Assembly: GCA_964357505.1 (NCBI GenBank) | Contig: CAYHLN010000002.1 | Location: 1-42,498 of the forward strand | Direction: 5' to 3' | Length of the DNA stretch: 42,498 nucleotides | From: Candidatus Woesearchaeota archaeon | GTDB taxonomy: Archaea; Nanobdellota; Nanobdellia; Pacearchaeales; GW2011-AR1 | Shown: in pieces, positions 1 through 42,498 of the stretch | How the letters are laid out: the number at the start of each line of letters is the position of its first letter | How positions within the stretch are numbered: the first letter of the stretch is position 1 | Position numbers and translations under genes: made by a program | The notes under the pieces: model-generated | What the model saw: the letters and a program-made list of their open reading frames with translations, nothing else | Databases searched by the model: none | What the model was told of the DNA's origin: nothing

Positions 1-1290
1 AATTTCAATATGAATACTTGGGTCTTCTTTACCAACCTTACGCAGCACATCAATCAGCTTAGGCAGATCAGCAGATCGTACCACTTCAATCGACTTAGTG
101 ATAACGGGCTGGAAGATGTGCTTGATTTCTTCAAACGGTTGATCTTCTTGGGTAAGGATCGTGTCCCCAACCTCAGTATTGAGCCCAACAATAGCAAGAA
201 TATTACCTGCAGGTACCGCGTCAAGCTGCTTAGGCTTGATACCTTCATAGACAAGTACTTGCTGCACACGATATTTCTTCTTTTGCATCGTTGAGTAGAG
301 TTCCATACCATTGGTGATCGTCCCCGAATATAATCGTCCTGCATACACTTCCTTCCCAACACGTGGATCAATGATTACTCGCGTAACAACGAAGGCAACT
401 TTTCCATCTTTATTACAAGTCATCAGATCCTCACCAAGCTGTGAGTTAAGATCTCCCTTCCAGATCTTAGGAATACGATAGACCTGTGCATCAAGAGGGC
501 TCGGTAGGTGCTTAACGACCATATCCAAAATAACTTCATGCAATGGAGCATTCTTCCAGGTCCAGTCCTGTCGCTCTGCCTCTTCAAGTTCATAAATAGA
601 GTAAATGTCCTTGAAGCTAATGGCACGCTTCTTCATGTACGGCACCGAGAGCGCCCAATTCTCTCTCGCGGAGCCAAATGCAACGCTTCCATCCGCTACA
701 TTCACTTGCCACTTCTGCGCAAGTTCCGGTTCAGCAATCTCTTGTAGGAGCAAGTTAAACTTGCTGATAATCTTCATGAAACGCTCTTGCATTTGCTCGG
801 GCGTTACTTTCAACTCTTTGATCAGCCGATCCACTTTATTGATAAACAGCACAGGTTTGACACGCTCACGTAATGCTTGCTTCATAACTGTTTCAGTCTG
901 CGGCATGATCCCTTCAACTGCACATACAAGCACAACAGTACCATCAATCGCTCGCATTGCTCGAGTCACGTTACCTGAAAAGTCAACGTGGCCTGGCGTA
1001 TCAATCAAGTTAATTAAATATTCTTCCCCATGAAATTCGTGCGGCATGCTTACGTTTGCTGCATCTACGGTCATCAAGCGTTCTTGCTCGTCCTTATGTT
1101 GCCAGGTCGCCATGCCTTCTTCCAGGTCGCCGGCATTCTTATTCGACATCATGCCTGCAGCCGCAAGCAAATTATCAGTAAAAGCAGTTTTTCCGTGATG
1201 TATGTGCGCGCTCGTCGCTATATTACGAATGTTTTTCTGATTGCTCGTCATTCGATCAATCTTCTCAAGTCCTGTCTCTTTCTCTACCAT
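1..1290 (-). CDS. fusA: Translation elongation factor aEF-2, N-terminal 430 codons (C-terminus lies beyond the window edge)
   Basis: Reverse translation from the ATG at 1290-1288 gives MVEKETGLEKIDRMTSNQKNIRNIATSAHIHHGKTAFTDNLL...LINLIDTPGHVDFSGNVTRAMRAIDG...FINKVDRL. These are the G1 (AHxxHGKT), G3 (DTPGH) and G4 (NKxD) motifs of EF-2/EF-G. The frame stays open to position 1, which explains its absence from the complete-ORF track. Confidence 0.93.
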   Translation of the reverse strand, partial: MVEKETGLEKIDRMTSNQKNIRNIATSAHIHHGKTAFTDNLLAAAGMMSNKNAGDLEEGMATWQHKDEQERLMTVDAANVSMPHEFHGEEYLINLIDTPGHVDFSGNVTRAMRAIDGTVVLVCAVEGIMPQTETVMKQALRERVKPVLFINKVDRLIKELKVTPEQMQERFMKIISKFNLLLQEIAEPELAQKWQVNVADGSVAFGSARENWALSVPYMKKRAISFKDIYSIYELEEAERQDWTWKNAPLHEVILDMVVKHLPSPLDAQVYRIPKIWKGDLNSQLGEDLMTCNKDGKVAFVVTRVIIDPRVGKEVYAGRLYSGTITNGMELYSTMQKKKYRVQQVLVYEGIKPKQLDAVPAGNILAIVGLNTEVGDTILTQEDQPFEEIKHIFQPVITKSIEVVRSADLPKLIDVLRKVGKEDPSIHIEI

Positions 1291-1316
1291 CGTCAGTATA
1301 GCTTTGTGCGAAAGAG

Positions 1317-1329
1317 GCTTTTTAAATCT
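1317..1329 (-). promoter_or_regulatory. TATA-box-like promoter motif upstream of fusA (coding-strand AGATTTAAAAAGC)
   Basis: The plus-strand 13-mer gctttttaaatct is identical to the one upstream of rps12 (5792-5804). Its centre lies about 32 nt upstream of the fusA ATG. Confidence 0.45.
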
Positions 1330-1436
1330 TGCCGCTCATTTTTGACACATTGTCCGGAACATATTCAGCCGATACAGCACTAGATACATCAAACATCCCT
1401 AAGAAGAAAGGGGCCATAACGTGCCCGGTTAAGAAT

Positions 1437-1453
1437 AAAAAAAATAAAAAAAA
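1437..1453 (-). terminator. Oligo-T termination tract (T8-A-T8 on the minus strand)
   Basis: The plus strand reads A8-T-A8 about 20 nt downstream of the stop of the small minus-strand gene 1476-1619. Oligo-T tracts are the usual archaeal termination signal. Confidence 0.45.
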
Positions 1454-1475
1454 TAAAGATAAGGTATAGGCTACC

Positions 1476-1619
1476 TTACTTGCCACCCATCATACCGATG
1501 GAGCCTATAATTGCAAGAACTCCGCCGATTGCAGGCAACCAATAATTAGCGCCCCACCATTGACCAACTACTGCGATAATTCCGCCAACGAGGGTAAGCC
1601 ACATTTGCCATCCAGCCAT
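1476..1619 (-). CDS. Small hydrophobic protein (47 aa, two predicted TM segments, Gly/Trp rich)
   Basis: Translation is MAGWQMWLTLVGGIIAVVGQWWGANYWLPAIGGVLAIIGSIGMMGGK. A strong SD (AAAGGAGGTG) lies about 12 nt upstream of the ATG and an oligo-T tract follows. The ORF is below the track length cutoff. Confidence 0.6.
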   Translation of the reverse strand: MAGWQMWLTLVGGIIAVVGQWWGANYWLPAIGGVLAIIGSIGMMGGK

Positions 1620-1703
1620 TTTTTTTATTACACCTCCTTTTGAGTATGCTTATAGTAAGAAACGGTACTTAAAAAGGTTTCCCCGAATGTAATTAACACG
1701 AAC

Positions 1704-2669
1704 TTATGTATCAAGAAATATACCCTGAGGGGCAACATCTCCCTTAAGAATTTCAACATTTGTATAGATATCGTGTATCTCCATTCTTACTCCAAGCTCG
1801 TTTCTGAACTCAAGAAGGATCGTTCTCAAATCGTGCGAATTCTTCGCAATAACTCCAACATCTACATCCCACTGCTCATGTCCCAAATACTTGTAAAAAT
1901 AAAAAACCCTCGGGTGTGCTCGCAAAAAAGACTTTAGAACCTCATCAGCAAGCTCTACATCTAACTTAAGCTGCAAATTGTAAAGCTCGTAACCAAGTTT
2001 AGTCGCATCAATAGAAATCGTATATCCTTCAATCACCCCTAATTTTTCAAGATGCTTGATACGGTATTTTACTGCATTGGCACTGAGGTGTGTTTTAGAA
2101 GAAAGTTCAACATAATCCGCTCGCGCATCTTCAGAGAGCAAATGCAGTATTTTCTTATCTATGGCATTAAGTTTCACGAGAGACATATCCTTGGGGCGAA
2201 TCTTTCTATCACTTGCCCCAATAATCTTCGCCGGATAGATTTCCTGCTCTGTCGAACTGTTAGTAACCAAATAATTCTTGATATGGCGTCTTCCCTCCTG
2301 AAGAATTTCCTTAATGATGCTCTTTAAATGATTCTTATCTCTCGATAGAATATCAAAAGCCACATTCCACTTGCCCACCACTACTCCGACATACGTAACA
2401 AACGGATGGTTCGTAATAAATGAAAAGAATTCTTTTTCTTCTGCAAGACTGATGCCCTTTAACTGGATGCCACATCCATTTCTAAAATAACCGAGTTTTT
2501 CAAGATTAATAATGGGATAGAAATGGGCAATAATGTTTTGCTCCACAAGCTTACGAATGCGATACGCTACAACCTCTCTGCTCAATCCAACTTTCCTGCC
2601 CAGCTGGTTGAACGGCATTCGCGAATTCTTAAGCAACTCCGCAAGTATCTTTTCGTCTTTCTTATCCAT
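1704..2669 (-). CDS. Tandem (double) Lrp/AsnC-family transcriptional regulator, two HTH + RAM modules in one chain
   Basis: Module 1 reads DKKDEKILAELLKNSRMPFNQLGRKVGLSREVVAYRIRKLVEQNII. Module 2 reads DAIDKKILHLLSEDARADYVELSSKTHLSANAVKYRIKHLEKLGVI. Each is followed by about 80 aa with an Lrp effector-domain pattern (...LGY...). The 321 aa length is about twice a normal Lrp. Confidence 0.85.
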   Translation of the reverse strand: MDKKDEKILAELLKNSRMPFNQLGRKVGLSREVVAYRIRKLVEQNIIAHFYPIINLEKLGYFRNGCGIQLKGISLAEEKEFFSFITNHPFVTYVGVVVGKWNVAFDILSRDKNHLKSIIKEILQEGRRHIKNYLVTNSSTEQEIYPAKIIGASDRKIRPKDMSLVKLNAIDKKILHLLSEDARADYVELSSKTHLSANAVKYRIKHLEKLGVIEGYTISIDATKLGYELYNLQLKLDVELADEVLKSFLRAHPRVFYFYKYLGHEQWDVDVGVIAKNSHDLRTILLEFRNELGVRMEIHDIYTNVEILKGDVAPQGIFLDT

Positions 2670-2691
2670 AATTTACATTAATGATAAATGA

Positions 2692-2699
2692 TATATAAA
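2692..2699 (-). promoter_or_regulatory. TATA box (TTTATATA on the minus strand) for leaderless lrp-like gene
   Basis: The centre is about 26 nt upstream of the ATG at 2669. No SD is present. Confidence 0.5.
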
Positions 2700-2734
2700 T
2701 ATTTGCATAATAGTAAAATAATAAGCCCAAGATA

Positions 2735-2742
2735 TTATATAA
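2735..2742 (+). promoter_or_regulatory. TATA box (TTATATAA) for the leaderless four-gene operon
   Basis: The centre is about 26 nt upstream of the ATG at 2764. No SD is present. It is divergent from the lrp-like promoter in the same 94-nt AT-rich spacer. Confidence 0.5.
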
Positions 2743-2763
2743 GAGACAATTAACTACTTTTAC

Positions 2764-3480
2764 ATGACAGAAAGAAATACCCTAGATAATGCAATAGAGG
2801 ATGCCTATAGAGATAGCTGGCTCAAATATCGTATGGCTTATGCACCCACTCAGGAACTAAGGGCAATTATAGAAAAGGCAGAAAAAGAAGAATTAGATGA
2901 AGCTAAACGGAAAATTATAGAAAATTTTGCAGAAAATCATCAAGGCATAGCCGATGTGGTGAAGGGGAAGGCAACATTTTATTCTTATGGAGGACCAATT
3001 CTAGAACATGTAAAAAATGTTGAAGAACATTATGAGAAGAGAAGATTTGGTTTCGTATCAAGAAGGGCATTATGTGGCAGAGATAGTAATCTTCACACTT
3101 CACGAGCAGCAAGAGACGCTTTTAATTACCTAACAACAGAAAGAATAATCGACTCCGAGAGCTTCTTTACTCCTAAATTAGTTTATCCAGGATCGGCCAC
3201 ATTTGAAAGATGGGTAGAAAATACGATGGGCTATGTAGGAGGAGTTTTATTAGTCTCATCAGCCGTTGCATCAATCGGAGCTTGTAAGGGATATGTTTTG
3301 GGAGAGCAAGATGGAGCTTTCCTAGGGGCAGCTATAGGATTTCTTTTACCGAATCTTATTTTGGGTGTAGGGCTGCCTCTGATAAGTCAAAAATTCTCCC
3401 GGTGTAAAATCTCAAAACAGAGAGAAAGGTTTGAGGCGGCTTTGAAGAGTTTAGATTCTCATATAAGGGGAGATAAATAA
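2764..3480 (+). CDS. Hypothetical protein P1: about 170-aa helical soluble N-domain plus two Gly-rich TM helices (GxxxGxxxG glycine zipper GAFLGAAIG)
   Basis: This 238-aa ORF is the first gene of a coupled operon. Its C-terminus reads MGYVGGVLLVSSAVASIGACKGYVLGEQDGAFLGAAIGFLLPNLILGVGLPLI. I recognise no family motif. Confidence 0.7.
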   Translation: MTERNTLDNAIEDAYRDSWLKYRMAYAPTQELRAIIEKAEKEELDEAKRKIIENFAENHQGIADVVKGKATFYSYGGPILEHVKNVEEHYEKRRFGFVSRRALCGRDSNLHTSRAARDAFNYLTTERIIDSESFFTPKLVYPGSATFERWVENTMGYVGGVLLVSSAVASIGACKGYVLGEQDGAFLGAAIGFLLPNLILGVGLPLISQKFSRCKISKQRERFEAALKSLDSHIRGDK

Positions 3481-3481
3481 T

Positions 3482-3742
3482 ATGACAAGAGATAAACCAA
3501 GTGAATTAGAAGCTATTGGCCCCTTTATAGCACTTAGTCCGATACCTGCTACAGCAATAGGCTTTGTTTTTTCCACCAATGAAAGTATTGGCTATTCAAT
3601 CTTTTACAGCGCAGTGATAGCTTCGGTATACACTCTTATCGCTCTGGTTGGTCCTTTATGTGCGTATCAGGATGAGAAAGAAGCTTACGAAAACGAACGA
3701 AAACGTCGAAAAATATCCGTGCTAGAGGGAAAAATAAAATGA
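3482..3742 (+). CDS. Hypothetical small membrane protein P2 (86 aa, 2 TM, basic/acidic C-tail)
   Basis: It starts 1 nt after the P1 stop. An SD-like GGGGAG lies about 10 nt upstream. It shares a GPLC motif with P3 (LVGPLCAY). Confidence 0.65.
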   Translation: MTRDKPSELEAIGPFIALSPIPATAIGFVFSTNESIGYSIFYSAVIASVYTLIALVGPLCAYQDEKEAYENERKRRKISVLEGKIK

Positions 3743-4056
3743 CTCTTGAAAATGAGTTGCCTGAAAACAGAGTGTTCAGTTCAAGATTAGCATTTGCACT
3801 AAACAGATATCACGAAGTAAACAGGTTTCATCTTGAAAATGGAGCAGAATTACGTAGATCTCCTAACTTTGCAATAAAGGCAATTGGAATTCTTGGGCCA
3901 TTATGTCATATGGCCCTTGCGTATTCTCCGTTAGGACTCGTAGCAATATTAGTAGCAATGGAAGATGCTGAATATTCCGAAAAGAGAGGAGGTTACGTTG
4001 GCAGTACCTTCAATCTTGACAGAGATCCTACAGAAAGCAACGAGGCGGTACAATGA
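3739..4056 (+). CDS. Hypothetical small membrane protein P3 (105 aa, hydrophobic core ILGPLCHMALAYSPLGLVAILVAM)
   Basis: It overlaps P2 by ATGA. An SD-like GAGGGA lies upstream. Confidence 0.65.
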   Translation: MTLENELPENRVFSSRLAFALNRYHEVNRFHLENGAELRRSPNFAIKAIGILGPLCHMALAYSPLGLVAILVAMEDAEYSEKRGGYVGSTFNLDRDPTESNEAVQ

Positions 4057-4415
4057 ACAGAAAAACACAAAATCGCCTGCTAAATGGATCACTGTGGGCA
4101 ATTCCTTGTATGCTTATTGGATCTTACTGTTTTAATATAGGATTAAATGCGTATAGAATAAGTCAATATAGGCAGCTAGGCGAAGGATACAGTGTGCGCG
4201 AGACAGCCTCTGAAAGAATATTTACTCTTGGCAACGGACGCGGAGGTAGAGACTATAATAAAAACGGGACGCTCGATCAAGTTTTTGTGACAATGGCACT
4301 TTCTCCTATGATGGGCGGTCCAGGTTTTGCATCATGGCCGATTAAAACCACCGAAGACGACCTTAAGAGATTCGAACGGGCACATTATTTGCTCAATAAA
4401 AATAAGCAAAAATAA
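4053..4415 (+). CDS. Hypothetical protein P4 (120 aa, N-terminal signal-anchor, extracytoplasmic domain with a DxNxNGxLD Ca-binding-loop-like motif)
   Basis: It overlaps P3 by ATGA. An SD-like GAGGCGG lies upstream. The TM segment is LWAIPCMLIGSYCFNIGL and the motif is RDYNKNGTLDQ. Confidence 0.65.
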   Translation: MNRKTQNRLLNGSLWAIPCMLIGSYCFNIGLNAYRISQYRQLGEGYSVRETASERIFTLGNGRGGRDYNKNGTLDQVFVTMALSPMMGGPGFASWPIKTTEDDLKRFERAHYLLNKNKQK

Positions 4416-4427
4416 GACTATAAAAAA

Positions 4428-5024
4428 TTATCGCGCAGCGTCAGCTTGCTTCTCAGCGTCATTCTTTTTATTCATGGCAAAGCTTTCCATGTTACCTTCA
4501 GAGGCAAGCATAATCTCTCTTGCTAGACTGTCCGCCATTTTGGTTTTCTTACCAAATGACTTTTGATAGGAACCCTGTACGAACCATCTTGTTGCGATAT
4601 TAATGCGCCTCAACGGACTCACGTCTACTGCCTGCGGATAGCGAGCTCCACCATATTCAATAGTAGTCGTCTCATCTCGCGGAGAGGCAGTTTCAATTGC
4701 CTTTACCAACACCTGTAAAGGGTTCTGCTTGGTCTTGGCCTCAATAATGCGCAGCACATCCAAGATAGTCTTCATATTTCGATTATATTTGCCTGAAGAC
4801 CAAGACGTAATGATCTTTTGCTTCTTACCCAAATGTCCAGGCACGGCAAGATGATTTGCAAGCTTCTCAAGAATATGCACTTTTGCATTTCCAAACTTTC
4901 CGATAGCACGACCGTGGCTCTTCAAAATAAGTCGTGGTTCAACATTCAAGTACGGCTTTAATGCCAAATCACTAACAACAACATCTTTCGAATCGTAGAT
5001 ACCAAATAATTTTAGTTCCATCAT
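4428..5024 (-). CDS. rps7: 30S ribosomal protein S7 (uS7, archaeal type)
   Basis: The sequence contains LFGIYD...HGRAIGKFGNAKVHILEKLANHL...NPLQVLVKAIETASPRDETT..YGGARYPQAVDVSPLRRINIA. An SD GGTGGAG lies upstream. Confidence 0.95.
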   Translation of the reverse strand: MMELKLFGIYDSKDVVVSDLALKPYLNVEPRLILKSHGRAIGKFGNAKVHILEKLANHLAVPGHLGKKQKIITSWSSGKYNRNMKTILDVLRIIEAKTKQNPLQVLVKAIETASPRDETTTIEYGGARYPQAVDVSPLRRINIATRWFVQGSYQKSFGKKTKMADSLAREIMLASEGNMESFAMNKKNDAEKQADAAR

Positions 5025-5356
5025 GCTAAACGCTCCACCAAAAGTTTTACTGCTGCACCACGGCGCTGCTGATATGCTCGAAATGCGTTCGTACCGAATC
5101 CATCCCTATAGCGATTCTCCACGCCATCAATAAGCTCTCGTTCTCCCGCAGTTGGTCGTGCGAGATCAAAAAGCGCATAGCTTTCGTCAACAGCCATTCC
5201 TTCCCTAAGCTCAATGATCACTTCATCTGCATGCTCTTGATAAGAAGCGGTAATGCCTGCACGCTGAGCAGTTCTCCCCAGTTTGTCTACCAATCGTGCA
5301 CTCAAAGCCATAGGTACGCGAGCAGGTGCTTTAGCAGGAGCGTCAGACGTTATCAT
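5021..5356 (-). CDS. Hypothetical 111-aa protein with an N-terminal ribbon-helix-helix-like segment, inserted between rps12 and rps7
   Basis: The ORF shares 1 nt with the rps12 stop (TAATG) and 4 nt with the rps7 start (ATGA). The segment RVPMALSARLVDKLGRTAQRAGITASYQEHADEVIIEL fits the strand-helix-G.(S/T)-helix pattern of CopG/Arc/MetJ. It is Ala/Arg rich and looks more GC-rich than its neighbours by eye. Confidence 0.55.
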   Translation of the reverse strand: MITSDAPAKAPARVPMALSARLVDKLGRTAQRAGITASYQEHADEVIIELREGMAVDESYALFDLARPTAGERELIDGVENRYRDGFGTNAFRAYQQRRGAAVKLLVERLA

Positions 5357-5772
5357 TATCTTCTACCCTTCTCGATCTTACCCTTCACTAACAAGCGAAG
5401 TGGCTGATCATTTACTTTGATAACTTGATATCGAATTCCAGGAATATCTCCCTTGGTACCCCCATAAGCGCCACCAATGCGCTCGATAATCACTTCATCG
5501 TGTTCATCAACATATTTCTGGGCAAGGTTACCTGGAATAAATGCTCCAACAGAAATACCATTCTTAATCAACTGCACCTTGCAGCACTTTCTCATAGCAG
5601 AGTTTGGCTGTTTTGCTTCTTTTTGGAACTTACTTACAACAATACCTTTTGCCTGATGTGCTCCGTCGGCAGGATCGTATTTCTTCTTGGTGTCTTTTTT
5701 ACGGTAGTATTTCTGGCTCCATCTAAACTTACGAGCATCTTTTAATTTTTTTCGTGCATTCATTAAACCCAT
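5356..5772 (-). CDS. rps12: 30S ribosomal protein S12 (uS12, archaeal type)
   Basis: The sequence contains [25 protein letters not shown]...[13 protein letters not shown]...[15 protein letters not shown] place the start at the ATG at 5772 (MGLMNARKK). The track ORF begins at an upstream TTG at 5775. Confidence 0.95.
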
Positions 5773-5791
5773 CAAGTCTTAGCGAAAACAT

Positions 5792-5804
5792 GCTTTTTAA
5801 ATCT
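5792..5804 (-). promoter_or_regulatory. TATA-box-like promoter for rps12 (same 13-mer as upstream of fusA)
   Basis: The plus strand reads gctttttaaatct. Its centre is about 26 nt upstream of the ATG at 5772, which is consistent with a leaderless transcript. Confidence 0.5.
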
Positions 5805-5858
5805 GTCGTCAAGAAATGTAAAGAGAAAGCTTAAAAGGGCATTCGAGGATTAAATAAG

Positions 5859-6221
5859 ATGGTTCATAGAAGAACGCCGCTTAAGGACGTAATTACTCGA
5901 TGTATGGAGGGTTACCCTGAGGCGCGACTTGACGAGCACCCATTCACTACGTGGATGTCAAAACCAAAGGCAGGGTATTCAATATCCCTAGGAGCAAGCA
6001 AGGAAAGAATCATTATAGCTGAAAGTAATTATGTCTGGCAAACAAATCAGGGAAAAAGACGAAGAGAAGCAACACTGTATGCTATGGCTACAACAAATGG
6101 AAGATCTCCAGAGGAGCTATTGCGTGATATTCATGGCACCCGAGAAAGAGAAGTCTGTGTCAGAGATATAGAGCAAATGGTAAGGGATTACCTGGAAAGA
6201 AACGCACAGGCATTTACCTAA
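5859..6221 (+). CDS. Hypothetical 120-aa protein encoded antisense to the flanking nusA and rps12
   Basis: It is the only ORF of at least 60 aa in the 442-nt gap between nusA and rps12. A TATA-like CTTAAAAG lies about 25 nt upstream and GAGGA about 10 nt upstream. Its stop overlaps the nusA stop by 4 nt. Confidence 0.5.
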   Translation: MVHRRTPLKDVITRCMEGYPEARLDEHPFTTWMSKPKAGYSISLGASKERIIIAESNYVWQTNQGKRRREATLYAMATTNGRSPEELLRDIHGTREREVCVRDIEQMVRDYLERNAQAFT

Positions 6222-6631
6222 ATAATTCTTAATGGCGTACCAAAATTATCCTGAACAATTTGCGCAAGTTCTTCCAATCGTTTCTTATTGCGCCCAATAA
6301 GAGCAGCTTTACTCTGGCTCCCCGCAGTCAAGACCAGCTGGCCGTCACGCATTTCAAGCGACTTAAACGTAACGGGCTCAACAATATCTTGCAAGAATCG
6401 CGCTACATCATCCATACCAGTAGACTCTGAAATAATCTTAACTCTCTTCCCTAACGTTAGTTGAATCTGCCGTACATTGCCGCCTTGTGGGCCAACAGCA
6501 CGCCCGATCATATCACGAGGTACAGCAAAGATAATAGTATTGTTATACGTAAAACACTTACTCGTTTTGACATGTGCCACTCTGCTTAAGAGGTTAATAT
6601 AACGCATGGTCTGCATGTCAATGGTAGCCAT
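6218..6631 (-). CDS. nusA: Archaeal NusA-like transcription termination/antitermination factor (two KH domains)
   Basis: The 137-aa size and the GxxG KH motifs (IGRAVGPQGGNVRQI and AALIGRNKKRLEEL) fit. It occupies the conserved position after rpoA. Confidence 0.88.
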   Translation of the reverse strand: MATIDMQTMRYINLLSRVAHVKTSKCFTYNNTIIFAVPRDMIGRAVGPQGGNVRQIQLTLGKRVKIISESTGMDDVARFLQDIVEPVTFKSLEMRDGQLVLTAGSQSKAALIGRNKKRLEELAQIVQDNFGTPLRII

Positions 6632-6649
6632 TAAGAAACAATCTCCATG

Positions 6650-9600
6650 TTATTCAGATTTTTTCCCCGCACCTTTACGTACTAAGGGGCCAGTCACCTT
6701 TACCAACAGTCCAGGTAATCCAGTTCCGACAGGCACTGGCTGGTTGAGCATGATATTTTCAATAACGGATTCAAGTTCATCTTTTCTGCCTTGAATGGTT
6801 GCATTGATAAATTGTTTATCAGGCGTTTCGAATGCAGCTCGAGCAAAGATACTTGATTTATCAGAGACAATACCCATTCTGGTTACTCCCTTTACAACAC
6901 CAGATGAAGTCATCGCATCGGCAATCAAATCAAGATGTCTGATGTTAATTTCCAATCCCTGTCCTTCAAGAACTTTCTTAATTTCATTCACAATGGTCTG
7001 TCGTGCAGCTTCAATACCAAGCACTTCAGCAGTCTCATGAATATCGTTTGAACTTATTCGATCCCTATCAGCGCCTTTTATCAACAGCGTATCTTTGATA
7101 TTGCTCCCAGAGGTAATAACAACGAATTCCCTGCCTCTATTTGCAACAACAACTTGATTAACGCCTTTGACGCCAGAGACAATTGCTTTCTTGATTTTCT
7201 CTTTAAGCTTGTAAATTTCCTTGAAGCCAAGATCTTGTACTTGAAGCACGATAGAGTTCTCGCGTGCCTTGCAGACGAATCCCTTGTCATTAAGACGATC
7301 AGCGATAGTCTGAGCACCAGCGTGTACGGTGCGCAGCGCATTGCTATCAAGCTCAATCTCAATTTTCTTACCGCCAAAGTCAATGCGTACTTCTCGCGTA
7401 ATTTCCTCAAGCATAACTTCTTTGATTTTCTCAGCAATCACTCGTGCATCCTTTTCATTGTTATACTCCTTATCCAAGTAAACAGTCATCTGAGGTGTTG
7501 AGGGCTTCTTACGAGCGTCAAAGATTTCAATCAAACGAGGTAGTCCAAGCGTAACCTGCATTTCTGCAACTCCCGCAGAGTGGAATGTTCTCAGAACCAT
7601 CTGTGTGGATGCTTCTCCAAAGGATTGTGCAGTTACGACTCCGACGCATTCACCTGGAGGGACTTTCATACCAAGATGCAATCCTGAAACATCGACTCCA
7701 TCTCCGCCATACAAGAATTGAACAATATTTCCAGAGGCATCGCGTACGGTCTCATCATATTCAACTTTCAAGTCTTGTAATGCGCTTACTAAACGGCGAT
7801 ACAAGTAACCAGACTTTGGCGTCCTCAGAGCAGTATCCATCAGAGCGTCTCTTCCAGTAATTGCTCCAAAGAAGAACTCGGTCGGTTTAAGCCCATCAAT
7901 AAAAGAAGATTTGATAAATCCACGAGCTGCCGGTTTCAAATCTCCACGCTCGAAGAATGAGAGGGTACGATTCGTGTATCCAAAGTTGATTCGATGGTCC
8001 CATAGGATTTGCTGACCAACGCAACAGCCAATTTGAGTAATATTTAGTAAGCTTCCTGCAGCGCCTGCAGAGATCATCTTATTGACGTTGCTATCTACAG
8101 GGAAGTTCGTTCGAACAATCTTACTTGCTTCTGTTCTTACCTCGTTTAACGTCTGAGCAATACGCACTTCACGTGATTCTTCCAAGGTCTTTCCTGGAAT
8201 CAACATCAGCTTACCAGAAGCAGCTTCACGGATAATTTCATCTGTTTTATGCTCAGCATCTTTAATGACCTGGTTAGTTAGCTCCTTCATTTTAGCCGGA
8301 ACGTTAAGATCCTGCAATGAGAGTGTGTATCCTTTGCGAGAAAGGTACCAGGTACCAAGTGCAAAAGCGCGTCTAATAGTCTCCAATACTTCTTGGCGTG
8401 AAACTTGCTTATCAAGCGTCTTGATAAGTTCGCCTTCTTCTACTCCAATAGTCGAGCTTCCAATCGAATCAGTAGGAATTTTAACATCAACGCCCTTTGG
8501 CAAGATGTGTGCGAAGATTTCTTTACCATCAATTTCCTTGCCCTTTAAAACCGCGCTCACACCAGAGCTGAAAAGCAATTGGTCAGCATCAGCCTTGCTC
8601 AATGACGACTTACTCAGCAAGTAAACGCCTGTAATTCCATCTGCAATACATCCTACAAGATTAGTATTGTTCTTGGAAGAAATAATGTTGTTCTTCACGT
8701 CCAGCAGCACGGTAGCTTCAGCGCGTGCTTCTTCTGTCTGAGGTGAGTGAATGTTTACTTCATCTCCGTCGAAGTCAGCGTTGTAAGGGAATGCAACTGC
8801 AGGATGGATTCTAAATGTTCTATCAGGCAATACACGCACGTAGTGAGCCATCAGGCTTTGCTTGTGAAGAGAAGGGTGACGATTGAAGAGTACAACATCT
8901 CCATCGCGCAAGTGTCGTTCAACCTTATAGCCTGGCTGAATTTCATTACACAAATCTTCCTTCAGCTCTTCAGCAATACGTTTTTTCTTTCCATCAGGGC
9001 GCACAACATAGTTAGCTCCGGGGTATTTCTCGCCCTGCCTAATAACATCCTTAAGGCTTTCCAAATTAGCAGTAGTCACACTCTCAGAAACAGTAATAAT
9101 ACGAGCAATATCAACAGGCACACCAATTTCATTGATAGCAAGGAACGGATCAGGTGACACGACAGTTCTTCCAGAGAAGTTAACACGCTTTCCGGCAAGG
9201 TTCTTTCTAATACGACCTTCCTTACCCTTAATACGTTCAGTGATCGTTTTTAGCGGCTGTCCTGAGCGATGACGTGCAGGCGGAATGCGAGTGATAGAGT
9301 TATCAAAATAGGTCGTCGTATGGTACTGCAATAAGTCCCATAGATCTTCAATAATAACTTCTGGTGCTCCCGCATTCAAGTTCTCCCAGAGTCGCTGATT
9401 AGCGCGGATAATATCTGAAAGCTTGTGTGTCAAGTCATCTTCGGAACGCTCTCCCGACTCAAGCGTGATCGATGGTCGAACGTTAACGCTCGGCACAATA
9501 AGCTGAGAAAGAATAGCTGATTCAGGTCTACAGGTACTTGGATTTACTCCAACCTTCTTCATCTGCTCGTCTGTAATCTTGAGCAACATCTCACGAATTT

Positions 9601-10090
9601 CAGTAGGGAAGATGCGTCGCTTACCCAATAAGAACTGACTTGGCTTTTCTAAGCGTACTCGCTCTTGCTCTTCATTACAATGAGGACACTTTTTCTTATC
9701 GCGTGCCTTCTTTGCGCGTTCAAGAGGGCTAAACGTTGCAGCCTTCTCATCTGAAAGCAAGATCTTGCCACAATGGTGACAGAAGCTTCTCAAAAAGAGT
9801 TCAATCAAAGGAATATATTTGATATGTAAAACAGGACGAGCAAACTCAATCATTCCAGGGTAACCGGGACAATCCTTCATCGTAGCTCCATCAGTTCTAC
9901 ATCGAACGCCAGGATCAATAGCGCCCAATCGCAGATCCATCAAACCACCATCAACCGGGAAGCCATCAACGTCATACAGTTCAGGTGTGACAATCTTTGC
10001 CACGCTTAACTTCTTGATAATCTCGGGGCTAACTAGGGCGAACTTCAGCGCTTTTACCTTCTTCTTGATTACGTCGTCGATGTTATTCAT
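6650..10090 (-). CDS. rpoA: DNA-directed RNA polymerase subunit A, unsplit A'+A'' fusion (1146 aa)
   Basis: N-terminal Zn motifs are present (CHHCGK...CPHC). The catalytic NADFDGDEVN motif and the bridge-helix region GRDALMDTALRTPKSGYLYRRL are present. The A''-type trigger-loop region TAQSFGEASTQMVLRTFHSAGV...TLGLPRLIEIFDARK follows in the same frame. The junction is around 7655-7690. Confidence 0.95.
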   Translation of the reverse strand: MNNIDDVIKKKVKALKFALVSPEIIKKLSVAKIVTPELYDVDGFPVDGGLMDLRLGAIDPGVRCRTDGATMKDCPGYPGMIEFARPVLHIKYIPLIELFLRSFCHHCGKILLSDEKAATFSPLERAKKARDKKKCPHCNEEQERVRLEKPSQFLLGKRRIFPTEIREMLLKITDEQMKKVGVNPSTCRPESAILSQLIVPSVNVRPSITLESGERSEDDLTHKLSDIIRANQRLWENLNAGAPEVIIEDLWDLLQYHTTTYFDNSITRIPPARHRSGQPLKTITERIKGKEGRIRKNLAGKRVNFSGRTVVSPDPFLAINEIGVPVDIARIITVSESVTTANLESLKDVIRQGEKYPGANYVVRPDGKKKRIAEELKEDLCNEIQPGYKVERHLRDGDVVLFNRHPSLHKQSLMAHYVRVLPDRTFRIHPAVAFPYNADFDGDEVNIHSPQTEEARAEATVLLDVKNNIISSKNNTNLVGCIADGITGVYLLSKSSLSKADADQLLFSSGVSAVLKGKEIDGKEIFAHILPKGVDVKIPTDSIGSSTIGVEEGELIKTLDKQVSRQEVLETIRRAFALGTWYLSRKGYTLSLQDLNVPAKMKELTNQVIKDAEHKTDEIIREAASGKLMLIPGKTLEESREVRIAQTLNEVRTEASKIVRTNFPVDSNVNKMISAGAAGSLLNITQIGCCVGQQILWDHRINFGYTNRTLSFFERGDLKPAARGFIKSSFIDGLKPTEFFFGAITGRDALMDTALRTPKSGYLYRRLVSALQDLKVEYDETVRDASGNIVQFLYGGDGVDVSGLHLGMKVPPGECVGVVTAQSFGEASTQMVLRTFHSAGVAEMQVTLGLPRLIEIFDARKKPSTPQMTVYLDKEYNNEKDARVIAEKIKEVMLEEITREVRIDFGGKKIEIELDSNALRTVHAGAQTIADRLNDKGFVCKARENSIVLQVQDLGFKEIYKLKEKIKKAIVSGVKGVNQVVVANRGREFVVITSGSNIKDTLLIKGADRDRISSNDIHETAEVLGIEAARQTIVNEIKKVLEGQGLEINIRHLDLIADAMTSSGVVKGVTRMGIVSDKSSIFARAAFETPDKQFINATIQGRKDELESVIENIMLNQPVPVGTGLPGLLVKVTGPLVRKGAGKKSE

Positions 10091-13000
10091 ATTTGTTCTT
10101 TAGCTCGAAAGTGGTGAGGATATGCATCGCCAGCAACTCATCGATCAGTAGTTTAAATGCGTAGGAAACTTCAATTGGTTCAACATCAGTGCTGCCAGTA
10201 ATTGGACAGTACGTCTTGTTACGGATTCGATCGCGAATGGCTAGATGGCCTGACTGCGTTGCAACCCATAACGTCGTCTTATCAGAATCATATCGTTCCT
10301 TGAGCAACAGTGACGCTCCATGGCCCACCAGTGCTTGCTGCTCCATTTCTCCCAGACGCAATGCGCCACCTCGAGCACGGCCTTCTGTTGGCTGTCGCGT
10401 TAGCAAGGCAACTTTACCGGATGCTCGTGCATGGATCTTATTCTTAACCATGTATTTCAACTTCAAGTAGTACATGTTACCCACGTAAATCTTAGCATCC
10501 ATCTTCTTACCACTAACTCCATCATACATGGTTTCCTTACCATCAAAGCGGAAGCCCATACTTTGTAATTGCGCCTCAAGGTCAGGAACGCTCTGGCCAG
10601 AGAATGGCGTCCCGTCAAGCACTTTACCAGTAACTGCGGCGGTCTTACCAGCAAGCATTTCAATCAAATATCCAACAGTCATACGGCTTGGAATACCATG
10701 CGGGTTAAAGAGTAAATCAGGTGTAATACCTCGTGACGTGAATGGCATATCACGCGGATCTGCAATCATACCAACGACTCCTTTCTGTCCGTGTGGTGTC
10801 GAGAACTTATCTCCTGGTTCAGGTAAACGCGAGTCACGAATACGTACTTGAGCAATCTTATTACCATCTCGATCAGCAGTAATGAACACGGCATCTACAA
10901 TACCTTCTTCTTCCTGTCGCATTGCGGTACTTGCTTCTTTCTTAGATTGAATACTGATGTCTTTTGCCTCTGACAGGAATTTAGGAGGAGTAACCTTACC
11001 AATAATAACATCCGCTGAGTGAATAGGTGCTTCTGGGTAAACGATACCATCATCTTCAAGGAACTGATACGATTTCTCAGTTCGATATCCTGCTACGTCC
11101 TTGTCAGGAATAAGGATCTCATCTCTCAAGCCCCCTGTGTAGTGCAATTCAGTTGAATCATAGGGCCTAAAGTACGTGCTTCTTCCCATACCGCGCTGGA
11201 TGCTTGCTTTATTAAGAATAACTGCGTCTTCAACGTTATACCCGTCAAAAGGCATAATAGCAACAACAAGATTCTGTCCTGCTGGGTACACGTTAAGCGT
11301 GTTGAATACGAAGCTTCTGACCAATGGCTTTTGCGGATAGTGCAAGATAGAAACATCCGTGTCTAGTCGCGTCAAATAGTTAGCAGCATAAATACCTAAG
11401 GACTGCTTCAGAGTCTTACTTCCTCTGTTAAGACGAGAAGACTGGTCGTGGTTTCCAAAGGGTACCAGGGAAGTGATCAGACCAAAAACGTCAATGCTGT
11501 CAATTTCAAGGTGTGTGTGCTTTGCATTCAAATCGTCAACAGACAAAGAGACAAGCGCATCTTCTTCTTCAGCAGCATCTAAATATTCAATGACTCCTTG
11601 CGTAACCAAATCGCTCCAGCTCAGCGAACCTTGCTCCAAAAGAACCTGGTGTTCATCCTTCAACTTGCTTACTCCCTGAGAAACAATTAACAACGGTCTC
11701 AAAACACGGCCCACTTCAGTTGAAATAACAACAGAGTTAGCTTCATTCTGGCTTCTAATGCTCAATTCAACAGGGAGCTCGCCTCTGCGTCGAGCAGCTC
11801 GAATATCTTTAACAAAGCTGACAGGGTCAGCAGCGACGCCAATAAATCGTCCATTGAAGAATACATCTCGTCCAGCACCTTCGCCCAAGCCAATGCCTTG
11901 AATCTTCTTGATAATAGGAACTTCATCAACAATAATGGCAGTCGAAATTCGACTCAAGAGCGCAAGGTTCTTTCGTAATCCGATTTCTGTTCCTTCAGGC
12001 GTTTCAGTAGGACAGAATCGCCCATAGTGGGTTGGATGCAGCGTACGTGCCATGAAGTTCTCCTGGTCGTCAGGCAACATACTCGAAACACGCATCAGCT
12101 GAGAGAGAATAGAAAGATAGTTGGTCTTATCCATATTTTGCGTTACGCCCGTTCGCTCGCCAATCCATGCTCCTGTTGCAATAGCGCTTTCAATACGCTG
12201 GCTGAATAAGGTTGATTTTGCAATAGTCTTCACAGAATAAAACTTCTTTCGTTTTACAACTTTCTGCAAAGAGTATTGAATATCTCTCACTAGAATATTC
12301 AAGTTAACACGGAAAAGATCAGAAAGCAAGTCTCCAGTAAGCTTTACACGCTTGTTTGCATAATGGTCTTTATCAGTTCGTAAGCTTGGATCAGTTTTAG
12401 CAGTCAAGAATTGCTTGATAAATTTACATAACGTTAATGCCTTTTCTTGTCGAGCATTCTTATCAACACCAATATGGGGCAGGAAGAAGCGATCAACACG
12501 CTCTTTAGTACGATCAAGAATTTCCTTCTTTGTTCCTTGGATGCCTGATTTCTCTGCAATGGCAAGCAACGCATCATCAGTACTTTGAATGTTAGCGAAT
12601 TCATAGAAGTTAACAATCAAACAGTCATCTTCTTTTCCAATATGTTTAGCAATATCTGCTTCAGTGCCCATTCCTAAAGCCTTAAGCAAGACGAAACATG
12701 GAATATTCTTCAATCGGCTGAAAGAAACATCTAAGATTCCTTCGCCTGTCTCGCTGACAGTAGTAGGAATCTTGTACGCACCACGCTGAGAGAATACACG
12801 TAAGATAAGCCCATGACGCCCATTTTCAATAAAGGGTTGGTTAGATGCAAGGTCTTCAGTCATAACCATAATACGTTCATTTCCATTGACAATAAAGTAT
12901 CCTCCAGGGTCGAGCGGATCAATATAGTTCTCCCGTAGCTGATTAGTGTTCATACCATACGTGGTGCAAATCGTGCTCTTCACCATCACGGGCAAGCGCC

Positions 13001-13325
13001 CAATCTCAACTTCTGCGCTTTCATTCTGAGCGCCAAATTTAACACTAAGCTCAACAAAAACCGGTGCTGAATAGGTCAAATTTCGTAAACGAGCTTCAGT
13101 AGGAGTAAGGATATTGACGCTACCATCAGCTTCAATGACGTCTGGCTTGCCCATTCTAATCTTGCCAAGCTTAACTTCAACATCTTCCTGCTCAATGCCT
13201 TCATTGACTTCTTGTACAATATGTTGTATCCTACGTGCAATAAAATCGTTAAAGCTTCTCAAGTTAGACTCAACAACCGAGTGCTGCTGCAAATACTTCT
13301 TAACTAACAAGTGTTTATCGGCCAT
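10083..13325 (-). CDS. rpoB: DNA-directed RNA polymerase subunit B (unsplit, 1080 aa)
   Basis: Motifs present are GDKFSTPHGQKGV, GEMEQQALVGHGA and NPHGIPSRMTVG. It overlaps the rpoA start by 8 nt. Confidence 0.96.
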   Translation of the reverse strand: MADKHLLVKKYLQQHSVVESNLRSFNDFIARRIQHIVQEVNEGIEQEDVEVKLGKIRMGKPDVIEADGSVNILTPTEARLRNLTYSAPVFVELSVKFGAQNESAEVEIGRLPVMVKSTICTTYGMNTNQLRENYIDPLDPGGYFIVNGNERIMVMTEDLASNQPFIENGRHGLILRVFSQRGAYKIPTTVSETGEGILDVSFSRLKNIPCFVLLKALGMGTEADIAKHIGKEDDCLIVNFYEFANIQSTDDALLAIAEKSGIQGTKKEILDRTKERVDRFFLPHIGVDKNARQEKALTLCKFIKQFLTAKTDPSLRTDKDHYANKRVKLTGDLLSDLFRVNLNILVRDIQYSLQKVVKRKKFYSVKTIAKSTLFSQRIESAIATGAWIGERTGVTQNMDKTNYLSILSQLMRVSSMLPDDQENFMARTLHPTHYGRFCPTETPEGTEIGLRKNLALLSRISTAIIVDEVPIIKKIQGIGLGEGAGRDVFFNGRFIGVAADPVSFVKDIRAARRRGELPVELSIRSQNEANSVVISTEVGRVLRPLLIVSQGVSKLKDEHQVLLEQGSLSWSDLVTQGVIEYLDAAEEEDALVSLSVDDLNAKHTHLEIDSIDVFGLITSLVPFGNHDQSSRLNRGSKTLKQSLGIYAANYLTRLDTDVSILHYPQKPLVRSFVFNTLNVYPAGQNLVVAIMPFDGYNVEDAVILNKASIQRGMGRSTYFRPYDSTELHYTGGLRDEILIPDKDVAGYRTEKSYQFLEDDGIVYPEAPIHSADVIIGKVTPPKFLSEAKDISIQSKKEASTAMRQEEEGIVDAVFITADRDGNKIAQVRIRDSRLPEPGDKFSTPHGQKGVVGMIADPRDMPFTSRGITPDLLFNPHGIPSRMTVGYLIEMLAGKTAAVTGKVLDGTPFSGQSVPDLEAQLQSMGFRFDGKETMYDGVSGKKMDAKIYVGNMYYLKLKYMVKNKIHARASGKVALLTRQPTEGRARGGALRLGEMEQQALVGHGASLLLKERYDSDKTTLWVATQSGHLAIRDRIRNKTYCPITGSTDVEPIEVSYAFKLLIDELLAMHILTTFELKNKYE

Positions 13326-13531
13326 TATGAAACCACCCGATAATAAATTCTTTTTTTATCTTCAAAATCACGCTCAACCTTCACCACTTCTCCACGTACG
13401 CACCCTTCAGGTAACGCTGGATCAGTTGCCCGCATCTTTGGGAGTTGCGCAACGGCAATATTAAACTTTTCCAAAAGTAGTTTAACCTCTTCTGGCGTCA
13501 ATTTCGTATGTTTTGGCTGCAAGACGTGCAT
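13325..13531 (-). CDS. rpoH: DNA-directed RNA polymerase subunit H (Rpb5 C-terminal domain homologue)
   Basis: The 68-aa sequence contains HTKLTPEEVKLLLEKFNI...QLPKMRATDPA. It lies immediately upstream of rpoB and overlaps it by 1 nt. Confidence 0.88.
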   Translation of the reverse strand: MHVLQPKHTKLTPEEVKLLLEKFNIAVAQLPKMRATDPALPEGCVRGEVVKVERDFEDKKRIYYRVVS

Positions 13532-13692
13532 GGGCGATTGACGACTATAAATAAGATAATAGTGTTGTGTAAAAGTGGCTTTTTAAACCTTTCTGCTAAA
13601 ACTTAAAAAGCTACTTTTAATCATTTTCAATCAGGCGAGCTCTTCAATCATGTTTTTCCACATCCCTGACATGTATAATCTTTATTACAGGA

Positions 13693-15501
13693 TCAGAATC
13701 TATGTTCAATAACTGGCATCTCAACACGCGAATCCTGCACAATCCACAGACCCTGCTGCGACACGCGAGAAGGCATAATGACTGCCGAATTAAAAGTCAG
13801 CTTTGTAGTGGCCGTCTGAATGACAACTGCTCCAGAATCAACCCGTTGCTCAATAGTAGATTGGGGGGTAAATCTCCAAACACGTCTTCCTCCAGAATGA
13901 ACACCGGAAAGAACATAATCTGCGTCCCAATCAGCCAGGCTCGTTGTGAGAGATTTTTTATCAGTAAAACCGGTAAGCACGTTGATCTCCTCAAGCATGC
14001 CTGAAAAAGCCTCATTCTCTGCACGAGGCGCATTCGGATTCCACAATATCAACGCATCAGGAACAAGTAGTGAAATATGCATCACGGACTCCTGATAATA
14101 ATCAGTATTTGCCATTGCCACGATAGGTTTATCCTCGCCATCTCCGCCATAACTTCTAAAAGCAACCCAGGGCATCAGACCAACGTCGGAATTCAGCTTA
14201 GCGGCGCGAACCTGATTGACGCTGTATCTGAATGAATTAAAGGCAGTCAAGTTATATGTTCCGTTTCCTGGCTCTCTTCCAGGCCAGGTTATCTGTCCAA
14301 GCCAGCCGTAAGCTTGTGGGGCTTGATGCGTTCCAAAAATTTGCGGGCCGACGAGGTCAACAGAAGGGATCTCAAGACAGTAACCACCATGGCCGTTCAC
14401 ATCAACCAAACCAAAGGGGCAACTAATGGGATAGTTGTAAGCATACTCGTAGTTTGAACCATTTACATAGGGATAATATCTTTTCACAGGGTCAAAAAAA
14501 GCCTGATTTAAGAATTTCACTGAACGCGCAACATGTACTGCATTCCATATATGATAGTTATTGCCTCCGCTGAAAAAATTTGAAACCGTAGATAAATCGT
14601 CAAACCCGATCAACGGAATTATTTCCTCTCTCGTTCGTGGATCATTTTGTATCGCATTCCACTTTACAACAACGTCAGGATTAGACAAATTGCTTCCAAC
14701 CTGGAAATTACTAAACCCACGTTCGAAATCAATGATAACTGTGTCAACCTTACCACCTAGTGCAGAATAATTCGCAAAAAATGAATCAACAATAGTCGAG
14801 ACATTAGCAACACCATTATCCCACCAGAGGCAAGAAATGTTCGTCAGCACCCTGTCTTCATTGATGCATGCATCTTCGGGATGATTGGTAATCAAATCCT
14901 GATAGATTCCCAACTGAAAAAGAATCATCACCCTATGGCCTTCTGGATACGCATCAAGCGCAAGCTTTGCTGCTTCGGGCGTGGTCTGCGGCCAAGGCGG
15001 CGGATTTCCAGTGCCAACAGTAAAAGGAAAGTAATAGAACATCGGAACGATAGCAGTCAAATTAGTTGTTCGTGAATCCCACGCATACGCGTATAACGTC
15101 TTTCGTTGAAAAGTATCGCTTTCTCCAGAGTCATCTGCTGAGCCGCATCCAGGATCAACAGGCCAATCAACCAGCCCATCATAATCATTATCTACGCCGT
15201 CTGCACATTCATACACATCACGAGAACCACTGCTCCTACGATCTCCGTCACTATAGGAACGATACGAGCAATCTCGACCTAAGCCATCAGAAGATAAACA
15301 TTCGTCTTCAGATAAACGCACAACGACTGCTGGAACAGATTCATCTTCAACAAGCCGCAATGCTCCTTGTCTACTGCTATCGTGGGCTTGACCAACGAAT
15401 CCTCCCGCAATAAGCACCCATAAAAGCGACATAAAACACACCACGCAAGCGACCCCTACGAGCACAATCAGCAGTACACTACTTTGATTGGAATACGTCA
15501 T
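13693..15501 (-). CDS. Membrane-anchored/secreted large protein with a Cys-flanked DGxDNDxDGxxD motif and many N-x-S/T sequons
   Basis: An N-terminal TM is present (VLLIVLVGVACVVCFMSLLWVLIAGGF). The motif reads CADGVDNDYDGLVDWPVDPGC. About 450 aa follow with no family I recognise. Confidence 0.75.
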   Translation of the reverse strand: MTYSNQSSVLLIVLVGVACVVCFMSLLWVLIAGGFVGQAHDSSRQGALRLVEDESVPAVVVRLSEDECLSSDGLGRDCSYRSYSDGDRRSSGSRDVYECADGVDNDYDGLVDWPVDPGCGSADDSGESDTFQRKTLYAYAWDSRTTNLTAIVPMFYYFPFTVGTGNPPPWPQTTPEAAKLALDAYPEGHRVMILFQLGIYQDLITNHPEDACINEDRVLTNISCLWWDNGVANVSTIVDSFFANYSALGGKVDTVIIDFERGFSNFQVGSNLSNPDVVVKWNAIQNDPRTREEIIPLIGFDDLSTVSNFFSGGNNYHIWNAVHVARSVKFLNQAFFDPVKRYYPYVNGSNYEYAYNYPISCPFGLVDVNGHGGYCLEIPSVDLVGPQIFGTHQAPQAYGWLGQITWPGREPGNGTYNLTAFNSFRYSVNQVRAAKLNSDVGLMPWVAFRSYGGDGEDKPIVAMANTDYYQESVMHISLLVPDALILWNPNAPRAENEAFSGMLEEINVLTGFTDKKSLTTSLADWDADYVLSGVHSGGRRVWRFTPQSTIEQRVDSGAVVIQTATTKLTFNSAVIMPSRVSQQGLWIVQDSRVEMPVIEHRF

Positions 15502-15546
15502 GAAAATATTCTAAATGGGTGCTTTATAAGCATATCGCAAGAAAAA

Positions 15547-15621
15547 TGACCCCGATGGGATTTGAACCCACGACACCTGGATTAAAAGTCCAGTACTCTA
15601 ACCGGGCTGAGCTACGGGGCC
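15547..15621 (-). tRNA. tRNA-Lys (anticodon UUU)
   Basis: The minus strand reads GGCCCCG-TA-GCTC-AGCCCGGTTA-GAGT-A-CTGGA-CTTTTAA-TCCAG-GTGTC-GTGGG-TTCAAAT-CCCAT-CGGGGTC-A. This folds as a full cloverleaf of 75 nt. No CCA is encoded and a T5 tract follows. Confidence 0.93.
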
Positions 15622-15646
15622 ATACGCAAATCAGCGCGAGATGATT

Positions 15647-15683
15647 TTTAAATGCTTTTACTCAACAAGATAAAGCATTTAAA
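15647..15683. repeat. Perfect 12-bp inverted repeat (tttaaatgcttt / aaagcatttaaa) with a 13-nt loop
   Basis: It lies between the trx stop and the 5' end of tRNA-Lys. The tRNA-proximal arm carries ATTTAAAAAT about 22-31 nt upstream of tRNA position +1. It may act as a trx terminator and/or the tRNA TATA box. Confidence 0.5.
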
Positions 15684-15738
15684 GGACTTTAAAGCGCAAA
15701 GTAGAAAATCTGGCTAAAAATTACGCCAGGAAAAATAA

Positions 15739-16050
15739 CTAGAAAGCGTCAGCAATCTTTCGCTTAATATCTTCAAAGCTCAACGCGCCCGTATGGCGGT
15801 CGACCATTTCACTGTCTTTAAAGAAGATCGTAGTAGGAATAGACATCACATCAAATCGCTGCGCCAGTTCTTGATTGCCATCAACATCAACCTTGGCAAA
15901 CTTTACTCCCTTAATGTTTTCCGAGGCTTTCTTAAAATGAGGCCCCATAATCTTGCACGGCCCACACCAGTCAGCATGGAAATCAACAACAACGCTTCCG
16001 TGTGCAATAAAATCATCAAATGAATCTACATCAAGCTCTTTTAGGCCCAT
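15739..16050 (-). CDS. trxA: Thioredoxin
   Basis: The 103-aa protein has the WCGPC active site and a typical Trx fold pattern. Confidence 0.92.
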   Translation of the reverse strand: MGLKELDVDSFDDFIAHGSVVVDFHADWCGPCKIMGPHFKKASENIKGVKFAKVDVDGNQELAQRFDVMSIPTTIFFKDSEMVDRHTGALSFEDIKRKIADAF

Positions 16051-16136
16051 ATACGTTTCTAAAAAGACAGCTTAATAAATCTTATGCATTTTTTAAGATA
16101 ACATAACTTTTTAAATGAAAATTGGTGAATAGTAGT

Positions 16137-16619
16137 ATGAAACAACTACACCTTGGGGCAAAATGGCAATTCCGCATCGGGGGATACTTCGGCTTTGGTT
16201 TTGTAGTTCTATTTTTTGGAATATGGTTAGGATTTACTAGTCTTTTGATTTTTCCTTCAGTATCTTTATTTTTAACTTTAATCATAATTTATCTTATTTT
16301 GGTTATAATATTAACTGAAATTTACACGCAGATGTCATACACAAGATGGTTCTATGAATTTGCCAAAGATGAATTAAAAATAGAGAGGGGAATAATCTGG
16401 AAAAGATATAGCAATGTTCCATATCAGAGAATACAAAACGTTGATATCCAGAGAGGAATTATCGCCAGATTTCTAGGCTTCTCAACCGTAATAGTCCAGA
16501 CGGCGGGCTATTCTGCACCAGCAAGGTATCAAGCAGAAGGATATATCCCTGCAGTAGATATGAAAGAAGCAGAAAATATAAGATCTTTTTTAATGAAAAA
16601 GATTTCTAAACGAAGATAA
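16137..16619 (+). CDS. Membrane protein with a bacterial-PH (YdbS/YdbT-like) domain
   Basis: It has two N-terminal TM helices followed by ...ELKIERGIIWKRYSNVPYQRIQNVDIQRGIIARFLGFSTVIVQTAG. I place the start at the first ATG (16137), which has a TTTTTAAAT box about 25 nt upstream. The track ORF starts at a TTG at 16122. Confidence 0.75.
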   Translation: MKQLHLGAKWQFRIGGYFGFGFVVLFFGIWLGFTSLLIFPSVSLFLTLIIIYLILVIILTEIYTQMSYTRWFYEFAKDELKIERGIIWKRYSNVPYQRIQNVDIQRGIIARFLGFSTVIVQTAGYSAPARYQAEGYIPAVDMKEAENIRSFLMKKISKRR

Positions 16620-16704
16620 TTATTTATCTAGAGAAGATTTCGAAAGACTTCTATAACCTTCTCCGCAACAATCCTTAAAAACTCAAGAAAGATTAATATA
16701 AAAC

Positions 16705-17745
16705 GTGGCTCGAATTATAGGAAAGGGGTATTCGTATGATGACGTTCTAATAACTCCTAAATATAATAAAATTTTCTCACGCTCAGAGGTTAGCTTTGAA
16801 ACTAAGGTCACTAAAAATTATAGCTTAAAAATTCCGTTCATCGCTGCTAACATGGACACGATATGTGAAAGCGAAATGGCTATTGCGATTGGCAAGCTCG
16901 GCGGTCTTGGCGTTATCCATCGCTTCTTAACAATTGAACAGCAAGCCCTTGAAGTAAGCAAAGTAAGACAAGAAAATATTCTCGCTTCAGCAGCAGTCGG
17001 AGTAAAAGACTACGAGCTTCGTGTTCCAGCATTAGTTCAAGCAGGCGTGCAAATAATAGTCATAGACATAGCTCACGGGCATTCCAAAAGAGCAGGCAAA
17101 ACTTTAGACTGGATAAAAGCAAACTATCCACAAATAGATGTCATGGCTGGAAATATTGCAACTAAAGATGCCGCTCAATACTTCTTGAGTAAAGGTGCTG
17201 ATGGAATCAAAGTGGGCATCGGTCCAGGCTCGTTATGTGAAACAAGAATAATGGCTGGAGCCGGCATTCCTCAAATAACTGCAATCATGGACGCACATGA
17301 ATCAACGCAAGGACGCGTCCCAATCTGCGCGGACGGTGGAATTCGCTATCCTGGTGACGTTGTAAAAGCAATTGGAGCAGGAGCTGACACAGTAATGATA
17401 GGAAGTATAATTTCAGGAACAGACGAAACCCCTGGCGAGATTGTTCTTCTTGACGGAGAACCTCACAAAGAATACAGGGGAATGGCTAGTTACGACGCAA
17501 CTCTAAAAAAGCAAGAGTTAGATGGCAAAACAGATGGAAAAATAATTAGTGTTGAAGGCCAAAGAATGCAAGTCCCATGTAAGGGCCCAGTTCTTCCAAT
17601 CATAGATAAATTCCTTGGGGGCCTCTCTTCAGGAATGACTTACGTCGGAGCAAAAACTATTCCAGAACTCAAAGCTAAAGCAGACTTCATAGAAATCAGC
17701 TTCGCAGGTTTAGTTGAAAGCCGAGCTCATGGGTTGGATAAATAA
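16705..17745 (+). CDS. IMP dehydrogenase/GMP reductase family protein lacking the CBS subdomain
   Basis: The sequence contains YDDVLITP...PFIAANMDT...[11 protein letters not shown] (catalytic Cys loop)...[14 protein letters not shown]. At 346 aa it has a GMPR-like size. It has a GTG start. Confidence 0.85.
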
Positions 17746-17764
17746 TCACTTTTCCAAATAGAAA

Positions 17765-19597
17765 CTAAATCTTCCCCATTTTTCTCGCAAGCTCTTCCGT
17801 CTCGCTCAATAACCGCTCAAATTCATCTAGCCCTTCGTTCCAAAATCTCTTATCAGTAATATCAAATCCAATCGAAGCAAAAAGCTCTTGTGGCGACTTC
17901 GAGTTACCGGCTGAGAAAATATTCTCAACATGCTCAATAAAAGACCCGTCTTTTCTTACAGAAGATTGCAACCTTTTTGAGCTTAGCAATCCGAATGCGT
18001 AGCTGTAAATATAAAAATACTTGTAGAAATGAGTCTGCGTCCATGATATCCACCAGTTTTCCGAACCAGGCGATAAGGCAACAGAATCACCCAGATGAGC
18101 AGCCATGTGCTTCTGGAAAAGCGATCCAATCTCTGCTAAAGAAACATATCCTTTTTCAGCAGCCAGCCGATGAAGCGCCTGCTCAAACCGATATCCAGCA
18201 ACCTGACGGAAAATAGTGCTAACATCGCTATCAAGCTTCATCATTGCCAACGCCAACTTAAGCTCATCATCAGCATCCTTAAGCAGTTCGTCAAGCACAA
18301 AGTCTTCCATAAACGTGCTCGTCACTTCCGCAAAAGAAATGGGCGTATCAAACTGCAACGCATTCTGTTTTTTCGACAACTCTGCATTAATCGCGTGACC
18401 AAACTCATGAGCAAGTGTCAGAACGTCCTTAAGAGTGTTTGTATGATTGAGCATCACGTAGGTTGGATAACGCGCACTCCACCACACGCAAAAAGCTCCA
18501 GCTCGCTTACCTTTTGCAGGATAAACATCAACCTGTCCGTGTTGCAAAAACCGTTCAAAAATAGTTCCAAAACGAGAATGGAGCCCCTTTAAAACCGTGC
18601 CTACCAATTGAGCAGATTCATCAAAGGTAAAGGCGCGAGCAACCTTTCCATAGGGAACATTACGCTCATGATATTCCAAAGCAGTAACTCCAAAGAGCCG
18701 CGCCTTCAAACGATAGTAACGCTGAGAAAGATCGAAGCGCGCTTCTACCGTATCAAGCAATGCATCTACTGCTTCGGTAGAAATATCATCATCCAGATGC
18801 CGCGGCTGATCTGCCCGAGTGTAGCCGCGCAGCACGCAGTTCGTTCGGTGATTCTCCAAGAGAGAATTGATTTCAGCTTCAGCACTTTCTCGGTGTTTAG
18901 CTAAGATCACATTAAACTGTCGCGCTGCTTCATCGCGTACTGTCTTATGCTCATGTTTGAGCAAACTATCTATAGCTGAAAAACTCCGCAGCGCGCGCGT
19001 CCCATCAGGCAACAAAACCTCGCGCTCTTCTTTAGACAAGAAGCTTGAGACCATTTCAACCCAATTTGAATACGACGTTTTAGCCTTGAGAGTCATTATT
19101 TTCTCCTCTGGTTCAGACAGCTGATGTTTTGCTTGTGTGAAGATGCGCTCAAGAAAATGCCGATACTCTTTCAAAGCAACGTGTGAAAGGAAAACCTGCT
19201 GTGTTTTGTCGTTGATCATTCCAAGGTTAAGCCTGAAAAAATCAACCTTCAGCAGCTGTTGATCTTTAAACTCCGTAAACGTGTTACGCAACGCTCGAAC
19301 ATCTGTATTTGTCTGATCCTTCTGTGCCTGCAACCATAAGTGAAAACCTTCCAAACCGCCATCACCAAAAACCGCCACAAGATCCGCGTATTCATCAAGT
19401 GCTTGCTTCAAAATAAGCGGATTACTCAAATAATCCATCCGTGAACGCCAAACACTCTCAAATCGCTCAATGGCCGCAGCAAACGCCGCACGTTCGCTTG
19501 CCTGATCAAAATCCTTTCCAAGAAGGAGAGAATAATCCCATTCGGCCTTATAGTTCATCAAAACAAGCGTATCTGATGATTTATAAAAATACCGCAA
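17765..19597 (-). CDS. pepF: Oligoendopeptidase F-like M3B metallopeptidase
   Basis: The HEFGHAINAE zinc motif and the length of about 600 aa fit. The true start may be the internal Met at 19558. Confidence 0.85.
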   Translation of the reverse strand: MRYFYKSSDTLVLMNYKAEWDYSLLLGKDFDQASERAAFAAAIERFESVWRSRMDYLSNPLILKQALDEYADLVAVFGDGGLEGFHLWLQAQKDQTNTDVRALRNTFTEFKDQQLLKVDFFRLNLGMINDKTQQVFLSHVALKEYRHFLERIFTQAKHQLSEPEEKIMTLKAKTSYSNWVEMVSSFLSKEEREVLLPDGTRALRSFSAIDSLLKHEHKTVRDEAARQFNVILAKHRESAEAEINSLLENHRTNCVLRGYTRADQPRHLDDDISTEAVDALLDTVEARFDLSQRYYRLKARLFGVTALEYHERNVPYGKVARAFTFDESAQLVGTVLKGLHSRFGTIFERFLQHGQVDVYPAKGKRAGAFCVWWSARYPTYVMLNHTNTLKDVLTLAHEFGHAINAELSKKQNALQFDTPISFAEVTSTFMEDFVLDELLKDADDELKLALAMMKLDSDVSTIFRQVAGYRFEQALHRLAAEKGYVSLAEIGSLFQKHMAAHLGDSVALSPGSENWWISWTQTHFYKYFYIYSYAFGLLSSKRLQSSVRKDGSFIEHVENIFSAGNSKSPQELFASIGFDITDKRFWNEGLDEFERLLSETEELARKMGKI

Positions 19598-20410
19598 TTA
19601 AGCACGCGGAACAGCGATCAGGAAGCATTCCTCACCGATATTGTCGCAATCGCGCACGAAAAGCATTATTTGTCCAGACATCCCATACACTGGGTTGACA
19701 CCATCACTACCAATAATCGTTTTTTCACGTAACATTTCAAAATCACGAAAAGCTCTTGCCTTCTTAAAAGCTCCAAACGTATTCTTGTAAATGCCAGTAA
19801 ACTTAATTATTTGTTGCGGACAATAAGCTAGTGGCCCAGATATATTTCCATTAGATCGTAAAAAGCTTATGAGTGCTTTCTCGGCTATTTCTTGTGTTTT
19901 TTCATCACCTAAGTACCCGCATTCAAAGCAGAATCCTGGTTTTACATGTACGTTCATAAAATGGTCTGTTGATCCCGGGTGAAAAGGATCAATATTACAT
20001 ACCACTAAAGAGGAGTCGAAAATAGATGCCGTTTTAATCTGAGATTCTCCGCAGATTACGAAAGGGACAGATTCTTTTGTGAAACTTGCATGTAGATCTA
20101 ACAAAGCATCTGCCCTTTCTAAAAAAGGAATAATACTTTTAGCTGTTTTTCCCTCTAAAGTTCCTTTAATTTCTTCCGCCTGCTCTTTAAAGAAACAACG
20201 GTTAAGATTTACTTCTACAAATCGCTTGTTTTGCCTTATTGCCTCAAGATTCGCATAAATGAAAGTGACTTTTCCGCATTCTATATTCAGGAGAGGAATT
20301 AACAGATCGAACGCCTTAACGCCGCATACCTCGTCTCCATGCACACCTGCCAGTACAACTACATTTTTTCCCGGTTTTAAGCCGTGCTTCTCTATTACGC
20401 GTATGTTCAT
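19598..20410 (-). CDS. Succinylglutamate desuccinylase/aspartoacylase (AstE/AspA, M14-like) family deacylase
   Basis: The N-terminal motif VVLAGVHGDEVCG is present. I place the start at Met-11 (MNIRV), which gives a TAATG overlap with the upstream GNAT stop. The track ORF extends to 20440. Confidence 0.7.
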   Translation of the reverse strand: MNIRVIEKHGLKPGKNVVVLAGVHGDEVCGVKAFDLLIPLLNIECGKVTFIYANLEAIRQNKRFVEVNLNRCFFKEQAEEIKGTLEGKTAKSIIPFLERADALLDLHASFTKESVPFVICGESQIKTASIFDSSLVVCNIDPFHPGSTDHFMNVHVKPGFCFECGYLGDEKTQEIAEKALISFLRSNGNISGPLAYCPQQIIKFTGIYKNTFGAFKKARAFRDFEMLREKTIIGSDGVNPVYGMSGQIMLFVRDCDNIGEECFLIAVPRA

Positions 20411-21015
20411 TACAGCTCTCGCTTTAGGTAAATTCTCCATTCAAATTCTGGATCCGTTATCCCCGTGTTGGTAAATCCTAGTTTAACGAATAGACCCATG
20501 GAAGAGGCATTTCTCTTGTCTGTGCGCAATACCACTTCGCTTACTCCAACTTTTTGAGCAGCTTGAACAAACCGTTCTCCCAATTGAACACCCACGCCCA
20601 ATCTTCTTGAATCGCCACGTACGGCGATATCATCAAGATAAGAACTATTTGGACTAACAGATCCTTTCAGGAAAGGAAATTTTCCAAAGGGTAGCCGATA
20701 TCCCCATGTGGTACCGAGAAGTCTTTCTTGTTTTCCATTTGCAACCGCCACTAAAGCTATTGAGTCCTTCTGATCAAGAGCAAAATCAAGGTCTGCTTTT
20801 ATCCCGTCTCGACTCCAAAATTCTGCGAGACTAAGAGGATTTGTGCATTTCTTACACAACGCTGGAGGGTTTACACTCTCTGCAATTCCATAATTTATTC
20901 CGCAAGAGGTACATTTCCGATATTCGTCCCAAGGTGGTTCAGCAAACGCAGAAACATATACTTCAGTCAGTTGTCTAAAATCCGAAGGAGAATAGTCTCT
21001 AATTAAAAAATTCAT
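20410..21015 (-). CDS. GNAT-family N-acetyltransferase with an inserted CxxC...CxxC zinc-ribbon
   Basis: The acetyl-CoA region is IAVRGDSRRLGVGVQLGERF. The insert is CTSCGINYG...CKKC. I place the start at the ATG at 21015, which has an SD GGGGGTG about 8 nt upstream. Confidence 0.75.
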   Translation of the reverse strand: MNFLIRDYSPSDFRQLTEVYVSAFAEPPWDEYRKCTSCGINYGIAESVNPPALCKKCTNPLSLAEFWSRDGIKADLDFALDQKDSIALVAVANGKQERLLGTTWGYRLPFGKFPFLKGSVSPNSSYLDDIAVRGDSRRLGVGVQLGERFVQAAQKVGVSEVVLRTDKRNASSMGLFVKLGFTNTGITDPEFEWRIYLKREL

Positions 21016-21129
21016 TTTAATCGCACCCCCTTTCACTAGATAATAGAACAATGAAAACGACCAGCACGGGGTGTGCCTTGCGCCTCAGAACTTAAGAAAT
21101 AAGAAAGATAGATGTAACTACAAAAAGTG

Positions 21130-21157
21130 AAAAAAACCAGCGTTTGAAAACGCCTGT
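21130..21157 (-). terminator. Hairpin + T7 tract downstream of csp
   Basis: The minus strand reads CAGGCGTT-TTCA-AACGCTG followed by G-TTTTTTT. It lies about 75 nt past the csp stop. Confidence 0.4.
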
Positions 21158-21231
21158 GCTCCAAATTGAATGCCTTGCATAGCTAAAGCTTTACAGAAGT
21201 ATATTTAAATCTTACTTTAACGCTACTCTAT

Positions 21232-21423
21232 TTATTCCTTAGAAACTTTAACAGCCTTTGGACCCTTGTCGCCCTGCTCTACCGTGAAGCTGACTGTGTC
21301 ATCCTTACGAATAGAAACGCCAGCGCTAAGACCGGTCATGTGAACGAAGTACTCTTTCCCGTCTTCGCCAGCAATGAAGCCGAATCCTTTAGTTTCATTA
21401 AAGAACTTTACTTTGCCTTTCAT
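21232..21423 (-). CDS. cspA: Cold-shock protein (CspA family, bacterial-type OB fold)
   Basis: The sequence contains KGKVKFFNETKGFGFI...YFVH, which carries the RNP1/RNP2 motifs. It is 63 aa. Confidence 0.93.
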   Translation of the reverse strand: MKGKVKFFNETKGFGFIAGEDGKEYFVHMTGLSAGVSIRKDDTVSFTVEQGDKGPKAVKVSKE

Positions 21424-21468
21424 AAATAATGCCTCTTTCTTGCCTTTATAAACGCTTGTATTGAATAA

Positions 21469-21957
21469 TTAAATAAATTTGAAAGCACCAAGCACCACTC
21501 GAGTAGTTGGCATCAACGCATCCTGCGCAGCAAGATCACGCAGCTCATCAAGAAGAAACCATCTTCCTTCAAGAACATCTTCTGCCGGGGTAATAGGCAG
21601 TATAGGCGCCCCACAAAAGGCATGAACATAGCGACGAACGCCATCAAAAGAATGATAGCCTACATTCTGACCGCTAAAGATGAACGGGTCTGACCCAAGT
21701 TCTCGGATAGCGGTCCGATGCGCGGCCTCAGCTGGCTTCTCACCTACTCGCAGCAGCCCCCCACAAGAAACGCCCCACTTTCCAGCCCATAGCGAGTCTC
21801 GCTGCTGGGTGAGGTAAACATGATTAGCACCATTAAGAAGTAAAACATAGATTCCACCAAGAATATCAGTGCGCTTATCTATATCCGCGCGTGGTTTGTC
21901 TCCAATCACGGTTCCTTGTTCATTAAAAAGAGCAATTCGTGAACTGGCCTCTTGCAT
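21469..21957 (-). CDS. Nudix hydrolase
   Basis: A Nudix-box-like segment GGLLRVGEKPAEAAHRTAIRELG is present. Confidence 0.75.
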   Translation of the reverse strand: MQEASSRIALFNEQGTVIGDKPRADIDKRTDILGGIYVLLLNGANHVYLTQQRDSLWAGKWGVSCGGLLRVGEKPAEAAHRTAIRELGSDPFIFSGQNVGYHSFDGVRRYVHAFCGAPILPITPAEDVLEGRWFLLDELRDLAAQDALMPTTRVVLGAFKFI

Positions 21958-22002
21958 GTAAGTAAAAGCTATATCTTAGAATATTTAAAACCAATGTAAA
22001 AT

Positions 22003-22629
22003 CTAGATGTTCCTATTTTTGACATCATTTTTTATCATTTTTACAAGTTCAGGAAACGTAGATATTTTGAAATGTCCATTTTTGCTCTTATAAATTACAA
22101 TCTTTGCTCCCTTGAGCTTTTTTTGATATTTAGATGCATGGGAAACGGGACCTGCATCATCATCTTTGGAAAAGAGTAGGTAAAGATTGTTAGAGTTGTT
22201 TTCAATCATCGATAAATCTGATTTAAGGTTAAAACCGCCCACCAAATCCTCCCCCTCTAAGCTGTTGTCATACGGGGGGCAAATGAGATAGGTTGATAAA
22301 ATTTTCTTGGGAAACTTATTTTCAGATAGATATTTTGCTAAAAATATGCCTCCCAAAGAGAGACCTATGAGAATAACGTTCTTTCTTAAAAAAGGTATAA
22401 TTCTTTCAAAGTGGATTTTCCACTCTTCATAGTGCGCGTTTTCAGATAAAGGCATACGTGGTCGGATAATATCAAATCTCTTTCCTAGTTTTTTATCTAA
22501 ATAATCACCATTCCATCTTATTCCATCTTTTAGAGATATGGAACGGGATTGTAGGTAATGTAAGTAGTCTTTCCTGTTTTTGAAAGTCATGCCCCCATGT
22601 ATAAAACATATCTGAGTTTTAGCTTTCAT
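22003..22629 (-). CDS. Alpha/beta hydrolase (YdeN/RBBP9-like serine hydrolase)
   Basis: It begins CFIHGG and has the nucleophile elbow GLSLGG. It is AT-rich relative to its neighbours and lies 29 nt downstream of nrdJ. Confidence 0.65.
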   Translation of the reverse strand: MKAKTQICFIHGGMTFKNRKDYLHYLQSRSISLKDGIRWNGDYLDKKLGKRFDIIRPRMPLSENAHYEEWKIHFERIIPFLRKNVILIGLSLGGIFLAKYLSENKFPKKILSTYLICPPYDNSLEGEDLVGGFNLKSDLSMIENNSNNLYLLFSKDDDAGPVSHASKYQKKLKGAKIVIYKSKNGHFKISTFPELVKMIKNDVKNRNI

Positions 22630-22658
22630 TCTAATCTATATTTCCATCACTTAAATTC

Positions 22659-25600
22659 TTATTCCCCGCAACCAGAACGTGACGTCTGCTTACAACTTGT
22701 ACAGACAATAGCGCAATTCCCAATACGCTGGGCAGGTCCACCACACAAAGGACACAACAAGCCCTCTTGTAATCCAAAGTCTTTAATCGTCTTCTGCTCA
22801 TCTTTTGAATCATCAAATGCCTCAAGCTCGAACTCAACCTTCCCTGCGCTGCCGCTAAAGTGATTGAGCATGAACTGCGCTACATAGTCAACAATCGAGC
22901 TTGCAGTTCTAATCTTAGATACACGCTCATCAACTTCTCCGCCCTGAATGTTCTTTACAAATCCCGATGGCTCAAACTTCTGATGTCTGAACTTATTGAA
23001 AAGCACTTCAACAGGAATACCATACTGCAAGTTCAACGATACAGAGGTTGCCCAGGTATCCATAAGCCCACGGATAGTAGAGCCTTCCTTGCTCATGGTC
23101 ACGAAAATCTCTCCTGGTTTACCATCATCGTACAAGCCAACCGTCAAATAACCCTTATGCCCTGCAATTTCAAAGCGGTGCGTAATAGCCTTACGTGTTT
23201 GAGGCATATCTCTCTGGCGCACCGTCACAAGCTGATTATCTTTCTTGACCATCTCGCCTTCAGTCTTCTTCGTATTAAGCGGCTGGCTGCGCTTACTATT
23301 CTCTCGATAAATAGCAACTGCCTTCAGTCCCTGCTCCCAGGAAAAGATATACGCATCCATAATATCTTCAACAGTCGAGTGCTCAGGCATATTGACCGTC
23401 TTGCTAATCGCACCAGAGATAAACGGCTGACTTACTGCCATCATCTTGATATGCCCTTTGTAATGGATTGCACGCTTTCCTTTCCCGGGCTTAAAGGCGC
23501 AATCAAACACTCCAAGGTGCTCATCACGCAACGCTGGTGCACCTTCAATCATATCATTCTTATCAATATAGTCAATGATATCAGTAATCTCCATATCGCT
23601 ATAGCCCAATGTCCTCAGCGCCAAAGGTACACTTTGATTCACAATCTTCAGCATGCCTCCGCCAGACAGCACCTTGTACTTAACCAGCGCAATATCTGGC
23701 TCAATGCCCGTTGTGTCACAATCCATCATAAACGCGATAGTATTATGACTGATAAAACCATTAGCAGTATATGTAACATTTTCTGGAACAGAAATATCGT
23801 ACGTTGGTTGCACCCCGCCATCAATGTTAGAACCTATGACATCGTAGAAAAACTGAAGTGCCCACAAAAGTTGAGGATGCTTAGTGTCCTGATAGAGTTG
23901 AATCGCTCTTTCTCGTGGAATCGCATGATGCCTCTTCAAAGACAACAAAACAGTATCGCGATATTTGCTCCCCACAGGTACCGCTTCTTCAATAATCTCT
24001 TCAGGTAAATACACATAATCTCTCTTGCCAGTCTGCGAACTGCGCGATGCGACTGCATCGGTCTTCCTTGCCCCCATGAAACCAATTGCCTCCAAGAACA
24101 GTTTATTGTACGAAATATTTTTCAGCCTCATCACATAAACAGGGGCTGCCCCATATCCCGAAACATTCTCTTTTGTAGAAGTAGGGTAGCCAAGGCTTAA
24201 AAGCAACGTTCTAATTTCGCCAGCAAATTCCTTACTTGCAGTACAGATGGAAGGATTCCCGAGCCCAACAGTTCCGTCAGCTTCAAAAAGCCCCCTCAAA
24301 AACGCGCCATAAATTTTCCTATCGTTGGTGCATAATATAGAATCTGGAATATGGGGGGTATAACCCTTGCCAGAATGGCTTTCAGAAGGTCTCAACTTAG
24401 AAAATCCGCAGGCATCCCACCACATAGTCAAGGGAACAGAATGAACAGCGACTTCCTTGTATCCCTCCTTCTGCGACAGATGAATCCCCAGATTAAAGAC
24501 AGATGTAACAAGCTGTCTCAACCGTTCAACAACATCCTCATCCTTATTATCAACGCAAAATCGTAGCCCCTTGCTATGGAGACTCCCATCACCCATAAAG
24601 TAGCCAATAAGCTCTGCAAGTTCAGCAGTCATTTTTTTAGGCGTCACCAAGTTAAAGTCAGTATTCCAATGCAGTTCTGGAGCTGGAGGCAAGAGCACGT
24701 CTTGCTCATCGCCAAAAATAGTATTCATGGCCAAAGGAACAACATCTCCTTCCTGGATTTCATCAAATCTCTTCCAAGTCCATTGCCTTGTTTCAGCATC
24801 CACGATCTTTACTTTATGTTTCTCCGTTCCCTGGATTTCATATCCTGAAGAAGTCACGATTTTTCTCGTGCTCGCTTCTCCGTTAATATAAAATTTCGTC
24901 GCCTCCTTTGGACCCTCGTCAGTCATCACCTTAAAAGAGACATCTTGCCATTGGTTACCTTTTTTATTTCCCAGACTCCGTAGCCTTACAAGTCCCTTAT
25001 TCGTAGAAATCAGGGAACTCTCAACAAGGCATCCTGTTGGTGCCAGTACACTTGCTTGCGCATTCCGGTACCCATGCTTCTCGCCCAACGTCACGGCCTC
25101 GCTCCAACAATCCCATGCATCATTCGCCAAATAACGCAGTTCAGAAGGCATTTTATTGACTTCAATCTTCTTCACCGCATCACGATGCATGCGCATGACT
25201 TCAAGCATTGGTTCCTTATTCTTCATGTAGCCTGGGAACGGCCCCACAGCGCGAGCAATCTCTGCAGACATCCGATATGCCTCACCACACATAATAGCAG
25301 TCAATGCCGCAGCCACAGCTCGCCCTTCATCAGAATCATAGGGCAACCCATAGCTCATCAATAACGCTCCAAGATTAGCATATCCCAAACCAAGCGGCCG
25401 GAAGTCGTGAGAGTTACGCGCAATCTTCTGAGTCGGATAACTTGCGCCATCAACAATCAAATCCATAGCCAGAATAAATGTGCGCACCACACTCTTGTAT
25501 TTCTCAACGTCAAACTTGCCATCTTCAGTTCTAAATTTCATTAAATTGATCGACGCCAAATTACAAGCAGAATCATCAAGGTGCATATATTCACTGCACG

Positions 25601-26795
25601 GATTACTTGCATTGATTCGTCCGCTATTTTTTACAGTATGCCACTCGTTAATAGTCGTATCAAATTGCATTCCAGGGTCACCACAAATATAGGTACCTTC
25701 AGCAATCTTTCGCATCACTTCACGAGCCTTGAACGTCTCACACGTTGCGCCGCCATACACATACTTGGTCTGCCACTCACCATCACTCTTGACAGCCTCC
25801 ATGAAGGAATCAGTAGCCCGTACAGACATATTACAATTCTGATAGCTAATACTTGCATACGCCTCTCCATTCATACCTCCATCATATCCTTGCTCAATAA
25901 GCGCCCAAGCTTTTTTCTCTTCTTTAGACTTAGACTCAATAAATTCAATAATATCCGGATGGTCTATATTCAAGATCTCCATCTTTGCAGCCCTTCTTGT
26001 TTTACCACCAGACTTAATGACAGAAGCGTACGCATCATACCCTTTCATGAATGATACCGGTCCGGAAGCGCGTCCGCCGCCAGTCAGCCGCTCCTTGGAG
26101 CTTCGTAGTGGTGATCGATTTGATCCTGTACCAGAACCTGCCTTGAACAAGTTTGCTTCAGCCACTTGTACTTCCATAATAGATTCCATATTATCTTGAA
26201 CGCTTTGGATGAAGCACGCTGAGCATTGCGGCCGATTCATTGTTTTCACCGAGTGAATGATCGTATCAGTTGGAGCATCCCACACATACGCAGATACGCC
26301 ACCAGCCTGCGGATTATATTCCTGAATACCCACGTTAAACCAGACAGGCGAATTAAACACGGAAAGCTGATTCAAACAAATAGCAGCAACCTCATCTCTG
26401 AAAGCATTTGCTTGCTCTTCAGTTAAATAACGCTGCAAGACTCCTTGGACGCCCATCCATCTCGCAATACGACCAACAAGCTGCTCAATAGAATTCTCAC
26501 GTTCGCCCTTTAACTGATCTCCCCAGAAGTACCTTCCAGCAACTACTTTGATCGCAAGTGGCGACCAAAAGTCTGGTCGACGAACAGCAGGCTGAGTAAA
26601 GATGACTTTTCCCATATCATCTGTCACTTTAACATCTTCAGAAATCCATTTGATAGGATTACCTACAATATCAAGCTCAAAGGGACTCTTTCCATGTCGC
26701 GTGAAGAAACGCTCATACTTCAGAGGCTCAAAATGCATCCCAGACAGCTGCGCACGCTCTGGCGACTCGTCATTAGCAAAATGTTGTCCGTTCAT
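22659..26795 (-). CDS. nrdJ: Class II (adenosylcobalamin-dependent) ribonucleotide reductase, intein-containing precursor
   Basis: The active-site motif SNPCSEY is present. The APTG|...|TIAFMMDCDTTGIEPD motif is interrupted by the intein. A C-terminal CPLCGG...CTSC zinc ribbon is present. The exteins total 948 aa. Confidence 0.93.
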   Translation of the reverse strand: MNGQHFANDESPERAQLSGMHFEPLKYERFFTRHGKSPFELDIVGNPIKWISEDVKVTDDMGKVIFTQPAVRRPDFWSPLAIKVVAGRYFWGDQLKGERENSIEQLVGRIARWMGVQGVLQRYLTEEQANAFRDEVAAICLNQLSVFNSPVWFNVGIQEYNPQAGGVSAYVWDAPTDTIIHSVKTMNRPQCSACFIQSVQDNMESIMEVQVAEANLFKAGSGTGSNRSPLRSSKERLTGGGRASGPVSFMKGYDAYASVIKSGGKTRRAAKMEILNIDHPDIIEFIESKSKEEKKAWALIEQGYDGGMNGEAYASISYQNCNMSVRATDSFMEAVKSDGEWQTKYVYGGATCETFKAREVMRKIAEGTYICGDPGMQFDTTINEWHTVKNSGRINASNPCSEYMHLDDSACNLASINLMKFRTEDGKFDVEKYKSVVRTFILAMDLIVDGASYPTQKIARNSHDFRPLGLGYANLGALLMSYGLPYDSDEGRAVAAALTAIMCGEAYRMSAEIARAVGPFPGYMKNKEPMLEVMRMHRDAVKKIEVNKMPSELRYLANDAWDCWSEAVTLGEKHGYRNAQASVLAPTGCLVESSLISTNKGLVRLRSLGNKKGNQWQDVSFKVMTDEGPKEATKFYINGEASTRKIVTSSGYEIQGTEKHKVKIVDAETRQWTWKRFDEIQEGDVVPLAMNTIFGDEQDVLLPPAPELHWNTDFNLVTPKKMTAELAELIGYFMGDGSLHSKGLRFCVDNKDEDVVERLRQLVTSVFNLGIHLSQKEGYKEVAVHSVPLTMWWDACGFSKLRPSESHSGKGYTPHIPDSILCTNDRKIYGAFLRGLFEADGTVGLGNPSICTASKEFAGEIRTLLLSLGYPTSTKENVSGYGAAPVYVMRLKNISYNKLFLEAIGFMGARKTDAVASRSSQTGKRDYVYLPEEIIEEAVPVGSKYRDTVLLSLKRHHAIPRERAIQLYQDTKHPQLLWALQFFYDVIGSNIDGGVQPTYDISVPENVTYTANGFISHNTIAFMMDCDTTGIEPDIALVKYKVLSGGGMLKIVNQSVPLALRTLGYSDMEITDIIDYIDKNDMIEGAPALRDEHLGVFDCAFKPGKGKRAIHYKGHIKMMAVSQPFISGAISKTVNMPEHSTVEDIMDAYIFSWEQGLKAVAIYRENSKRSQPLNTKKTEGEMVKKDNQLVTVRQRDMPQTRKAITHRFEIAGHKGYLTVGLYDDGKPGEIFVTMSKEGSTIRGLMDTWATSVSLNLQYGIPVEVLFNKFRHQKFEPSGFVKNIQGGEVDERVSKIRTASSIVDYVAQFMLNHFSGSAGKVEFELEAFDDSKDEQKTIKDFGLQEGLLCPLCGGPAQRIGNCAIVCTSCKQTSRSGCGE
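23742..25031 (-). mobile_element. Intein (430 aa) with a LAGLIDADG homing-endonuclease domain
   Basis: It starts with Cys (G|CLVESSLIS) and has block B GTEKHKV. The two LAGLIDADG motifs are LIGYFMGDGSL and LRGLFEADGTV. It ends ...NGFISHN|T, so the +1 residue is Thr. It is in frame, and its removal restores APTG-TIAF. Confidence 0.9.
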
Positions 26796-27238
26796 CAGCT
26801 CTTAAGTAACCCCTTTATCTCTTTCTTAAAATCGCTCAAGTCCGTAAAATCCCGATAAACAGAAGCAAAACGGATGTATGCGATTTTATCTGCTTTCTTA
26901 AGTTCCTTAGAAACAAGCTCGCCAATGACGCTCGTAGGTACCTCTCTACCTTTTTTCCTCACCCTCTCTTCAATATTATTTACCATTTGTTCAATCTGTT
27001 CCTCACTTATAGGGCGCTTCTCGCACGCCTTCACAATGCCTGTCTTGATCTTGTTGCGATCGAATATCGCTCGAGTACCATTCTTTTTGATAACCTTGAA
27101 GTCTCCCCATTCTACGGCCTCGCGCGTTGAAAAGCGCTTGCCACATTTTAAACATTCCCGTCTCCTTCGCGTGACCGTTTCTGAGTCTCGCTTGTCCAAA
27201 ACCTTGGTTTCTGAGTGGAGACAAAACGGACATTGCAT
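26795..27238 (-). CDS. nrdR: Transcriptional repressor NrdR (zinc ribbon + ATP-cone)
   Basis: The sequence reads MQCPFCLHSETKVLDKRDS...RRRRECLKCGKRFSTRE followed by an ATP-cone. I place the start at the ATG at 27238. The stop overlaps the nrdJ ATG by 1 nt. Confidence 0.9.
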   Translation of the reverse strand: MQCPFCLHSETKVLDKRDSETVTRRRRECLKCGKRFSTREAVEWGDFKVIKKNGTRAIFDRNKIKTGIVKACEKRPISEEQIEQMVNNIEERVRKKGREVPTSVIGELVSKELKKADKIAYIRFASVYRDFTDLSDFKKEIKGLLKS

Positions 27239-27260
27239 ACATGTAACCTCTTTATGATGA

Positions 27261-27308
27261 CCACAACCCCTTGTGTCTATACCGAGGTGTAGACACAATC
27301 TATTGTGT
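27261..27308 (-). promoter_or_regulatory. Two tandem NrdR boxes (16 bp each, 16-bp spacer)
   Basis: On the coding strand, box 1 (27308-27293) is ACACAATAGATTGTGT, a 15/16 match to acaCwAtATaTwGtgt. Box 2 (27276-27261) is ACACAAGGGGTTGTGG, with both outer half-sites conserved. Centre-to-centre spacing is 32 bp. They lie 22 nt upstream of the nrdR ATG. Confidence 0.75.
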
Positions 27309-27439
27309 TTTCTACGCTCTCAATCCCGTACACTATTTAAGCTTTTATGTGCTGCTATAAACACATGTGGTTTATTTTTAAATAAAAGTTCGTTTATGAA
27401 AATCACATACCTTATATAGAAGATCTGCCTCAAAAAAAG

Positions 27440-27667
27440 ATGCAAAGCACACTCAAGCGACATGACAAAGTCAAGCTCCTGCGCACGCCCGATCCTGAAT
27501 ATGTCGAACCCTATCGTGATCCTCCCGTGCCAATAACTACGGGCATGATGGGCACGATAAACGTGATGCTTCCCAATGGTCGTTATCATGTCCGCATCGC
27601 GGATGAAGAAGGTGAGGAGATCGCCTATGTGGTGGTAGATGAAGAAGACTTAGAAAAAATTGATTAA
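27440..27667 (+). CDS. Small hypothetical protein (75 aa, SH3-like/DUF4926-like pattern)
   Basis: A TTATATAG box lies about 25 nt upstream of the ATG. The sequence reads KVKLLRTPD...GMMGTINVMLPNGRYHVRIADEEGEEIAYVVVDEEDL. The family assignment is from memory only. Confidence 0.55.
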   Translation: MQSTLKRHDKVKLLRTPDPEYVEPYRDPPVPITTGMMGTINVMLPNGRYHVRIADEEGEEIAYVVVDEEDLEKID

Positions 27668-28785
27668 CGCAGTACCTTCAATGCTTTACTAAGTTCATGC
27701 TTTATATGTTCAATTTCCGTATCGGTAAGTGCTTTTTCTAAACTAAACCTCACTGAGCCCCTTATTTCTGCAGACGTGAGCCCTATCGCGCGCAAGCTCG
27801 CTTCTTCTTTTCCACTCTTACTCTCACATGCACTGCCTGTGGAAATATACATTCCTTTTTGAGACAGGTACGCCACAAGCAAGCGCGCATCCATTTCAGA
27901 AAAAGAGGCATGAATAATATTCGATAATCCATTGCGCGAGCCGTTAATCGTTGCCCCTAATGCTTCTAAAAGACGAATAAGCCGTTCTTTTGTGCCAACA
28001 AGTCTGAGGAACTTCTTACTATCAAATAGTTCTGCAGCTTTTGCAAAACCAACAACTCCAGGCACGTTCTCTGTCCCGCCCCTCAGCCCTCGCTCTTGCC
28101 CACCGCCGAAGATCAACGGTTCTATCTTGATTCCATCACGAACATAAAGCAAGCCAACACCCTTCGGCCCATTAATCTTATGTGCTGAAGCCGACAACAA
28201 ATCAATTTTCATCGTTCGAACGTCAATGTCAAGTTTAGCAAACGTCTGAGCAGCATCCGTATGAAACAGCACGTCATGTTTACGGCAAAGCGCTCCAACT
28301 GCCGCAATTGGCTGAATCGTACCAAGCACGTTGCTCGCATGCATCACTGATACCACGAGCGTCTGCCGACTATGTTTTTTCAGCTGATGTTCAATAAAAC
28401 TCAACTCAACAATACCTTCGCGGTTCACCGGTGCAATCACAATCGTATACCCTTGAGTCTTCAAATATTCGCACGTTTCCATAACTGCCGCATGTTCCAG
28501 TGCGCTCACCACAATACGTTTCTTTTTTGGATACGCTCGAGCAAGCCCTTGTAACGCCCAGGAGTCAGACTCGCTCGTACCAGAAGTAAAAATCAGCTCG
28601 TGAGCACGCGCACCCAGTTTCTGAGCAAGCAACGTTCGAGCGCCGACGAGGGCTTTTGCTGCACGCTCTCCAAGAGCATGCGGAGAACTCGGGTTTCCAT
28701 ACTGCTCGCTCAAATAGGGAGCCATTGCCTTGAGTACTCGGCTATCAAGCGAGCTACTCGCAGCCGTATCAAGATACAGGCTCAT
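27664..28785 (-). CDS. Cysteine desulfurase (NifS/IscS-like, PLP-dependent)
   Basis: The PLP-lysine region SASAHKINGPKG and the active-site Cys STGSACES are present. It is 373 aa. Confidence 0.9.
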   Translation of the reverse strand: MSLYLDTAASSSLDSRVLKAMAPYLSEQYGNPSSPHALGERAAKALVGARTLLAQKLGARAHELIFTSGTSESDSWALQGLARAYPKKKRIVVSALEHAAVMETCEYLKTQGYTIVIAPVNREGIVELSFIEHQLKKHSRQTLVVSVMHASNVLGTIQPIAAVGALCRKHDVLFHTDAAQTFAKLDIDVRTMKIDLLSASAHKINGPKGVGLLYVRDGIKIEPLIFGGGQERGLRGGTENVPGVVGFAKAAELFDSKKFLRLVGTKERLIRLLEALGATINGSRNGLSNIIHASFSEMDARLLVAYLSQKGMYISTGSACESKSGKEEASLRAIGLTSAEIRGSVRFSLEKALTDTEIEHIKHELSKALKVLR

Positions 28786-29164
28786 ATTCCAACGTGCAGC
28801 CGCTCAACTCGCTCAACTGCTGAAAATCCTTTTGCCCATAAGAGAACTGACCATCTAACTCCCACGCAGGCAATGAAGCCAGATTACCACATGCGAGCGC
28901 ATCGCACGACACAATTTCAATCAGATCTAACGCACGAGGGGCAAACAGCTTCTCCTGCTGCAAACACTCTGCACAGTCGCTCTTCAAATACAACACGGCA
29001 CCATGATCATTCAAGCAATGCACAAATCGAATCTGCTGGTCCTCTCCCAATGCGTAACCAGTTGTTTTGGAAAACCAATCAGTAAATACATACAAGCCAG
29101 CAATCAGCACAATCAAAACGCCAAAGGTAAGAAACGTCTTAGTGCTTGATTTCATTACTCTCAA
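28769..29164 (-). CDS. Membrane-anchored thioredoxin-fold/glutaredoxin-like protein (CxxC)
   Basis: An N-terminal TM (FLTFGVLIVLIAGLYVF) is followed by LYLKSDCAECLQQEKLF. It overlaps the desulfurase start by 17 nt. Confidence 0.6.
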   Translation of the reverse strand: MRVMKSSTKTFLTFGVLIVLIAGLYVFTDWFSKTTGYALGEDQQIRFVHCLNDHGAVLYLKSDCAECLQQEKLFAPRALDLIEIVSCDALACGNLASLPAWELDGQFSYGQKDFQQLSELSGCTLEYEPVS

Positions 29165-29207
29165 GGAACTAGGACAAATTTAAATCTATGCTGCAGCCCA
29201 TTATTAA

Positions 29208-29351
29208 ATGACAAATTTTGATGATCCCAAGATAAAGGAAATGATAGAAAAGCACCGTGAAGTTTTTGAAGATCTAGAATATTATGATAGGACAAGAATT
29301 AAGCGTTGGGAATTAAGAAAGAAAAAAAGAAGAGAATATAAGAAAACCTAA
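29208..29351 (+). CDS. Small basic hypothetical protein (47 aa)
   Basis: Translation is MTNFDDPKIKEMIEKHREVFEDLEYYDRTRIKRWELRKKKRREYKKT. The ORF is below the track cutoff and I found no convincing signals, so this is weak. Confidence 0.3.
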   Translation: MTNFDDPKIKEMIEKHREVFEDLEYYDRTRIKRWELRKKKRREYKKT

Positions 29352-29392
29352 TCTATCAGAACATTTATAAAAAGAACTCCGCTGGGTAAGCT

Positions 29393-29947
29393 ATGGCTGT
29401 ATTCCTCTGGATTATTCTTGCACTCATTGCACTCGTAGTAATTATCTTCATTTACTACTACAATAAGTTCGTTGTGCTAGCTAATCGCATTGACAACTCG
29501 CTTTCCCAAATAGATGTTCAGCTCAAGAAGCGTGCAGATTTAGTGCCAAACTTGATCAACACAGTCAAGGGATATGCAAAACACGAGAAAGAAATCATGA
29601 AAGACGTCACTGATGCGCGTAAGGCGCTTGTATCAGCAAAAACCATTGACGCTAAAGTAAAAGCTGGCTCAGAACTACAAGCAGCACTACGATCAGTATT
29701 CGCTATTGCAGAAAACTACCCTCAATTGAGAGCAAATGAAAACTTCCTACACTTACAGCAAGAACTAGCTGCAATTGAAGATAAAGTAGCCTATGCACGT
29801 CAATATTATAATGACTCAATCCTTAGCTACAATAACATGGTAGAAACCTTCCCTGGAACGTTCTTTGCAGGAATCTATGGTCATAAAGAACGCGAGTTCA
29901 TCGAAATAGCTCCTGAAGAGCGCGCAGTGCCAAAAGTTAGCTTTTGA
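29393..29947 (+). CDS. lemA: LemA family protein
   Basis: An N-terminal TM is followed by YNKFVVLANRIDNSLSQIDVQLKKRADLVPNLINTVKGYAKHEKE...NYPQLRANENFLHLQ. A TTTATAAAA box lies about 25 nt upstream. Confidence 0.9.
   Translation: MAVFLWIILALIALVVIIFIYYYNKFVVLANRIDNSLSQIDVQLKKRADLVPNLINTVKGYAKHEKEIMKDVTDARKALVSAKTIDAKVKAGSELQAALRSVFAIAENYPQLRANENFLHLQQELAAIEDKVAYARQYYNDSILSYNNMVETFPGTFFAGIYGHKEREFIEIAPEERAVPKVSF
29924..29943 (+). repeat. Direct repeat copy 1 (gcagtgccaaaagttagctt), last codons of lemA
   Basis: It is a perfect 20-bp match to 30778-30797. It encodes AVPKVSF followed by a stop. Confidence 0.9.
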
Positions 29948-29988
29948 ATAAAAAGATGGTTTTTTATAGTTAGTTAAAATATATTAAT

Positions 29989-30732
29989 ATGAGAAAAGAC
30001 ACTCTCCAAACAGCCTTAATAATCATATGCATTTCTATTTTTATTTTTGACTTTGCGTTCTATAATAATCAAGGATACATCGATTCCTTACACAAGTCTC
30101 TAAAAATAGTAATATCACTAGCTTTAGCGGTCATTCTACCACTCACTATTTTTAAAAATTTTATTTGGAGAATTTTATCATGCATACTAATTCTCATTCC
30201 GCTAACAATATTTGGAATGTGGTGGACTAATTATCCAGACGCGGGGCCTCTTGTATTTATTTTTTATTACGCACCATTAGTTTTTATTCTAGTCATTTTA
30301 GGGCATTTTACACTTAAATTATTGGAAAATTCTCCTAAACCAAAAAAATGGGCCATCGTTCTAATAATTGTTTTTATAGGCTTATTTATTTTAGCAGTCT
30401 TGAATATCTCAAGCGGTCTTGCAGACCTAGAAAGAGCCGAACTCTCTGAAAGACAAAAAGAATGTAATAGCTATATGAGTTCAGAAGAATTATCAAGTAA
30501 TTGCGCAAGACTAAAAGAATTAAATTTAGAAGAATACTATTTTAAGCTTGCTTGTGGCGAAAACTATCCTGACAAAGAATTTTGGAGGGTCTTTGCTTTT
30601 GATGATAACGGAACAGGCCATGAGGTAAGTCGTCCAAGAAACAACAATTTAGAAGAAAAAGAACAATGTTTTTCTAAAGTCAGAGAAAGATTCTCTTTTT
30701 TCAGACCAAGAGATTATATCTATAGTTATTAA
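29989..30732 (+). CDS. Hypothetical polytopic membrane protein (247 aa) with a Cys-containing soluble C-domain, carried on an AT-rich cassette
   Basis: It has about 6 hydrophobic segments. Its own TTTTTATAG box lies about 24 nt upstream. Two hand-counted 60-nt lines give 27-30% G+C, against 45% for one lemA line. Confidence 0.7.
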   Translation: MRKDTLQTALIIICISIFIFDFAFYNNQGYIDSLHKSLKIVISLALAVILPLTIFKNFIWRILSCILILIPLTIFGMWWTNYPDAGPLVFIFYYAPLVFILVILGHFTLKLLENSPKPKKWAIVLIIVFIGLFILAVLNISSGLADLERAELSERQKECNSYMSSEELSSNCARLKELNLEEYYFKLACGENYPDKEFWRVFAFDDNGTGHEVSRPRNNNLEEKEQCFSKVRERFSFFRPRDYIYSY

Positions 30733-30777
30733 TTGTTTATGATTGAATATTATATTTTCAACCAATAATTAGAAAAA

Positions 30778-30797
30778 GCAGTGCCAAAAGTTAGCTT
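30778..30797 (+). repeat. Direct repeat copy 2 (gcagtgccaaaagttagctt), orphan lemA 3'-end remnant
   Basis: It is identical to 29924-29943. It also reads AVPKVSF-stop (ttc taa versus ttt tga), but an in-frame stop lies 4 codons upstream. Confidence 0.9.
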
Positions 30798-30893
30798 CTA
30801 ATGAAACATGCTGTAGTTGCCATTATCTCAAAGCACAAATACGCTCACTAAAGCTCTAGCCTATGATACGGATTTTCGTTGAGCAGTACATCT

Positions 30894-31346
30894 TCATTTA
30901 AGTTGCTTTTCTTCAAAAAGACCCGTTTTTAATCCGTAAATCGTATGTACAATTCGGGTAATAATAAGCGCCGTGAGATAAGAAAAAATAAATGAGGCAG
31001 CACGTTCAAACCCAAAAAGAACCATCAAAGAGTAATCAGTAGAAGTTGCAAGAATGAAAAACAGGAATGCCAAGAAAACGCGGTGTCCCTGAAGAAGCCC
31101 GTAATCTCTGAAAAAAAGTTGCAATTGGCTATTCCGATAATTTGCATACCAATGCAGACCCCAAAATAAAAGACCGTCAATAAGCGCATCAATAAAAAAT
31201 GCAGAAAGTAAAATAAAAGCTATTGAGTGGTTCATACGACTTACCACCATAACAGGATATGCTGCAAGAAGGGTCGCAACCGCACTAGCAAGGAAAATAT
31301 TAAAATTAATATTGATGATTCTTTTTTTATAGAGTAAAGATACCAT
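30894..31346 (-). CDS. Hypothetical membrane protein (150 aa, about 4 TM)
   Basis: It is a hydrophobic ORF 6 nt downstream of the rhodanese gene. Confidence 0.6.
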   Translation of the reverse strand: MVSLLYKKRIININFNIFLASAVATLLAAYPVMVVSRMNHSIAFILLSAFFIDALIDGLLFWGLHWYANYRNSQLQLFFRDYGLLQGHRVFLAFLFFILATSTDYSLMVLFGFERAASFIFSYLTALIITRIVHTIYGLKTGLFEEKQLK

Positions 31347-31352
31347 GTTAAA

Positions 31353-32225
31353 TTAAGAAGAATGCCAACGCTTTTTAGATTCCTCAAAGCAAGCCGTTGA
31401 GCAACATCCTTGATGTTCATCCTTGCAACCTGGGCAAACAATAATCTGTTCATTACACTTCACGTTGCGACAATTACTGTATAAGTCGCAATCTTTTTGA
31501 CAATGTATGCAACAAGTAATGGGGTTTTCCTCATTGCCAACCCGTGAAACCATTCGATTGTCAAATACAAAACAAGAGCCCTCCCAGACAGTGTTCGGCT
31601 TCTGCTGGCAGAACGTCAAGATCCCGCCATGAAGCTGGCTAACATCAGCAAACCCGTGCTCCTTCATGTAAGCAGATGCTTTCTCACATCGAATGCCGCC
31701 CGTACAGTAGATGACCACCTTCTTATTCTTCAAATGCTCTAGCTTCTCAATGGCCTTGGGAAACTCACGAAAGTTCTTAATCGGTAACGTTAATGCATTC
31801 TTGAACTTGCCCACACGCCATTCATAATCATTACGAGTATCCAAAATAAGAGTGTTTGGATCATCACAGGCGCTCAAAAAATGATCCGGCTCAATATACG
31901 CTCCTCGTTTATTCATATCAACGCTCACGTCCATGCGGATAATCTCTTTCTTCACACGTACTAACATGCGCCTAAAGGGCGCAAACGTCCCCAGCTCTTC
32001 CTTAAAAACAATATCCGCAAAGCGCTTATCTGCCCAAAGATGTTTCTTGTATGCCTCGATCTGCTCCCTAGTACCAGAGATAGAACCATTAATGCCTTCT
32101 TTTCCAATAAGCACCTTTCCTAAAACTCCCAGCTTTTTACAGTAAGCCAGATGTTCGTCCCTAAAGCGCTTAAGCCGCGTTAAGGACACGAACTTGTAGA
32201 AGAGTATAATATGCAGATCGTCCAT
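31353..32225 (-). CDS. trhO: Rhodanese-domain protein of the UPF0176/YceA (TrhO, tRNA U34 hydroxylase) family
   Basis: It begins ILFYKF and has the rhodanese active-site loop YCTGGIRCEKAS. A Cys-rich C-terminus is present. A TTATAAAA box lies about 26 nt upstream. Confidence 0.8.
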   Translation of the reverse strand: MDDLHIILFYKFVSLTRLKRFRDEHLAYCKKLGVLGKVLIGKEGINGSISGTREQIEAYKKHLWADKRFADIVFKEELGTFAPFRRMLVRVKKEIIRMDVSVDMNKRGAYIEPDHFLSACDDPNTLILDTRNDYEWRVGKFKNALTLPIKNFREFPKAIEKLEHLKNKKVVIYCTGGIRCEKASAYMKEHGFADVSQLHGGILTFCQQKPNTVWEGSCFVFDNRMVSRVGNEENPITCCIHCQKDCDLYSNCRNVKCNEQIIVCPGCKDEHQGCCSTACFEESKKRWHSS

Positions 32226-32308
32226 AAAGTAAATGCGGAAAGCAGGCTTATAAAATTATTTCTTTCATAGAAAATCAGAGATATTCTTTCGATGCCCAAC
32301 CTTGATAA

Positions 32309-32950
32309 TTAGCCTTTTCCAACTTCCTTATAAAATTGCTCTAAGAAAAGCTCAATAAATGCATGCCGTTCCTCTGCCATTGCTTTTCCCGTAGGCGTAT
32401 TCATCAAATCCTTCAAAAGCAGTAGCTTTTCATGAAAGTGATTGATAGAAGACGTCTTAGCATGTCCTTTTGTTTTCTCAGTATATCCTTCAAAACTTGG
32501 CCTAACTGCAGGATCGTAAATAGGCACACCCTTACTTCCCCCGTAGGCAAAACAACGACCAATCCCTATGGCGCCGATCGCATCAAGCCTATCCGCATCT
32601 TGCACCACCTGCCCCTCAAGCGTTGTCATGGGAATAATCTTGGTTGCTCCCTTAAAAGATAAGGTAGCAATAATAGAACACACATGTTCAATGACGCCTT
32701 TCTCAACTCCGTATTCTTCGAGCAGCGCTCGCGTCTTTTCACCTCCCTCTTCACCAAACTTCCAATCATATAAATCATGCAAGAGCGCCGCAAGCTCAAC
32801 AATAAACAAATCAGCCCCTTCAGCTCTCCCAAGAGCGAGTGCATTTGTTACCACACGCTCAATATGCAACCAATCATGACCAGAACTATCTTTCTCCAGT
32901 TTTTGCCTAACTGTCTCTCGAATAGAGTCTAGTAACGCTGCTCGGTCCAT
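32309..32950 (-). CDS. HD-domain phosphohydrolase
   Basis: The sequence contains HDWLHIERV...LLHDLYDWK...DADRLDAIGAIG. I place the start at MDRAALL (32950). The upstream part of the track ORF overlaps the divergent gene and its promoter. Confidence 0.85.
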   Translation of the reverse strand: MDRAALLDSIRETVRQKLEKDSSGHDWLHIERVVTNALALGRAEGADLFIVELAALLHDLYDWKFGEEGGEKTRALLEEYGVEKGVIEHVCSIIATLSFKGATKIIPMTTLEGQVVQDADRLDAIGAIGIGRCFAYGGSKGVPIYDPAVRPSFEGYTEKTKGHAKTSSINHFHEKLLLLKDLMNTPTGKAMAEERHAFIELFLEQFYKEVGKG

Positions 32951-33023
32951 AAAGCTCGAACGAAAATGAATATAAAAAGCTGTGTACGCACAAAATTTAA
33001 ATAGAAACACTGTATCTAAAAGA

Positions 33024-33599
33024 ATGCAAAAAACAGGTGTTCTTTTCATTATTGCAGTTGTTTGTATGATGACGTTCGCTACGTTTGTTGATGCAGTAGG
33101 GACCAGCACGCGTCGCACAACTACCAATACGTCAGCAACAGATACTGTGCCTGTACGATGCGACACCCAAACGCAAACTCGAGATCGCATTAAATGTCGC
33201 CTCGAAAAGCGAACTGAAGCAGAAACTGATGCAATCACAGAAGAGTCCTGTGAAGGCCTATCAGCCGAACGACAAGCCACTTGCCGTAGGCTCTACCTAG
33301 AATCAGATAGCTGCTATGATCTTCCAAACACTCGAAAGGTAGCCTGCTTGCGAGAACGCACTCAATACACTCAAGAAAGCACGAACGAGCAAAGGAGAAA
33401 TTACCTTGTTCTGTTGCTCTATGAGCTGCAAGAGCGAGTTGAAATCCGCTTCGAGTCTGGGAAGTTAACGTCAGAGCAAGCAGCTTCAATCATTGATCAG
33501 ATTCTCGTTACAAAACAGGCAATCCTAAAAGGAGAGTCTCGAGTAACAATAAAAGCGGAAATACAAGAGTTACGAGTACTCTGGAGCAGTCAGGCATGA
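33024..33599 (+). CDS. Secreted Cys-containing hypothetical protein (signal peptide, 6 Cys, C-terminal helical region)
   Basis: I place the start at MQKTGVLFIIAVVCMMTFATFVDA, which is a signal-like sequence. Confidence 0.55.
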   Translation: MQKTGVLFIIAVVCMMTFATFVDAVGTSTRRTTTNTSATDTVPVRCDTQTQTRDRIKCRLEKRTEAETDAITEESCEGLSAERQATCRRLYLESDSCYDLPNTRKVACLRERTQYTQESTNEQRRNYLVLLLYELQERVEIRFESGKLTSEQAASIIDQILVTKQAILKGESRVTIKAEIQELRVLWSSQA

Positions 33600-33793
33600 A
33601 AACCGCTACGATTATTGCAATTGTTGTCATAGTAATTATCATAGCAGGAGCGATCTTTATGATGGTTGACCGAGACGTTCCTTCAGTCAACAGCAATACC
33701 GAAGAAACACCACAAACGCAGCAGGAGCCTGCGTTTGAAGAAGATGCGGACGTCTTTTCTGAGATCGACATGACCTCTGACTCGATAGAGTGA
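33596..33793 (+). CDS. Small single-TM protein with an acidic tail (65 aa)
   Basis: It overlaps the preceding gene by ATGA. The TM segment is IIAIVVIVIIIAGAIFMMV. Confidence 0.5.
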   Translation: MKTATIIAIVVIVIIIAGAIFMMVDRDVPSVNSNTEETPQTQQEPAFEEDADVFSEIDMTSDSIE

Positions 33794-33832
33794 CCTACAT
33801 AGCTTTTTTAAATTACCTTTCCACTAACACTC

Positions 33833-34735
33833 ATGGCTGAACGCATATCATTTGAAGATCAAATCACTAAAAATAAGATAAAATCCTGGATTTTGATAGC
33901 AGTAGTCCTTGTCTTCTTCATAGCACTAGGCTACATCATCGCCCTCGTCGTAGATCCAAGCTATTTCTTTATCATCATGATTGTCTCCATTATATTCTCC
34001 CTTGGATATACGCTCATCAGTTACTATAACTCACACAAGATTGCGCTTGCTTCAGTTCGAGCCAAGCCAGCATCGCCAAGCCAGCATCGAACATTCTTCA
34101 TAGCAGCAGAGAACATGGCTCTTGCGTCAGGCTTGCCGGTGCCAAAGCTCTATGTCATGGAATCGAGCGAGATCAACGCATTTGCATCAGGCCGCGACCC
34201 ACAGCATGCAATTATCTGCGTCACCACAGGCACGCTTGAAAAGCTCACGAAGCAAGAGCTTGAAGGAGTTATTGCACATGAAATGTCACATATTGCAAAC
34301 TTCGATATTCGCTACATGACGCTCACTGCCGTCCTGATTGGTATGATCTCCATTATCGCTGAAATGTTCTTACGCACGATGTGGATCTCCAGCTCAGGCG
34401 AGCGCGAAGGCCGAGCAGGCGCCATTTTACTCATTATCGGACTTCTCTTCGCGATTCTTGCGCCTATCGCAGCAAATCTCGTGCAGCTAGCCATTTCTCG
34501 TAAAAGAGAGTATCTTGCCGATGCAACAGGTGTCAAGCTTACACGCTACCCCCCAGGCCTTGCTAGCGCGCTAAAGAAGATTAAACATGAGCACGTTTCA
34601 ACGCAAGAACTCAAACGATTTAATCATGCGCTCGCACCACTCTTCATTTCAGATCCATTCAAGCGCAATCTCAAGGGCTTGTTCGCCACGCACCCCGATA
34701 TTAATGAAAGAATTAGGCGCCTTGAAGCAATGTAA
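33833..34735 (+). CDS. htpX: HtpX-like M48 zinc metalloprotease
   Basis: The HEMSHI motif and 4 TM segments are present. The C-terminus reads THPDINERIRRLE. Confidence 0.92.
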   Translation: MAERISFEDQITKNKIKSWILIAVVLVFFIALGYIIALVVDPSYFFIIMIVSIIFSLGYTLISYYNSHKIALASVRAKPASPSQHRTFFIAAENMALASGLPVPKLYVMESSEINAFASGRDPQHAIICVTTGTLEKLTKQELEGVIAHEMSHIANFDIRYMTLTAVLIGMISIIAEMFLRTMWISSSGEREGRAGAILLIIGLLFAILAPIAANLVQLAISRKREYLADATGVKLTRYPPGLASALKKIKHEHVSTQELKRFNHALAPLFISDPFKRNLKGLFATHPDINERIRRLEAM

Positions 34736-34768
34736 TAGTAAAACGGTTCCGCGTTTCAGAAAGATAGA

Positions 34769-35884
34769 TTAAGCCACTAGCTGTCGCACAATTGTTTCGA
34801 TACCCGAAACAACACGCTCTTCGTGCGATCGCAAATCCGGATCAAATCTCCTTCCAAGCAGGTGCTGAATGCCTTCAATATAGCGCACTGCGATGAGTGC
34901 TCGTTGCTCGTCTGTGTATCCTCGTTCTCCTTCAGACATACCTCGAGCAAATTCCTTAGAATAAGATATTGGATTAAGCTCGCTTATTTCTTTAGACGCT
35001 AATTTGTTCAATTGATCCTGATAATCGGCTGCAAGCCAAAATCGAGAAGAATCCATAGTCCAAATCTCATCCTGTGAAACAATCATTCCTGCGCGATTGA
35101 TTCCATGCTCCGTCTTTGTATCAACCGCAATAATTCCTTTAGCATCCAAAAAGAGAGAAACTCTATCAAAAGCAGCAAGAGAGCCGTTTCTAATCTGTGC
35201 ATACTGCTGTGGCGTACAAATTTCTCGCTCGAACAATTGGTCTGGAGAAATCGATTCATCATGGTCATCGGATTTGGTTGAAGGGGTGTCCATAACGTAC
35301 GGTAACTTTCCATTGGCAATGAGACTATCAGGCAACTCATGTCCACAAAAGGTCCGTTCACCACGGATAAAATGCTGATAGAGTGAAGTTGACGTCGAGC
35401 TCTTCGCCATATACGCCCTTAATACATTTTCAAACGCAATTTGCTTCAAGTTCTCGGCTGCAACAACAATCGAGCTGTCCGCAAGCCCATCTATATCAAA
35501 TTGCGATGTGCCAATAAGATCAGTAAGCATTCTTCGCATATGGTTGTGATTTGCCGCTAAAATCTGATCCTTAAAGGGAATTTTTCCCCTGTTAATATCG
35601 TGCGTTGAAATGCGCTGCGTCCGGACCATAATGCGCAAGGGAGTCCCATCGTTCGTTTCAAGAACAGGATTTTCATACTCTATACGCTGCCCAGTTGCTT
35701 TATCAGTATAGCTGCCCACCCCTCCAAAGATAGAATCGGAAACTTTGCCAGGTTTGACACGGAAGTCCTTCAAAGATGGAATAGCACCAGAATCAAGAAT
35801 TTCTTGAACAGAAACAACATGGTCCTCGCCGCCCATATAGGTATCCACAAGTTTCCTTGATTCATCGGGAGTTAAGAGTTTCAT
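34769..35884 (-). CDS. purC: SAICAR synthetase-like protein (PurC, long form)
   Basis: The segment RISTHDINRGKIPFKDQIL resembles the PurC R(I/L)SAFD...IP.KG motif. The ATG at 35884 overlaps the purE stop by ATGA. Confidence 0.6.
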   Translation of the reverse strand: MKLLTPDESRKLVDTYMGGEDHVVSVQEILDSGAIPSLKDFRVKPGKVSDSIFGGVGSYTDKATGQRIEYENPVLETNDGTPLRIMVRTQRISTHDINRGKIPFKDQILAANHNHMRRMLTDLIGTSQFDIDGLADSSIVVAAENLKQIAFENVLRAYMAKSSTSTSLYQHFIRGERTFCGHELPDSLIANGKLPYVMDTPSTKSDDHDESISPDQLFEREICTPQQYAQIRNGSLAAFDRVSLFLDAKGIIAVDTKTEHGINRAGMIVSQDEIWTMDSSRFWLAADYQDQLNKLASKEISELNPISYSKEFARGMSEGERGYTDEQRALIAVRYIEGIQHLLGRRFDPDLRSHEERVVSGIETIVRQLVA

Positions 35885-36399
35885 AAAGATTTTGCCTCCA
35901 ATTCTCTTTGGGTTGCTCTGCACGCTTCTTCTAGAGATCTGATCTTTTCTCTTTTTTCCTCTTCTAATAGTTCCCTAATACTCGAATTCACTCCTGCAAA
36001 CATTTGCGCAACAAACCTTCCGACATTTCCAGGCTTGCTGATATAGGCGCTGGAACTTCCCGAAGGATTGGTAAGGCACGATTCGTTCCGGCCATCAGGC
36101 GGGCTGCTAATAACGGGTCCTAAAGCGTGATAGGATAACGTTCCTGACAGCGCGTCTGTTCCGCCCGCAACAGCAATATACGCAACAGATCCCCCAACTT
36201 CATCATATACTCTAATTATGCGCATTAAGGTTTCAGGCTGTTTATGTGCCGAGCAAATCTGTATATCGTAGGGCAGACCATATCTCTCCAAAGATGTAAT
36301 GATTTCATCAATATGCTTTCTATCACTATCAGAGCCAGCCATAATAACCGCGCAGCCTCTTCCGGACTGCATTGCAGATCTAAATTGTTCTCTAATCAT
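35881..36399 (-). CDS. purE: PurE-family (AIR carboxylase/N5-CAIR mutase) protein
   Basis: Motifs present are VIMAGSDSD, CSAHKQPE and IAVAGGTDALSG. A TTTATATAAT-type box lies about 26 nt upstream. Confidence 0.75.
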   Translation of the reverse strand: MIREQFRSAMQSGRGCAVIMAGSDSDRKHIDEIITSLERYGLPYDIQICSAHKQPETLMRIIRVYDEVGGSVAYIAVAGGTDALSGTLSYHALGPVISSPPDGRNESCLTNPSGSSSAYISKPGNVGRFVAQMFAGVNSSIRELLEEEKREKIRSLEEACRATQRELEAKSL

Positions 36400-36595
36400 C
36401 CAAGATCTTGCTGACGGAGATTTATATAATCTTGCGATATTTTTTTACTCAATGATAGTAGCAATAAACATTAAAATTTAAATTAAACTTCAAAGCCTAT
36501 TCCTATTTTCACACCTTAAGGGACAAAGTCAATCTTAAAAATGTTTCATTTTACTTTCAAAGTTAACGAGGCAAAAGCGTAAGGCTCAAACGTAC

Positions 36596-38512
36596 CTATT
36601 TCTTGAAATCATTTCGTTTCAAGAACGTATTGACAAACGTAGTATGTTTTGCATGATCCTTGATTTTAAGGATTTTCCAGCCTTTCTCAGCTCGTGCAGC
36701 GCTTACTTCAGAAGCAACCTTTCGGTAAAAGCTCTCGCTCGCCAAAAGAACACCCTGAGATCCTGCCGATGCAGCAGCCATATTCTTAGATCTTCCAATG
36801 CTATTCTGCACAGAAGCATAAGACAACTTCTTGCCCTCATAGCCAGTAATCAGCTGCCCATCGACCACTCCAGCGCCAACCTTTACTTTATAGCGCGCGA
36901 GGCGATTATAGTCCTGAGCTTTAGTAGAACATTCAAAGCCAGCGCGAAGCGCTTTCTGCAAATAGTCTACTCCACTCACGCGAGGGGTAAAGAGCCCAAC
37001 AAGTGCGGTTCCTTCATCAACAACATGCCCGCCCATGGTGGTCAGCGTAGACTTGAAATCATCAATAAGTCCAATTCCTTCATTATGTGATGGCCGAGCA
37101 ACAGAGAGAGAAACAATAGCCGCATCTTCTTTTTCCCCTTGATTGAAGCTTGCGCTTGTCAAATTAACCGTTCGCGGCATCGGCTGCATACGGGATGAAG
37201 GTTCAACATCTCCATAGTGAAGCCGTCGAGCACGGTAGTAGCGTATTCCAAAGAAGAGTAATCCTAGCACAACAATAATGGCTAAGGCTGGAAAGATAAG
37301 CCGCACGCCACCAAGAGAGCTATACTCACCAATGTCAATCGCTCGTCCAGTCAACGGGATGCCTGAAGTGACAAGCTCATTAGTGCTATCTCGAACCGCG
37401 ATAGTATAGGTTGAAGGAGGCGCGCTCAACTTGAGGCGTCGCATGCCGCCAACAGGGATCGATACATCTCGTACTACCGTGACGTCATTAAAGCTTACCT
37501 GGACCGTTTCCTCATAAGGAACATTGCCAATATTATGCACAATCAAAGTCGAATTTTCAATCTCAAAAGAAGCTGCCTCATACTCCAAGACATGCAAACT
37601 AACGCTATCCTCCTTCGATTGCGTTTCCACTTCCAAGATCCAATTACCCGGAGTAGCGTTCAAGCTAACATTATAGGTATGCTCAATCCCGGAAGAAAAA
37701 ATACGTGAGAAAACAAGCGTACCTTCCGGATCATACAGCCTACCGCTCAAATCATGAGACATCTTCGTGCCGACCTGATCAAAAACATACGGTGTGAAAA
37801 CCAATAGCTCTCCAGGGGTAAGCTCATAAGAGGAAGGCACAACGCTTACCTTATCAACAACGCTAACCACTGTCAGGTTTTTGGTGTAATTGCCTTCATT
37901 GCTTACAAATCCAGCACTATCTCGTTCATACACTCTCAAAAAAAGTTCATGCTCGCTAGGAGCGATTGCATGAGGAAGAATAATCTCAAGTGAAAACTGT
38001 CCATCTCGAACAGGTACAGACAAAGACAATCCAGCAAAAGACACATCGGCATAGCCGCTTGCTGCTCGCCCATTAGGAGTTCGAGCAACGCCACTGATCT
38101 TTACAACCTCATCTGGCCGGTAGAGCGTCTTTTCAATAACTGGCTCGATAATAAGAACACGGGTAAGCAAGAAAGAAGGGCTTTGACGTTGCTGCCCTGC
38201 ATAAGAAGCGTCAAAAAAGCAGGTACCTGAAAGGCTATTAAAAAGTGCATTCGTAGTTAAGAAAGATAAATCAACAAATCGTTGTTCCCCTTGGGCCAGA
38301 GTCAGAGGAGCACGGTAAAAGTCCATTTCCGATTGCCCGCAGCGAATAAAAACCGTAAGAAAATCGGTCTGAGCACTATCTGCAACAACAGTAAGGCCTG
38401 CCTCGATTCTATCACCAAATGAATAACTTTGGCCAACTTGTGAGAAAAGTATCTCTCCAGAACTCAAAGGAAGTACCAGTAGAATCAAAAACAATAACAA
38501 TCCTCTTTTCAT
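36596..38512 (-). CDS. Single-pass receptor-like protein: signal peptide, about 400-aa beta-rich ectodomain, TM, and a cytoplasmic domain resembling a degenerate class III nucleotidyl-cyclase fold
   Basis: The signal peptide is MKRGLLLFLILLVLPLSSG and the TM is LIFPALAIIVVLGLLFFGI. The C-domain segments AAIVSLSV...GGHVVDEGTALVGLFTP...VKVGAGVVDGQLITG...SYASVQNSIGRSKNMAAASAGSQGVLLAS parallel the cyclase blocks. Confidence 0.7.
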   Translation of the reverse strand: MKRGLLLFLILLVLPLSSGEILFSQVGQSYSFGDRIEAGLTVVADSAQTDFLTVFIRCGQSEMDFYRAPLTLAQGEQRFVDLSFLTTNALFNSLSGTCFFDASYAGQQRQSPSFLLTRVLIIEPVIEKTLYRPDEVVKISGVARTPNGRAASGYADVSFAGLSLSVPVRDGQFSLEIILPHAIAPSEHELFLRVYERDSAGFVSNEGNYTKNLTVVSVVDKVSVVPSSYELTPGELLVFTPYVFDQVGTKMSHDLSGRLYDPEGTLVFSRIFSSGIEHTYNVSLNATPGNWILEVETQSKEDSVSLHVLEYEAASFEIENSTLIVHNIGNVPYEETVQVSFNDVTVVRDVSIPVGGMRRLKLSAPPSTYTIAVRDSTNELVTSGIPLTGRAIDIGEYSSLGGVRLIFPALAIIVVLGLLFFGIRYYRARRLHYGDVEPSSRMQPMPRTVNLTSASFNQGEKEDAAIVSLSVARPSHNEGIGLIDDFKSTLTTMGGHVVDEGTALVGLFTPRVSGVDYLQKALRAGFECSTKAQDYNRLARYKVKVGAGVVDGQLITGYEGKKLSYASVQNSIGRSKNMAAASAGSQGVLLASESFYRKVASEVSAARAEKGWKILKIKDHAKHTTFVNTFLKRNDFKK

Positions 38513-38586
38513 ACTAACACTACTACCGACGTCTATATAAAGATTATCGTCACCACTTTTATAAAGCGCAAGTACGTCTAAAATAC

Positions 38587-39714
38587 ATGTCCAAGGAAAA
38601 AGGTGCGGTGACGCCCTGGTCTGTTTCAGGAGCAGTTGATTATGACCGGCTCATTACTGAATTTGGTGTTGAAAAGCTCACACCCTTACTCAACTCCAAA
38701 CTCAAATCAATAGCAAAAGAAGACCATTTTATGCTTTCTCGTCACGTCTTCTTTGCACATCGCGATCTCGCCTGGCTCTTGAGTGAGTATGAAAAAGGCA
38801 ATAAGTTCTTCTTGTACACGGGCCGCGCTCCTTCAGGAAAGATACACCTCGGCCATATTGTTCCTTGGGTTTTCACTCAGTGGCTCCAACAACAATTAGG
38901 TGTTGACCTCTGGTTCCAATTCCCTGATGAAGAAAAGTTCTTGTTCAAACGTGAACTAGAGTTTGAGCAGGTGCAAGAATACCTCAAAGATAACATGCTT
39001 GACGTCATTGCTCTCGGTTTTAATCCTGCAAAAACATATTTTCTTATTGACACTCAGCATGCCTCGTTAATGTACAAGCATGCATGTACTGTAGCAAAAA
39101 AAATTACATTCTCAATGGTGAAATCTTCCTTTGGTATGACAGAAAGCTCAAACATCGGTTCAATCTTTTACACGGCAATGCAAACCGTTCCCACATTCCT
39201 ACCTTCCGTGCTTAAAGGCAAGAACATACCTTGCCTGATTCCGCATGCAATAGACCAAGATCCACACTTCAGGCTTACCCGTGATATTTTACCCAAGCTT
39301 GGATATTACAAACCCGCTTCAATCCAATGTTCATTCTTGCCGCCGTTAATGGGCGACGAAGGCAAAATGTCTTCCTCAGAAGAAAATGGAGCCATCTTCC
39401 TTTCCGATAGCCCTCAAGACGTAAAACGTAAAATCAACAAGTATGCCTTTTCTGGCGGTCGCGATACGCTCGAAGAGCACCGTAAGTATGGAGGCAATCC
39501 AGACATCGATATTTCATTCATCTACCTCAAGATGTTACTTGAACCAGATAATAAAAAATTAGAAAAAATAGAACGCGACTATCGTTCCGGCAAGCTTCTA
39601 TCGGGTGAACTGAAAGCAATTACCATAGATAAAATCAACACGTTCCTGAAAGAACACCAAGCAAGCAAGAAAAAAGCTACTCCACAACTCAACAAGTTTA
39701 TCTTCAAAAATTAA
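38587..39714 (+). CDS. trpS: Tryptophanyl-tRNA synthetase (archaeal/eukaryotic type)
   Basis: The class I signatures are GKIHLGH (the HIGH motif) and GKMSSS (the KMSKS motif). It is 375 aa. Confidence 0.88.
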   Translation: MSKEKGAVTPWSVSGAVDYDRLITEFGVEKLTPLLNSKLKSIAKEDHFMLSRHVFFAHRDLAWLLSEYEKGNKFFLYTGRAPSGKIHLGHIVPWVFTQWLQQQLGVDLWFQFPDEEKFLFKRELEFEQVQEYLKDNMLDVIALGFNPAKTYFLIDTQHASLMYKHACTVAKKITFSMVKSSFGMTESSNIGSIFYTAMQTVPTFLPSVLKGKNIPCLIPHAIDQDPHFRLTRDILPKLGYYKPASIQCSFLPPLMGDEGKMSSSEENGAIFLSDSPQDVKRKINKYAFSGGRDTLEEHRKYGGNPDIDISFIYLKMLLEPDNKKLEKIERDYRSGKLLSGELKAITIDKINTFLKEHQASKKKATPQLNKFIFKN

Positions 39715-40073
39715 GCTGCTCTGTTACAAACGCGGTCAACATACTCAGTCTGCAATCGTGATTGAGCATAACGTCTCACCGTGGGATTCCCAGAAATAAG
39801 AGGTGCATAACCGCGCCCATCTTGTGCAATGGCTGCGCCTGCAGAACGTACAACACTTTTGAGAGTACCCATAGCCAGATCAGTAGTACCATAGAGAGCA
39901 ACTCGAACAACACCATTGTGTGGTTTTCCATGCAACTCGCCTTGCCTCTCGGTTCCATCCGCATAAATAACAAAATGAGCATCCTTGCCTGCGTCACTCA
40001 GCCTGCCAGCGAGCATAGCCATTAGGCCTCTTGCTTCGCGCACATCAACATGAATTCCTCGTTTGTTTGTCAT
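39711..40073 (-). CDS. Hypothetical 120-aa soluble protein, divergent from the three-gene operon
   Basis: The ATG at 40073 (MTNKRGIHVDV...) has a CTTTATATAG box about 25 nt upstream. The 5' extension of the track ORF runs through AT-rich promoter sequence. The gene looks more GC-rich than the adjacent operon by eye. Confidence 0.55.
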   Translation of the reverse strand: MTNKRGIHVDVREARGLMAMLAGRLSDAGKDAHFVIYADGTERQGELHGKPHNGVVRVALYGTTDLAMGTLKSVVRSAGAAIAQDGRGYAPLISGNPTVRRYAQSRLQTEYVDRVCNRAA

Positions 40074-40093
40074 ACTTTTTATCATTCCTACAA

Positions 40094-40103
40094 CTATATA
40101 AAG
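40094..40103 (-). promoter_or_regulatory. TATA box for the 39711-40073 gene
   Basis: The minus strand reads CTTTATATAG. Its centre is about 25 nt from the ATG at 40073. Confidence 0.45.
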
Positions 40104-40146
40104 CTTTCCATTAATGTTATTATTAAGTAGTAACATAATAAGAAGG

Positions 40147-40156
40147 TTTAAATATA
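40147..40156 (+). promoter_or_regulatory. TATA box for the three-gene operon
   Basis: The sequence is TTTAAATATA. Its centre is about 24-25 nt from the ATG at 40176. Confidence 0.45.
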
Positions 40157-40175
40157 CAAAAATAGCTACCTCATC

Positions 40176-40373
40176 ATGGACTATGAAGACCCTAGAAGCA
40201 TAGCGCAAGAACACGACCAATTATATTGGCAAATGGTAGGAAAAAACAGTTCGCTATTAAGCGGAAAAGGCGAACTTGAAGACTTGCTTGATGAAAGGAA
40301 TAAATATCAATTTATCCAGCATATTCACCAATTTCAAATGCCCATGAATCCGTCTCTATTTTGGAGGCAGTAG
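40176..40373 (+). CDS. Hypothetical small acidic protein Q1 (65 aa)
   Basis: It is the leaderless-type first gene of the operon. Its stop lies 4 nt before the Q2 ATG. Confidence 0.5.
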   Translation: MDYEDPRSIAQEHDQLYWQMVGKNSSLLSGKGELEDLLDERNKYQFIQHIHQFQMPMNPSLFWRQ

Positions 40374-40377
40374 CACA

Positions 40378-40815
40378 ATGACCGAACAAACACTTCGTAT
40401 TTACTTAGAACAAAGATTAGGAATAAAAGCCAATGATGCAGAAGAAACTAAAATAAGTGAGCTACTTTCAAGAATGTGTGAGAATGAAGCGGAAGCTGGA
40501 AATCATCTTGGTGCAAAACACTTAGGAAATATTACTCTAATTTTAGGATCCGAAGAGCAAAGACGTAAGACCTTAGAAATATTTGAAATCCCAATAGATC
40601 GCAAATATGCCATTGCTGATTTAGTCCGCGAATACATGATAGAACAAGAATATGACACATTTGAAACAATAGCTGGAGAAATTAGCCCCAATTGTAGATG
40701 GGATGAATATTTTAACGACCAAGGAGAAAGAAGAAGAGTTGAATTTATACGTAATTTTAATCTACTAAAAGCAGATAATCTAAAAATTCAATTATTTGAA
40801 ATGGAGAAAGAATGA
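40378..40815 (+). CDS. Hypothetical acidic soluble protein Q2 (145 aa)
   Basis: An SD GGAGG lies about 12 nt upstream. The N-terminus MTEQTLRIYLEQRLGIKA resembles that of Q3. Confidence 0.65.
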   Translation: MTEQTLRIYLEQRLGIKANDAEETKISELLSRMCENEAEAGNHLGAKHLGNITLILGSEEQRRKTLEIFEIPIDRKYAIADLVREYMIEQEYDTFETIAGEISPNCRWDEYFNDQGERRRVEFIRNFNLLKADNLKIQLFEMEKE

Positions 40816-41210
40816 CACAAACACTAGAAGACTATCTTTCAAGAATTAAAGGGCTCAATGTAAAAGCAAAAAACATTTCAGATGAGTTAGATATAGTCAG
40901 AACCGTAAATAAAACAAGAAAAAGAGAAGGCCTTCCTCAAGGACCAAGAGATTCTTTTATGACTCAGGAAGATATGACTATTTCGGGTAGCGAATTTATG
41001 ATTGGGTTTCTCAAGAATTATGTTACTAATTATATGAATTCGGTAGGATACAACAAGGCAAAAGACGATGAAGATTCTAGAGACAATGAAATATGGTATA
41101 GTCCAATGGACACTAGAAATAGACCAAAATTAATAACTATCCTAGAAACCTCTGAAACAGAAAGAGACCTCTGTCTCGTAGAATATCTAGGAAGTCATGC
41201 TCCTAAATAA
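40812..41210 (+). CDS. Hypothetical soluble protein Q3 (132 aa), possible distant paralogue of Q2
   Basis: It overlaps Q2 by ATGA. An SD-like GGAGAAAG lies upstream. The N-terminus is MTQTLEDYLSRIKGLNVKA. Confidence 0.65.
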   Translation: MTQTLEDYLSRIKGLNVKAKNISDELDIVRTVNKTRKREGLPQGPRDSFMTQEDMTISGSEFMIGFLKNYVTNYMNSVGYNKAKDDEDSRDNEIWYSPMDTRNRPKLITILETSETERDLCLVEYLGSHAPK

Positions 41211-41254
41211 AATAGCAACAAACATTCTTAAAAACCAGCATATATAATCAAGAT

Positions 41255-41390
41255 ATGAAAAAAAGAGCTTAATTTCTCGCAAGAAACAAGAAAAAATATC
41301 GCACAATCTCTGAAAGAAATAAGATTAGGAAAAACCGAATCCTTAGAAGCTATCAAAATAAAACTTAATTCAAAAAAAAAGATAATTTAG
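41255..41390 (+). pseudogene. Frameshifted small ORF (antitoxin-like C-terminal pattern) broken at an A7 homopolymer
   Basis: The ATG at 41255 plus the A7 run gives MKKRA-stop. The +1 frame continues as ELNFSQETRKNIAQSLKEIRLGKTESLEAIKIKLNSKKKII-stop. One A fewer would give a 44-aa ORF. Confidence 0.35.
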
Positions 41391-41437
41391 TCAATAACTT
41401 TCAAAAACCTTTTATACCCTATCTGCATTACTGAACC

Positions 41438-42498
41438 ATGCGAACACTATCCTTGCATTGCGACTATATCAAGTTTAAAGCCGAAAAAAAAGCAGTAAAA
41501 GATGTTCAAGAATTAAGCGAGAAAGACAAAAAAGAGCACGAAATGAAAGAGTGTCTAGTTGTTTTAACAAGCGTGGAAAAAGGCGATGGTGATCAAGAGC
41601 TAGCACAAATGCTAGCAGCGGTTGAGAAACACGCCTCCGAGGTTAAGGCAAAGAACATTGTCGTTTACCCGTACGCACACCTCTCTTCCAATCTTGCACC
41701 GCCAAAGATCGCGGCAGAGATGCTTGAGCAAGCCGAAGCCGCTCTCAGCAAGAAATTCAACACAATGCGCGCGCCATTTGGCTACTATAAAACATTCGAG
41801 CTCAAGACAAAAGGCCATCCGCTTTCGGAGCTGAGCAAGAGCTTTGGTGAAATGCAAGCAAATCCAAGCAAGACGCAACAAAAAACACGACCATCGGGCG
41901 GAGGTAAGTTCGTTCTAGATCGGCGCAATCTTTCACCCTACGACCATCGTATTCTAGGAGAAGACTTAGGCTTATTCACCTTTGCTGAAGAAGTGGGCCC
42001 TGGCTTGCCATTATGGTTGCCGGCAGGGGAATCGATCAGGCACGTACTAACCGAATACATGCGCACGATAGAAGAGAAATACGACTACCAATACGTCACC
42101 ACCCCACACATTACTAAAGGAGAACTCTATGAAAAAACAGGCCATATCCCTTATTATGTAGATTCAATGTATTCGCCGATAGACATTGAAGGTCAGCCCT
42201 ACTATCTGAGGCCAATGAACTGCCCACATCACCATATGATTTTTAACAAAATGGTAAAAAGTTATCGTGATCTTCCATTACGCCTTGCAGAAGCCGGAAC
42301 GGTCTATAGAAATGAACTTTCCGGAGTAACCTACGGTTTAATCCGAGTTCGTGGGATGACGATAAACGATGCACATTTGTACGTTGCTCCGACACAACTG
42401 AAAGAAGAGTTCCTAAAAGTGATTGAAATGTTCGAAGAAGTGTATAAAACGATAGGCATCAAGAACTATTGGTTTAGACTTTCGCTCCCTGATTTTAA
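41438..42498 (+). CDS. thrS: Threonyl-tRNA synthetase with the archaea-specific N-terminal editing domain (partial, continues beyond the window)
   Basis: The translation reads MRTLSLHCDYIKFKA...IVVYPYAHLSSNLAPP...RAPFGYYKTFELKTKGHPLSELS (archaeal editing domain). It continues with the class II core ...YYLRPMNCPHHHMIF...YRNELSG...GLIRVRGMTINDAHLY. A TTTTATAC box lies about 24 nt upstream. Confidence 0.9.
   Translation, partial: MRTLSLHCDYIKFKAEKKAVKDVQELSEKDKKEHEMKECLVVLTSVEKGDGDQELAQMLAAVEKHASEVKAKNIVVYPYAHLSSNLAPPKIAAEMLEQAEAALSKKFNTMRAPFGYYKTFELKTKGHPLSELSKSFGEMQANPSKTQQKTRPSGGGKFVLDRRNLSPYDHRILGEDLGLFTFAEEVGPGLPLWLPAGESIRHVLTEYMRTIEEKYDYQYVTTPHITKGELYEKTGHIPYYVDSMYSPIDIEGQPYYLRPMNCPHHHMIFNKMVKSYRDLPLRLAEAGTVYRNELSGVTYGLIRVRGMTINDAHLYVAPTQLKEEFLKVIEMFEEVYKTIGIKNYWFRLSLPDF

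Follow-up and report, generated by a model that had tools for sequence, protein, structure and literature searches.

On balance, we favor reading the four-gene operon between rps7 and fusA, together with the double-Lrp regulator divergent from it, as a lineage-specific cassette, made up of a regulator and its cargo, in DPANN archaea of the Woese-/Pacearchaeota type. In related genomes the regulator and promoter are retained but the genes of the operon are exchanged, which argues for a regulator-plus-cargo cassette of modular design and not for a fixed four-protein machine. The analysis covered one stretch of 42,498 nt (hereafter, the window), and the four products of the operon are called P1 to P4.

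Layout and coding signal of the locus

The source organism is an uncultivated groundwater DPANN archaeon. In the window, the block is flanked by rps7 (4428-5024, minus strand) and fusA (1-1290, minus strand, cut by the window edge). A first-pass annotation had described it as interrupting the rps12-rps7-fusA linkage. It does sit between rps7 and fusA, but it is not alone in breaking up the cluster: rps12 and rps7 are separated by an ORF of 111 aa, and nusA and rps12 by a plus-strand ORF of 120 aa. The rps7-fusA gap also holds a small Gly-rich two-TM ORF of 47 aa (1476-1619, minus strand), which lies 3' of double-Lrp and has a GGAGGTG SD box. This ORF has a codon log-odds of +0.20 and forms a singleton cluster, and the other loci showed no counterpart of it; it is a possible member of the cassette.

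The operon consists of four coupled plus-strand ORFs of 238, 86, 105 and 120 aa, encoding P1 (2764-3480), P2 (3482-3742), P3 (3739-4056) and P4 (4053-4415). The sizes and junctions that had been proposed for them were borne out by the coordinates: P1 and P2 are joined by TAA-T-ATG, with a 1-nt gap, while the P2/P3 and P3/P4 junctions are both ATGA overlaps. There is no SD before P1, and purine-rich SD-like boxes stand at each internal gene (GGGGAG at P2, GAGGG at P3 and GAGG at P4). The block region has a lower GC content and a reversed GC skew, and its GC3 is 0.27-0.35, below the roughly 0.40-0.45 of rps7, nusA and similar core genes that were checked.

Codon-usage log-odds per codon favored the annotated frame of P1 (0.10), P3 (0.06) and P4 (0.11), and were borderline for P2 (-0.01); as yardsticks, antisense ORFs lay between -0.11 and -0.34, and core genes between 0.04 and 0.29, the majority near 0.2-0.3. 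P2 is taken as a gene on account of its SD box, the 1-nt gap before it and its ATGA overlap with P3. P1 and P4 are under purifying selection. When compared with their homologues, dN/dS was about 0.3-0.4 for P1 and about 0.2-0.25 for P4, thus roughly 0.2-0.4 overall and not near 1, the value that the first-pass annotation had listed as speaking against its proposal.

No family had been recognized for any of the four proteins, and searches of Pfam, NCBIfam, PHROGs, PADLOC, PDB sequences and Foldseek likewise assigned none. Against PADLOC-DB and PHROGs, no match reached E <=0.1, the best being three PHROGs matches with E of 0.15-0.47. tblastn of P1-P4 against phages and plasmids returned nothing, IMG/VR gave no relatives, and no integrase, tRNA target or flanking repeats were found at the block.

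The double-Lrp regulator and the shared promoter

The regulator gene (1704-2669, minus strand) encodes a 321-aa protein that carries HTH plus RAM twice in one chain, as determined by Pfam and by alignment with solved Lrp proteins. An AsnC-type winged HTH is present (PF13404, E=1.1e-28, 99 bits, cut-off 27) and is matched twice, at residues 1-41 and at about 168-210. The Pfam AsnC_trans_reg score was slightly below the cut-off (23.7 bits against 25); residues 2-127 and 164-290, however, align across both HTH and RAM with Lrp proteins of solved structure (PH0061 residues 8-132, LrpA 5-117 and PH1519 22-141). The tandem Lrp/AsnC regulator claimed earlier was therefore recovered, with two HTH_AsnC domains and two full-length Lrp halves. 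Its orthologues occur in at least eight other DPANN loci, with 43-59% identity.

Tandem Lrp-like units in one chain also characterize the siroheme decarboxylase NirDL/AhbA-AhbB, to which double-Lrp has weak matches (NirD-like PDB 4ch7, E=3.8e-5; AhbA NCBIfam, E=1.7e-11; Pfam NirdL-like_HTH). Against a siroheme decarboxylase identity stand scores well short of the family cut-offs (44 bits against 140) and better matches to DNA-binding Lrp proteins. The conserved operator-bearing promoter indicates that double-Lrp is a DNA-binding regulator and not an enzyme.

The spacer between double-Lrp and P1 (2670-2763, 94 nt) was aligned across 10 double-Lrp loci from Woese-, Pace-, Nano- and Micrarchaeota MAGs and metagenome contigs (alignment A4). 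Two TATA boxes and two TTTRC-N6-GTAAA dyads are kept in these loci, and the same operator motif is present in an eleventh double-Lrp locus (L025). The operator-like dyad O1 (TTTACATTAATGATAAA, 2672-2688), which comprises conserved columns in A4, is located between the TATA box and the start codon of double-Lrp (Lrp2). This TATA box (TTTATATA, 2692-2699, minus strand) belongs to a conserved TATATAAAT block and stands 23-30 nt from the Lrp2 ATG, which suggests a leaderless double-Lrp mRNA. The operator-like dyad O2 (TTTGC-ATAATA-GTAAA, 2702-2717) lies between the two TATA boxes; its columns G44, T45, A47 and A48 are invariant in the 10 loci, and its exact sequence occurs once in the window. The TATA box of the cargo operon (TTATATAA, 2735-2742, plus strand), in a conserved GTTTTATATA block, is 22-29 nt upstream of the P1 ATG and suggests that P1 is leaderless, in keeping with the earlier reading of a TATA box without SD at P1 and SD boxes at the internal genes.

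An operator PWM was built from the other loci only, leaving out the window's own site. Its top two matches in the whole 42.5-kb window both fell in the 94-nt spacer, O2 being the best (at 2702, 18.5 bits) and O1 the second (at 2671, 13.4 bits). Over 30 shuffles, the maximum was 14.0 on average and 18.4 at most, a value that the score of O2 barely exceeds. With the spacer conserved over 10 loci, the TATA boxes and dyads kept and the top PWM matches in the spacer, Lrp-type control of the operon, which had been proposed from the window, is well supported. Conservation and position suggest that double-Lrp may bind O1 and O2.

Lrp/AsnC regulators with a divergent target and autoregulation are known from E. 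coli (AsnC-asnA), Sulfolobus (LysM-lysWXJK), Pyrococcus (LrpA) and M. jannaschii (Ptr2). Double-Lrp shares with these FFRP systems the HTH_AsnC and RAM domains, a divergent target gene and palindromic AT-centered sites, here the predicted operators. As in LrpA autorepression, O1 would lie over the regulator's own transcription start, and as with the activators Ptr2 and LysM, O2 lies upstream of the target TATA box. The present system differs in having two complete units in one chain, in targeting small membrane proteins and not amino-acid metabolism genes, and in a target set that changes between genomes while the promoter stays constant. The dyad geometry also differs, since it is 5-6-5 in the spacer, whereas a 5-3-5 form was reported for archaeal FFRP sites (PMC2715240).

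Cargo proteins and their exchange between genomes

Hydropathy bore out the hydrophobic segments that had been noted in all four products. P1 is composed of a helical domain (about residues 1-150), a Gly-zipper TM hairpin (154-201; hydrophobic segments 153-180 and 182-211) and a C-terminal helix, and its AF2 model has a pLDDT of 85.4. Its family is small, with 25 members/clusters at E<1e-3 among 1.84e9 representatives. The glycine zipper pointed out earlier is present as GAFLGAAIG, and GxxxGxxxG in TM2 is kept in most family members (Gly184, Gly188 and Gly192 in 13, 16 and 18 of 23 sequences, respectively). The C-terminal helix is conserved (SKQRxxFExALxxLD, alignment A3), and the outside loop between the TM helices varies in length and sequence (23 members, A3). 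K+R counts place both ends of P1 in the cytoplasm, as a prediction.

No relatives of P1 were found in Pfam, the PDB or Foldseek, and three candidate identities were rejected. From the glycine-zipper Pfam families, only DUF6861 matched (E=0.013, 15.4 bits against a cut-off of 28). P1 has GxxxGxxxG in TM2, like glycine-zipper proteins and toxins (DUF6861, VacA-type), but the DUF6861 match covers the low-complexity Gly-rich TM hairpin segment only, and conservation in P1 is strongest in the cytoplasmic domain and C-terminal helix and not in the zipper. The top Foldseek matches were alpha-pore-forming toxins (ClyA/AhlB/MakA) and were not significant (E >=0.37, TM-score <=0.19). A secreted-toxin reading is disfavored, since the conserved N-domain and C-helix are both predicted to be cytoplasmic. 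The architecture also recalls CorA/Mrs2 and MCU channels, in that its large helical N-domain and its C-helix, both predicted to be cytoplasmic, flank a TM hairpin whose outside loop is short; we take this resemblance to be architectural only. P1 has no conserved GMN or DIME-type motif in its loop, the loop length is variable, and there was no sequence or fold match to these channels in Pfam, the PDB or Foldseek.

P2 is a predicted TM hairpin with a basic C-tail (hydrophobic segments 11-33 and 35-63), and P3 has a soluble N-terminus, one long hydrophobic segment (43-77) and an acidic C-tail. Each forms a singleton cluster. No homologues of either were found in the ORFs of 21 fetched loci, and a further search with P3 returned the same organism only; a concatenated large-database query that included P2 and P3 failed its own positive control, so the negative homology evidence for them is weak. 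The GPLC motif that P2 and P3 were said to share is indeed present in both, but the similarity extends over only 8 residues (E=0.011 in a single BLASTP comparison) and cannot count as homology. The C-tail of P3 has a marginal match to the core motif of the P1 family (hhalign E=0.031).

P4 combines an N-in signal anchor (hydrophobic segment 9-31) with a beta-rich domain of ~85 aa that is predicted to be external; its AF2 pLDDT is about 68-94 over residues 41-120, with most blocks at 86-94. P4, which has two homologues (49% and 44% identity), carries a DxxxDGxLD loop and the motif SPMMGGPG, the latter invariant in alignment A5. The P4 loop reads DYNKNGTLD (D-x-N-x-N-G-x-L-D), of which D1, D/N5, hydrophobic-8 and D9 are kept in the two homologues. 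The signal anchor and the Ca-like loop of the first-pass annotation are both there, but the residue at EF-hand position 12 is hydrophobic (F, L and L in the three members), where EF-hands have Glu. P4 was rejected as an EF-hand protein: its loop resembles the DxNxNG form of EF-hand/DxDxDG loops but is without Glu/Asp at position 12, it lies between beta strands in the model instead of the two helices of an EF-hand, and there was no Pfam match. Canonical 12-residue EF loops occur in other double-Lrp cargo proteins, to which P4 has no significant relation. The EF-loop pattern matched 5 of 925 ORFs, three of the five being small ORFs adjoining double-Lrp, with sub-threshold Pfam EF-hand matches. 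Ca-type loops are enriched beside double-Lrp, and these short motifs, which are below Pfam thresholds, hint at Ca binding.

The cargo of double-Lrp differs between loci. The closest P1 homologue (45% identity) is divergent from double-Lrp, with tRNA-Ser and MazG after it in place of P2-P4. P1-family genes are divergent from double-Lrp in the window and at L002/L003 and L023, and adjoin it at L024. The link is not absolute, as a P1 homologue at L020 is divergent from a TrmB regulator. At L029, tandem P1-family genes are followed by a canonical EF-hand TM protein, and at L025 the gene that directly follows the double-Lrp promoter is a P4 homologue, with P1, P2 and P3 absent. Overall, the divergent genes at double-Lrp loci encode members of the P1 or P4 family, EF-hand proteins with a TM anchor, proteins of a 130-aa "CGFNE" family or other small TM proteins, and the position of the cassette differs between genomes. 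The P1-P4 quartet was not found together in any other locus, although the context contigs are mostly 1-3 kb and claims of missing neighbors are therefore weakly documented. A gene order conserved nowhere else was among the outcomes that the first-pass annotation had named as evidence against its proposal. Its dedicated four-protein complex was not upheld, since P1 and P4 homologues each occur independently beside double-Lrp without the other three genes and the cargo of the orthologues differs.

Alternative readings and a proposed mechanism

It is unlikely that P1-P4 together form a single dedicated membrane complex, a channel or pore, whose four subunits are made stoichiometrically through translational coupling. 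The tight junctions, the membrane character of all four proteins, the zipper conserved in the P1 family and the CorA/MCU-like architecture of P1 would fit such a complex, but P1 and P4 occur elsewhere without their partners, P2 and P3 had no homologue in the 21 fetched loci, the variable outside loop leaves P1 with no conserved selectivity motif, and no fold match to any channel was obtained. We hold it equally improbable that P2 and/or P3 are non-functional, as chance ORFs or decaying remnants between the real genes P1 and P4. Both are singletons without relatives in the fetched loci, the codon log-odds of P2 do not favor its own frame, and the tail of P3 weakly resembles the P1 core motif, as a remnant of a duplicated P1 might (tandem P1 genes exist at L029). 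However, the two genes are exactly phased, with stop-to-start junctions that leave no untranslated gap, an SD-like box each and clean TM segments; the annotated frame of P3 is favored, and the sole large-database query that included them was faulty, which weakens the negative homology evidence.

A recently acquired accessory island in the ribosomal-protein cluster, such as a glycine-zipper toxin with small immunity proteins or a defense/mobile module, is very unlikely. The low GC3 and weaker codon-usage signal, the lower GC and reversed skew, the ORFans, the interruption of a normally conserved gene string, the varying location of the cassette and the non-significant Foldseek matches of P1 to alpha-pore-forming toxins are in its favor. 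Against them stand the searches of PADLOC, PHROGs, phages, plasmids and IMG/VR and of the block for an integrase, tRNA target or flanking repeats, all negative, and the conserved parts of P1, which face the cytoplasm by prediction. Moreover, the regulator and promoter are conserved across several DPANN groups at 43-59% identity, as expected for a vertical chromosomal gene. There is also little probability that P4 and other signal-anchored double-Lrp neighbors are pilin- or adhesin-like proteins for Ca-dependent host attachment, with P1-P3 as assembly or anchoring accessories. DPANN archaea are episymbionts (PMC11329633), predicted external Ca loops recur in the cargo, and the P4 model, a long N-terminal hydrophobic helix followed by beta-sheet, has the general shape of a pilin, with the type IV pilin PpdD fourth in its Foldseek list. 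That match, however, was not significant (E=0.53, TM 0.21), the three aligned P4-family N-termini have no common class III signal-peptide cleavage motif, which would put a charged residue plus G/A immediately ahead of the hydrophobic helix, and no pilus ATPase or platform gene is nearby in the window; a type IV pilin identity for P4 was rejected.

For the regulator-plus-cargo cassette, we infer the direction of regulation, protein topology, Ca binding and oligomerization as follows. Since two full Lrp/AsnC units are fused in one chain, double-Lrp would act as a covalent dimer on a two-way promoter with the order Lrp2 ATG, O1 dyad, TATA, O2 dyad, TATA and cargo ATG. By binding at O1, over its own transcription start, the regulator would repress its own gene. 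O2 lies 18 nt upstream of the cargo TATA box, and binding there would control the leaderless cargo operon, most likely by ligand-dependent activation or derepression. The O1-O2 spacing of about 30 bp, roughly three helical turns, would suit cooperative binding. P1 would be tethered to the membrane with its conserved parts in the cytoplasm, and would probably oligomerize via the glycine-zipper hairpin. P2 and P3 would be species-specific TM-hairpin proteins, and P4 would be signal-anchored, with an external beta-rich domain bearing the Ca-type DxxxDGxLD loop. Related genomes draw their cargo from a recurring pool, including the "CGFNE" family, which is cytoplasmic. We think that the cassette most likely tunes a membrane or envelope function in which divalent cations are bound externally, with a small-molecule effector of the RAM domains as the signal.

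A bolder form of this scheme, which we regard as a long shot, is that the double-Lrp cassette serves DPANN-specific divalent-cation sensing or transport. P1 would then be a two-TM channel, oligomerized through its zipper and gated by the cytoplasmic domain and C-helix, P4 and the EF-hand anchors would be its external Ca-binding partners, and the fused Lrp would switch the system on when sensing a host-derived metabolite. If this were true, P1 would define a new two-TM ion-channel family. The cassette is a piece of DPANN-specific dark matter.

Anatomy and setting of the cargo operon

The four coupled plus-strand genes, here called the cargo operon, encode P1 (2764–3480, 238 aa), P2 (3482–3742, 86 aa), P3 (3739–4056, 105 aa) and P4 (4053–4415, 120 aa). 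All sequence features described in the first-pass annotation were present: the open reading frames (ORFs), the promoter, the divergent regulator, one 1-nt gap and two ATGA overlaps at the junctions, and hydrophobic segments in all four products, together with every motif quoted. The first gene has no SD, and purine-rich boxes precede each of the three internal genes. The statement that the four proteins belong to no known family also held in Pfam, NCBIfam, PHROGs and PADLOC, and tblastn of the operon proteins against phages and plasmids returned no match.

Coding signal was scored by codon-usage log-odds, with 16 confident genes from the window serving as the training set. The values per codon were +0.10 for P1, +0.06 for P3 and +0.11 for P4, with P2 borderline at −0.01; antisense ORFs scored −0.11 to −0.34, and core genes +0.04 to +0.29, mostly +0.2 to +0.3. 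GC3 was 0.27–0.35 in P1–P4, versus roughly 0.40–0.45 in the core genes checked (rps7, nusA and similar). Atypical codon usage was likewise found in other accessory plus-strand genes of the window. Three low-GC plus-strand islands have a weak codon signal resembling that of P1–P4: 16122–16619, 29393–30732 and 40378–41210, containing, respectively, a bacterial PH domain protein, LemA with a 247-aa membrane ORF, and two coupled ORFans.

The minus-strand gene order is rpoB, rpoA, nusA, rps12, rps7, fusA, and this string is interrupted at three places: by a 120-aa plus-strand ORF between nusA and rps12, by a 111-aa ORF between rps12 and rps7, and by the 3.1-kb block with P1–P4 and the double-Lrp regulator gene between rps7 (4428–5024) and fusA (1–1290). 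The 111-aa ORF (5021–5356, minus strand) is a second insertion in the S12-S7-EF2 string. It has 1 nt in common with the rps12 stop and a 4-nt ATGA overlap with the rps7 start, a GC content of 0.50 versus ~0.43 locally, and a strong codon log-odds of +0.21; its product is Ala/Arg-rich, matches no family and forms a singleton cluster. The 120-aa ORF (5859–6221, plus strand) is also a singleton, whose sole match is a faint ribbon-helix-helix (FitA-like, E = 0.089). Between double-Lrp and fusA lies a 47-aa Gly-rich ORF with two transmembrane (TM) segments (1476–1619, minus strand, MAGWQMWLTLVGG...), unlisted in the first-pass annotation; it has a GGAGGTG SD box and a codon log-odds of +0.20, and is a singleton. 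Most archaea have a split rpoA (A′ and A″). Here rpoA (6650–10090, minus strand) is a single ORF of 1146 aa that includes the A′ motif NADFDGDE as well as the A″ motif GEASTQM..TFHSAG, and is thus apparently unsplit.

A Hainich groundwater assembly of the 0.1-µm filter fraction (ENA ERZ1292624) matches the window. Replicate assemblies differed from it by a single base, outside the operon, so there was no population variation to exploit.

P1 and P4 as new families, and the status of P2 and P3

P1 represents a small but real family. One homologue (45% identity) came from a word-indexed search, and exhaustive HMMER against 1.84 billion representatives recovered 25 proteins at E < 1e-3, 22 of these at E < 1e-10. 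The alignment (23 sequences) has three parts: a conserved N-domain of ~150 residues (ATFYSYGxPIIEH..VEE.Y..RRFG.VSK..ILG.D...YL.E..IIDP..FF.S), two Gly-rich TM helices, and a strongly conserved C-terminal helix (R220 in 21/23, F223 in 23/23, D231 in 22/23). The glycine zipper pointed out earlier is kept in most members (G184 13/23, G188 16/23, G192 18/23). Mean K+R across the family is 3.2 before TM1, 0.7 in the loop and 6.7 after TM2, so that the positive-inside rule predicts a cytoplasmic location for both conserved soluble parts, with only a short, variable loop outside. dN/dS against homologues was ~0.3–0.4. AlphaFold2 modelled P1 with confidence (pLDDT 85.4, exceeding 90 over most of the N-domain; pTM 0.71), and Foldseek found no relative of the model in the PDB (best E = 0.37, TM 0.24 or lower) or in BFVD. 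Profile searches of the P1 and P4 families against PDB sequences also gave no match. The one family-profile match for P1–P4, of P1 to DUF6861, was rejected, scoring 15.4 bits against a cut-off of 28 and covering the Gly-rich hairpin alone; on comparison, the P1 family also showed no relation to P2 or to a 231-aa protein at locus L024. Scans of GTDB genomes and JGI metagenomes with P1 gave no match, but since the metagenome scan missed a known JGI homologue (L002), these negatives are weak.

P4 is a real, tiny family. Searched alone, it had two homologues, at 49% and 44% identity. A word-indexed search with P2, P3 and P4 concatenated had returned zero matches, missing even constituent proteins present in the database; given the homologues of P4 alone, that result is a false negative. 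Motifs invariant in the alignment of P4 with its two homologues are GEGYxVRE, SPMMGGPG and RFERA..LL, and dN/dS is ~0.2–0.25. A loop of P4 had been likened to Ca-binding loops. It is partly kept (DYNKNGTLD, DDNMDDLID, DKGLDGILD), but with a hydrophobic residue at position 12 it does not qualify as an EF-hand. The P4 model comprises a TM helix, six beta strands and a C-terminal helix, with pLDDT ~68–94 over residues 41–120 and 86–94 in most blocks; a fold search with it gave no significant match. Homology of P4 to a 156-aa protein at locus L007 was not established (hhalign E = 0.095; no phmmer match). Scans of viral contigs for P2, the P4 family and double-Lrp gave no match.

P2 and P3 are singletons at 90% identity, and the ORFs of the loci collected by the time of that comparison included no relative of either. 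They can be called ORFans only provisionally, because the large databases were queried only by the faulty concatenated search. A metagenome scan with P3 matched solely another assembly of the same organism. Paralogy of P2 and P3 through their common GPLC motif was rejected, as the match spans only 8 residues. The P3 C-tail AEYSEKRGGYVGSTFNLDRDP (residues 77–99, window 3967–4035) marginally matches the P1-family core motif E.Y..RRFG.VSK..ILG.D (hhalign E = 0.031), which may reflect chance or a trace of shared ancestry.

A conserved regulator and promoter with exchanged cargo

The divergent gene (1704–2669, minus strand; 321 aa) indeed encodes two AsnC-type HTH domains. Each half can be aligned with solved Lrp proteins across their entire HTH+RAM length, making it a true fusion of two complete Lrp units. 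Its closest relatives are in MAGs of Woesearchaeota, Pacearchaeota, Nanoarchaeota and Micrarchaeota, from which the host genome is inferred to belong to a DPANN archaeon.

In an alignment of the spacers of ten loci, the promoter in the 94-nt spacer (2670–2763) is the most conserved element. From the double-Lrp ATG outwards, the common elements are the operator-like dyad O1 (2672–2688, ATTTACTATAATGA), the putative double-Lrp TATA box (2692–2699, TATATAAAT), a second dyad, O2 (2702–2717, TTTGC-N6-GTAAAA), ~14 nt of variable sequence, and the putative cargo TATA box (2735–2742; TTATATAA in the window, GTTTTATATA across the ten loci) 22–29 nt before the first ATG. The spacer of locus L025 has the same O2 motif. 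With an O2 position weight matrix (PWM) built without the window's own site, the best match in the window on either strand scored 18.5 bits at 2702, and the second best was O1, at 2671 on the opposite strand (13.4 bits); shuffle maxima had a mean of 14.0 and a largest value of 18.4. Within the window, the exact O2 sequence occurs nowhere else. The third-best match, CTTGCATGTAAGTAAAA (21951–21967, plus strand, 12.4 bits), is located where a NUDIX gene (21469–21957, minus strand) begins and is not significant, scoring below the shuffle maxima.

The genomic contexts of homologues suggest that the link to double-Lrp is conserved, and the P1–P4 quartet is not. The closest P1 homologue (L002/L003) is divergent from a double-Lrp (59% identity) and is followed by tRNA-Ser and MazG, with ribosomal protein P1 upstream. 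Other P1 homologues are divergent from double-Lrp (L023), adjoin it (L024), or are divergent from a TrmB regulator (L020). At L029 (3–1648), two tandem P1-family genes precede a TM-anchored protein of 152 aa whose EF-hand loop DEDGNGEVDKME is canonical, a connection between the P1 family and external Ca-loop proteins that does not depend on the window. One P4 homologue is the first gene divergent from double-Lrp (L025).

Six full-length double-Lrp orthologues in GTDB genomes (43–56% identity) have other divergent cargo: eight small TM ORFs coupled in a chain (L004), a protein with a signal anchor and a DTDGDSCID loop (L007), 1–2 copies of a 130-aa soluble "MxxCGFNEKML" family with small TM-anchored EF-hand proteins after them (L005, L006, L009), or a single copy of that family without an EF-hand protein beside it (L008). 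This CGFNE family (~130 aa, starting M-x-x-CGFNEKMLKGL) recurs, frequently as a duplicate, in the operons that diverge from double-Lrp orthologues (L005 9497–9889; L006 9118–9904; L008 9447–9851; L009 8654–9452; L024 43–465 and 4499–4873); it has no Pfam match and is absent from the window. Of the 925 ORFs with 60 aa or more in all loci together, only 5 had the EF-hand loop pattern, and three of the five are small ORFs adjoining double-Lrp; Pfam EF-hand matches in double-Lrp cargo are present, though sub-threshold.

Proposed regulation, alternatives and meaning

The positions and spacing of the candidate operators lead us to propose autorepression combined with ligand-dependent control of the leaderless cargo operon. 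The fused double-Lrp would present two HTH pairs from one chain. O1 would act between the regulator's own TATA box and start codon, the position from which Pyrococcus LrpA blocks RNA polymerase, and O2 just upstream of the cargo TATA box, as do the sites from which Ptr2 and LysM activate. The two candidates lie ~30 bp apart, centre to centre, or three helical turns. Archaeal FFRP sites are reported as 5-3-5 (PMC2715240), whereas O1 and O2 are 5-6-5, a likeness of form and not a demonstrated match.

The first-pass annotation proposed a dedicated four-protein membrane complex. Such a fixed four-subunit channel is contradicted by P1 and P4 homologues that occur without the quartet; a modular membrane-protein set fits the cargo data better. 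A mobile, toxin or defence island would suit the atypical composition and variable location of the block, yet it carries no mobile, viral or defence signature, no flanking repeats or tRNA target were found at it, and the deep conservation of double-Lrp and promoter conflicts with this origin. As to single proteins, the shape of the P4 model fits a pilin-like protein or adhesin, but P4 fails the signal-peptide test and the fold match fails significance; P2, P3 or both may not be functional. Under the modular reading, P1 would be cytoplasm-facing and hairpin-anchored, probably oligomerising through its glycine zipper, and P4 and the EF-hand proteins would expose Ca-type loops outside the cell. 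Our best guess, and only a guess, is a cargo role in a cation-dependent membrane or envelope function.

Regulators of the Lrp type are well known, as is the divergent placement of regulator and target. New are a tandem Lrp fusion as a putative DNA-binding regulator, with a promoter kept in several DPANN groups; the exchange of cargo at this promoter; and two uncharacterised families, P1 and P4, with predicted folds that are confident but unmatched. In the literature searched, we found no description of a tandem Lrp or such a cassette in DPANN, nor of a fixed promoter with swappable cargo for an Lrp-type regulator. A Nanobdellota preprint places a winged-HTH regulator among single-copy core markers, but no link between it and double-Lrp was found.

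The cassette exemplifies, for an Lrp-type regulator, a fixed promoter serving modular cargo. It delimits a candidate regulon and two new protein families under purifying selection without a known fold relative, and its candidate operator sequence is concrete and testable in vitro without culturing the organism. DPANN archaea have tiny genomes, few regulators and a high proportion of proteins of unknown function, many of which are thought to act at the membrane interface with the host cell. A regulator whose promoter is kept in several DPANN groups while its target operon is exchanged offers a handle on this dark matter.

Follow-up and report, generated by a model that had tools for sequence, protein, structure and literature searches.

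What is the open reading frame (ORF) of 111 codons that separates rps12 from rps7, the genes for ribosomal proteins S12 and S7, in the window studied here (the whole stretch of DNA that was analysed, 42,498 nucleotides)? A preliminary description had proposed a ribbon-helix-helix (RHH) protein, expressed together with S12 and S7 as an operon autoregulator, an orphan antitoxin or a new ribosome-associated factor. We examined the anatomy of the locus, the coding character and relatives of the ORF, and the same position in related genomes. The features of the locus are collected in the table.

Features of the rps12-rps7 region. Positions are those of the window (nt: nucleotides; aa: amino acids; SD: Shine-Dalgarno).
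Feature	Position	Strand	Remarks
rps12 (uS12, S12/S23e)	5356-5775	minus	Pfam PF00164, E=1e-36
Slot ORF, 111 aa, Ala/Arg-rich, predicted all-helical, without detectable homologue	5021-5356	minus	
rps7 (uS7, S7/S5e)	4428-5024	minus	Pfam PF00177, E=4e-33
TAATG junction, rps12 stop/ORF start, -1 overlap	5354-5358	minus	
ATGA junction, ORF stop/rps7 start, -4 overlap	5021-5024	minus	
SD-like GGTGGAG within the last ORF codons	5033-5039	minus	8 nt before the rps7 ATG
TATA-like box TTTAAAAA	5794-5801	minus	read by eye
Oligo-T tracts: T6 4427-4422, T5 4414-4410	4410-4427	minus	directly 3' of the rps7 stop; read by eye

The anatomy given in the preliminary description was confirmed. The ORF fills the gap exactly: A5356 is common to the rps12 stop codon TAA (5358-5356) and the ORF initiation codon ATG (5356-5354), and the ORF stop codon TGA (5023-5021) overlaps the rps7 ATG (5024-5022). 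The SD-like motif ascribed to rps7 does lie inside the 3' end of the ORF, and equivalent GGAGG-type motifs were found at the 3' ends of the ORFs that occupy this position in relatives (slot ORFs). Comparison of the junctions at 80 loci showed that the 3' end of rps12 (...GAGAAGGGTAGAAGATAA) is the context that initiates rps7 directly in insert-free relatives. The likely rps12 ATG is located at 5772-5770, about 22-29 nt downstream of the TATA-like box, a distance judged by the spacing rule for archaeal TATA boxes. This putative box would give a leaderless or short-leader rps12-ORF-rps7 transcript, and the oligo-T tracts are likely to represent a candidate archaeal terminator.

By its coding statistics, the ORF is a genuine protein-coding gene. 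The probability that a random frame of 111 codons stays open ranges from 0.0007 at the composition of the window to 0.0024 at that of the ORF, and the other minus-strand frames over the ORF contain 7-9 stops. The GC content of the three codon positions (GC1/GC2/GC3 = 0.67/0.48/0.35) displayed strong coding periodicity, and synonymous codon usage fell at the 84th percentile among 111-codon windows of host genes. Identical copies with the same neighbours were present in four other Hainich groundwater contigs. As noted in the preliminary description, the protein is rich in Ala (17%) and Arg (12%), and the GC content of its gene (50%) is above that of the neighbours (40-43%) and of the window (42%). 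The GC excess results from the Ala/Arg-rich composition. Since the extra GC is located in codon positions 1 and 2, with a host-like GC3, it is no mark of foreign DNA; a foreign origin was rejected on GC3 together with the host-like codon usage. An antisense gene was also considered, as the codon-aligned antisense frame is open over 109 codons, but start codons are absent from this frame before 5231, and it displays an inverse GC periodicity. Its openness follows from the codon choice of the ORF, in which CTA and TCA do not occur and TTA occurs once, close to the 3' end.

A word-indexed search of 5.8 billion clusters detected no homologue, returning only the ORF itself. An exhaustive phmmer scan over 1.84 billion representatives found, apart from the ORF itself, only two repeat-driven artefacts (P0002 and P0003), which are long repetitive proteins whose weak scores were summed over several stretches; both were discarded. 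There was no match in the viral contigs scanned, nor in the retrieved genome and metagenome loci. PADLOC returned nothing for the ORF or for five nearby ORFs, and PHROGs gave no credible match for the 43 slot ORFs of the first set. With PADLOC, PHROGs and the viral-contig scan all empty, a defence or viral origin was rejected.

An origin within the operon was also assayed. The stretch HADEVIIEL of the ORF resembles EHDEVIIER of S12, with 17 of 19 nt shared (P=0.005-0.006 by codon shuffling). However, when the same test was applied to 86 comparisons between slot ORFs and flanking genes, such P values occurred near the chance rate, so that partial duplication of rps12 is unproven. Target-site duplication was rejected as a general insertion mechanism: only at locus L069 are 18 nt of the rps7 start repeated, at the 5' end of the insert. 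Among 74 slot ORFs, the highest semi-global score of the ORF (Z=4.1) was obtained with L005b and L085b, the cassettes next to S7 in the two nearest relatives, but Z fell to 1.8-2.9 when the last 9 residues were removed, and BLASTP found no match between the ORF and other slot ORFs. The case for orthology with the cassettes of the nearest relative is weak, as the resemblance lies in the C-terminal tail and the junction. By these searches, the ORF is a lineage-specific orphan.

The window belongs to the genome of a member of the Nanoarchaeota (DPANN). The position between rps12 and rps7 was surveyed at 127 distinct related loci from Nanoarchaeota (Pacearchaeota/Woesearchaeota-type DPANN archaea), the slot being counted as occupied when the gap was at least 120 nt. 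This was the case at 63 loci. Thus the two genes, previously taken to be normally adjacent, are not so in this clade, and a gene between them was called unusual with some overstatement, as half of the relatives' slots are occupied by unrelated proteins. Related genomes do carry ORFs in the spacer, as the preliminary description had considered, though these show no clear sequence homology to the ORF described here.

At 59 of the 63 occupied loci, an unbroken chain of 1-3 co-oriented ORFs extended up to rps7. Slot ORFs measured 48-158 aa (median 96.5), and junction spacing was between -8 and +2 nt in 124 of 135 junctions, TAAAATG being the commonest form. The 75 distinct slot ORFs were distributed into 62 phmmer clusters. 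GC1 was the highest codon position in most of the ORFs (69 of 75), and no credible Pfam match was detected among the 43 scanned, which gave isolated single-member matches only (E about 0.003-0.009). Occupancy was patchy on the S12+S7 tree. We define the slot-ORF class as co-oriented small ORFs that tile the gap, have junctions of at most 2 nt on both sides, carry a 3' SD-like motif and contain no Pfam domain; the ORF at 5021-5356 displays every one of these characters. Altogether, a clade-wide variable small-gene slot lies between rps12 and rps7, and this is a new pattern. No description of ORFs in the archaeal S12-S7 gap was found in the full-text literature, which hints that the slot may be unreported so far.

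Homologous slot ORFs were then compared. In four pairs, dN/dS was significantly below 1: 0.35 (p=0.003), 0.43 (p=0.03), 0.27 (p=5e-6) and 0.47 (p=0.006). The corresponding value for rps7 was 0.04-0.05 in two of those genome pairs (L005/L085 and L058/L061). Several other slot-ORF pairs gave values of 0.6-1.0, not significantly below 1. One slot family was shared by genomes with an S7 protein identity of only 62-66%, and its model (pLDDT 74.9) predicts a compact beta-rich domain. Judging from these substitution patterns, slot ORFs encode real, fast-evolving proteins, which change faster than S7.

The slot contents also appear to be rearranged. Locus L085 contains three cassettes and locus L005 two, each ending ...GTTGCTTAAAATG. 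Cassette a differs between them by a dS of 0.02, with about 240 nt free of mismatches (four consecutive 60-column blocks); the dS of rps7 is 0.50. Gain, loss, duplication and recombination at the junction motif would best explain these contents. The A3/A4 family, the one family traced beyond the surveyed loci, was at the S12-S7 position in 4 of 4 further contigs encoding A3/A4. The protein encoded at 5021-5356 probably has a helical fold and, like its counterparts, evolves under weak purifying selection; as the ORF has no sequence variants, this selection is read across from unrelated ORFs in the same slot.

How such a gene could be maintained is suggested by its junctions. Termination-reinitiation coupling at overlaps of the -1 and -4 types has been shown experimentally in an archaeon (PMC10666635). 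Among coupling geometries, TAATG (-1) and ATGA (-4) are the two most frequent, and the signal for reinitiation lies in a short stretch at the 3' end of the upstream gene (Huber et al., PMC6728339, PMC10666635). In Haloferax volcanii, gaps of about 20 nt abolish coupling (PMC10666635). Co-oriented with rps12 and rps7 and linked to them by precisely these two overlaps, the ORF would form a termination-reinitiation pair on each side. On balance, we favour the reading in which the ORF is a real, lineage-specific small gene in a variable slot, a passenger whose translation is needed for rps7 to stay coupled.

From this anatomy and the work published on other organisms, rps12, the ORF and rps7 probably share one transcript. 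Ribosomes ending rps12 would reinitiate on the ORF at TAATG, which is the ancestral rps7 start context, and ribosomes ending the ORF would reinitiate on rps7 at ATGA, aided by the SD-like motif in the last ORF codons. Because archaeal coupling collapses at a gap of about 20 nt, inserts in the slot should persist only as co-oriented, fully translated ORFs with tight junctions, and this is the anatomy observed at the 59 loci mentioned above. The coupled pairs of Huber et al. are similar in their -1 and -4 overlaps and in the 3' signal of the upstream gene, to be compared with GGTGGAG here. They differ in that the middle gene here is hypervariable and lineage-specific, between two conserved ribosomal protein genes, and in that coupling here is read from the sequence. 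The role of the ORF protein is best explained as dispensable and lineage-specific, the term passenger gene being a label for the expression and maintenance of the ORF, not for the activity of its protein.

An unbroken ORF is needed for coupling (PMC10666635), and the ORF might be nothing else than a translated spacer or proto-gene, in which only openness and junction signals are selected, to carry ribosomes from rps12 to rps7, the peptide being functionless. The extreme diversity of slot contents, with no credible Pfam domain in the 43 ORFs scanned, is consistent with this, as are the lack of a homologue for the ORF, its C-terminal residues dictated by the SD and junction motifs, and the dN/dS values near 1 in some homologous pairs (0.96, 0.6-0.7). 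Yet the four pairs with dN/dS of 0.27-0.47 indicate selection on the protein, and one slot family persists across the S7 divergence given above with a model of pLDDT 74.9. Moreover, the ORF displays marked coding periodicity and host-like codon usage, and a pure spacer would be expected to shrink, not to keep a median of 96.5 aa. We regard a functionless spacer as unlikely.

A different extension of the passenger-gene reading is that the slot is a dedicated expression site, where small proteins are born or captured and evolve fast under weak selection. Their production would keep a fixed ratio to that of S12 and S7, and at least some of them, perhaps the ORF product too, would be lineage-specific accessory or assembly proteins of the small subunit. 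This is speculative and we give it little credence; if true, the slot would be a natural system of ribosome-associated proteins turning over at genus level.

A narrower proposal takes the ORF product itself for a lineage-specific factor that binds to ribosomes or helps to assemble the small subunit, its synthesis being tied to that of S12 and S7. This proposal is improbable. It would agree with the tight three-gene unit S12-ORF-S7. Extra ORFs in archaeal ribosomal protein operons have later proved translation-related, for instance the RNase P subunit Rpp29 in the S10/spc cluster. The ORF resembles these in being a small uncharacterised ORF among ribosomal protein genes, but Rpp29-type ORFs are conserved across Archaea, whereas the present ORF is an orphan, and half of the relatives have nothing in the slot it occupies. 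Another slot family has a small beta-rich model, for which the 30S maturation factor RimM took each of the top three places in Foldseek (E=0.11 to 1.2). However, this similarity is non-significant and comes from a family other than the ORF at 5021-5356. Short overlaps are also enriched among subunits of heteromeric complexes (PMC10666635). Against this, with half of the slots empty and their occupants mutually unrelated, a core ribosomal role is hard to reconcile, and Pfam, NCBIfam and PDB sequence searches gave the ORF no match to a ribosomal protein or translation-factor family.

RHH proteins are obligate homodimers in which an intertwined two-stranded antiparallel ribbon binds DNA. The preliminary description had likened the ORF to the CopG/Arc/MetJ group of these proteins, possibly as an operon autoregulator or an orphan antitoxin, and this reading found no support in profile searches. 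Read by eye, residues 13-52 do fit a strand, a helix A, a G-x-T/S turn and a helix B. With hhalign against a mini-profile of seven RHH sequences, residues 15-37 matched the strand and helix A in the proposed register, but with P=0.055 and a probability of 1%, and the alignment ended before helix B. The sole family match was NCBIfam BrnA, an RHH antitoxin family (E=0.17), at 12 bits against a cut-off of 60, and neither the full-length protein nor its 52-aa segment matched a Pfam family when the threshold was relaxed to E<=10. The single-sequence AlphaFold model, with coil at 1-15 followed by helices at 16-32 and 39-53 (loop 33-38), is compatible with an RHH fold, but it is all-helical, has a pLDDT of 52.8 and contains two further helices after 39-53. 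Foldseek with this model gave no PDB match of E below 2, which is uninformative because the model is of low confidence; a sequence search of solved structures returned nothing relevant.

The antitoxin proposal fared no better. No toxin gene adjoins the ORF, an antitoxin here being without a partner because both neighbours are ribosomal protein genes, and the PADLOC result for the ORF and five nearby ORFs was empty. The slots of relatives are filled by unrelated proteins, and 0 of the 43 scanned contain an RHH or other credible Pfam domain, which argues against a conserved operon regulator. In summary, the ORF shares with RHH proteins (CopG/Arc/MetJ and the BrnA- and FitA-type antitoxins) its small size, an N-terminal segment readable as strand, helix, G-x-T/S turn and helix, and the sub-threshold BrnA match, and differs from them by the lack of a significant profile match and of a toxin partner, by two extra C-terminal helices, and by the lack of conservation in relatives. 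An RHH DNA-binding protein is therefore very doubtful.

Finally, the spacer could be a regulatory RNA, with the ORF incidental, as in the E. coli str operon, where S7 represses coupled translation via the S12-S7 intercistronic RNA, and S12-S7 distances are extended in many bacteria (PMC10931766). Both loci have extra sequence between the S12 and S7 cistrons and an rps7 whose translation depends, or here would depend, on upstream coupling, but the roughly 100 nt between rpsL and rpsG in E. coli form a structured RNA that encodes no protein (PMC10931766), and the present spacer is a 336-nt protein-coding ORF. A leader or autoregulatory RNA of this type is scarcely credible, given no Rfam match at E<=1 within 4300-6300, an unremarkable folding energy z-score (-0.9), a full-length in-frame ORF with coding periodicity in the region, and relatives' spacers that share no sequence.

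Hypervariable islands of accessory genes are known between conserved genes, and passenger genes ('morons') borrow the expression signals of an operon. By analogy, the slot may be compared with these in the rapid replacement of orphan genes at one constant position, in recombination at flanks and junctions, and in expression borrowed from the host operon. It differs in lying within a ribosomal protein operon, in holding 1-3 small co-oriented ORFs chained by predicted translational coupling, and in that the one slot family traced further was found at the S12-S7 site only.

About half of 127 related DPANN genomes thus carry hyperdiverse small genes within a gene pair that ranks among the most conserved in all of life. 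This slot is a well-defined, repeatedly sampled locus for the study of how genes enter operons, of the limits that coupling sets on inserts and of the rate at which orphan proteins evolve, and with it comes the possibility that organisms with reduced genomes have ribosome-associated proteins peculiar to their lineage. It also calls for caution in annotation and in marker-gene phylogenomics that assume contiguous S12 and S7 genes. The pattern is more useful than the ORF alone, which is an uncharacterised orphan. As to this ORF, its GC enrichment (+8.5 points) is the highest among the 75 slot ORFs; since its composition is unlike that of the others, it may differ from them in its biology.

On the minus strand of the window, rpoB, rpoA, nusA, rps12, the 111-codon ORF and rps7 follow one another in that order. 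The gene junctions had been described exactly in the preliminary description: the rps12 stop and the ATG of the ORF have one base in common (TAATG), the TGA of the ORF overlaps the rps7 ATG (ATGA), and the Shine-Dalgarno (SD)-like motif GGTGGAG lies 8 nt ahead of this ATG. Reading the sequence also located a TATA-like TTTAAAAA about 25 nt 5' of the probable rps12 ATG and oligo-T runs 3' of the rps7 stop. Bounded by these signals, rps12, the ORF and rps7 are probably transcribed together as one short unit. Archaea usually split RNA polymerase subunit A into an A'/A'' pair; in the window, rpoA appears to be a single ORF, and no L30e gene is apparent between rpoA and nusA.

Coordinates of features in the window and in related loci (L numbers: fetched loci; P numbers: proteins).
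Feature	Position	Strand
rpoB	10083-13325	minus
rpoA, single 1146-aa ORF	6650-10090	minus
nusA, KH-domain NusA	6218-6631	minus
rps12	5356-5775	minus
111-codon ORF	5021-5356	minus
rps7	4428-5024	minus
Open frame antisense to the 111-codon ORF	5030-5407	plus
Orphan 120-aa ORF between nusA and rps12	5859-6221	plus
Four consecutive small ORFs	2764-4415	plus
Class II ribonucleotide reductase with intein	22659-26795	minus
A3/A4 slot family, about 90 aa (P0006-P0013)	L037:1096-1362; L106:177-455; L110:635-907; L126:638-892	
Three cassettes of L085	L085:282-1351	
Two cassettes of L005	L005:3419-4130	
Slot ORF with rps7-like start	L069:3417-3770	

The probability that a random frame stays open over 111 codons is 0.0007-0.0024. 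GC1/GC2/GC3 of the ORF are 0.67/0.48/0.35, and when 111-codon windows are taken from the long genes of the contig, its synonymous codon usage ranks at their 84th percentile. An identical protein with the same neighbours occurs in four other contigs from Hainich groundwater. The region matches no Rfam family and folds, as RNA, with an unremarkable energy (z=-0.9). We conclude that the 111-codon ORF is a genuine protein-coding gene. Its DNA is indeed GC-richer, as had been suspected (50% GC vs 42%), because the protein is Ala/Arg-rich; foreign DNA as the source was ruled out by the codon-position GC pattern and the host-like synonymous usage. The codon-aligned antisense frame is open over 109 codons because CTA and TCA codons are missing from the ORF and its single TTA lies near the 3' end; this frame lacks a start codon before position 5231 and shows an inverted GC periodicity. 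The DEVIIE segments of the ORF and rps12 (5209-5227 and 5481-5499) are identical at 17 of 19 nt in frame (P about 0.005); when other loci were tested equivalently, similar P values arose at approximately the chance rate.

In sequence comparisons, the ORF protein is an orphan. A word-indexed search of 5.8 billion clusters returned the protein itself as the sole match, and an exhaustive HMMER scan of 1.84 billion representatives returned it along with two long repeat proteins, which were rejected since their scores come from summed stretches. Pfam, PHROGs, PADLOC and PDB sequence searches gave no match, and NCBIfam gave only a sub-threshold match to the BrnA antitoxin (E=0.17, 12 bits vs a cut-off of 60). 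The single-sequence AlphaFold model was poor (pLDDT 52.8), its disordered N-terminus being followed by helices at 16-32, 39-53, 70-86 and 89-110; Foldseek with this model found nothing with E below 2. The protein had been proposed to be a ribbon-helix-helix (RHH) regulator or antitoxin. When aligned by hhalign to a profile built from seven classical RHH domains, it scored P=0.055 with a probability of 1%, covering the strand and helix A only. Since hhalign, Pfam, NCBIfam and Foldseek all failed to support it, the RHH reading is a visual resemblance, backed by none of the tests but refuted by none either. The antitoxin proposal fared no better, the ORF having no toxin partner.

Related loci were fetched with an S12 query (80 genome loci) and an S7 query (80 metagenome loci), and counts are based on the 127 distinct loci containing both gene ends. 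In 64 of them, rps12 and rps7 essentially abut, with the consensus junction ...GAGAAGGGTAGAAGA-TAA(A)ATG. The gap is at least 120 nt in the other 63, where it holds one (51 loci), two (11) or three (1) slot ORFs of 48-158 aa (median 96.5). In 59 of these 63 loci, co-oriented ORFs tile the gap fully, unbroken to rps7. The first slot ORF begins at the usual rps7 start position, a new SD-like motif lies at the end of the last, and 124 of 135 junctions are between -8 and +2 nt, TAAAATG being the commonest. The 75 distinct slot ORFs form 62 phmmer clusters, and GC1 is the highest codon position in 69 of them. A Pfam/PHROG scan of the first set's 43 slot ORFs produced no credible match, only isolated single-member hits (E about 0.003-0.009). 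Upstream of S12, at about 1-3000 in the coordinates of loci L005-L084, the nusA-rps12 junction also shows variable occupancy, about 40% of relatives having ORFs there; these lie on either strand and reach up to 941 aa. Strict co-orientation and tiling are a property of the S12-S7 gap that this junction does not share. Unless a function is attached to it, the 111-codon ORF by itself is unremarkable. What is unexpected is the pattern across loci, which was seen in two independent collections and can be tested by experiment.

L005 and L085, the closest loci to that of the window (93% identical in S12 and 87% in S7, with saturated synonymous sites), have slot ORFs, or cassettes, that differ from the 111-codon ORF. 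These two close relatives themselves differ by one cassette, and every one of their cassettes ends ...GTTGCTTAAAATG. Between them, dS is 0.02 for cassette a and 0.50 for rps7; about 240 nt of cassette a (four consecutive 60-column blocks) are mismatch-free, against a background divergence of 8-9%. This near-identity suggests recent recombination. Among 74 slot ORFs, the S7-proximal cassette of L005/L085 gave the top semi-global score with the 111-codon ORF (Z=4.1), most of the signal coming from the nine C-terminal residues, where the ORF overlaps the junction motif. The junctions of the window and L005/L085 are probably homologous.

In four pairs of slot ORFs, dN/dS was significantly below 1 (0.35, 0.43, 0.27 and 0.47); further pairs, most of them saturated, gave 0.6-1.0, which was not significant. 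For rps7, dN/dS was 0.04-0.05 in two of the same genome pairs (L005/L085 and L058/L061). Slot ORFs can be only 66% identical where S12 is 99% identical, and occupancy is patchy on the S12+S7 tree. The A3/A4 family spans genomes with S7 only 62-66% identical and lies between S12 and S7 in 4/4 further contigs examined, while sister genomes have a different slot ORF or none. Its AlphaFold model (pLDDT 74.9) is a small beta-rich domain, for which the top three Foldseek PDB hits, all RimM ribosome maturation factors, were not significant (E=0.11-1.2). In locus L076 the slot contains tandem paralogues, a tandem duplication. In L069, the first 18 nt of the slot ORF repeat the start of rps7 (TAAAATGACAGAGCAAGA), and both proteins accordingly begin MTEQE; a duplication-like footprint was found in this locus only. 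The locus anatomy recurs in relatives, with diverse slot ORFs and with recombination or cassette gain/loss at the junction; several slot ORFs are under weak purifying selection, and one family is confined to the slot. We read the 111-codon ORF as an orphan, carried as a passenger gene by a variable slot that recurs across the clade.

It is a familiar idea that conserved genes can flank variable islands and that passenger genes can borrow operon signals; a hypervariable slot of coupling-chained small ORFs inside the S12-S7 pair was not found in the literature searched. Extra sequence between S12 and S7 has been described from bacteria in the form of a non-coding S7 autoregulatory RNA (PMC10931766), whereas the spacer of the window is coding and unstructured. 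The coupling geometry of the ORF is of the classical -1/-4 type (PMC6728339, PMC10666635); in an archaeon, such overlaps give tight termination-reinitiation coupling, which is almost lost once the gap reaches about 20 nt (PMC10666635). We infer that rps7 translation in these organisms relies on ribosomes handed over from rps12, so that an insertion would persist only as a translated ORF with tight junctions, rebuilding an SD-like motif for rps7. Such a constraint would explain the anatomy seen in the 111-codon ORF and in all occupied relatives. A gene inserted in the slot would be transcribed and translated without additional cost, and the very conserved flanking sequence would favour homologous exchange. 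As to the function of the ORF, we rank first a weakly selected, dispensable, lineage-specific protein, then a translated spacer or proto-gene, third a ribosome-associated factor and last an RHH regulator.

The orphan 120-aa ORF between nusA and rps12, which overlaps the nusA stop by 4 nt, is a better RHH candidate than the 111-codon ORF: hhalign against the same RHH profile gave P=1.7e-4 and a probability of 50% over ATLYAMATTNGRSPEELLRDIH, and the Pfam FitA-like RHH family matched with E=0.089. In L005, the closest relative, nusA and rps12 are only 43 nt apart. The usual archaeal continuation after rps7 is EF-2, EF-1alpha and S10, all absent there in the window. Four consecutive small ORFs (238, 86, 105 and 120 aa), their stops and starts overlapping or abutting, run convergent to rps7; neither Pfam nor PADLOC matched them, and a search of the 80 related genome loci found no homologue. 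Elsewhere in the window, an intein that carries a LAGLIDADG homing-endonuclease domain splits a class II ribonucleotide reductase.

Follow-up and report, generated by a model that had tools for sequence, protein, structure and literature searches.

A one-gene unit bounded by att-like direct repeats at the 3' end of lemA in a groundwater archaeon

The 42,498-nucleotide stretch of DNA analysed here (the 42.5-kb window) comes from a tiny groundwater archaeon and contains an 854-bp unit with a single gene, p247, which is delimited by two exact copies of a 20-mer, one in the last codons of lemA and the other in an orphan copy of the lemA terminus (Table 1). The sequence supports insertion of this unit at the 3' end of lemA with regeneration of the gene end, and the unit is judged to be a small att-flanked integrated remnant or cassette of a known kind. 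Its most economical reading is as one more instance of gene capture of the integrase type. The earlier note had proposed site-specific insertion at the lemA 3' end; the insertion with a regenerated end stands, given the absence of p247 from about 80 relatives, the uninterrupted lemA-rhodanese junction in one of them, the composition of the unit, the F-stop endings of both copies, their flanks and the pattern of the core, while the agency of a recombinase is not borne out, with no integrase, empty site, circle or second case found. DPANN archaea have very small genomes and much variation in membrane and surface proteins, the acquisition of which is poorly documented. The locus offers a base-resolved case in which one gene appears to have been added at the end of a conserved gene, leaving that gene undamaged.

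Table 1. Features of the lemA-htpX region in window coordinates
Feature	Position	Strand	Basis or remark
lemA, target gene, intact, 184 aa, ends ...EERAVPKVSF TGA	29393..29947	+	Pfam LemA
Direct repeat copy 1 (attL-like core)	29924..29943	+	Exact 20-mer, within last lemA codons
Left arm of insert, 45 nt	29944..29988	+	Read from sequence
p247, cargo gene, putative five-helix membrane protein	29989..30732	+	ORF
Right arm of insert, 45 nt, non-coding	30733..30777	+	Sequence
Orphan lemA terminus, EKAVPKVSF-stop (TTC TAA)	30772..30801	+	24/30 bases identical to lemA's own terminus
Direct repeat copy 2 (attR-like core)	30778..30797	+	Exact 20-mer
Spacer, near-native 39.6% G+C, starts CTAATGAAAC	30798..30893	.	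Composition, comparison with relatives
p150, small membrane protein, outside the repeat-bounded unit	30894..31346	-	Absent from all relatives at the locus
Rhodanese/UPF0176, conserved convergent neighbour of lemA in the clade	31353..32225	-	Pfam
htpX-like M48 peptidase, conserved lemA partner, far edge of the variable interval	33833..34735	+	Pfam Peptidase_M48

The repeated 20-mer, GCAGTGCCAAAAGTTAGCTT, occurs at two sites 854 bp apart, and no further copy is present in the window even when three mismatches are allowed; a third copy of the core, which would mark tandem integrations, was likewise not found. None of 100 shuffles contained two matches. In a scan of the whole window this was the only repeat pair bracketing a gene at short range, and none of the other listed repeat families exceeds it in the length of the exact match. 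Both copies encode AVPKVSF followed directly by a stop codon, copy 1 ending in TTT TGA and copy 2 in TTC TAA. The lemA-like reading around copy 2 comprises 10 codons and, with the preceding Leu, the frame reads LEKAVPKVSF-stop, while an in-frame TAA (30766-30768) lies four codons upstream of its GCA codon. The earlier note's description of a duplicated lemA end, with its two different stop codons and an orphaned second copy, is thus correct in each of these details.

The lemA gene is full-length, matching positions 2-149 of the 149-position Pfam LemA profile (PF04011; E 6e-56, 188.9 bits, cutoff 26.2), although the third base of its final Phe codon and its TGA stop (TT|T TGA) are supplied by the arm of the insert. 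The LemA protein is 62-85% identical to those of Nanoarchaeota genomes; the closest is at 85%, and none among 5.8 billion protein clusters falls above 85% and below 100% identity.

The two lemA termini differ at none of the 20 positions of the core and at six of the 10 flanking positions. Among 1953 pairs of natural lemA termini the core is common to only six, and just one of the 920 pairs with at least four flank differences shares it. An identical core with diverged flanks is rare among independent lemA alleles and speaks for a crossover within the core, of the att type and Campbell-like. The likeness of the two termini also extends beyond the 20 bp, to an in-frame E-K before the core and F-stop after it, which argues against a plain target-site duplication. 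With L003, the closest relative, the orphan has 26 of 30 bases in common, and L003 also carries EK...TTC TAA, so that the orphan could equally be the resident tail. In 918 kb of related loci the lemA-terminus peptide motif was found outside true lemA ends in the orphan alone, and a search of these loci gave no further insertion at lemA accompanied by an orphan end. A DNA search of relatives for orphan lemA ends gave at best 19 of 24 matching bases, which is at chance level; a family of elements targeting lemA is thus not indicated.

Between the repeats lies a single intact ORF of 247 codons. Two small hairpins with T-runs lie in the left arm (for 29900-29988 the single-strand fold has z -2.3), and the TATA-like sequence TTTTTTATAG (29960-29969), located 20-29 nt upstream of the p247 ATG, is a putative promoter of the cargo gene. 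The last six nucleotides of the right arm, GAAAAA, encode E-K in frame with the orphan. The G+C content of the unit is 29.9% (the whole window has 42.4% and lemA 41%) and is below that of every other 854-nt window, in agreement with the earlier note, which had estimated the unit to be much more AT-rich from a few lines of sequence. The GC3 of p247 is 0.25 versus a mean of 0.38 (sd 0.08), a value that three other ORFs of the window match or nearly match; that of lemA is native-like (0.38). No terminal inverted repeats were found between the arms, the best end-to-end match being 10 of 12 bases in AT-rich sequence. As had been noted for the unit, it contains no integrase, and neither the unit nor any ORF of the 42.5-kb window encodes an integrase, transposase, other recombinase or reverse transcriptase.

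Five membrane helices are predicted for the p247 protein, and its C-terminal domain of some 80 aa includes four Cys residues; this agrees with the earlier view of the unit as one gene with a TATA box encoding a polytopic membrane protein with a Cys-containing domain. A word-indexed search of 5.8 billion clusters returned only the self-match, and six distant relatives were identified (21-32% identity, E 3e-18 to 5e-5). The only Pfam hit is weak and sub-threshold, to the membrane protein DUF4401 (E 0.0011, 18.9 bits, cutoff 30.4); there is no match in PHROG or NCBIfam, nor to any recombinase family. The AlphaFold2 model built with the alignment has a pLDDT of 76 (the single-sequence model is poor) and gave no fold match in PDB at E <=0.001. 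Homology and structure searches, proposed in the earlier note, thus yielded the six distant relatives and no match to a known fold or function. These relatives occupy other chromosomal contexts, and none was found in the IMG/VR, phage or plasmid collections, which speaks against the element model. One of them, P0006, is surrounded by small ORFs on the same strand, toxin-antitoxin genes and palindromic repeats of considerable length. PF05635 adjoins one p247 relative; a diversity-generating retroelement, considered on account of this neighbour, was dropped because no reverse transcriptase was found and the sequence upstream of the orphan shows no similarity.

The arrangement is reproduced in three further assemblies and is not an assembly artefact, a possibility that the earlier note had left to read mapping. 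One of them, L001, represents the same site and is 100% identical over 28934-31918, spanning both repeat copies, while L084 and L002 contain one junction each; the copy 2 junction is present in L001 and L084. The exact 20-mer was found in metagenome contigs only in L084, which is the same filled site, and in L083, an unrelated high-GC contig where the match is due to chance, showing that the 20-mer can recur by chance at the scale of the public metagenome collection. No empty site or circular junction was recovered from these contigs, and viral contigs yielded no match to the 20-mer or in a scan with the left arm. Three checks proposed in the earlier note gave negative results: the exact junction of an empty-site allele was found in neither metagenome nor viral contigs, the 20-mer and left-arm scans for a circular excision junction gave only the filled site, and the 20-mer borders no other cassette in the window, metagenome or viral contigs.

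None of the approximately 80 related Nanoarchaeota genomes carries p247 at the lemA position, and the same arrangement in relatives, which the earlier note had regarded as a potential refutation, is thus not seen; the unit is also an outlier in composition. In L098 lemA directly abuts the convergent rhodanese gene with a 4-nt overlap, and in L003 a different ORF of 127 aa lies between lemA and the rhodanese gene. The sequence following lemA is CTAATGAAAG in L053, CTAATGAAGA in L022 and CTAAT in L098, CTAAT(GAAA) being common to relatives, and the right flank of copy 2, CTAATGAAAC, looks like this ancestral post-lemA sequence. The distance between lemA and htpX varies among 62 genomes, from as little as 2 bp up to 4.6 kb, and insertions recur in this interval across Nanoarchaeota, making it a general hotspot. 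The loci L099 and L100 share 99.9% identity as far as the lemA stop, beyond which their cargo is unrelated. A crossover point in common with the window was considered for this pair, but two of the three mismatches fall in the final 130 nt of lemA, as ordinary homologous replacement would produce, and no site-specific event is deduced from it.

Integration of the 854-bp unit by a single att x att crossover of the Campbell type at the lemA end has, in our assessment, about an even chance of being correct. The unit entering the Nanoarchaeota (DPANN) chromosome would have consisted of one gene with a putative promoter and a 30-nt mimic of the lemA terminus, probably as a circular intermediate. A single reciprocal crossover within the 20 bp of identity, between the mimic and the real lemA 3' end, would keep lemA intact but with its last base and stop codon now derived from the element (TTT TGA replacing TTC TAA), and would push the original stop and the downstream DNA beyond the insert, behind the orphan EKAVPKVSF-stop. 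The reconstructed empty site (attB) would be GAAGAGCGCGCAGTGCCAAAAGTTAGCTTCTAATGAAACATGC and the reconstructed circle junction (attP) AATAATTAGAAAAAGCAGTGCCAAAAGTTAGCTTTTGAATAAAAAGATGG; the model predicts a pre-insertion lemA end of the form ER...TTC TAA, followed by TGAAACATGC. The recombinase, most plausibly a tyrosine integrase, may have acted in trans or have been lost with the decay of a larger element, which would have been reduced to one retained gene in a streamlined genome. The enzyme, direction and timing of the event are thus reconstructed rather than observed. We know of no described autonomous integrative element nearly as small as 854 bp, which counts against the model. It is improbable that the unit is a functional minimal cassette, i.e. 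a circularisable single gene with its own putative promoter and a gene-end mimic as attachment site, served by a recombinase encoded elsewhere, with the lemA-htpX interval as the landing platform for integron-like shuffling without attC in DPANN; should it prove able to move as the single-gene unit it now is, it would represent a new, very small kind of cassette.

An origin without any site-specific enzyme is rather unlikely. In homology-facilitated illegitimate recombination, lemA-p247 DNA of a related strain would have undergone homologous recombination within lemA or upstream of it, while the right end of the incoming DNA was attached by an illegitimate event immediately ahead of the final 26-30 nt of the resident lemA, of which the orphan would be the leftover tail. 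The lack of an integrase is consistent with this route, as are both flanks of the orphan (GAAAAA...TTC TAA), which resemble those of L003 with 26/30 bases, and strain-level cargo swaps anchored in lemA do occur, as in L099 and L100. However, alleles with 6/10 flank differences should average about 6/20 core differences, whereas 0/20 are observed, the core is shared by only 1/920 natural pairs with at least four flank differences, and the native-like GC3 of lemA (0.38) contrasts with that of p247 (0.25); the route is disfavoured relative to the att model. At the opposite extreme, the view that nothing was inserted, and that the repeat reflects a chance match, an assembly chimera or a reused functional motif such as a terminator or regulatory site, is extremely unlikely and largely refuted. 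The recurrence of the 20-mer in the high-GC contig L083 lends it some credit, but no shuffle produced two copies, the four assemblies are concordant, relatives lack p247, the orphan reads in frame as the end of a lemA gene, and the core itself lacks a T-run and any strong hairpin.

Cas1-type casposases generate 14-15 bp duplications at gene 3' ends, and a short insert lying between direct repeats with no integrase would also suit a target-site duplication made by a transposase, by a casposase-like enzyme or by fill-in of a 20-nt staggered break into which foreign DNA had been taken up. Casposon targets are covered in PMC6563490. This origin is nevertheless very unlikely: there are no terminal inverted repeats and no transposase, and it leaves unexplained the in-frame E-K and F-stop outside the 20 bp, a coincidence put by rough estimate at ~1e-4. 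Insertion by an integron integrase, which would make the unit an integron-type gene cassette, is very unlikely indeed. Like such cassettes the unit is compact and sub-kilobase, with one ORF, 45-nt arms and a single recombination site, and it does not encode its own recombinase. The heptamers GTTAGCT (in the core) and TTTCAAC (upstream) agree with the consensus of integron core sites at 6/7 positions each, Nanoarchaeota are reported to have integrons as well as attC clusters lacking an integrase, and the surroundings of P0006 with their palindromic repeats and toxin-antitoxin genes are also suggestive. Archaeal integrons include those of Nanoarchaeota (Ghaly et al. 2022, PMC9668308). Against this, single-strand DNA folds of 30733-30812 show no attC-like hairpin 3' of the ORF (z -0.1 and -0.9, no better than shuffles), and no intI, attI, cassette array or repeated attC-type sites were found in the window. 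The unit moreover has its own putative promoter and a duplicated host gene end of 20-30 bp, whereas integron recombination duplicates only the 7-bp core site.

Among known systems, IMEX elements exploit the host Xer recombinases at dif, a site of two 11-bp inverted arms with a 6-bp spacer. The lemA unit resembles them in being flanked by repeats of a host site and in having no recombinase of its own, but its repeat is a gene terminus rather than dif, and the only inverted symmetry in the reconstructed attP is the 6-bp AAAAGC(N14)GCTTTT; xerA is absent from the window. Gene capture through the decay of integrated elements in archaeal chromosomes was reportedly described by She et al. in Nature in 2001, and cargo-only tycheposon remnants are reported from Prochlorococcus islands (bioRxiv 10.1101/2020.12.28.424599). 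The unit shares with both kinds of remnant the lack of an integrase, the retained att repeats, a cargo of one or a few genes and the recurrent hotspot, whereas they have tRNA targets, arrays and recognisable relatives and the unit is a singleton targeted to lemA. In the cryptic integrated elements of mesophilic archaea, which are multigene and nearly all encode an integrase, att repeats are found in the 3'-distal region of protein-coding genes, and in mesophilic archaea the median att site is 17 bp long (Krupovic et al. 2019, PMC6563490). The lemA unit is similar to these elements in its short direct repeat (20 bp) with one copy in the 3' end of a protein-coding gene, in the replacement of the gene end and stop by element sequence, and in its foreign composition; it differs in being an 854-bp unit with one gene and no integrase, and a candidate empty site is seen here only in a different genus-level relative.

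The variable interval contains a second, separate non-conserved gene, p150, which starts 6 nt past the rhodanese stop. Its only two homologues (56% and 49% identity) are located at other loci, beside DoxX_2 genes.

The 20-mer GCAGTGCCAAAAGTTAGCTT occurs in two exact copies in the 42,498-base window; no third copy was found there with up to three mismatches, and two matches arose in 0 of 100 dinucleotide-preserving shuffles of the window. A whole-window repeat scan revealed it to be the sole short-range repeat pair bracketing a gene, and no longer exact match was present among the other repeat families listed. The second copy is read in frame as TAA-L-E-K-A-V-P-K-V-S-F-TAA, where the six bases 5' of the core encode E-K and the four bases 3' complete the phenylalanine codon and add a stop. 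This orphan therefore represents a 10-codon lemA terminus, matching lemA's own end at 24 of 30 bases. The lemA genes of relatives end in E-[RK]-A-V-P-K-V-x-F-stop; apart from this orphan, the motif is confined to true lemA genes in the 918 kb of loci searched. The exact duplication of the lemA 3' end and the orphan status of its second copy, both proposed in the earlier note, are thus borne out. The 20-mer was not found bordering other cassettes, one of the checks proposed earlier; its only other exact occurrence in the metagenome collection, on an unrelated contig (L083) within high-GC coding sequence, is a chance match.

The window originates from the 0.1-um fraction of Hainich groundwater well H41, and an assembly artefact is ruled out as the source of the repeat arrangement. 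A separate ENA assembly contig of 2985 bp (L001) is 100% identical over positions 28934-31918 and spans both copies. Copy 2 and its right flank recur at 99.9% identity in a third assembly (L084), and a Logan contig (L002) includes copy 1 together with the beginning of the cargo gene.

As claimed earlier, the unit contains a single gene and is AT-rich: one ORF encoding 247 aa (p247) is flanked by 45 non-coding bases on either side, and the G+C content is 29.9% compared with 42.4% for the window, lower than in every other 854-nt window. The gene has a GC3 of 0.25, the mean being 0.38 (sd 0.08); this is low but not unique, since three other window ORFs are as low or nearly so. The element TTTTTTATAG, 20-29 nt upstream of the ATG, occupies the TATA-box position for a leaderless archaeal transcript and, judging by this placement, probably serves as the gene's own promoter. 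No recombinase was found in the unit or window, and no window ORF encodes an integrase, transposase or reverse transcriptase, in agreement with the reported absence of an integrase from the unit.

Among 5.8 billion protein clusters, a word-indexed search matched p247 to itself only; six distant relatives (21-32% identity, E 3e-18 to 5e-5) emerged when 1.84 billion representatives were searched exhaustively with HMMER. Aligned with these, the protein has a conserved membrane core bearing the motif WWTxYxDxGPLxFIxYY, and its C-terminal domain contains Cys residues, as the first description of the protein had it. The AlphaFold2 model built with this alignment consists of five long helices and a small mixed domain (pLDDT 76); no solved structure matching it was found, and no relatives were present in PHROGs, NCBIfam, IMG/VR, or phage and plasmid collections. 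The relatives lie in chromosomal contexts other than lemA, two of them a few kilobases from an S19e/L31e block and one (P0006) among small same-strand ORFs, PIN/MazE toxin-antitoxin genes and a PF05635 protein. p247 is a real gene of a small DPANN-type family without assigned function, which elsewhere is not tied to lemA.

Interspersed around P0006 are long repeats (59-89 nt, 98-100% identity) that are palindromic internally and may form an attC-like or MITE-like array. Another relative, P0007, is bracketed by a 45-nt direct repeat with 738-bp spacing, of which 15 nt are exact (GTTACACTTTTAAAC). It covers the promoter and start of both the P0007 gene and the next gene, and may be a promoter duplication accompanying an insertion.

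Positions of the features discussed in the window and in related contigs
Feature	Sequence	Position	Strand	Remarks
lemA	window	29393-29947	plus	Pfam LemA over whole profile, E 6e-56; copy 1 forms its last codons
20-mer, copy 1	window	29924-29943
20-mer, copy 2 (orphan)	window	30778-30797
247-aa ORF (p247)	window	29989-30732
150-aa gene	window	30894-31346	minus	membrane protein, outside the repeat-bounded unit
lemA-htpX interval	window	29948-33832
p131-lemA intergenic region	window	29165-29392
47-aa ORF	window	29208-29351
Ribonucleotide reductase	window	22659-26795	minus	class II, 1378 aa
tRNA-Lys (UUU)	window	15546-15622	minus
bPH_2-domain membrane protein	window	16122-16619		GC 0.34; in AT-rich stretch beside tRNA gene
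Low-GC3 ORFs, first group	window	40378-41210
Low-GC3 ORFs, second group	window	2764-4415
16-nt inverted repeat	window	40124-40139, 41017-41032
Cargo-swap pair	L099; L100	4029-6536; 3359-3916
P0006-region repeats	L093	1635-1723, 3028-3116
P0006-region repeats	L092	1-59, 291-349		inverted partner 2340-2356
P0007 repeat	L096	7509-7553, 8247-8291
20-mer, chance match	L083	1485-1504

Judged by its LemA relatives, the window belongs to Nanoarchaeota (Woesearchaeota/Pacearchaeota, DPANN). It is ordinary core chromosome, with genes for ribosomal proteins S7 and S12, IMP dehydrogenase, ribonucleotide reductase, a class I tRNA synthetase and purine synthesis. In Nanoarchaeota, lemA forms a conserved pair with the gene for the M48 peptidase HtpX, and the frame p131(-), lemA(+), htpX(+) is kept across relatives. 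The lemA-htpX distance varies from 2 bp to 4.6 kb among 62 genomes (at most 100 bp in 14), with fillers that differ by lineage, namely a convergent rhodanese gene, a 205-aa protein, an HD protein and others; the interval is a recurrent insertion hotspot. The 247-aa and 150-aa genes are absent from this locus in all of about 80 relatives. In L098, one of the two closest (LemA 84% identical), nothing separates lemA from the convergent rhodanese gene, the two overlapping by 4 nt; in L003, the other (LemA 85% identical), the place between them is taken by an unrelated 127-aa ORF. The region has thus gained genes independently in each lineage.

The 150-aa gene starts 6 nt past the rhodanese stop and is thus probably co-transcribed with rhodanese. 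Its product has only two homologues (56% and 49% identity), on unrelated contigs and each followed by a DoxX_2-like gene; it is an acquisition separate from the unit. The divergent, AT-rich p131-lemA intergenic region is 228 nt long in the window versus 83 nt in L003 and L098, and contains a 47-aa lysine-rich ORF found in no relative, making it a second small lineage-specific addition beside lemA. The hotspot can also be seen at strain level in two contigs with the same LemA protein, L099 and L100. Their 3382 bp ending at the lemA stop codon are 99.9% identical, and of the three mismatches two fall within the final 130 nt of lemA. They then carry unrelated cargo (two minus-strand genes in 2417 bp versus a NUDIX gene in 467 bp), and identity returns precisely where the TATA box of the following gene lies. 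No repeat was found at the swap, which resembles the replacement of a flexible island by ordinary homologous recombination; therefore, no site-specific inference is drawn from this pair.

The two copies of the repeat show no differences in the 20-nt core despite six synonymous third positions, whereas their flanks differ at four bases on the left (GAGCGC in lemA, GAAAAA in the orphan) and two on the right (T-TGA, C-TAA). When natural lemA termini were compared in 1953 pairs, the mean core difference was about six bases and six pairs had identical cores; of the 920 pairs with at least four flank differences, one did. Since the core is rarely identical when the flanks diverge, two independently diverged alleles are an unlikely source, while a crossover requiring core identity explains the pattern directly. 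The sequence to the right of copy 2 (CTAATGAAAC) resembles that following lemA in the related loci L053 (CTAATGAAAG), L022 (CTAATGAAGA) and L098 (CTAAT), and by this likeness appears ancestral; that to the right of copy 1 (TTGAATAAAA) is found in no relative. Together, these features fit Campbell-type integration, in which an empty site attB (...GAGCGC + core + CTAATG...) and a circle junction attP (...TTAGAAAAA + core + TTGAATAAAA...) would recombine to give the observed left and right junctions. L003 has E-K like the orphan, which makes the left flank ambiguous, and the polarity of integration is not fixed by the flanks alone.

Plain target-site duplication would also generate direct repeats, but would not be expected to reproduce the orphan's E-K and Phe-stop flanks, and no terminal inverted repeats were found at the unit. 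The main rival, homology-facilitated illegitimate recombination, is considered unlikely. Of the site-specific insertion at the lemA 3' end proposed earlier, the insertion itself is well supported; an att-type crossover is the favoured route, to which we give about an even chance, with no recombinase at hand in the unit or window. The empty-site allele and circular junction suggested as checks were not found in public assemblies, and the related loci contained no second insertion at lemA that had left an orphan end. The closest LemA in the protein clusters is 85% identical, which leaves no genome of the same species for comparison. An active integrase-less system of single-gene cassettes using lemA as a platform, of which this would be the single case, is very improbable.

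Integrase-less remnants that leave captured genes behind have reportedly long been known in archaea, as described by She and colleagues in 2001. Integrated elements of mesophilic archaea have a median att length of 17 bp, and 14 of 68 lie in 3'-distal regions of protein genes (PMC6563490); the unit resembles them in its short att repeat, its 3'-distal protein-gene target and the element-replaced stop codon. Integrons have been reported in Nanoarchaeota (PMC9668308), and the unit is similar to an integron cassette in layout, but the defining attC, intI/attI and array were not found in the unit or window, nor was an attC-like hairpin seen in the unit. Assignment to transposons or casposons fails on inverted repeats and transposase. 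As regards a Xer-dependent (IMEX-like) route, the window encodes no xerA, and the reconstructed attP shows only an AAAAGC(N14)GCTTTT symmetry. The unit is a new, very small instance of the known att-flanked integrated kind. Either an integrated element decayed until this one gene was left, or the unit is a non-autonomous cassette mobilised in trans; in a streamlined genome, both are consistent with so compact a layout (45 nt, ORF, 45 nt, core).

The single tRNA gene of the window lies beside an AT-rich stretch, and no integrase or tRNA-fragment repeat was seen near it. ORFs without a Pfam match in two regions have the lowest GC3 of the window (0.19 and 0.25; 0.27-0.35 in the second group) and may be further foreign genes; a 16-nt inverted repeat brackets the first ORF of the first group. 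The ribonucleotide reductase contains an intein with a LAGLIDADG homing-endonuclease domain (Pfam Intein_splicing and LAGLIDADG_3, residues ~603-1018), which is the one clearly selfish element of the window.

Follow-up and report, generated by a model that had tools for sequence, protein, structure and literature searches.

Layout of the trpS–thrS interval

The window analysed here, a 42,498-nt stretch in its entirety, belongs to a DPANN 'Nanoarchaeota' MAG of Hainich groundwater origin and carries two aminoacyl-tRNA synthetase genes towards its right end. The left-hand gene, trpS (38587–39714, plus strand; Pfam tRNA-synt_1b, E = 2.9e-27), shares 63–75% identity with its counterparts in many Woese-/Pacearchaeota-type DPANN genomes in a genome scan. 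The right-hand gene, thrS, starts at 41438 on the plus strand and is cut by the window end at 42498. It has its own TATA box, TTTTATA (41410–41416), and a promoter alignment showed this box to be conserved in all lineages. The archaeal editing domain of ThrS is orthologous to that of the relatives, and sliding-window identity showed the catalytic core to be of a different type, with the best PDB matches being 1nyq for the window and 4hwt for L003, a co-resident relative.

Three plus-strand genes lie between the synthetase genes: Q1 (40176–40373, 65 aa), Q2 (40378–40815, 145 aa) and Q3 (40812–41210, 132 aa). A first-pass annotation had described them as a tightly coupled operon of acidic soluble proteins, and the description holds. 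The three reading frames are real and of the sizes claimed, a 4-nt gap (CACA) lies between Q1 and Q2, Q2 and Q3 overlap by ATGA, Shine–Dalgarno motifs precede Q2 (GGAGG) and Q3 (GGAG), and a promoter element, TTTAAATATA (40147–40156), lies 19 nt 5' of the Q1 ATG. The predicted pI values are 5.1, 4.8 and 5.3 for Q1, Q2 and Q3 respectively, the net charge is −10 for Q2 and −3 for Q3, and none of the three contains a single 19-residue hydrophobic window, as expected for soluble proteins without transmembrane segments. The AT-richness noted by eye was equally borne out, with GC of 0.33–0.34 in Q2 and Q3 versus 0.42–0.44 in trpS and thrS. Q2 and Q3 have the lowest GC3 of the window (0.19 and 0.25), where the backbone ranges from 0.33 to 0.53; their composition is foreign to the window. 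The whole locus is reproduced at 99.9–100% identity in two independent replicate assemblies.

A fourth gene (39711–40073, minus strand; GC 0.49, and so more GC-rich, as had been thought) encodes a 120-aa basic protein of pI 9.9 and diverges from Q1 across a 102-nt spacer (40074–40175), in which the TATA box previously assigned to it was found. An alignment across eight lineages shows invariant blocks in the spacer, whose elements are a minus-strand TATA/BRE element, CTATATAAAGCTTTC (40094–40108), a palindrome, ATGTTATTA-N5-TAGTAACAT (40114–40136), and the plus-strand TATA element already mentioned. The spacer is 100–102 nt long in five lineages, and the ATG and TATA box of the divergent gene are conserved among relatives. 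Within the window the spacer motif occurs as a single exact copy, with one-mismatch copies at chance level. Distant relatives without a Q2-family gene (L068, L073 and L038) also carry a palindrome of related type, so the gene for its cognate factor must lie elsewhere.

The 120-aa protein is the orthologue of a 137-aa gene product in L087 and L003 (shuffle z = 8.8 against the L087 protein), and its ∼30% identity to the L003 protein, at a dN/dS of ∼0.68, marks it as very fast-evolving. In L007, L009, L010 and L011 the small gene in this position, which precedes a peptidoglycan hydrolase gene, is unrelated to it or too distant for a relationship to be detected.

Between Q3 and the thrS promoter there is a window-specific AT-rich insert of ∼190 nt (41211–41400); the corresponding interval is only 34–55 nt in relatives. 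It contains what had been taken for a frameshifted, antitoxin-like mini-ORF. The frameshift is real: a 44-codon frame (ATG at 41255, stop at 41388–41390) is broken at an A7 run (41258–41264) that is also present in an independent assembly. The antitoxin-like character was not sustained, the frame having no Pfam match and no relative in any of the compared loci.

A variable but structured neighbourhood

Among 24 related species-level genomes the trpS–thrS gap spans anything between 3 bp, where it is empty, and 5.2 kb, and its contents differ widely, in agreement with the earlier proposal of a variable, accessory-type spot. A recently inserted, self-contained island is nevertheless not what the comparison reveals, because at least five lineages have, in this position, the same arrangement of bidirectional promoter, divergent small gene and Q2-family gene next to thrS. 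The synteny and gene content of L003, L087, L010 and L011 agree in this respect. Rightwards, the promoter drives one to four small genes that end at the thrS promoter; in the window, as in L003, L087, L010, L011, L088 and L089, a Q2-family gene oriented like thrS ends just 5' of that promoter.

Nor is the window's cluster an intact three-gene module. In the fullest known version, that of L087, the order is a 139-aa gene, a 521-aa gene and two Q2-family copies (Q2a and Q2b). Q1 had been counted as a complete gene, yet it is an N-terminal fragment of the 139-aa protein, matching its first ∼59 residues (tblastn against L087 789–977: 54% identity over 63 columns, E = 1.9e-19; first 20 residues identical) and missing its hydrophobic and basic C-terminal part. 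Of the 521-aa gene, L003 retains a truncated form of 262 aa, and in the window it is deleted.

At least 10 of the 24 relatives encode peptidoglycan hydrolases in this locus, belonging to five Pfam families (SLT, GH24 lysozyme, Hydrolase_2, Amidase_3 and M15); the window has none. Peptidoglycan hydrolases are reported to be especially prominent and diverse in Nanoarchaeota (PMC12352652), and the orthologous locus of the relatives resembles such loci in that it encodes hydrolases, expressed from the same divergent promoter architecture. The window differs from them, its minus-strand unit being reduced to the 120-aa basic protein and Q1–Q3 having no similarity to hydrolases or known immunity proteins.

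No integrase or recombinase ORF was found within 39711–41437, no tRNA gene borders the locus (the sole tRNA of the window is at 15546–15622), and no att-like direct repeats beyond chance flank the island borders; the locus is therefore not a classical integrative island. IMG/VR scans for the 521-aa protein and the Q2 family returned zero relatives. The locus is thus probably not a mobile island of defence or toxin genes. It has more in common with a genomic islet or variable region: conserved flanks (trpS and thrS), an interval that can be empty or as long as 5.2 kb, an atypical composition, truncated and deleted genes, and phylogenetic discordance indicating homologous recombination. It departs from such regions in that the bidirectional promoter and palindrome persist throughout the clade, and in that the Q2 family is tied to the thrS-proximal position.

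The Q2 family and probable exchange of the Q2–Q3 cassette

We define the Q2 family as acidic proteins of ∼140–152 aa encoded immediately 5' of thrS in a sub-clade of DPANN archaea. A search of 5.8 billion protein clusters (1.84 billion representatives) recovered only ∼7 clusters, all of them beside thrS, and the only homologues found for Q2 were P0002 (78% identity), P0005 (56%) and P0006–P0009; the L010 and L087_B proteins score z = 9–14. The Q2 clade aligns with the distant members at an hhalign probability of 95.5% (E = 1.4e-8), the best-conserved part being an N-terminal helical segment, M-x3-TLRxYLEExLGI. A JGI metagenome scan for the family returned the same Hainich contigs only. Q3 has a sole homologue, P0004 of L003, at 73% identity. 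Q1–Q3 is a tiny, fast-evolving orphan cluster confined to a few groundwater DPANN archaea.

The near-alike N-termini of Q2 and Q3 had been read as a sign of tandem duplication. Taken by themselves they are not significant (BLASTP E = 0.87, shuffle z = 0.3), and an HMM alignment of Q2 against Q3 gave an hhalign probability of 2–3%. Duplication has nevertheless occurred in the family: the two L087 copies are clear paralogues (z = 9.3, hhalign 95.5%), homologous to each other and to Q2 (shuffle z = 9–15), and one of them, L087_B, stands at the position equivalent to Q3. Q3 itself scores z = 3.7–4.0 against L087_A and L087_B, and the family HMM matches it with 11.1 bits in two collinear segments, a score equalled by 1 of 1000 shuffles. 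The resemblance between Q2 and Q3 thus appears to gain modest support, solely via the wider family, and Q3 is probably, at best, a strongly diverged tandem paralogue of Q2.

Both genes are under purifying selection, with dN/dS of 0.17 for Q2 and 0.19 for Q3. Their synonymous divergence is low: pS is 0.49 and 0.51, against composition-matched saturation values of 0.68 and 0.73 (0 of 500 simulations), and the same-codon fraction is 0.65–0.71, against 0.35–0.49 in backbone genes. The trees, each of three taxa, are discordant, with L003 and L087 as sisters for the divergent gene and thrS, and the window and L003 as sisters for Q2. These comparisons point to a Q2–Q3 cassette that split from its counterpart in L003 more recently than the surrounding backbone did. 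Together, low synonymous divergence, the discordant tree and low GC3 suggest that Q2 and Q3 were exchanged by recombination with a co-resident relative. Part of the low synonymous divergence could come from synonymous-site selection in very AT-rich genes and not from transfer. The source was probably a lower-GC lineage, a direction judged solely from composition. Joint transfer of the whole block from the 3' part of trpS to the 5' part of thrS was considered and rejected, because synonymous sites have reached saturation in the trpS C-terminus and in the thrS editing domain but not in Q2 and Q3.

Possible functions of Q2 and Q3

Defence, toxin-immunity and regulatory roles had all been put forward for the cluster. 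Scans of all cluster proteins from four lineages with Pfam, NCBIfam, PHROGs and PADLOC gave nothing above noise; PADLOC, run on the cluster proteins of the window, L003, L087, L010 and L011, matched nothing but Q3, at chance level (E = 0.022). PDB sequence and profile searches were led by a PP2A HEAT repeat (E = 0.096) and HepT (E = 0.57). With PDB and viral contigs likewise negative, the defence and toxin-immunity proposals are without support. AF2 models of Q2 and Q3, built on two-sequence alignments, were unusable (pLDDT 41.5 and 45.8), and Foldseek of the low-confidence Q3 model against PDB returned no match with E ≤ 0.001. By eye, L087_B and the L010 protein show a G-x-Y-x2-AK-x5-AL pattern that brings a TPR or helical repeat to mind; the Pfam scans contained no TPR.

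We consider it reasonably probable that the window carries a partly decayed, recombined local version of a clade-specific, fast-evolving trpS–thrS neighbourhood belonging to a sub-clade of groundwater DPANN archaea. A conserved bidirectional promoter with a central palindrome drives the small basic protein leftwards, together, in relatives, with a secreted peptidoglycan hydrolase. In the window only Q1 is left of the 139-aa gene, there is neither a 521-aa gene nor a hydrolase, and purifying selection maintains Q2 and Q3; the cassette would have been exchanged by homologous recombination, probably from a lower-GC lineage, and Q3 would stem from a second tandem copy of Q2. The ATGA overlap may ensure that Q2 and Q3 are made in fixed proportion. 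Judging solely by their coupled genes, paralogy and charge and by the lack of catalytic motifs, our best guess is that they form a soluble, acidic, non-enzymatic hetero-oligomer with a binding or adaptor role, presumably derived from a homo-oligomeric single-copy ancestor like that in L010 and L011, and are neither an enzyme, a toxin nor a regulator of their own promoter.

Several features of the cassette would also suit a small, horizontally acquired conflict system (toxin–antitoxin, toxin-immunity, anti-phage or anti-defence) made up of Q2 and Q3, with Q1: small overlapping genes, foreign low GC3, recent exchange between co-resident lineages and a variable locus. Acidic proteins are typical of DNA mimics, which Q2 and Q3 resemble in charge, and in L003 the region a few kb downstream of thrS contains RHH-PIN and MNT-HEPN pairs. 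The similarity of Q3 to HepT chains is very weak and non-significant (E = 0.57–0.65); Q3 lacks the HEPN Rx4-6H motif, and its lone candidate His is not conserved in P0004. Two small overlapping genes of accessory-like composition are what Q2–Q3 shares with type II systems of the MNT-HepT kind. Unlike those, the pair lacks a toxin motif, and neither a DNA-binding nor a nucleotidyltransferase motif of an antitoxin is present (inspection by eye likewise showed no HEPN or MNT motif), and both proteins are acidic and probably paralogous, neither bearing a DNA-binding antitoxin signature. Toxin–antitoxin and defence genes are widespread and mobile. The Q2 family, unlike them, occupies a single chromosomal site in a few related genomes, with viral or other contexts not found, and its single-copy members in L010 and L011 mean that the pair is not obligatory. 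Together with the empty database scans for every cluster member in four lineages, this leads us to regard a conflict system as quite unlikely.

The hydrolases of the relatives invite another explanation, that the Q2 family and the divergent basic protein belong functionally to a peptidoglycan-hydrolase unit across the shared promoter, the window's module being left over after hydrolase loss; Q2-family proteins might then act as a cytoplasmic chaperone, inhibitor, export adaptor or co-regulated factor for attacking bacteria. In L010, L011 and L088 the Q2-family gene indeed diverges, across a palindrome spacer of ∼100 nt, from a small gene followed by a hydrolase-type gene, and the number and diversity of hydrolases at the locus, and in Nanoarchaeota generally, fit such a unit. 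Most hydrolase loci nonetheless have no Q2-family gene (L007, L009, L038, L043, L066, L068 and L073), Q2 remains under purifying selection in the window, L003 and L087, none of which has a recognizable hydrolase, and the adjacency may merely reflect a common insertion-tolerant spot; we think this explanation unlikely. That Q2, Q3 or both might be a transcription regulator acting on the palindrome, or on thrS, is very unlikely. The family's N-terminal helical segment is its most conserved part, the conserved palindrome lies 40–60 nt upstream and the genes end at the thrS promoter. However, Q2 and Q3 have no HTH, RHH or wHTH profile match and are strongly acidic, the same kind of palindrome occurs in L068, L073 and L038, all without a Q2-family gene, and in every lineage thrS is preceded by a conserved TATA box of its own.

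On the decayed-neighbourhood reading, what looked like a novel multi-protein island becomes something more ordinary, a lineage-restricted pair of orphan genes and a gene remnant at a recombination-prone, variable spot of a reduced DPANN genome, and the locus neatly illustrates in nature how genes are gained, truncated and deleted and how cassettes are exchanged among co-resident episymbiont populations. A bolder and improbable extension is that the trpS–thrS gap is a dedicated 'weapon slot', regulated by the bidirectional promoter and its palindromic operator, into which unrelated peptidoglycan hydrolases and small partner proteins, among them the 120-aa basic protein and the acidic Q2/Q3 family, are swapped repeatedly by recombination between co-occurring populations; in that case Q2 and Q3 would assist archaeal antibacterial activity or host interaction as accessory factors not known before. 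The conserved promoter/operator, which expresses hydrolases of five families in relatives, could aid the study of how DPANN antibacterial enzymes are regulated and diversify. For annotation, Q1 is best flagged as a fragment, and Q2 and Q3 as one small family.

The coupled gene cluster between trpS and thrS

The genes lying between trpS (38587–39714, plus strand) and thrS (from 41438, plus strand) represent a clade-specific neighbourhood, here decayed and recombined, that is arranged around a conserved bidirectional promoter. On the plus strand are Q1 (40176–40373, 65 aa), Q2 (40378–40815, 145 aa) and Q3 (40812–41210, 132 aa); Q1 and Q2 are separated by 4 nt, Q2 overlaps Q3 by ATGA, and SD-type motifs precede Q2 (GGAGG) and Q3 (GGAG). 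An element, TTTAAATATA (40147–40156, plus strand), is found 19 nt ahead of the Q1 ATG. A 120-aa ORF with its own TATA box (39711–40073, minus strand) diverges from Q1 across a 102-nt spacer, and its stop codon overlaps that of trpS. Q2 and Q3 have a GC content of 0.33–0.34, compared with 0.49 for the divergent gene, and the lowest GC3 in the window (0.19 and 0.25, respectively; backbone genes, 0.33–0.53). Q1, Q2 and Q3 are acidic (pI 5.1, 4.8 and 5.3) and contain no hydrophobic segment, and the divergent gene product is basic (pI 9.9). The ORFs and their composition agree with the first-pass annotation, whose observations were largely correct and whose interpretation was partly so. The arrangement is not an assembly artefact, because it is reproduced in two independent replicate assemblies of the same groundwater sample, at 99.9–100% identity across all junctions. 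The source population is a DPANN ‘Nanoarchaeota archaeon’ from Hainich well H41.

Q1, Q2, Q3 and the 120-aa protein gave zero matches in Pfam, NCBIfam, PHROGs and PADLOC, leaving the defence role proposed for Q1–Q3 without a counterpart in these databases, and PDB sequence and profile searches returned only noise. AF2 models of Q2 and Q3 built from two-sequence alignments were unusable (pLDDT 41.5 and 45.8), and a fold search with the Q3 model, its pLDDT too low to be usable, returned 0 matches at E ≤ 0.001. As had been noted for catalytic motifs, neither a catalytic nor a DNA-binding signature is present in Q2 or Q3.

Between Q3 and the thrS promoter is a window-specific, AT-rich insert of ∼190 nt (41211–41400). 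It contains a 44-codon frame (ATG at 41255, stop at 41390) with a +1 shift at an A7 run (41258–41264) that recurs identically in an independent assembly. This frame had been described as a frameshifted, antitoxin-like mini-ORF; the break at A7 is real, but the antitoxin assignment is without evidence, and a search for relatives and family matches of the mini-ORF returned none. The frame may be a dead mini-gene or prone to slippage.

Relatives of Q2 and Q3 and probable exchange of the cassette

We sought relatives of Q2 in 5.8 billion protein clusters by word-indexed search, in 1.84 billion representatives by a full HMMER scan, and with a profile seeded by the distant members, a metagenome scan and a viral-contig scan. 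Together these recovered only P0002, 78% identical to Q2 and encoded in the closest syntenic, co-resident relative (L003), P0005 and P0006, encoded by tandem genes of L087, P0007 in L010, and P0008 and P0009 in L011, L088 and L089. The Q2 clade aligned with the distant members at an hhalign probability of 95.5% (E = 1.4e-8), with shuffle z-scores of 9–15, and the two groups are genuinely homologous. Each Q2-family gene stops 34–55 nt ahead of the thrS ATG and lies on the same strand as thrS, which has its own conserved TATA box ∼25 nt 5′ of its ATG in all lineages. The Q2 family is thus tiny and tied to thrS. The sole Q3 homologue is P0004, also in L003.

Whether Q2 and Q3 arose by tandem duplication, as first suggested, depends on which comparison is made. 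Compared directly, the two proteins show no significant similarity: BLASTP gave E = 0.87, the proposed profile alignment by hhalign a probability of only 2–3%, and a shuffle test z = 0.3. The indirect evidence points the other way. The exact position of Q3 is occupied in L087 by a clear Q2 paralogue, likewise with an ATGA overlap, and Q3 compared with both L087 copies gave z = 3.7–4.0. Q3 also scores 11.1 bits on the six-member family HMM, a value reached by 1 of 1000 composition-matched shuffles, the match falling in two collinear segments, the N-terminus and a YM-x4-GY region. Q3 is likely, on these comparisons, to be a paralogue of Q2, though this is not proven.

Q2 and Q3 both encode proteins under purifying selection, as judged by dN/dS of 0.17 and 0.19, respectively, between the window and L003. 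Their synonymous divergence is low next to that of the backbone: pS is 0.49 and 0.51, respectively, where saturation simulated from the codon usage of Q2 and Q3 themselves would be 0.68 and 0.73; 0 of 500 simulations were as low as observed. Conserved residues use the same codon in 65–71% of cases in Q2 and Q3, and in 35–49% in LemA, the M48 peptidase, the thrS editing domain and the trpS C-terminus. Trees of the divergent gene and of thrS pair L003 with L087 as sisters (80–91% amino-acid identity); that of Q2 pairs the window with L003 (78%, with 56% for window–L087 and 52% for L003–L087) and is discordant with the other two. A Q3-type second gene is common to the window and L003 only, and the GC3 of the cassette is closer to that of the low-GC L003 lineage than to that of the window backbone. 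Transfer of the whole block is ruled out because trpS and thrS on either side are saturated at synonymous sites. The simplest reading is that the Q2–Q3 cassette was recently swapped between co-resident populations by homologous recombination.

Our committed guess is that Q2 and Q3 would assemble into a soluble, non-enzymatic hetero-oligomer that serves in binding or as an adaptor, because they are translationally coupled, probably paralogous and strongly acidic, have single-copy relatives in L010 and L011, and lack catalytic and DNA-binding signatures.

The decayed operon, its conserved promoter and the trpS–thrS slot

The cluster is at its fullest in L087. Its minus strand carries a homologue of an L003 266-aa protein and then a 137-aa gene; a 102-nt spacer separates these from a plus-strand unit of a 139-aa gene, a 521-aa gene, and the tandem Q2-family genes Q2a and Q2b, followed by thrS. 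Q1 matches residues 1 to ∼59 of the 139-aa protein (54% overall, E = 1.9e-19; identical over the first 20 residues) and lacks its hydrophobic and basic C-terminal portion. The window has no copy of the 521-aa gene; in L003 that gene is cut to 262 aa and the 139-aa gene is lost as well. The divergent 120-aa protein and the 137-aa gene product are orthologues (z = 8.8), with only ∼30% identity and dN/dS of ∼0.68. Judged from these alignments, the window cluster is a reduced, decayed copy and Q1 a remnant. The 521-aa orphan protein (L087 1210–2775; L003 counterpart 9211–9999) has a weakly but concordantly methyltransferase-like N-terminus (PF20553, E = 0.17; 1vlm, E = 0.57) and, by eye in the translation, two C-terminal ∼45-aa repeats ending H(A/I)xMGTY(D/G)K.

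Eight lineages conserve the spacer that separates the minus-strand unit from the plus-strand genes, with its two opposed TATA boxes (window promoter 40094–40156) and a central palindrome, in the window ATGTTATTA-N5-TAGTAACAT (40114–40136). A similar palindrome, GTAACTA...TAGTTAC, occurs in hydrolase–thrS spacers of distant relatives that have no Q2-family gene (L038, L068, L073 and L066), where the plus-side gene is thrS itself. For this reason the Q2 family is unlikely to be its cognate regulator, and the presence of the palindrome in distant relatives implies a putative dedicated one.

A trpS scan of species-representative genomes gave 80 loci. In 24 species thrS lies downstream of trpS in the same orientation, and the gap between them, from 3 bp to 5.2 kb long, is highly varied in content; the interval is thus variable among relatives. 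A peptidoglycan hydrolase gene convergent to trpS, often preceded by a small gene, is present at no fewer than 10 of these loci, and the hydrolases come from five unrelated Pfam families: SLT (L010, L018), Phage_lysozyme (L007, L038, L066, L068), Hydrolase_2 (L009, L043 and, weakly, L073), Amidase_3 (L035) and Peptidase_M15_3 (L077). In other species the gap is empty (3–176 bp), and the window slot (39711–41437) contains no peptidoglycan hydrolase. The slot resembles a site at which antibacterial enzymes are swapped. Peptidoglycan hydrolases are reported to be especially prominent and diverse in Nanoarchaeota (PMC12352652). Q2 and Q3 may be tied to the hydrolase arm of the promoter, but co-occurrence gives this no support.

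The accessory island of the first-pass annotation thus survives in part: the spot is variable and the cassette compositionally foreign, but it is no self-contained mobile or defence module. We found no integrase, tRNA gene or border repeats at the interval, and no viral relatives. The cluster is a real but fairly ordinary set of orphan genes, and we regard the hydrolase swap site, the promoter with its palindrome and the mosaic aaRS genes as more interesting than Q1–Q3.

Apparently mosaic aaRS genes and a second variable spot

The window ThrRS (41438–42498) looks chimeric. Its archaeal N-terminal editing domain (residues 1–130) is 78–87% identical to that of L003, and its catalytic core, from about residue 150, only 33–43%; the domain junction was confirmed by an independent assembly. 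The best PDB match of the core is Staphylococcus aureus ThrRS (1nyq, 184 bits). The L003 core matches the human and Escherichia coli type (217 and 186 bits), with only 125 bits for 1nyq.

The TrpRS proteins of the window (38587–39714) and the other relatives are mutually 72–77% identical, and that of L003 (trpS 6796–7905) is ∼42% identical to all of them; its last ∼90 residues are 80–90% identical to the window. This suggests that most of L003 trpS was replaced, with a breakpoint near the variable interval.

Between LemA and a rhodanese gene, the window carries two low-GC3 ORFs (29989–31346) of 247 aa (GC3 0.25) and 150 aa (GC3 0.30), where L003 has a single ORF of 124 aa, unrelated in size; these ORFs mark a second small variable spot, the DNA being otherwise syntenic.
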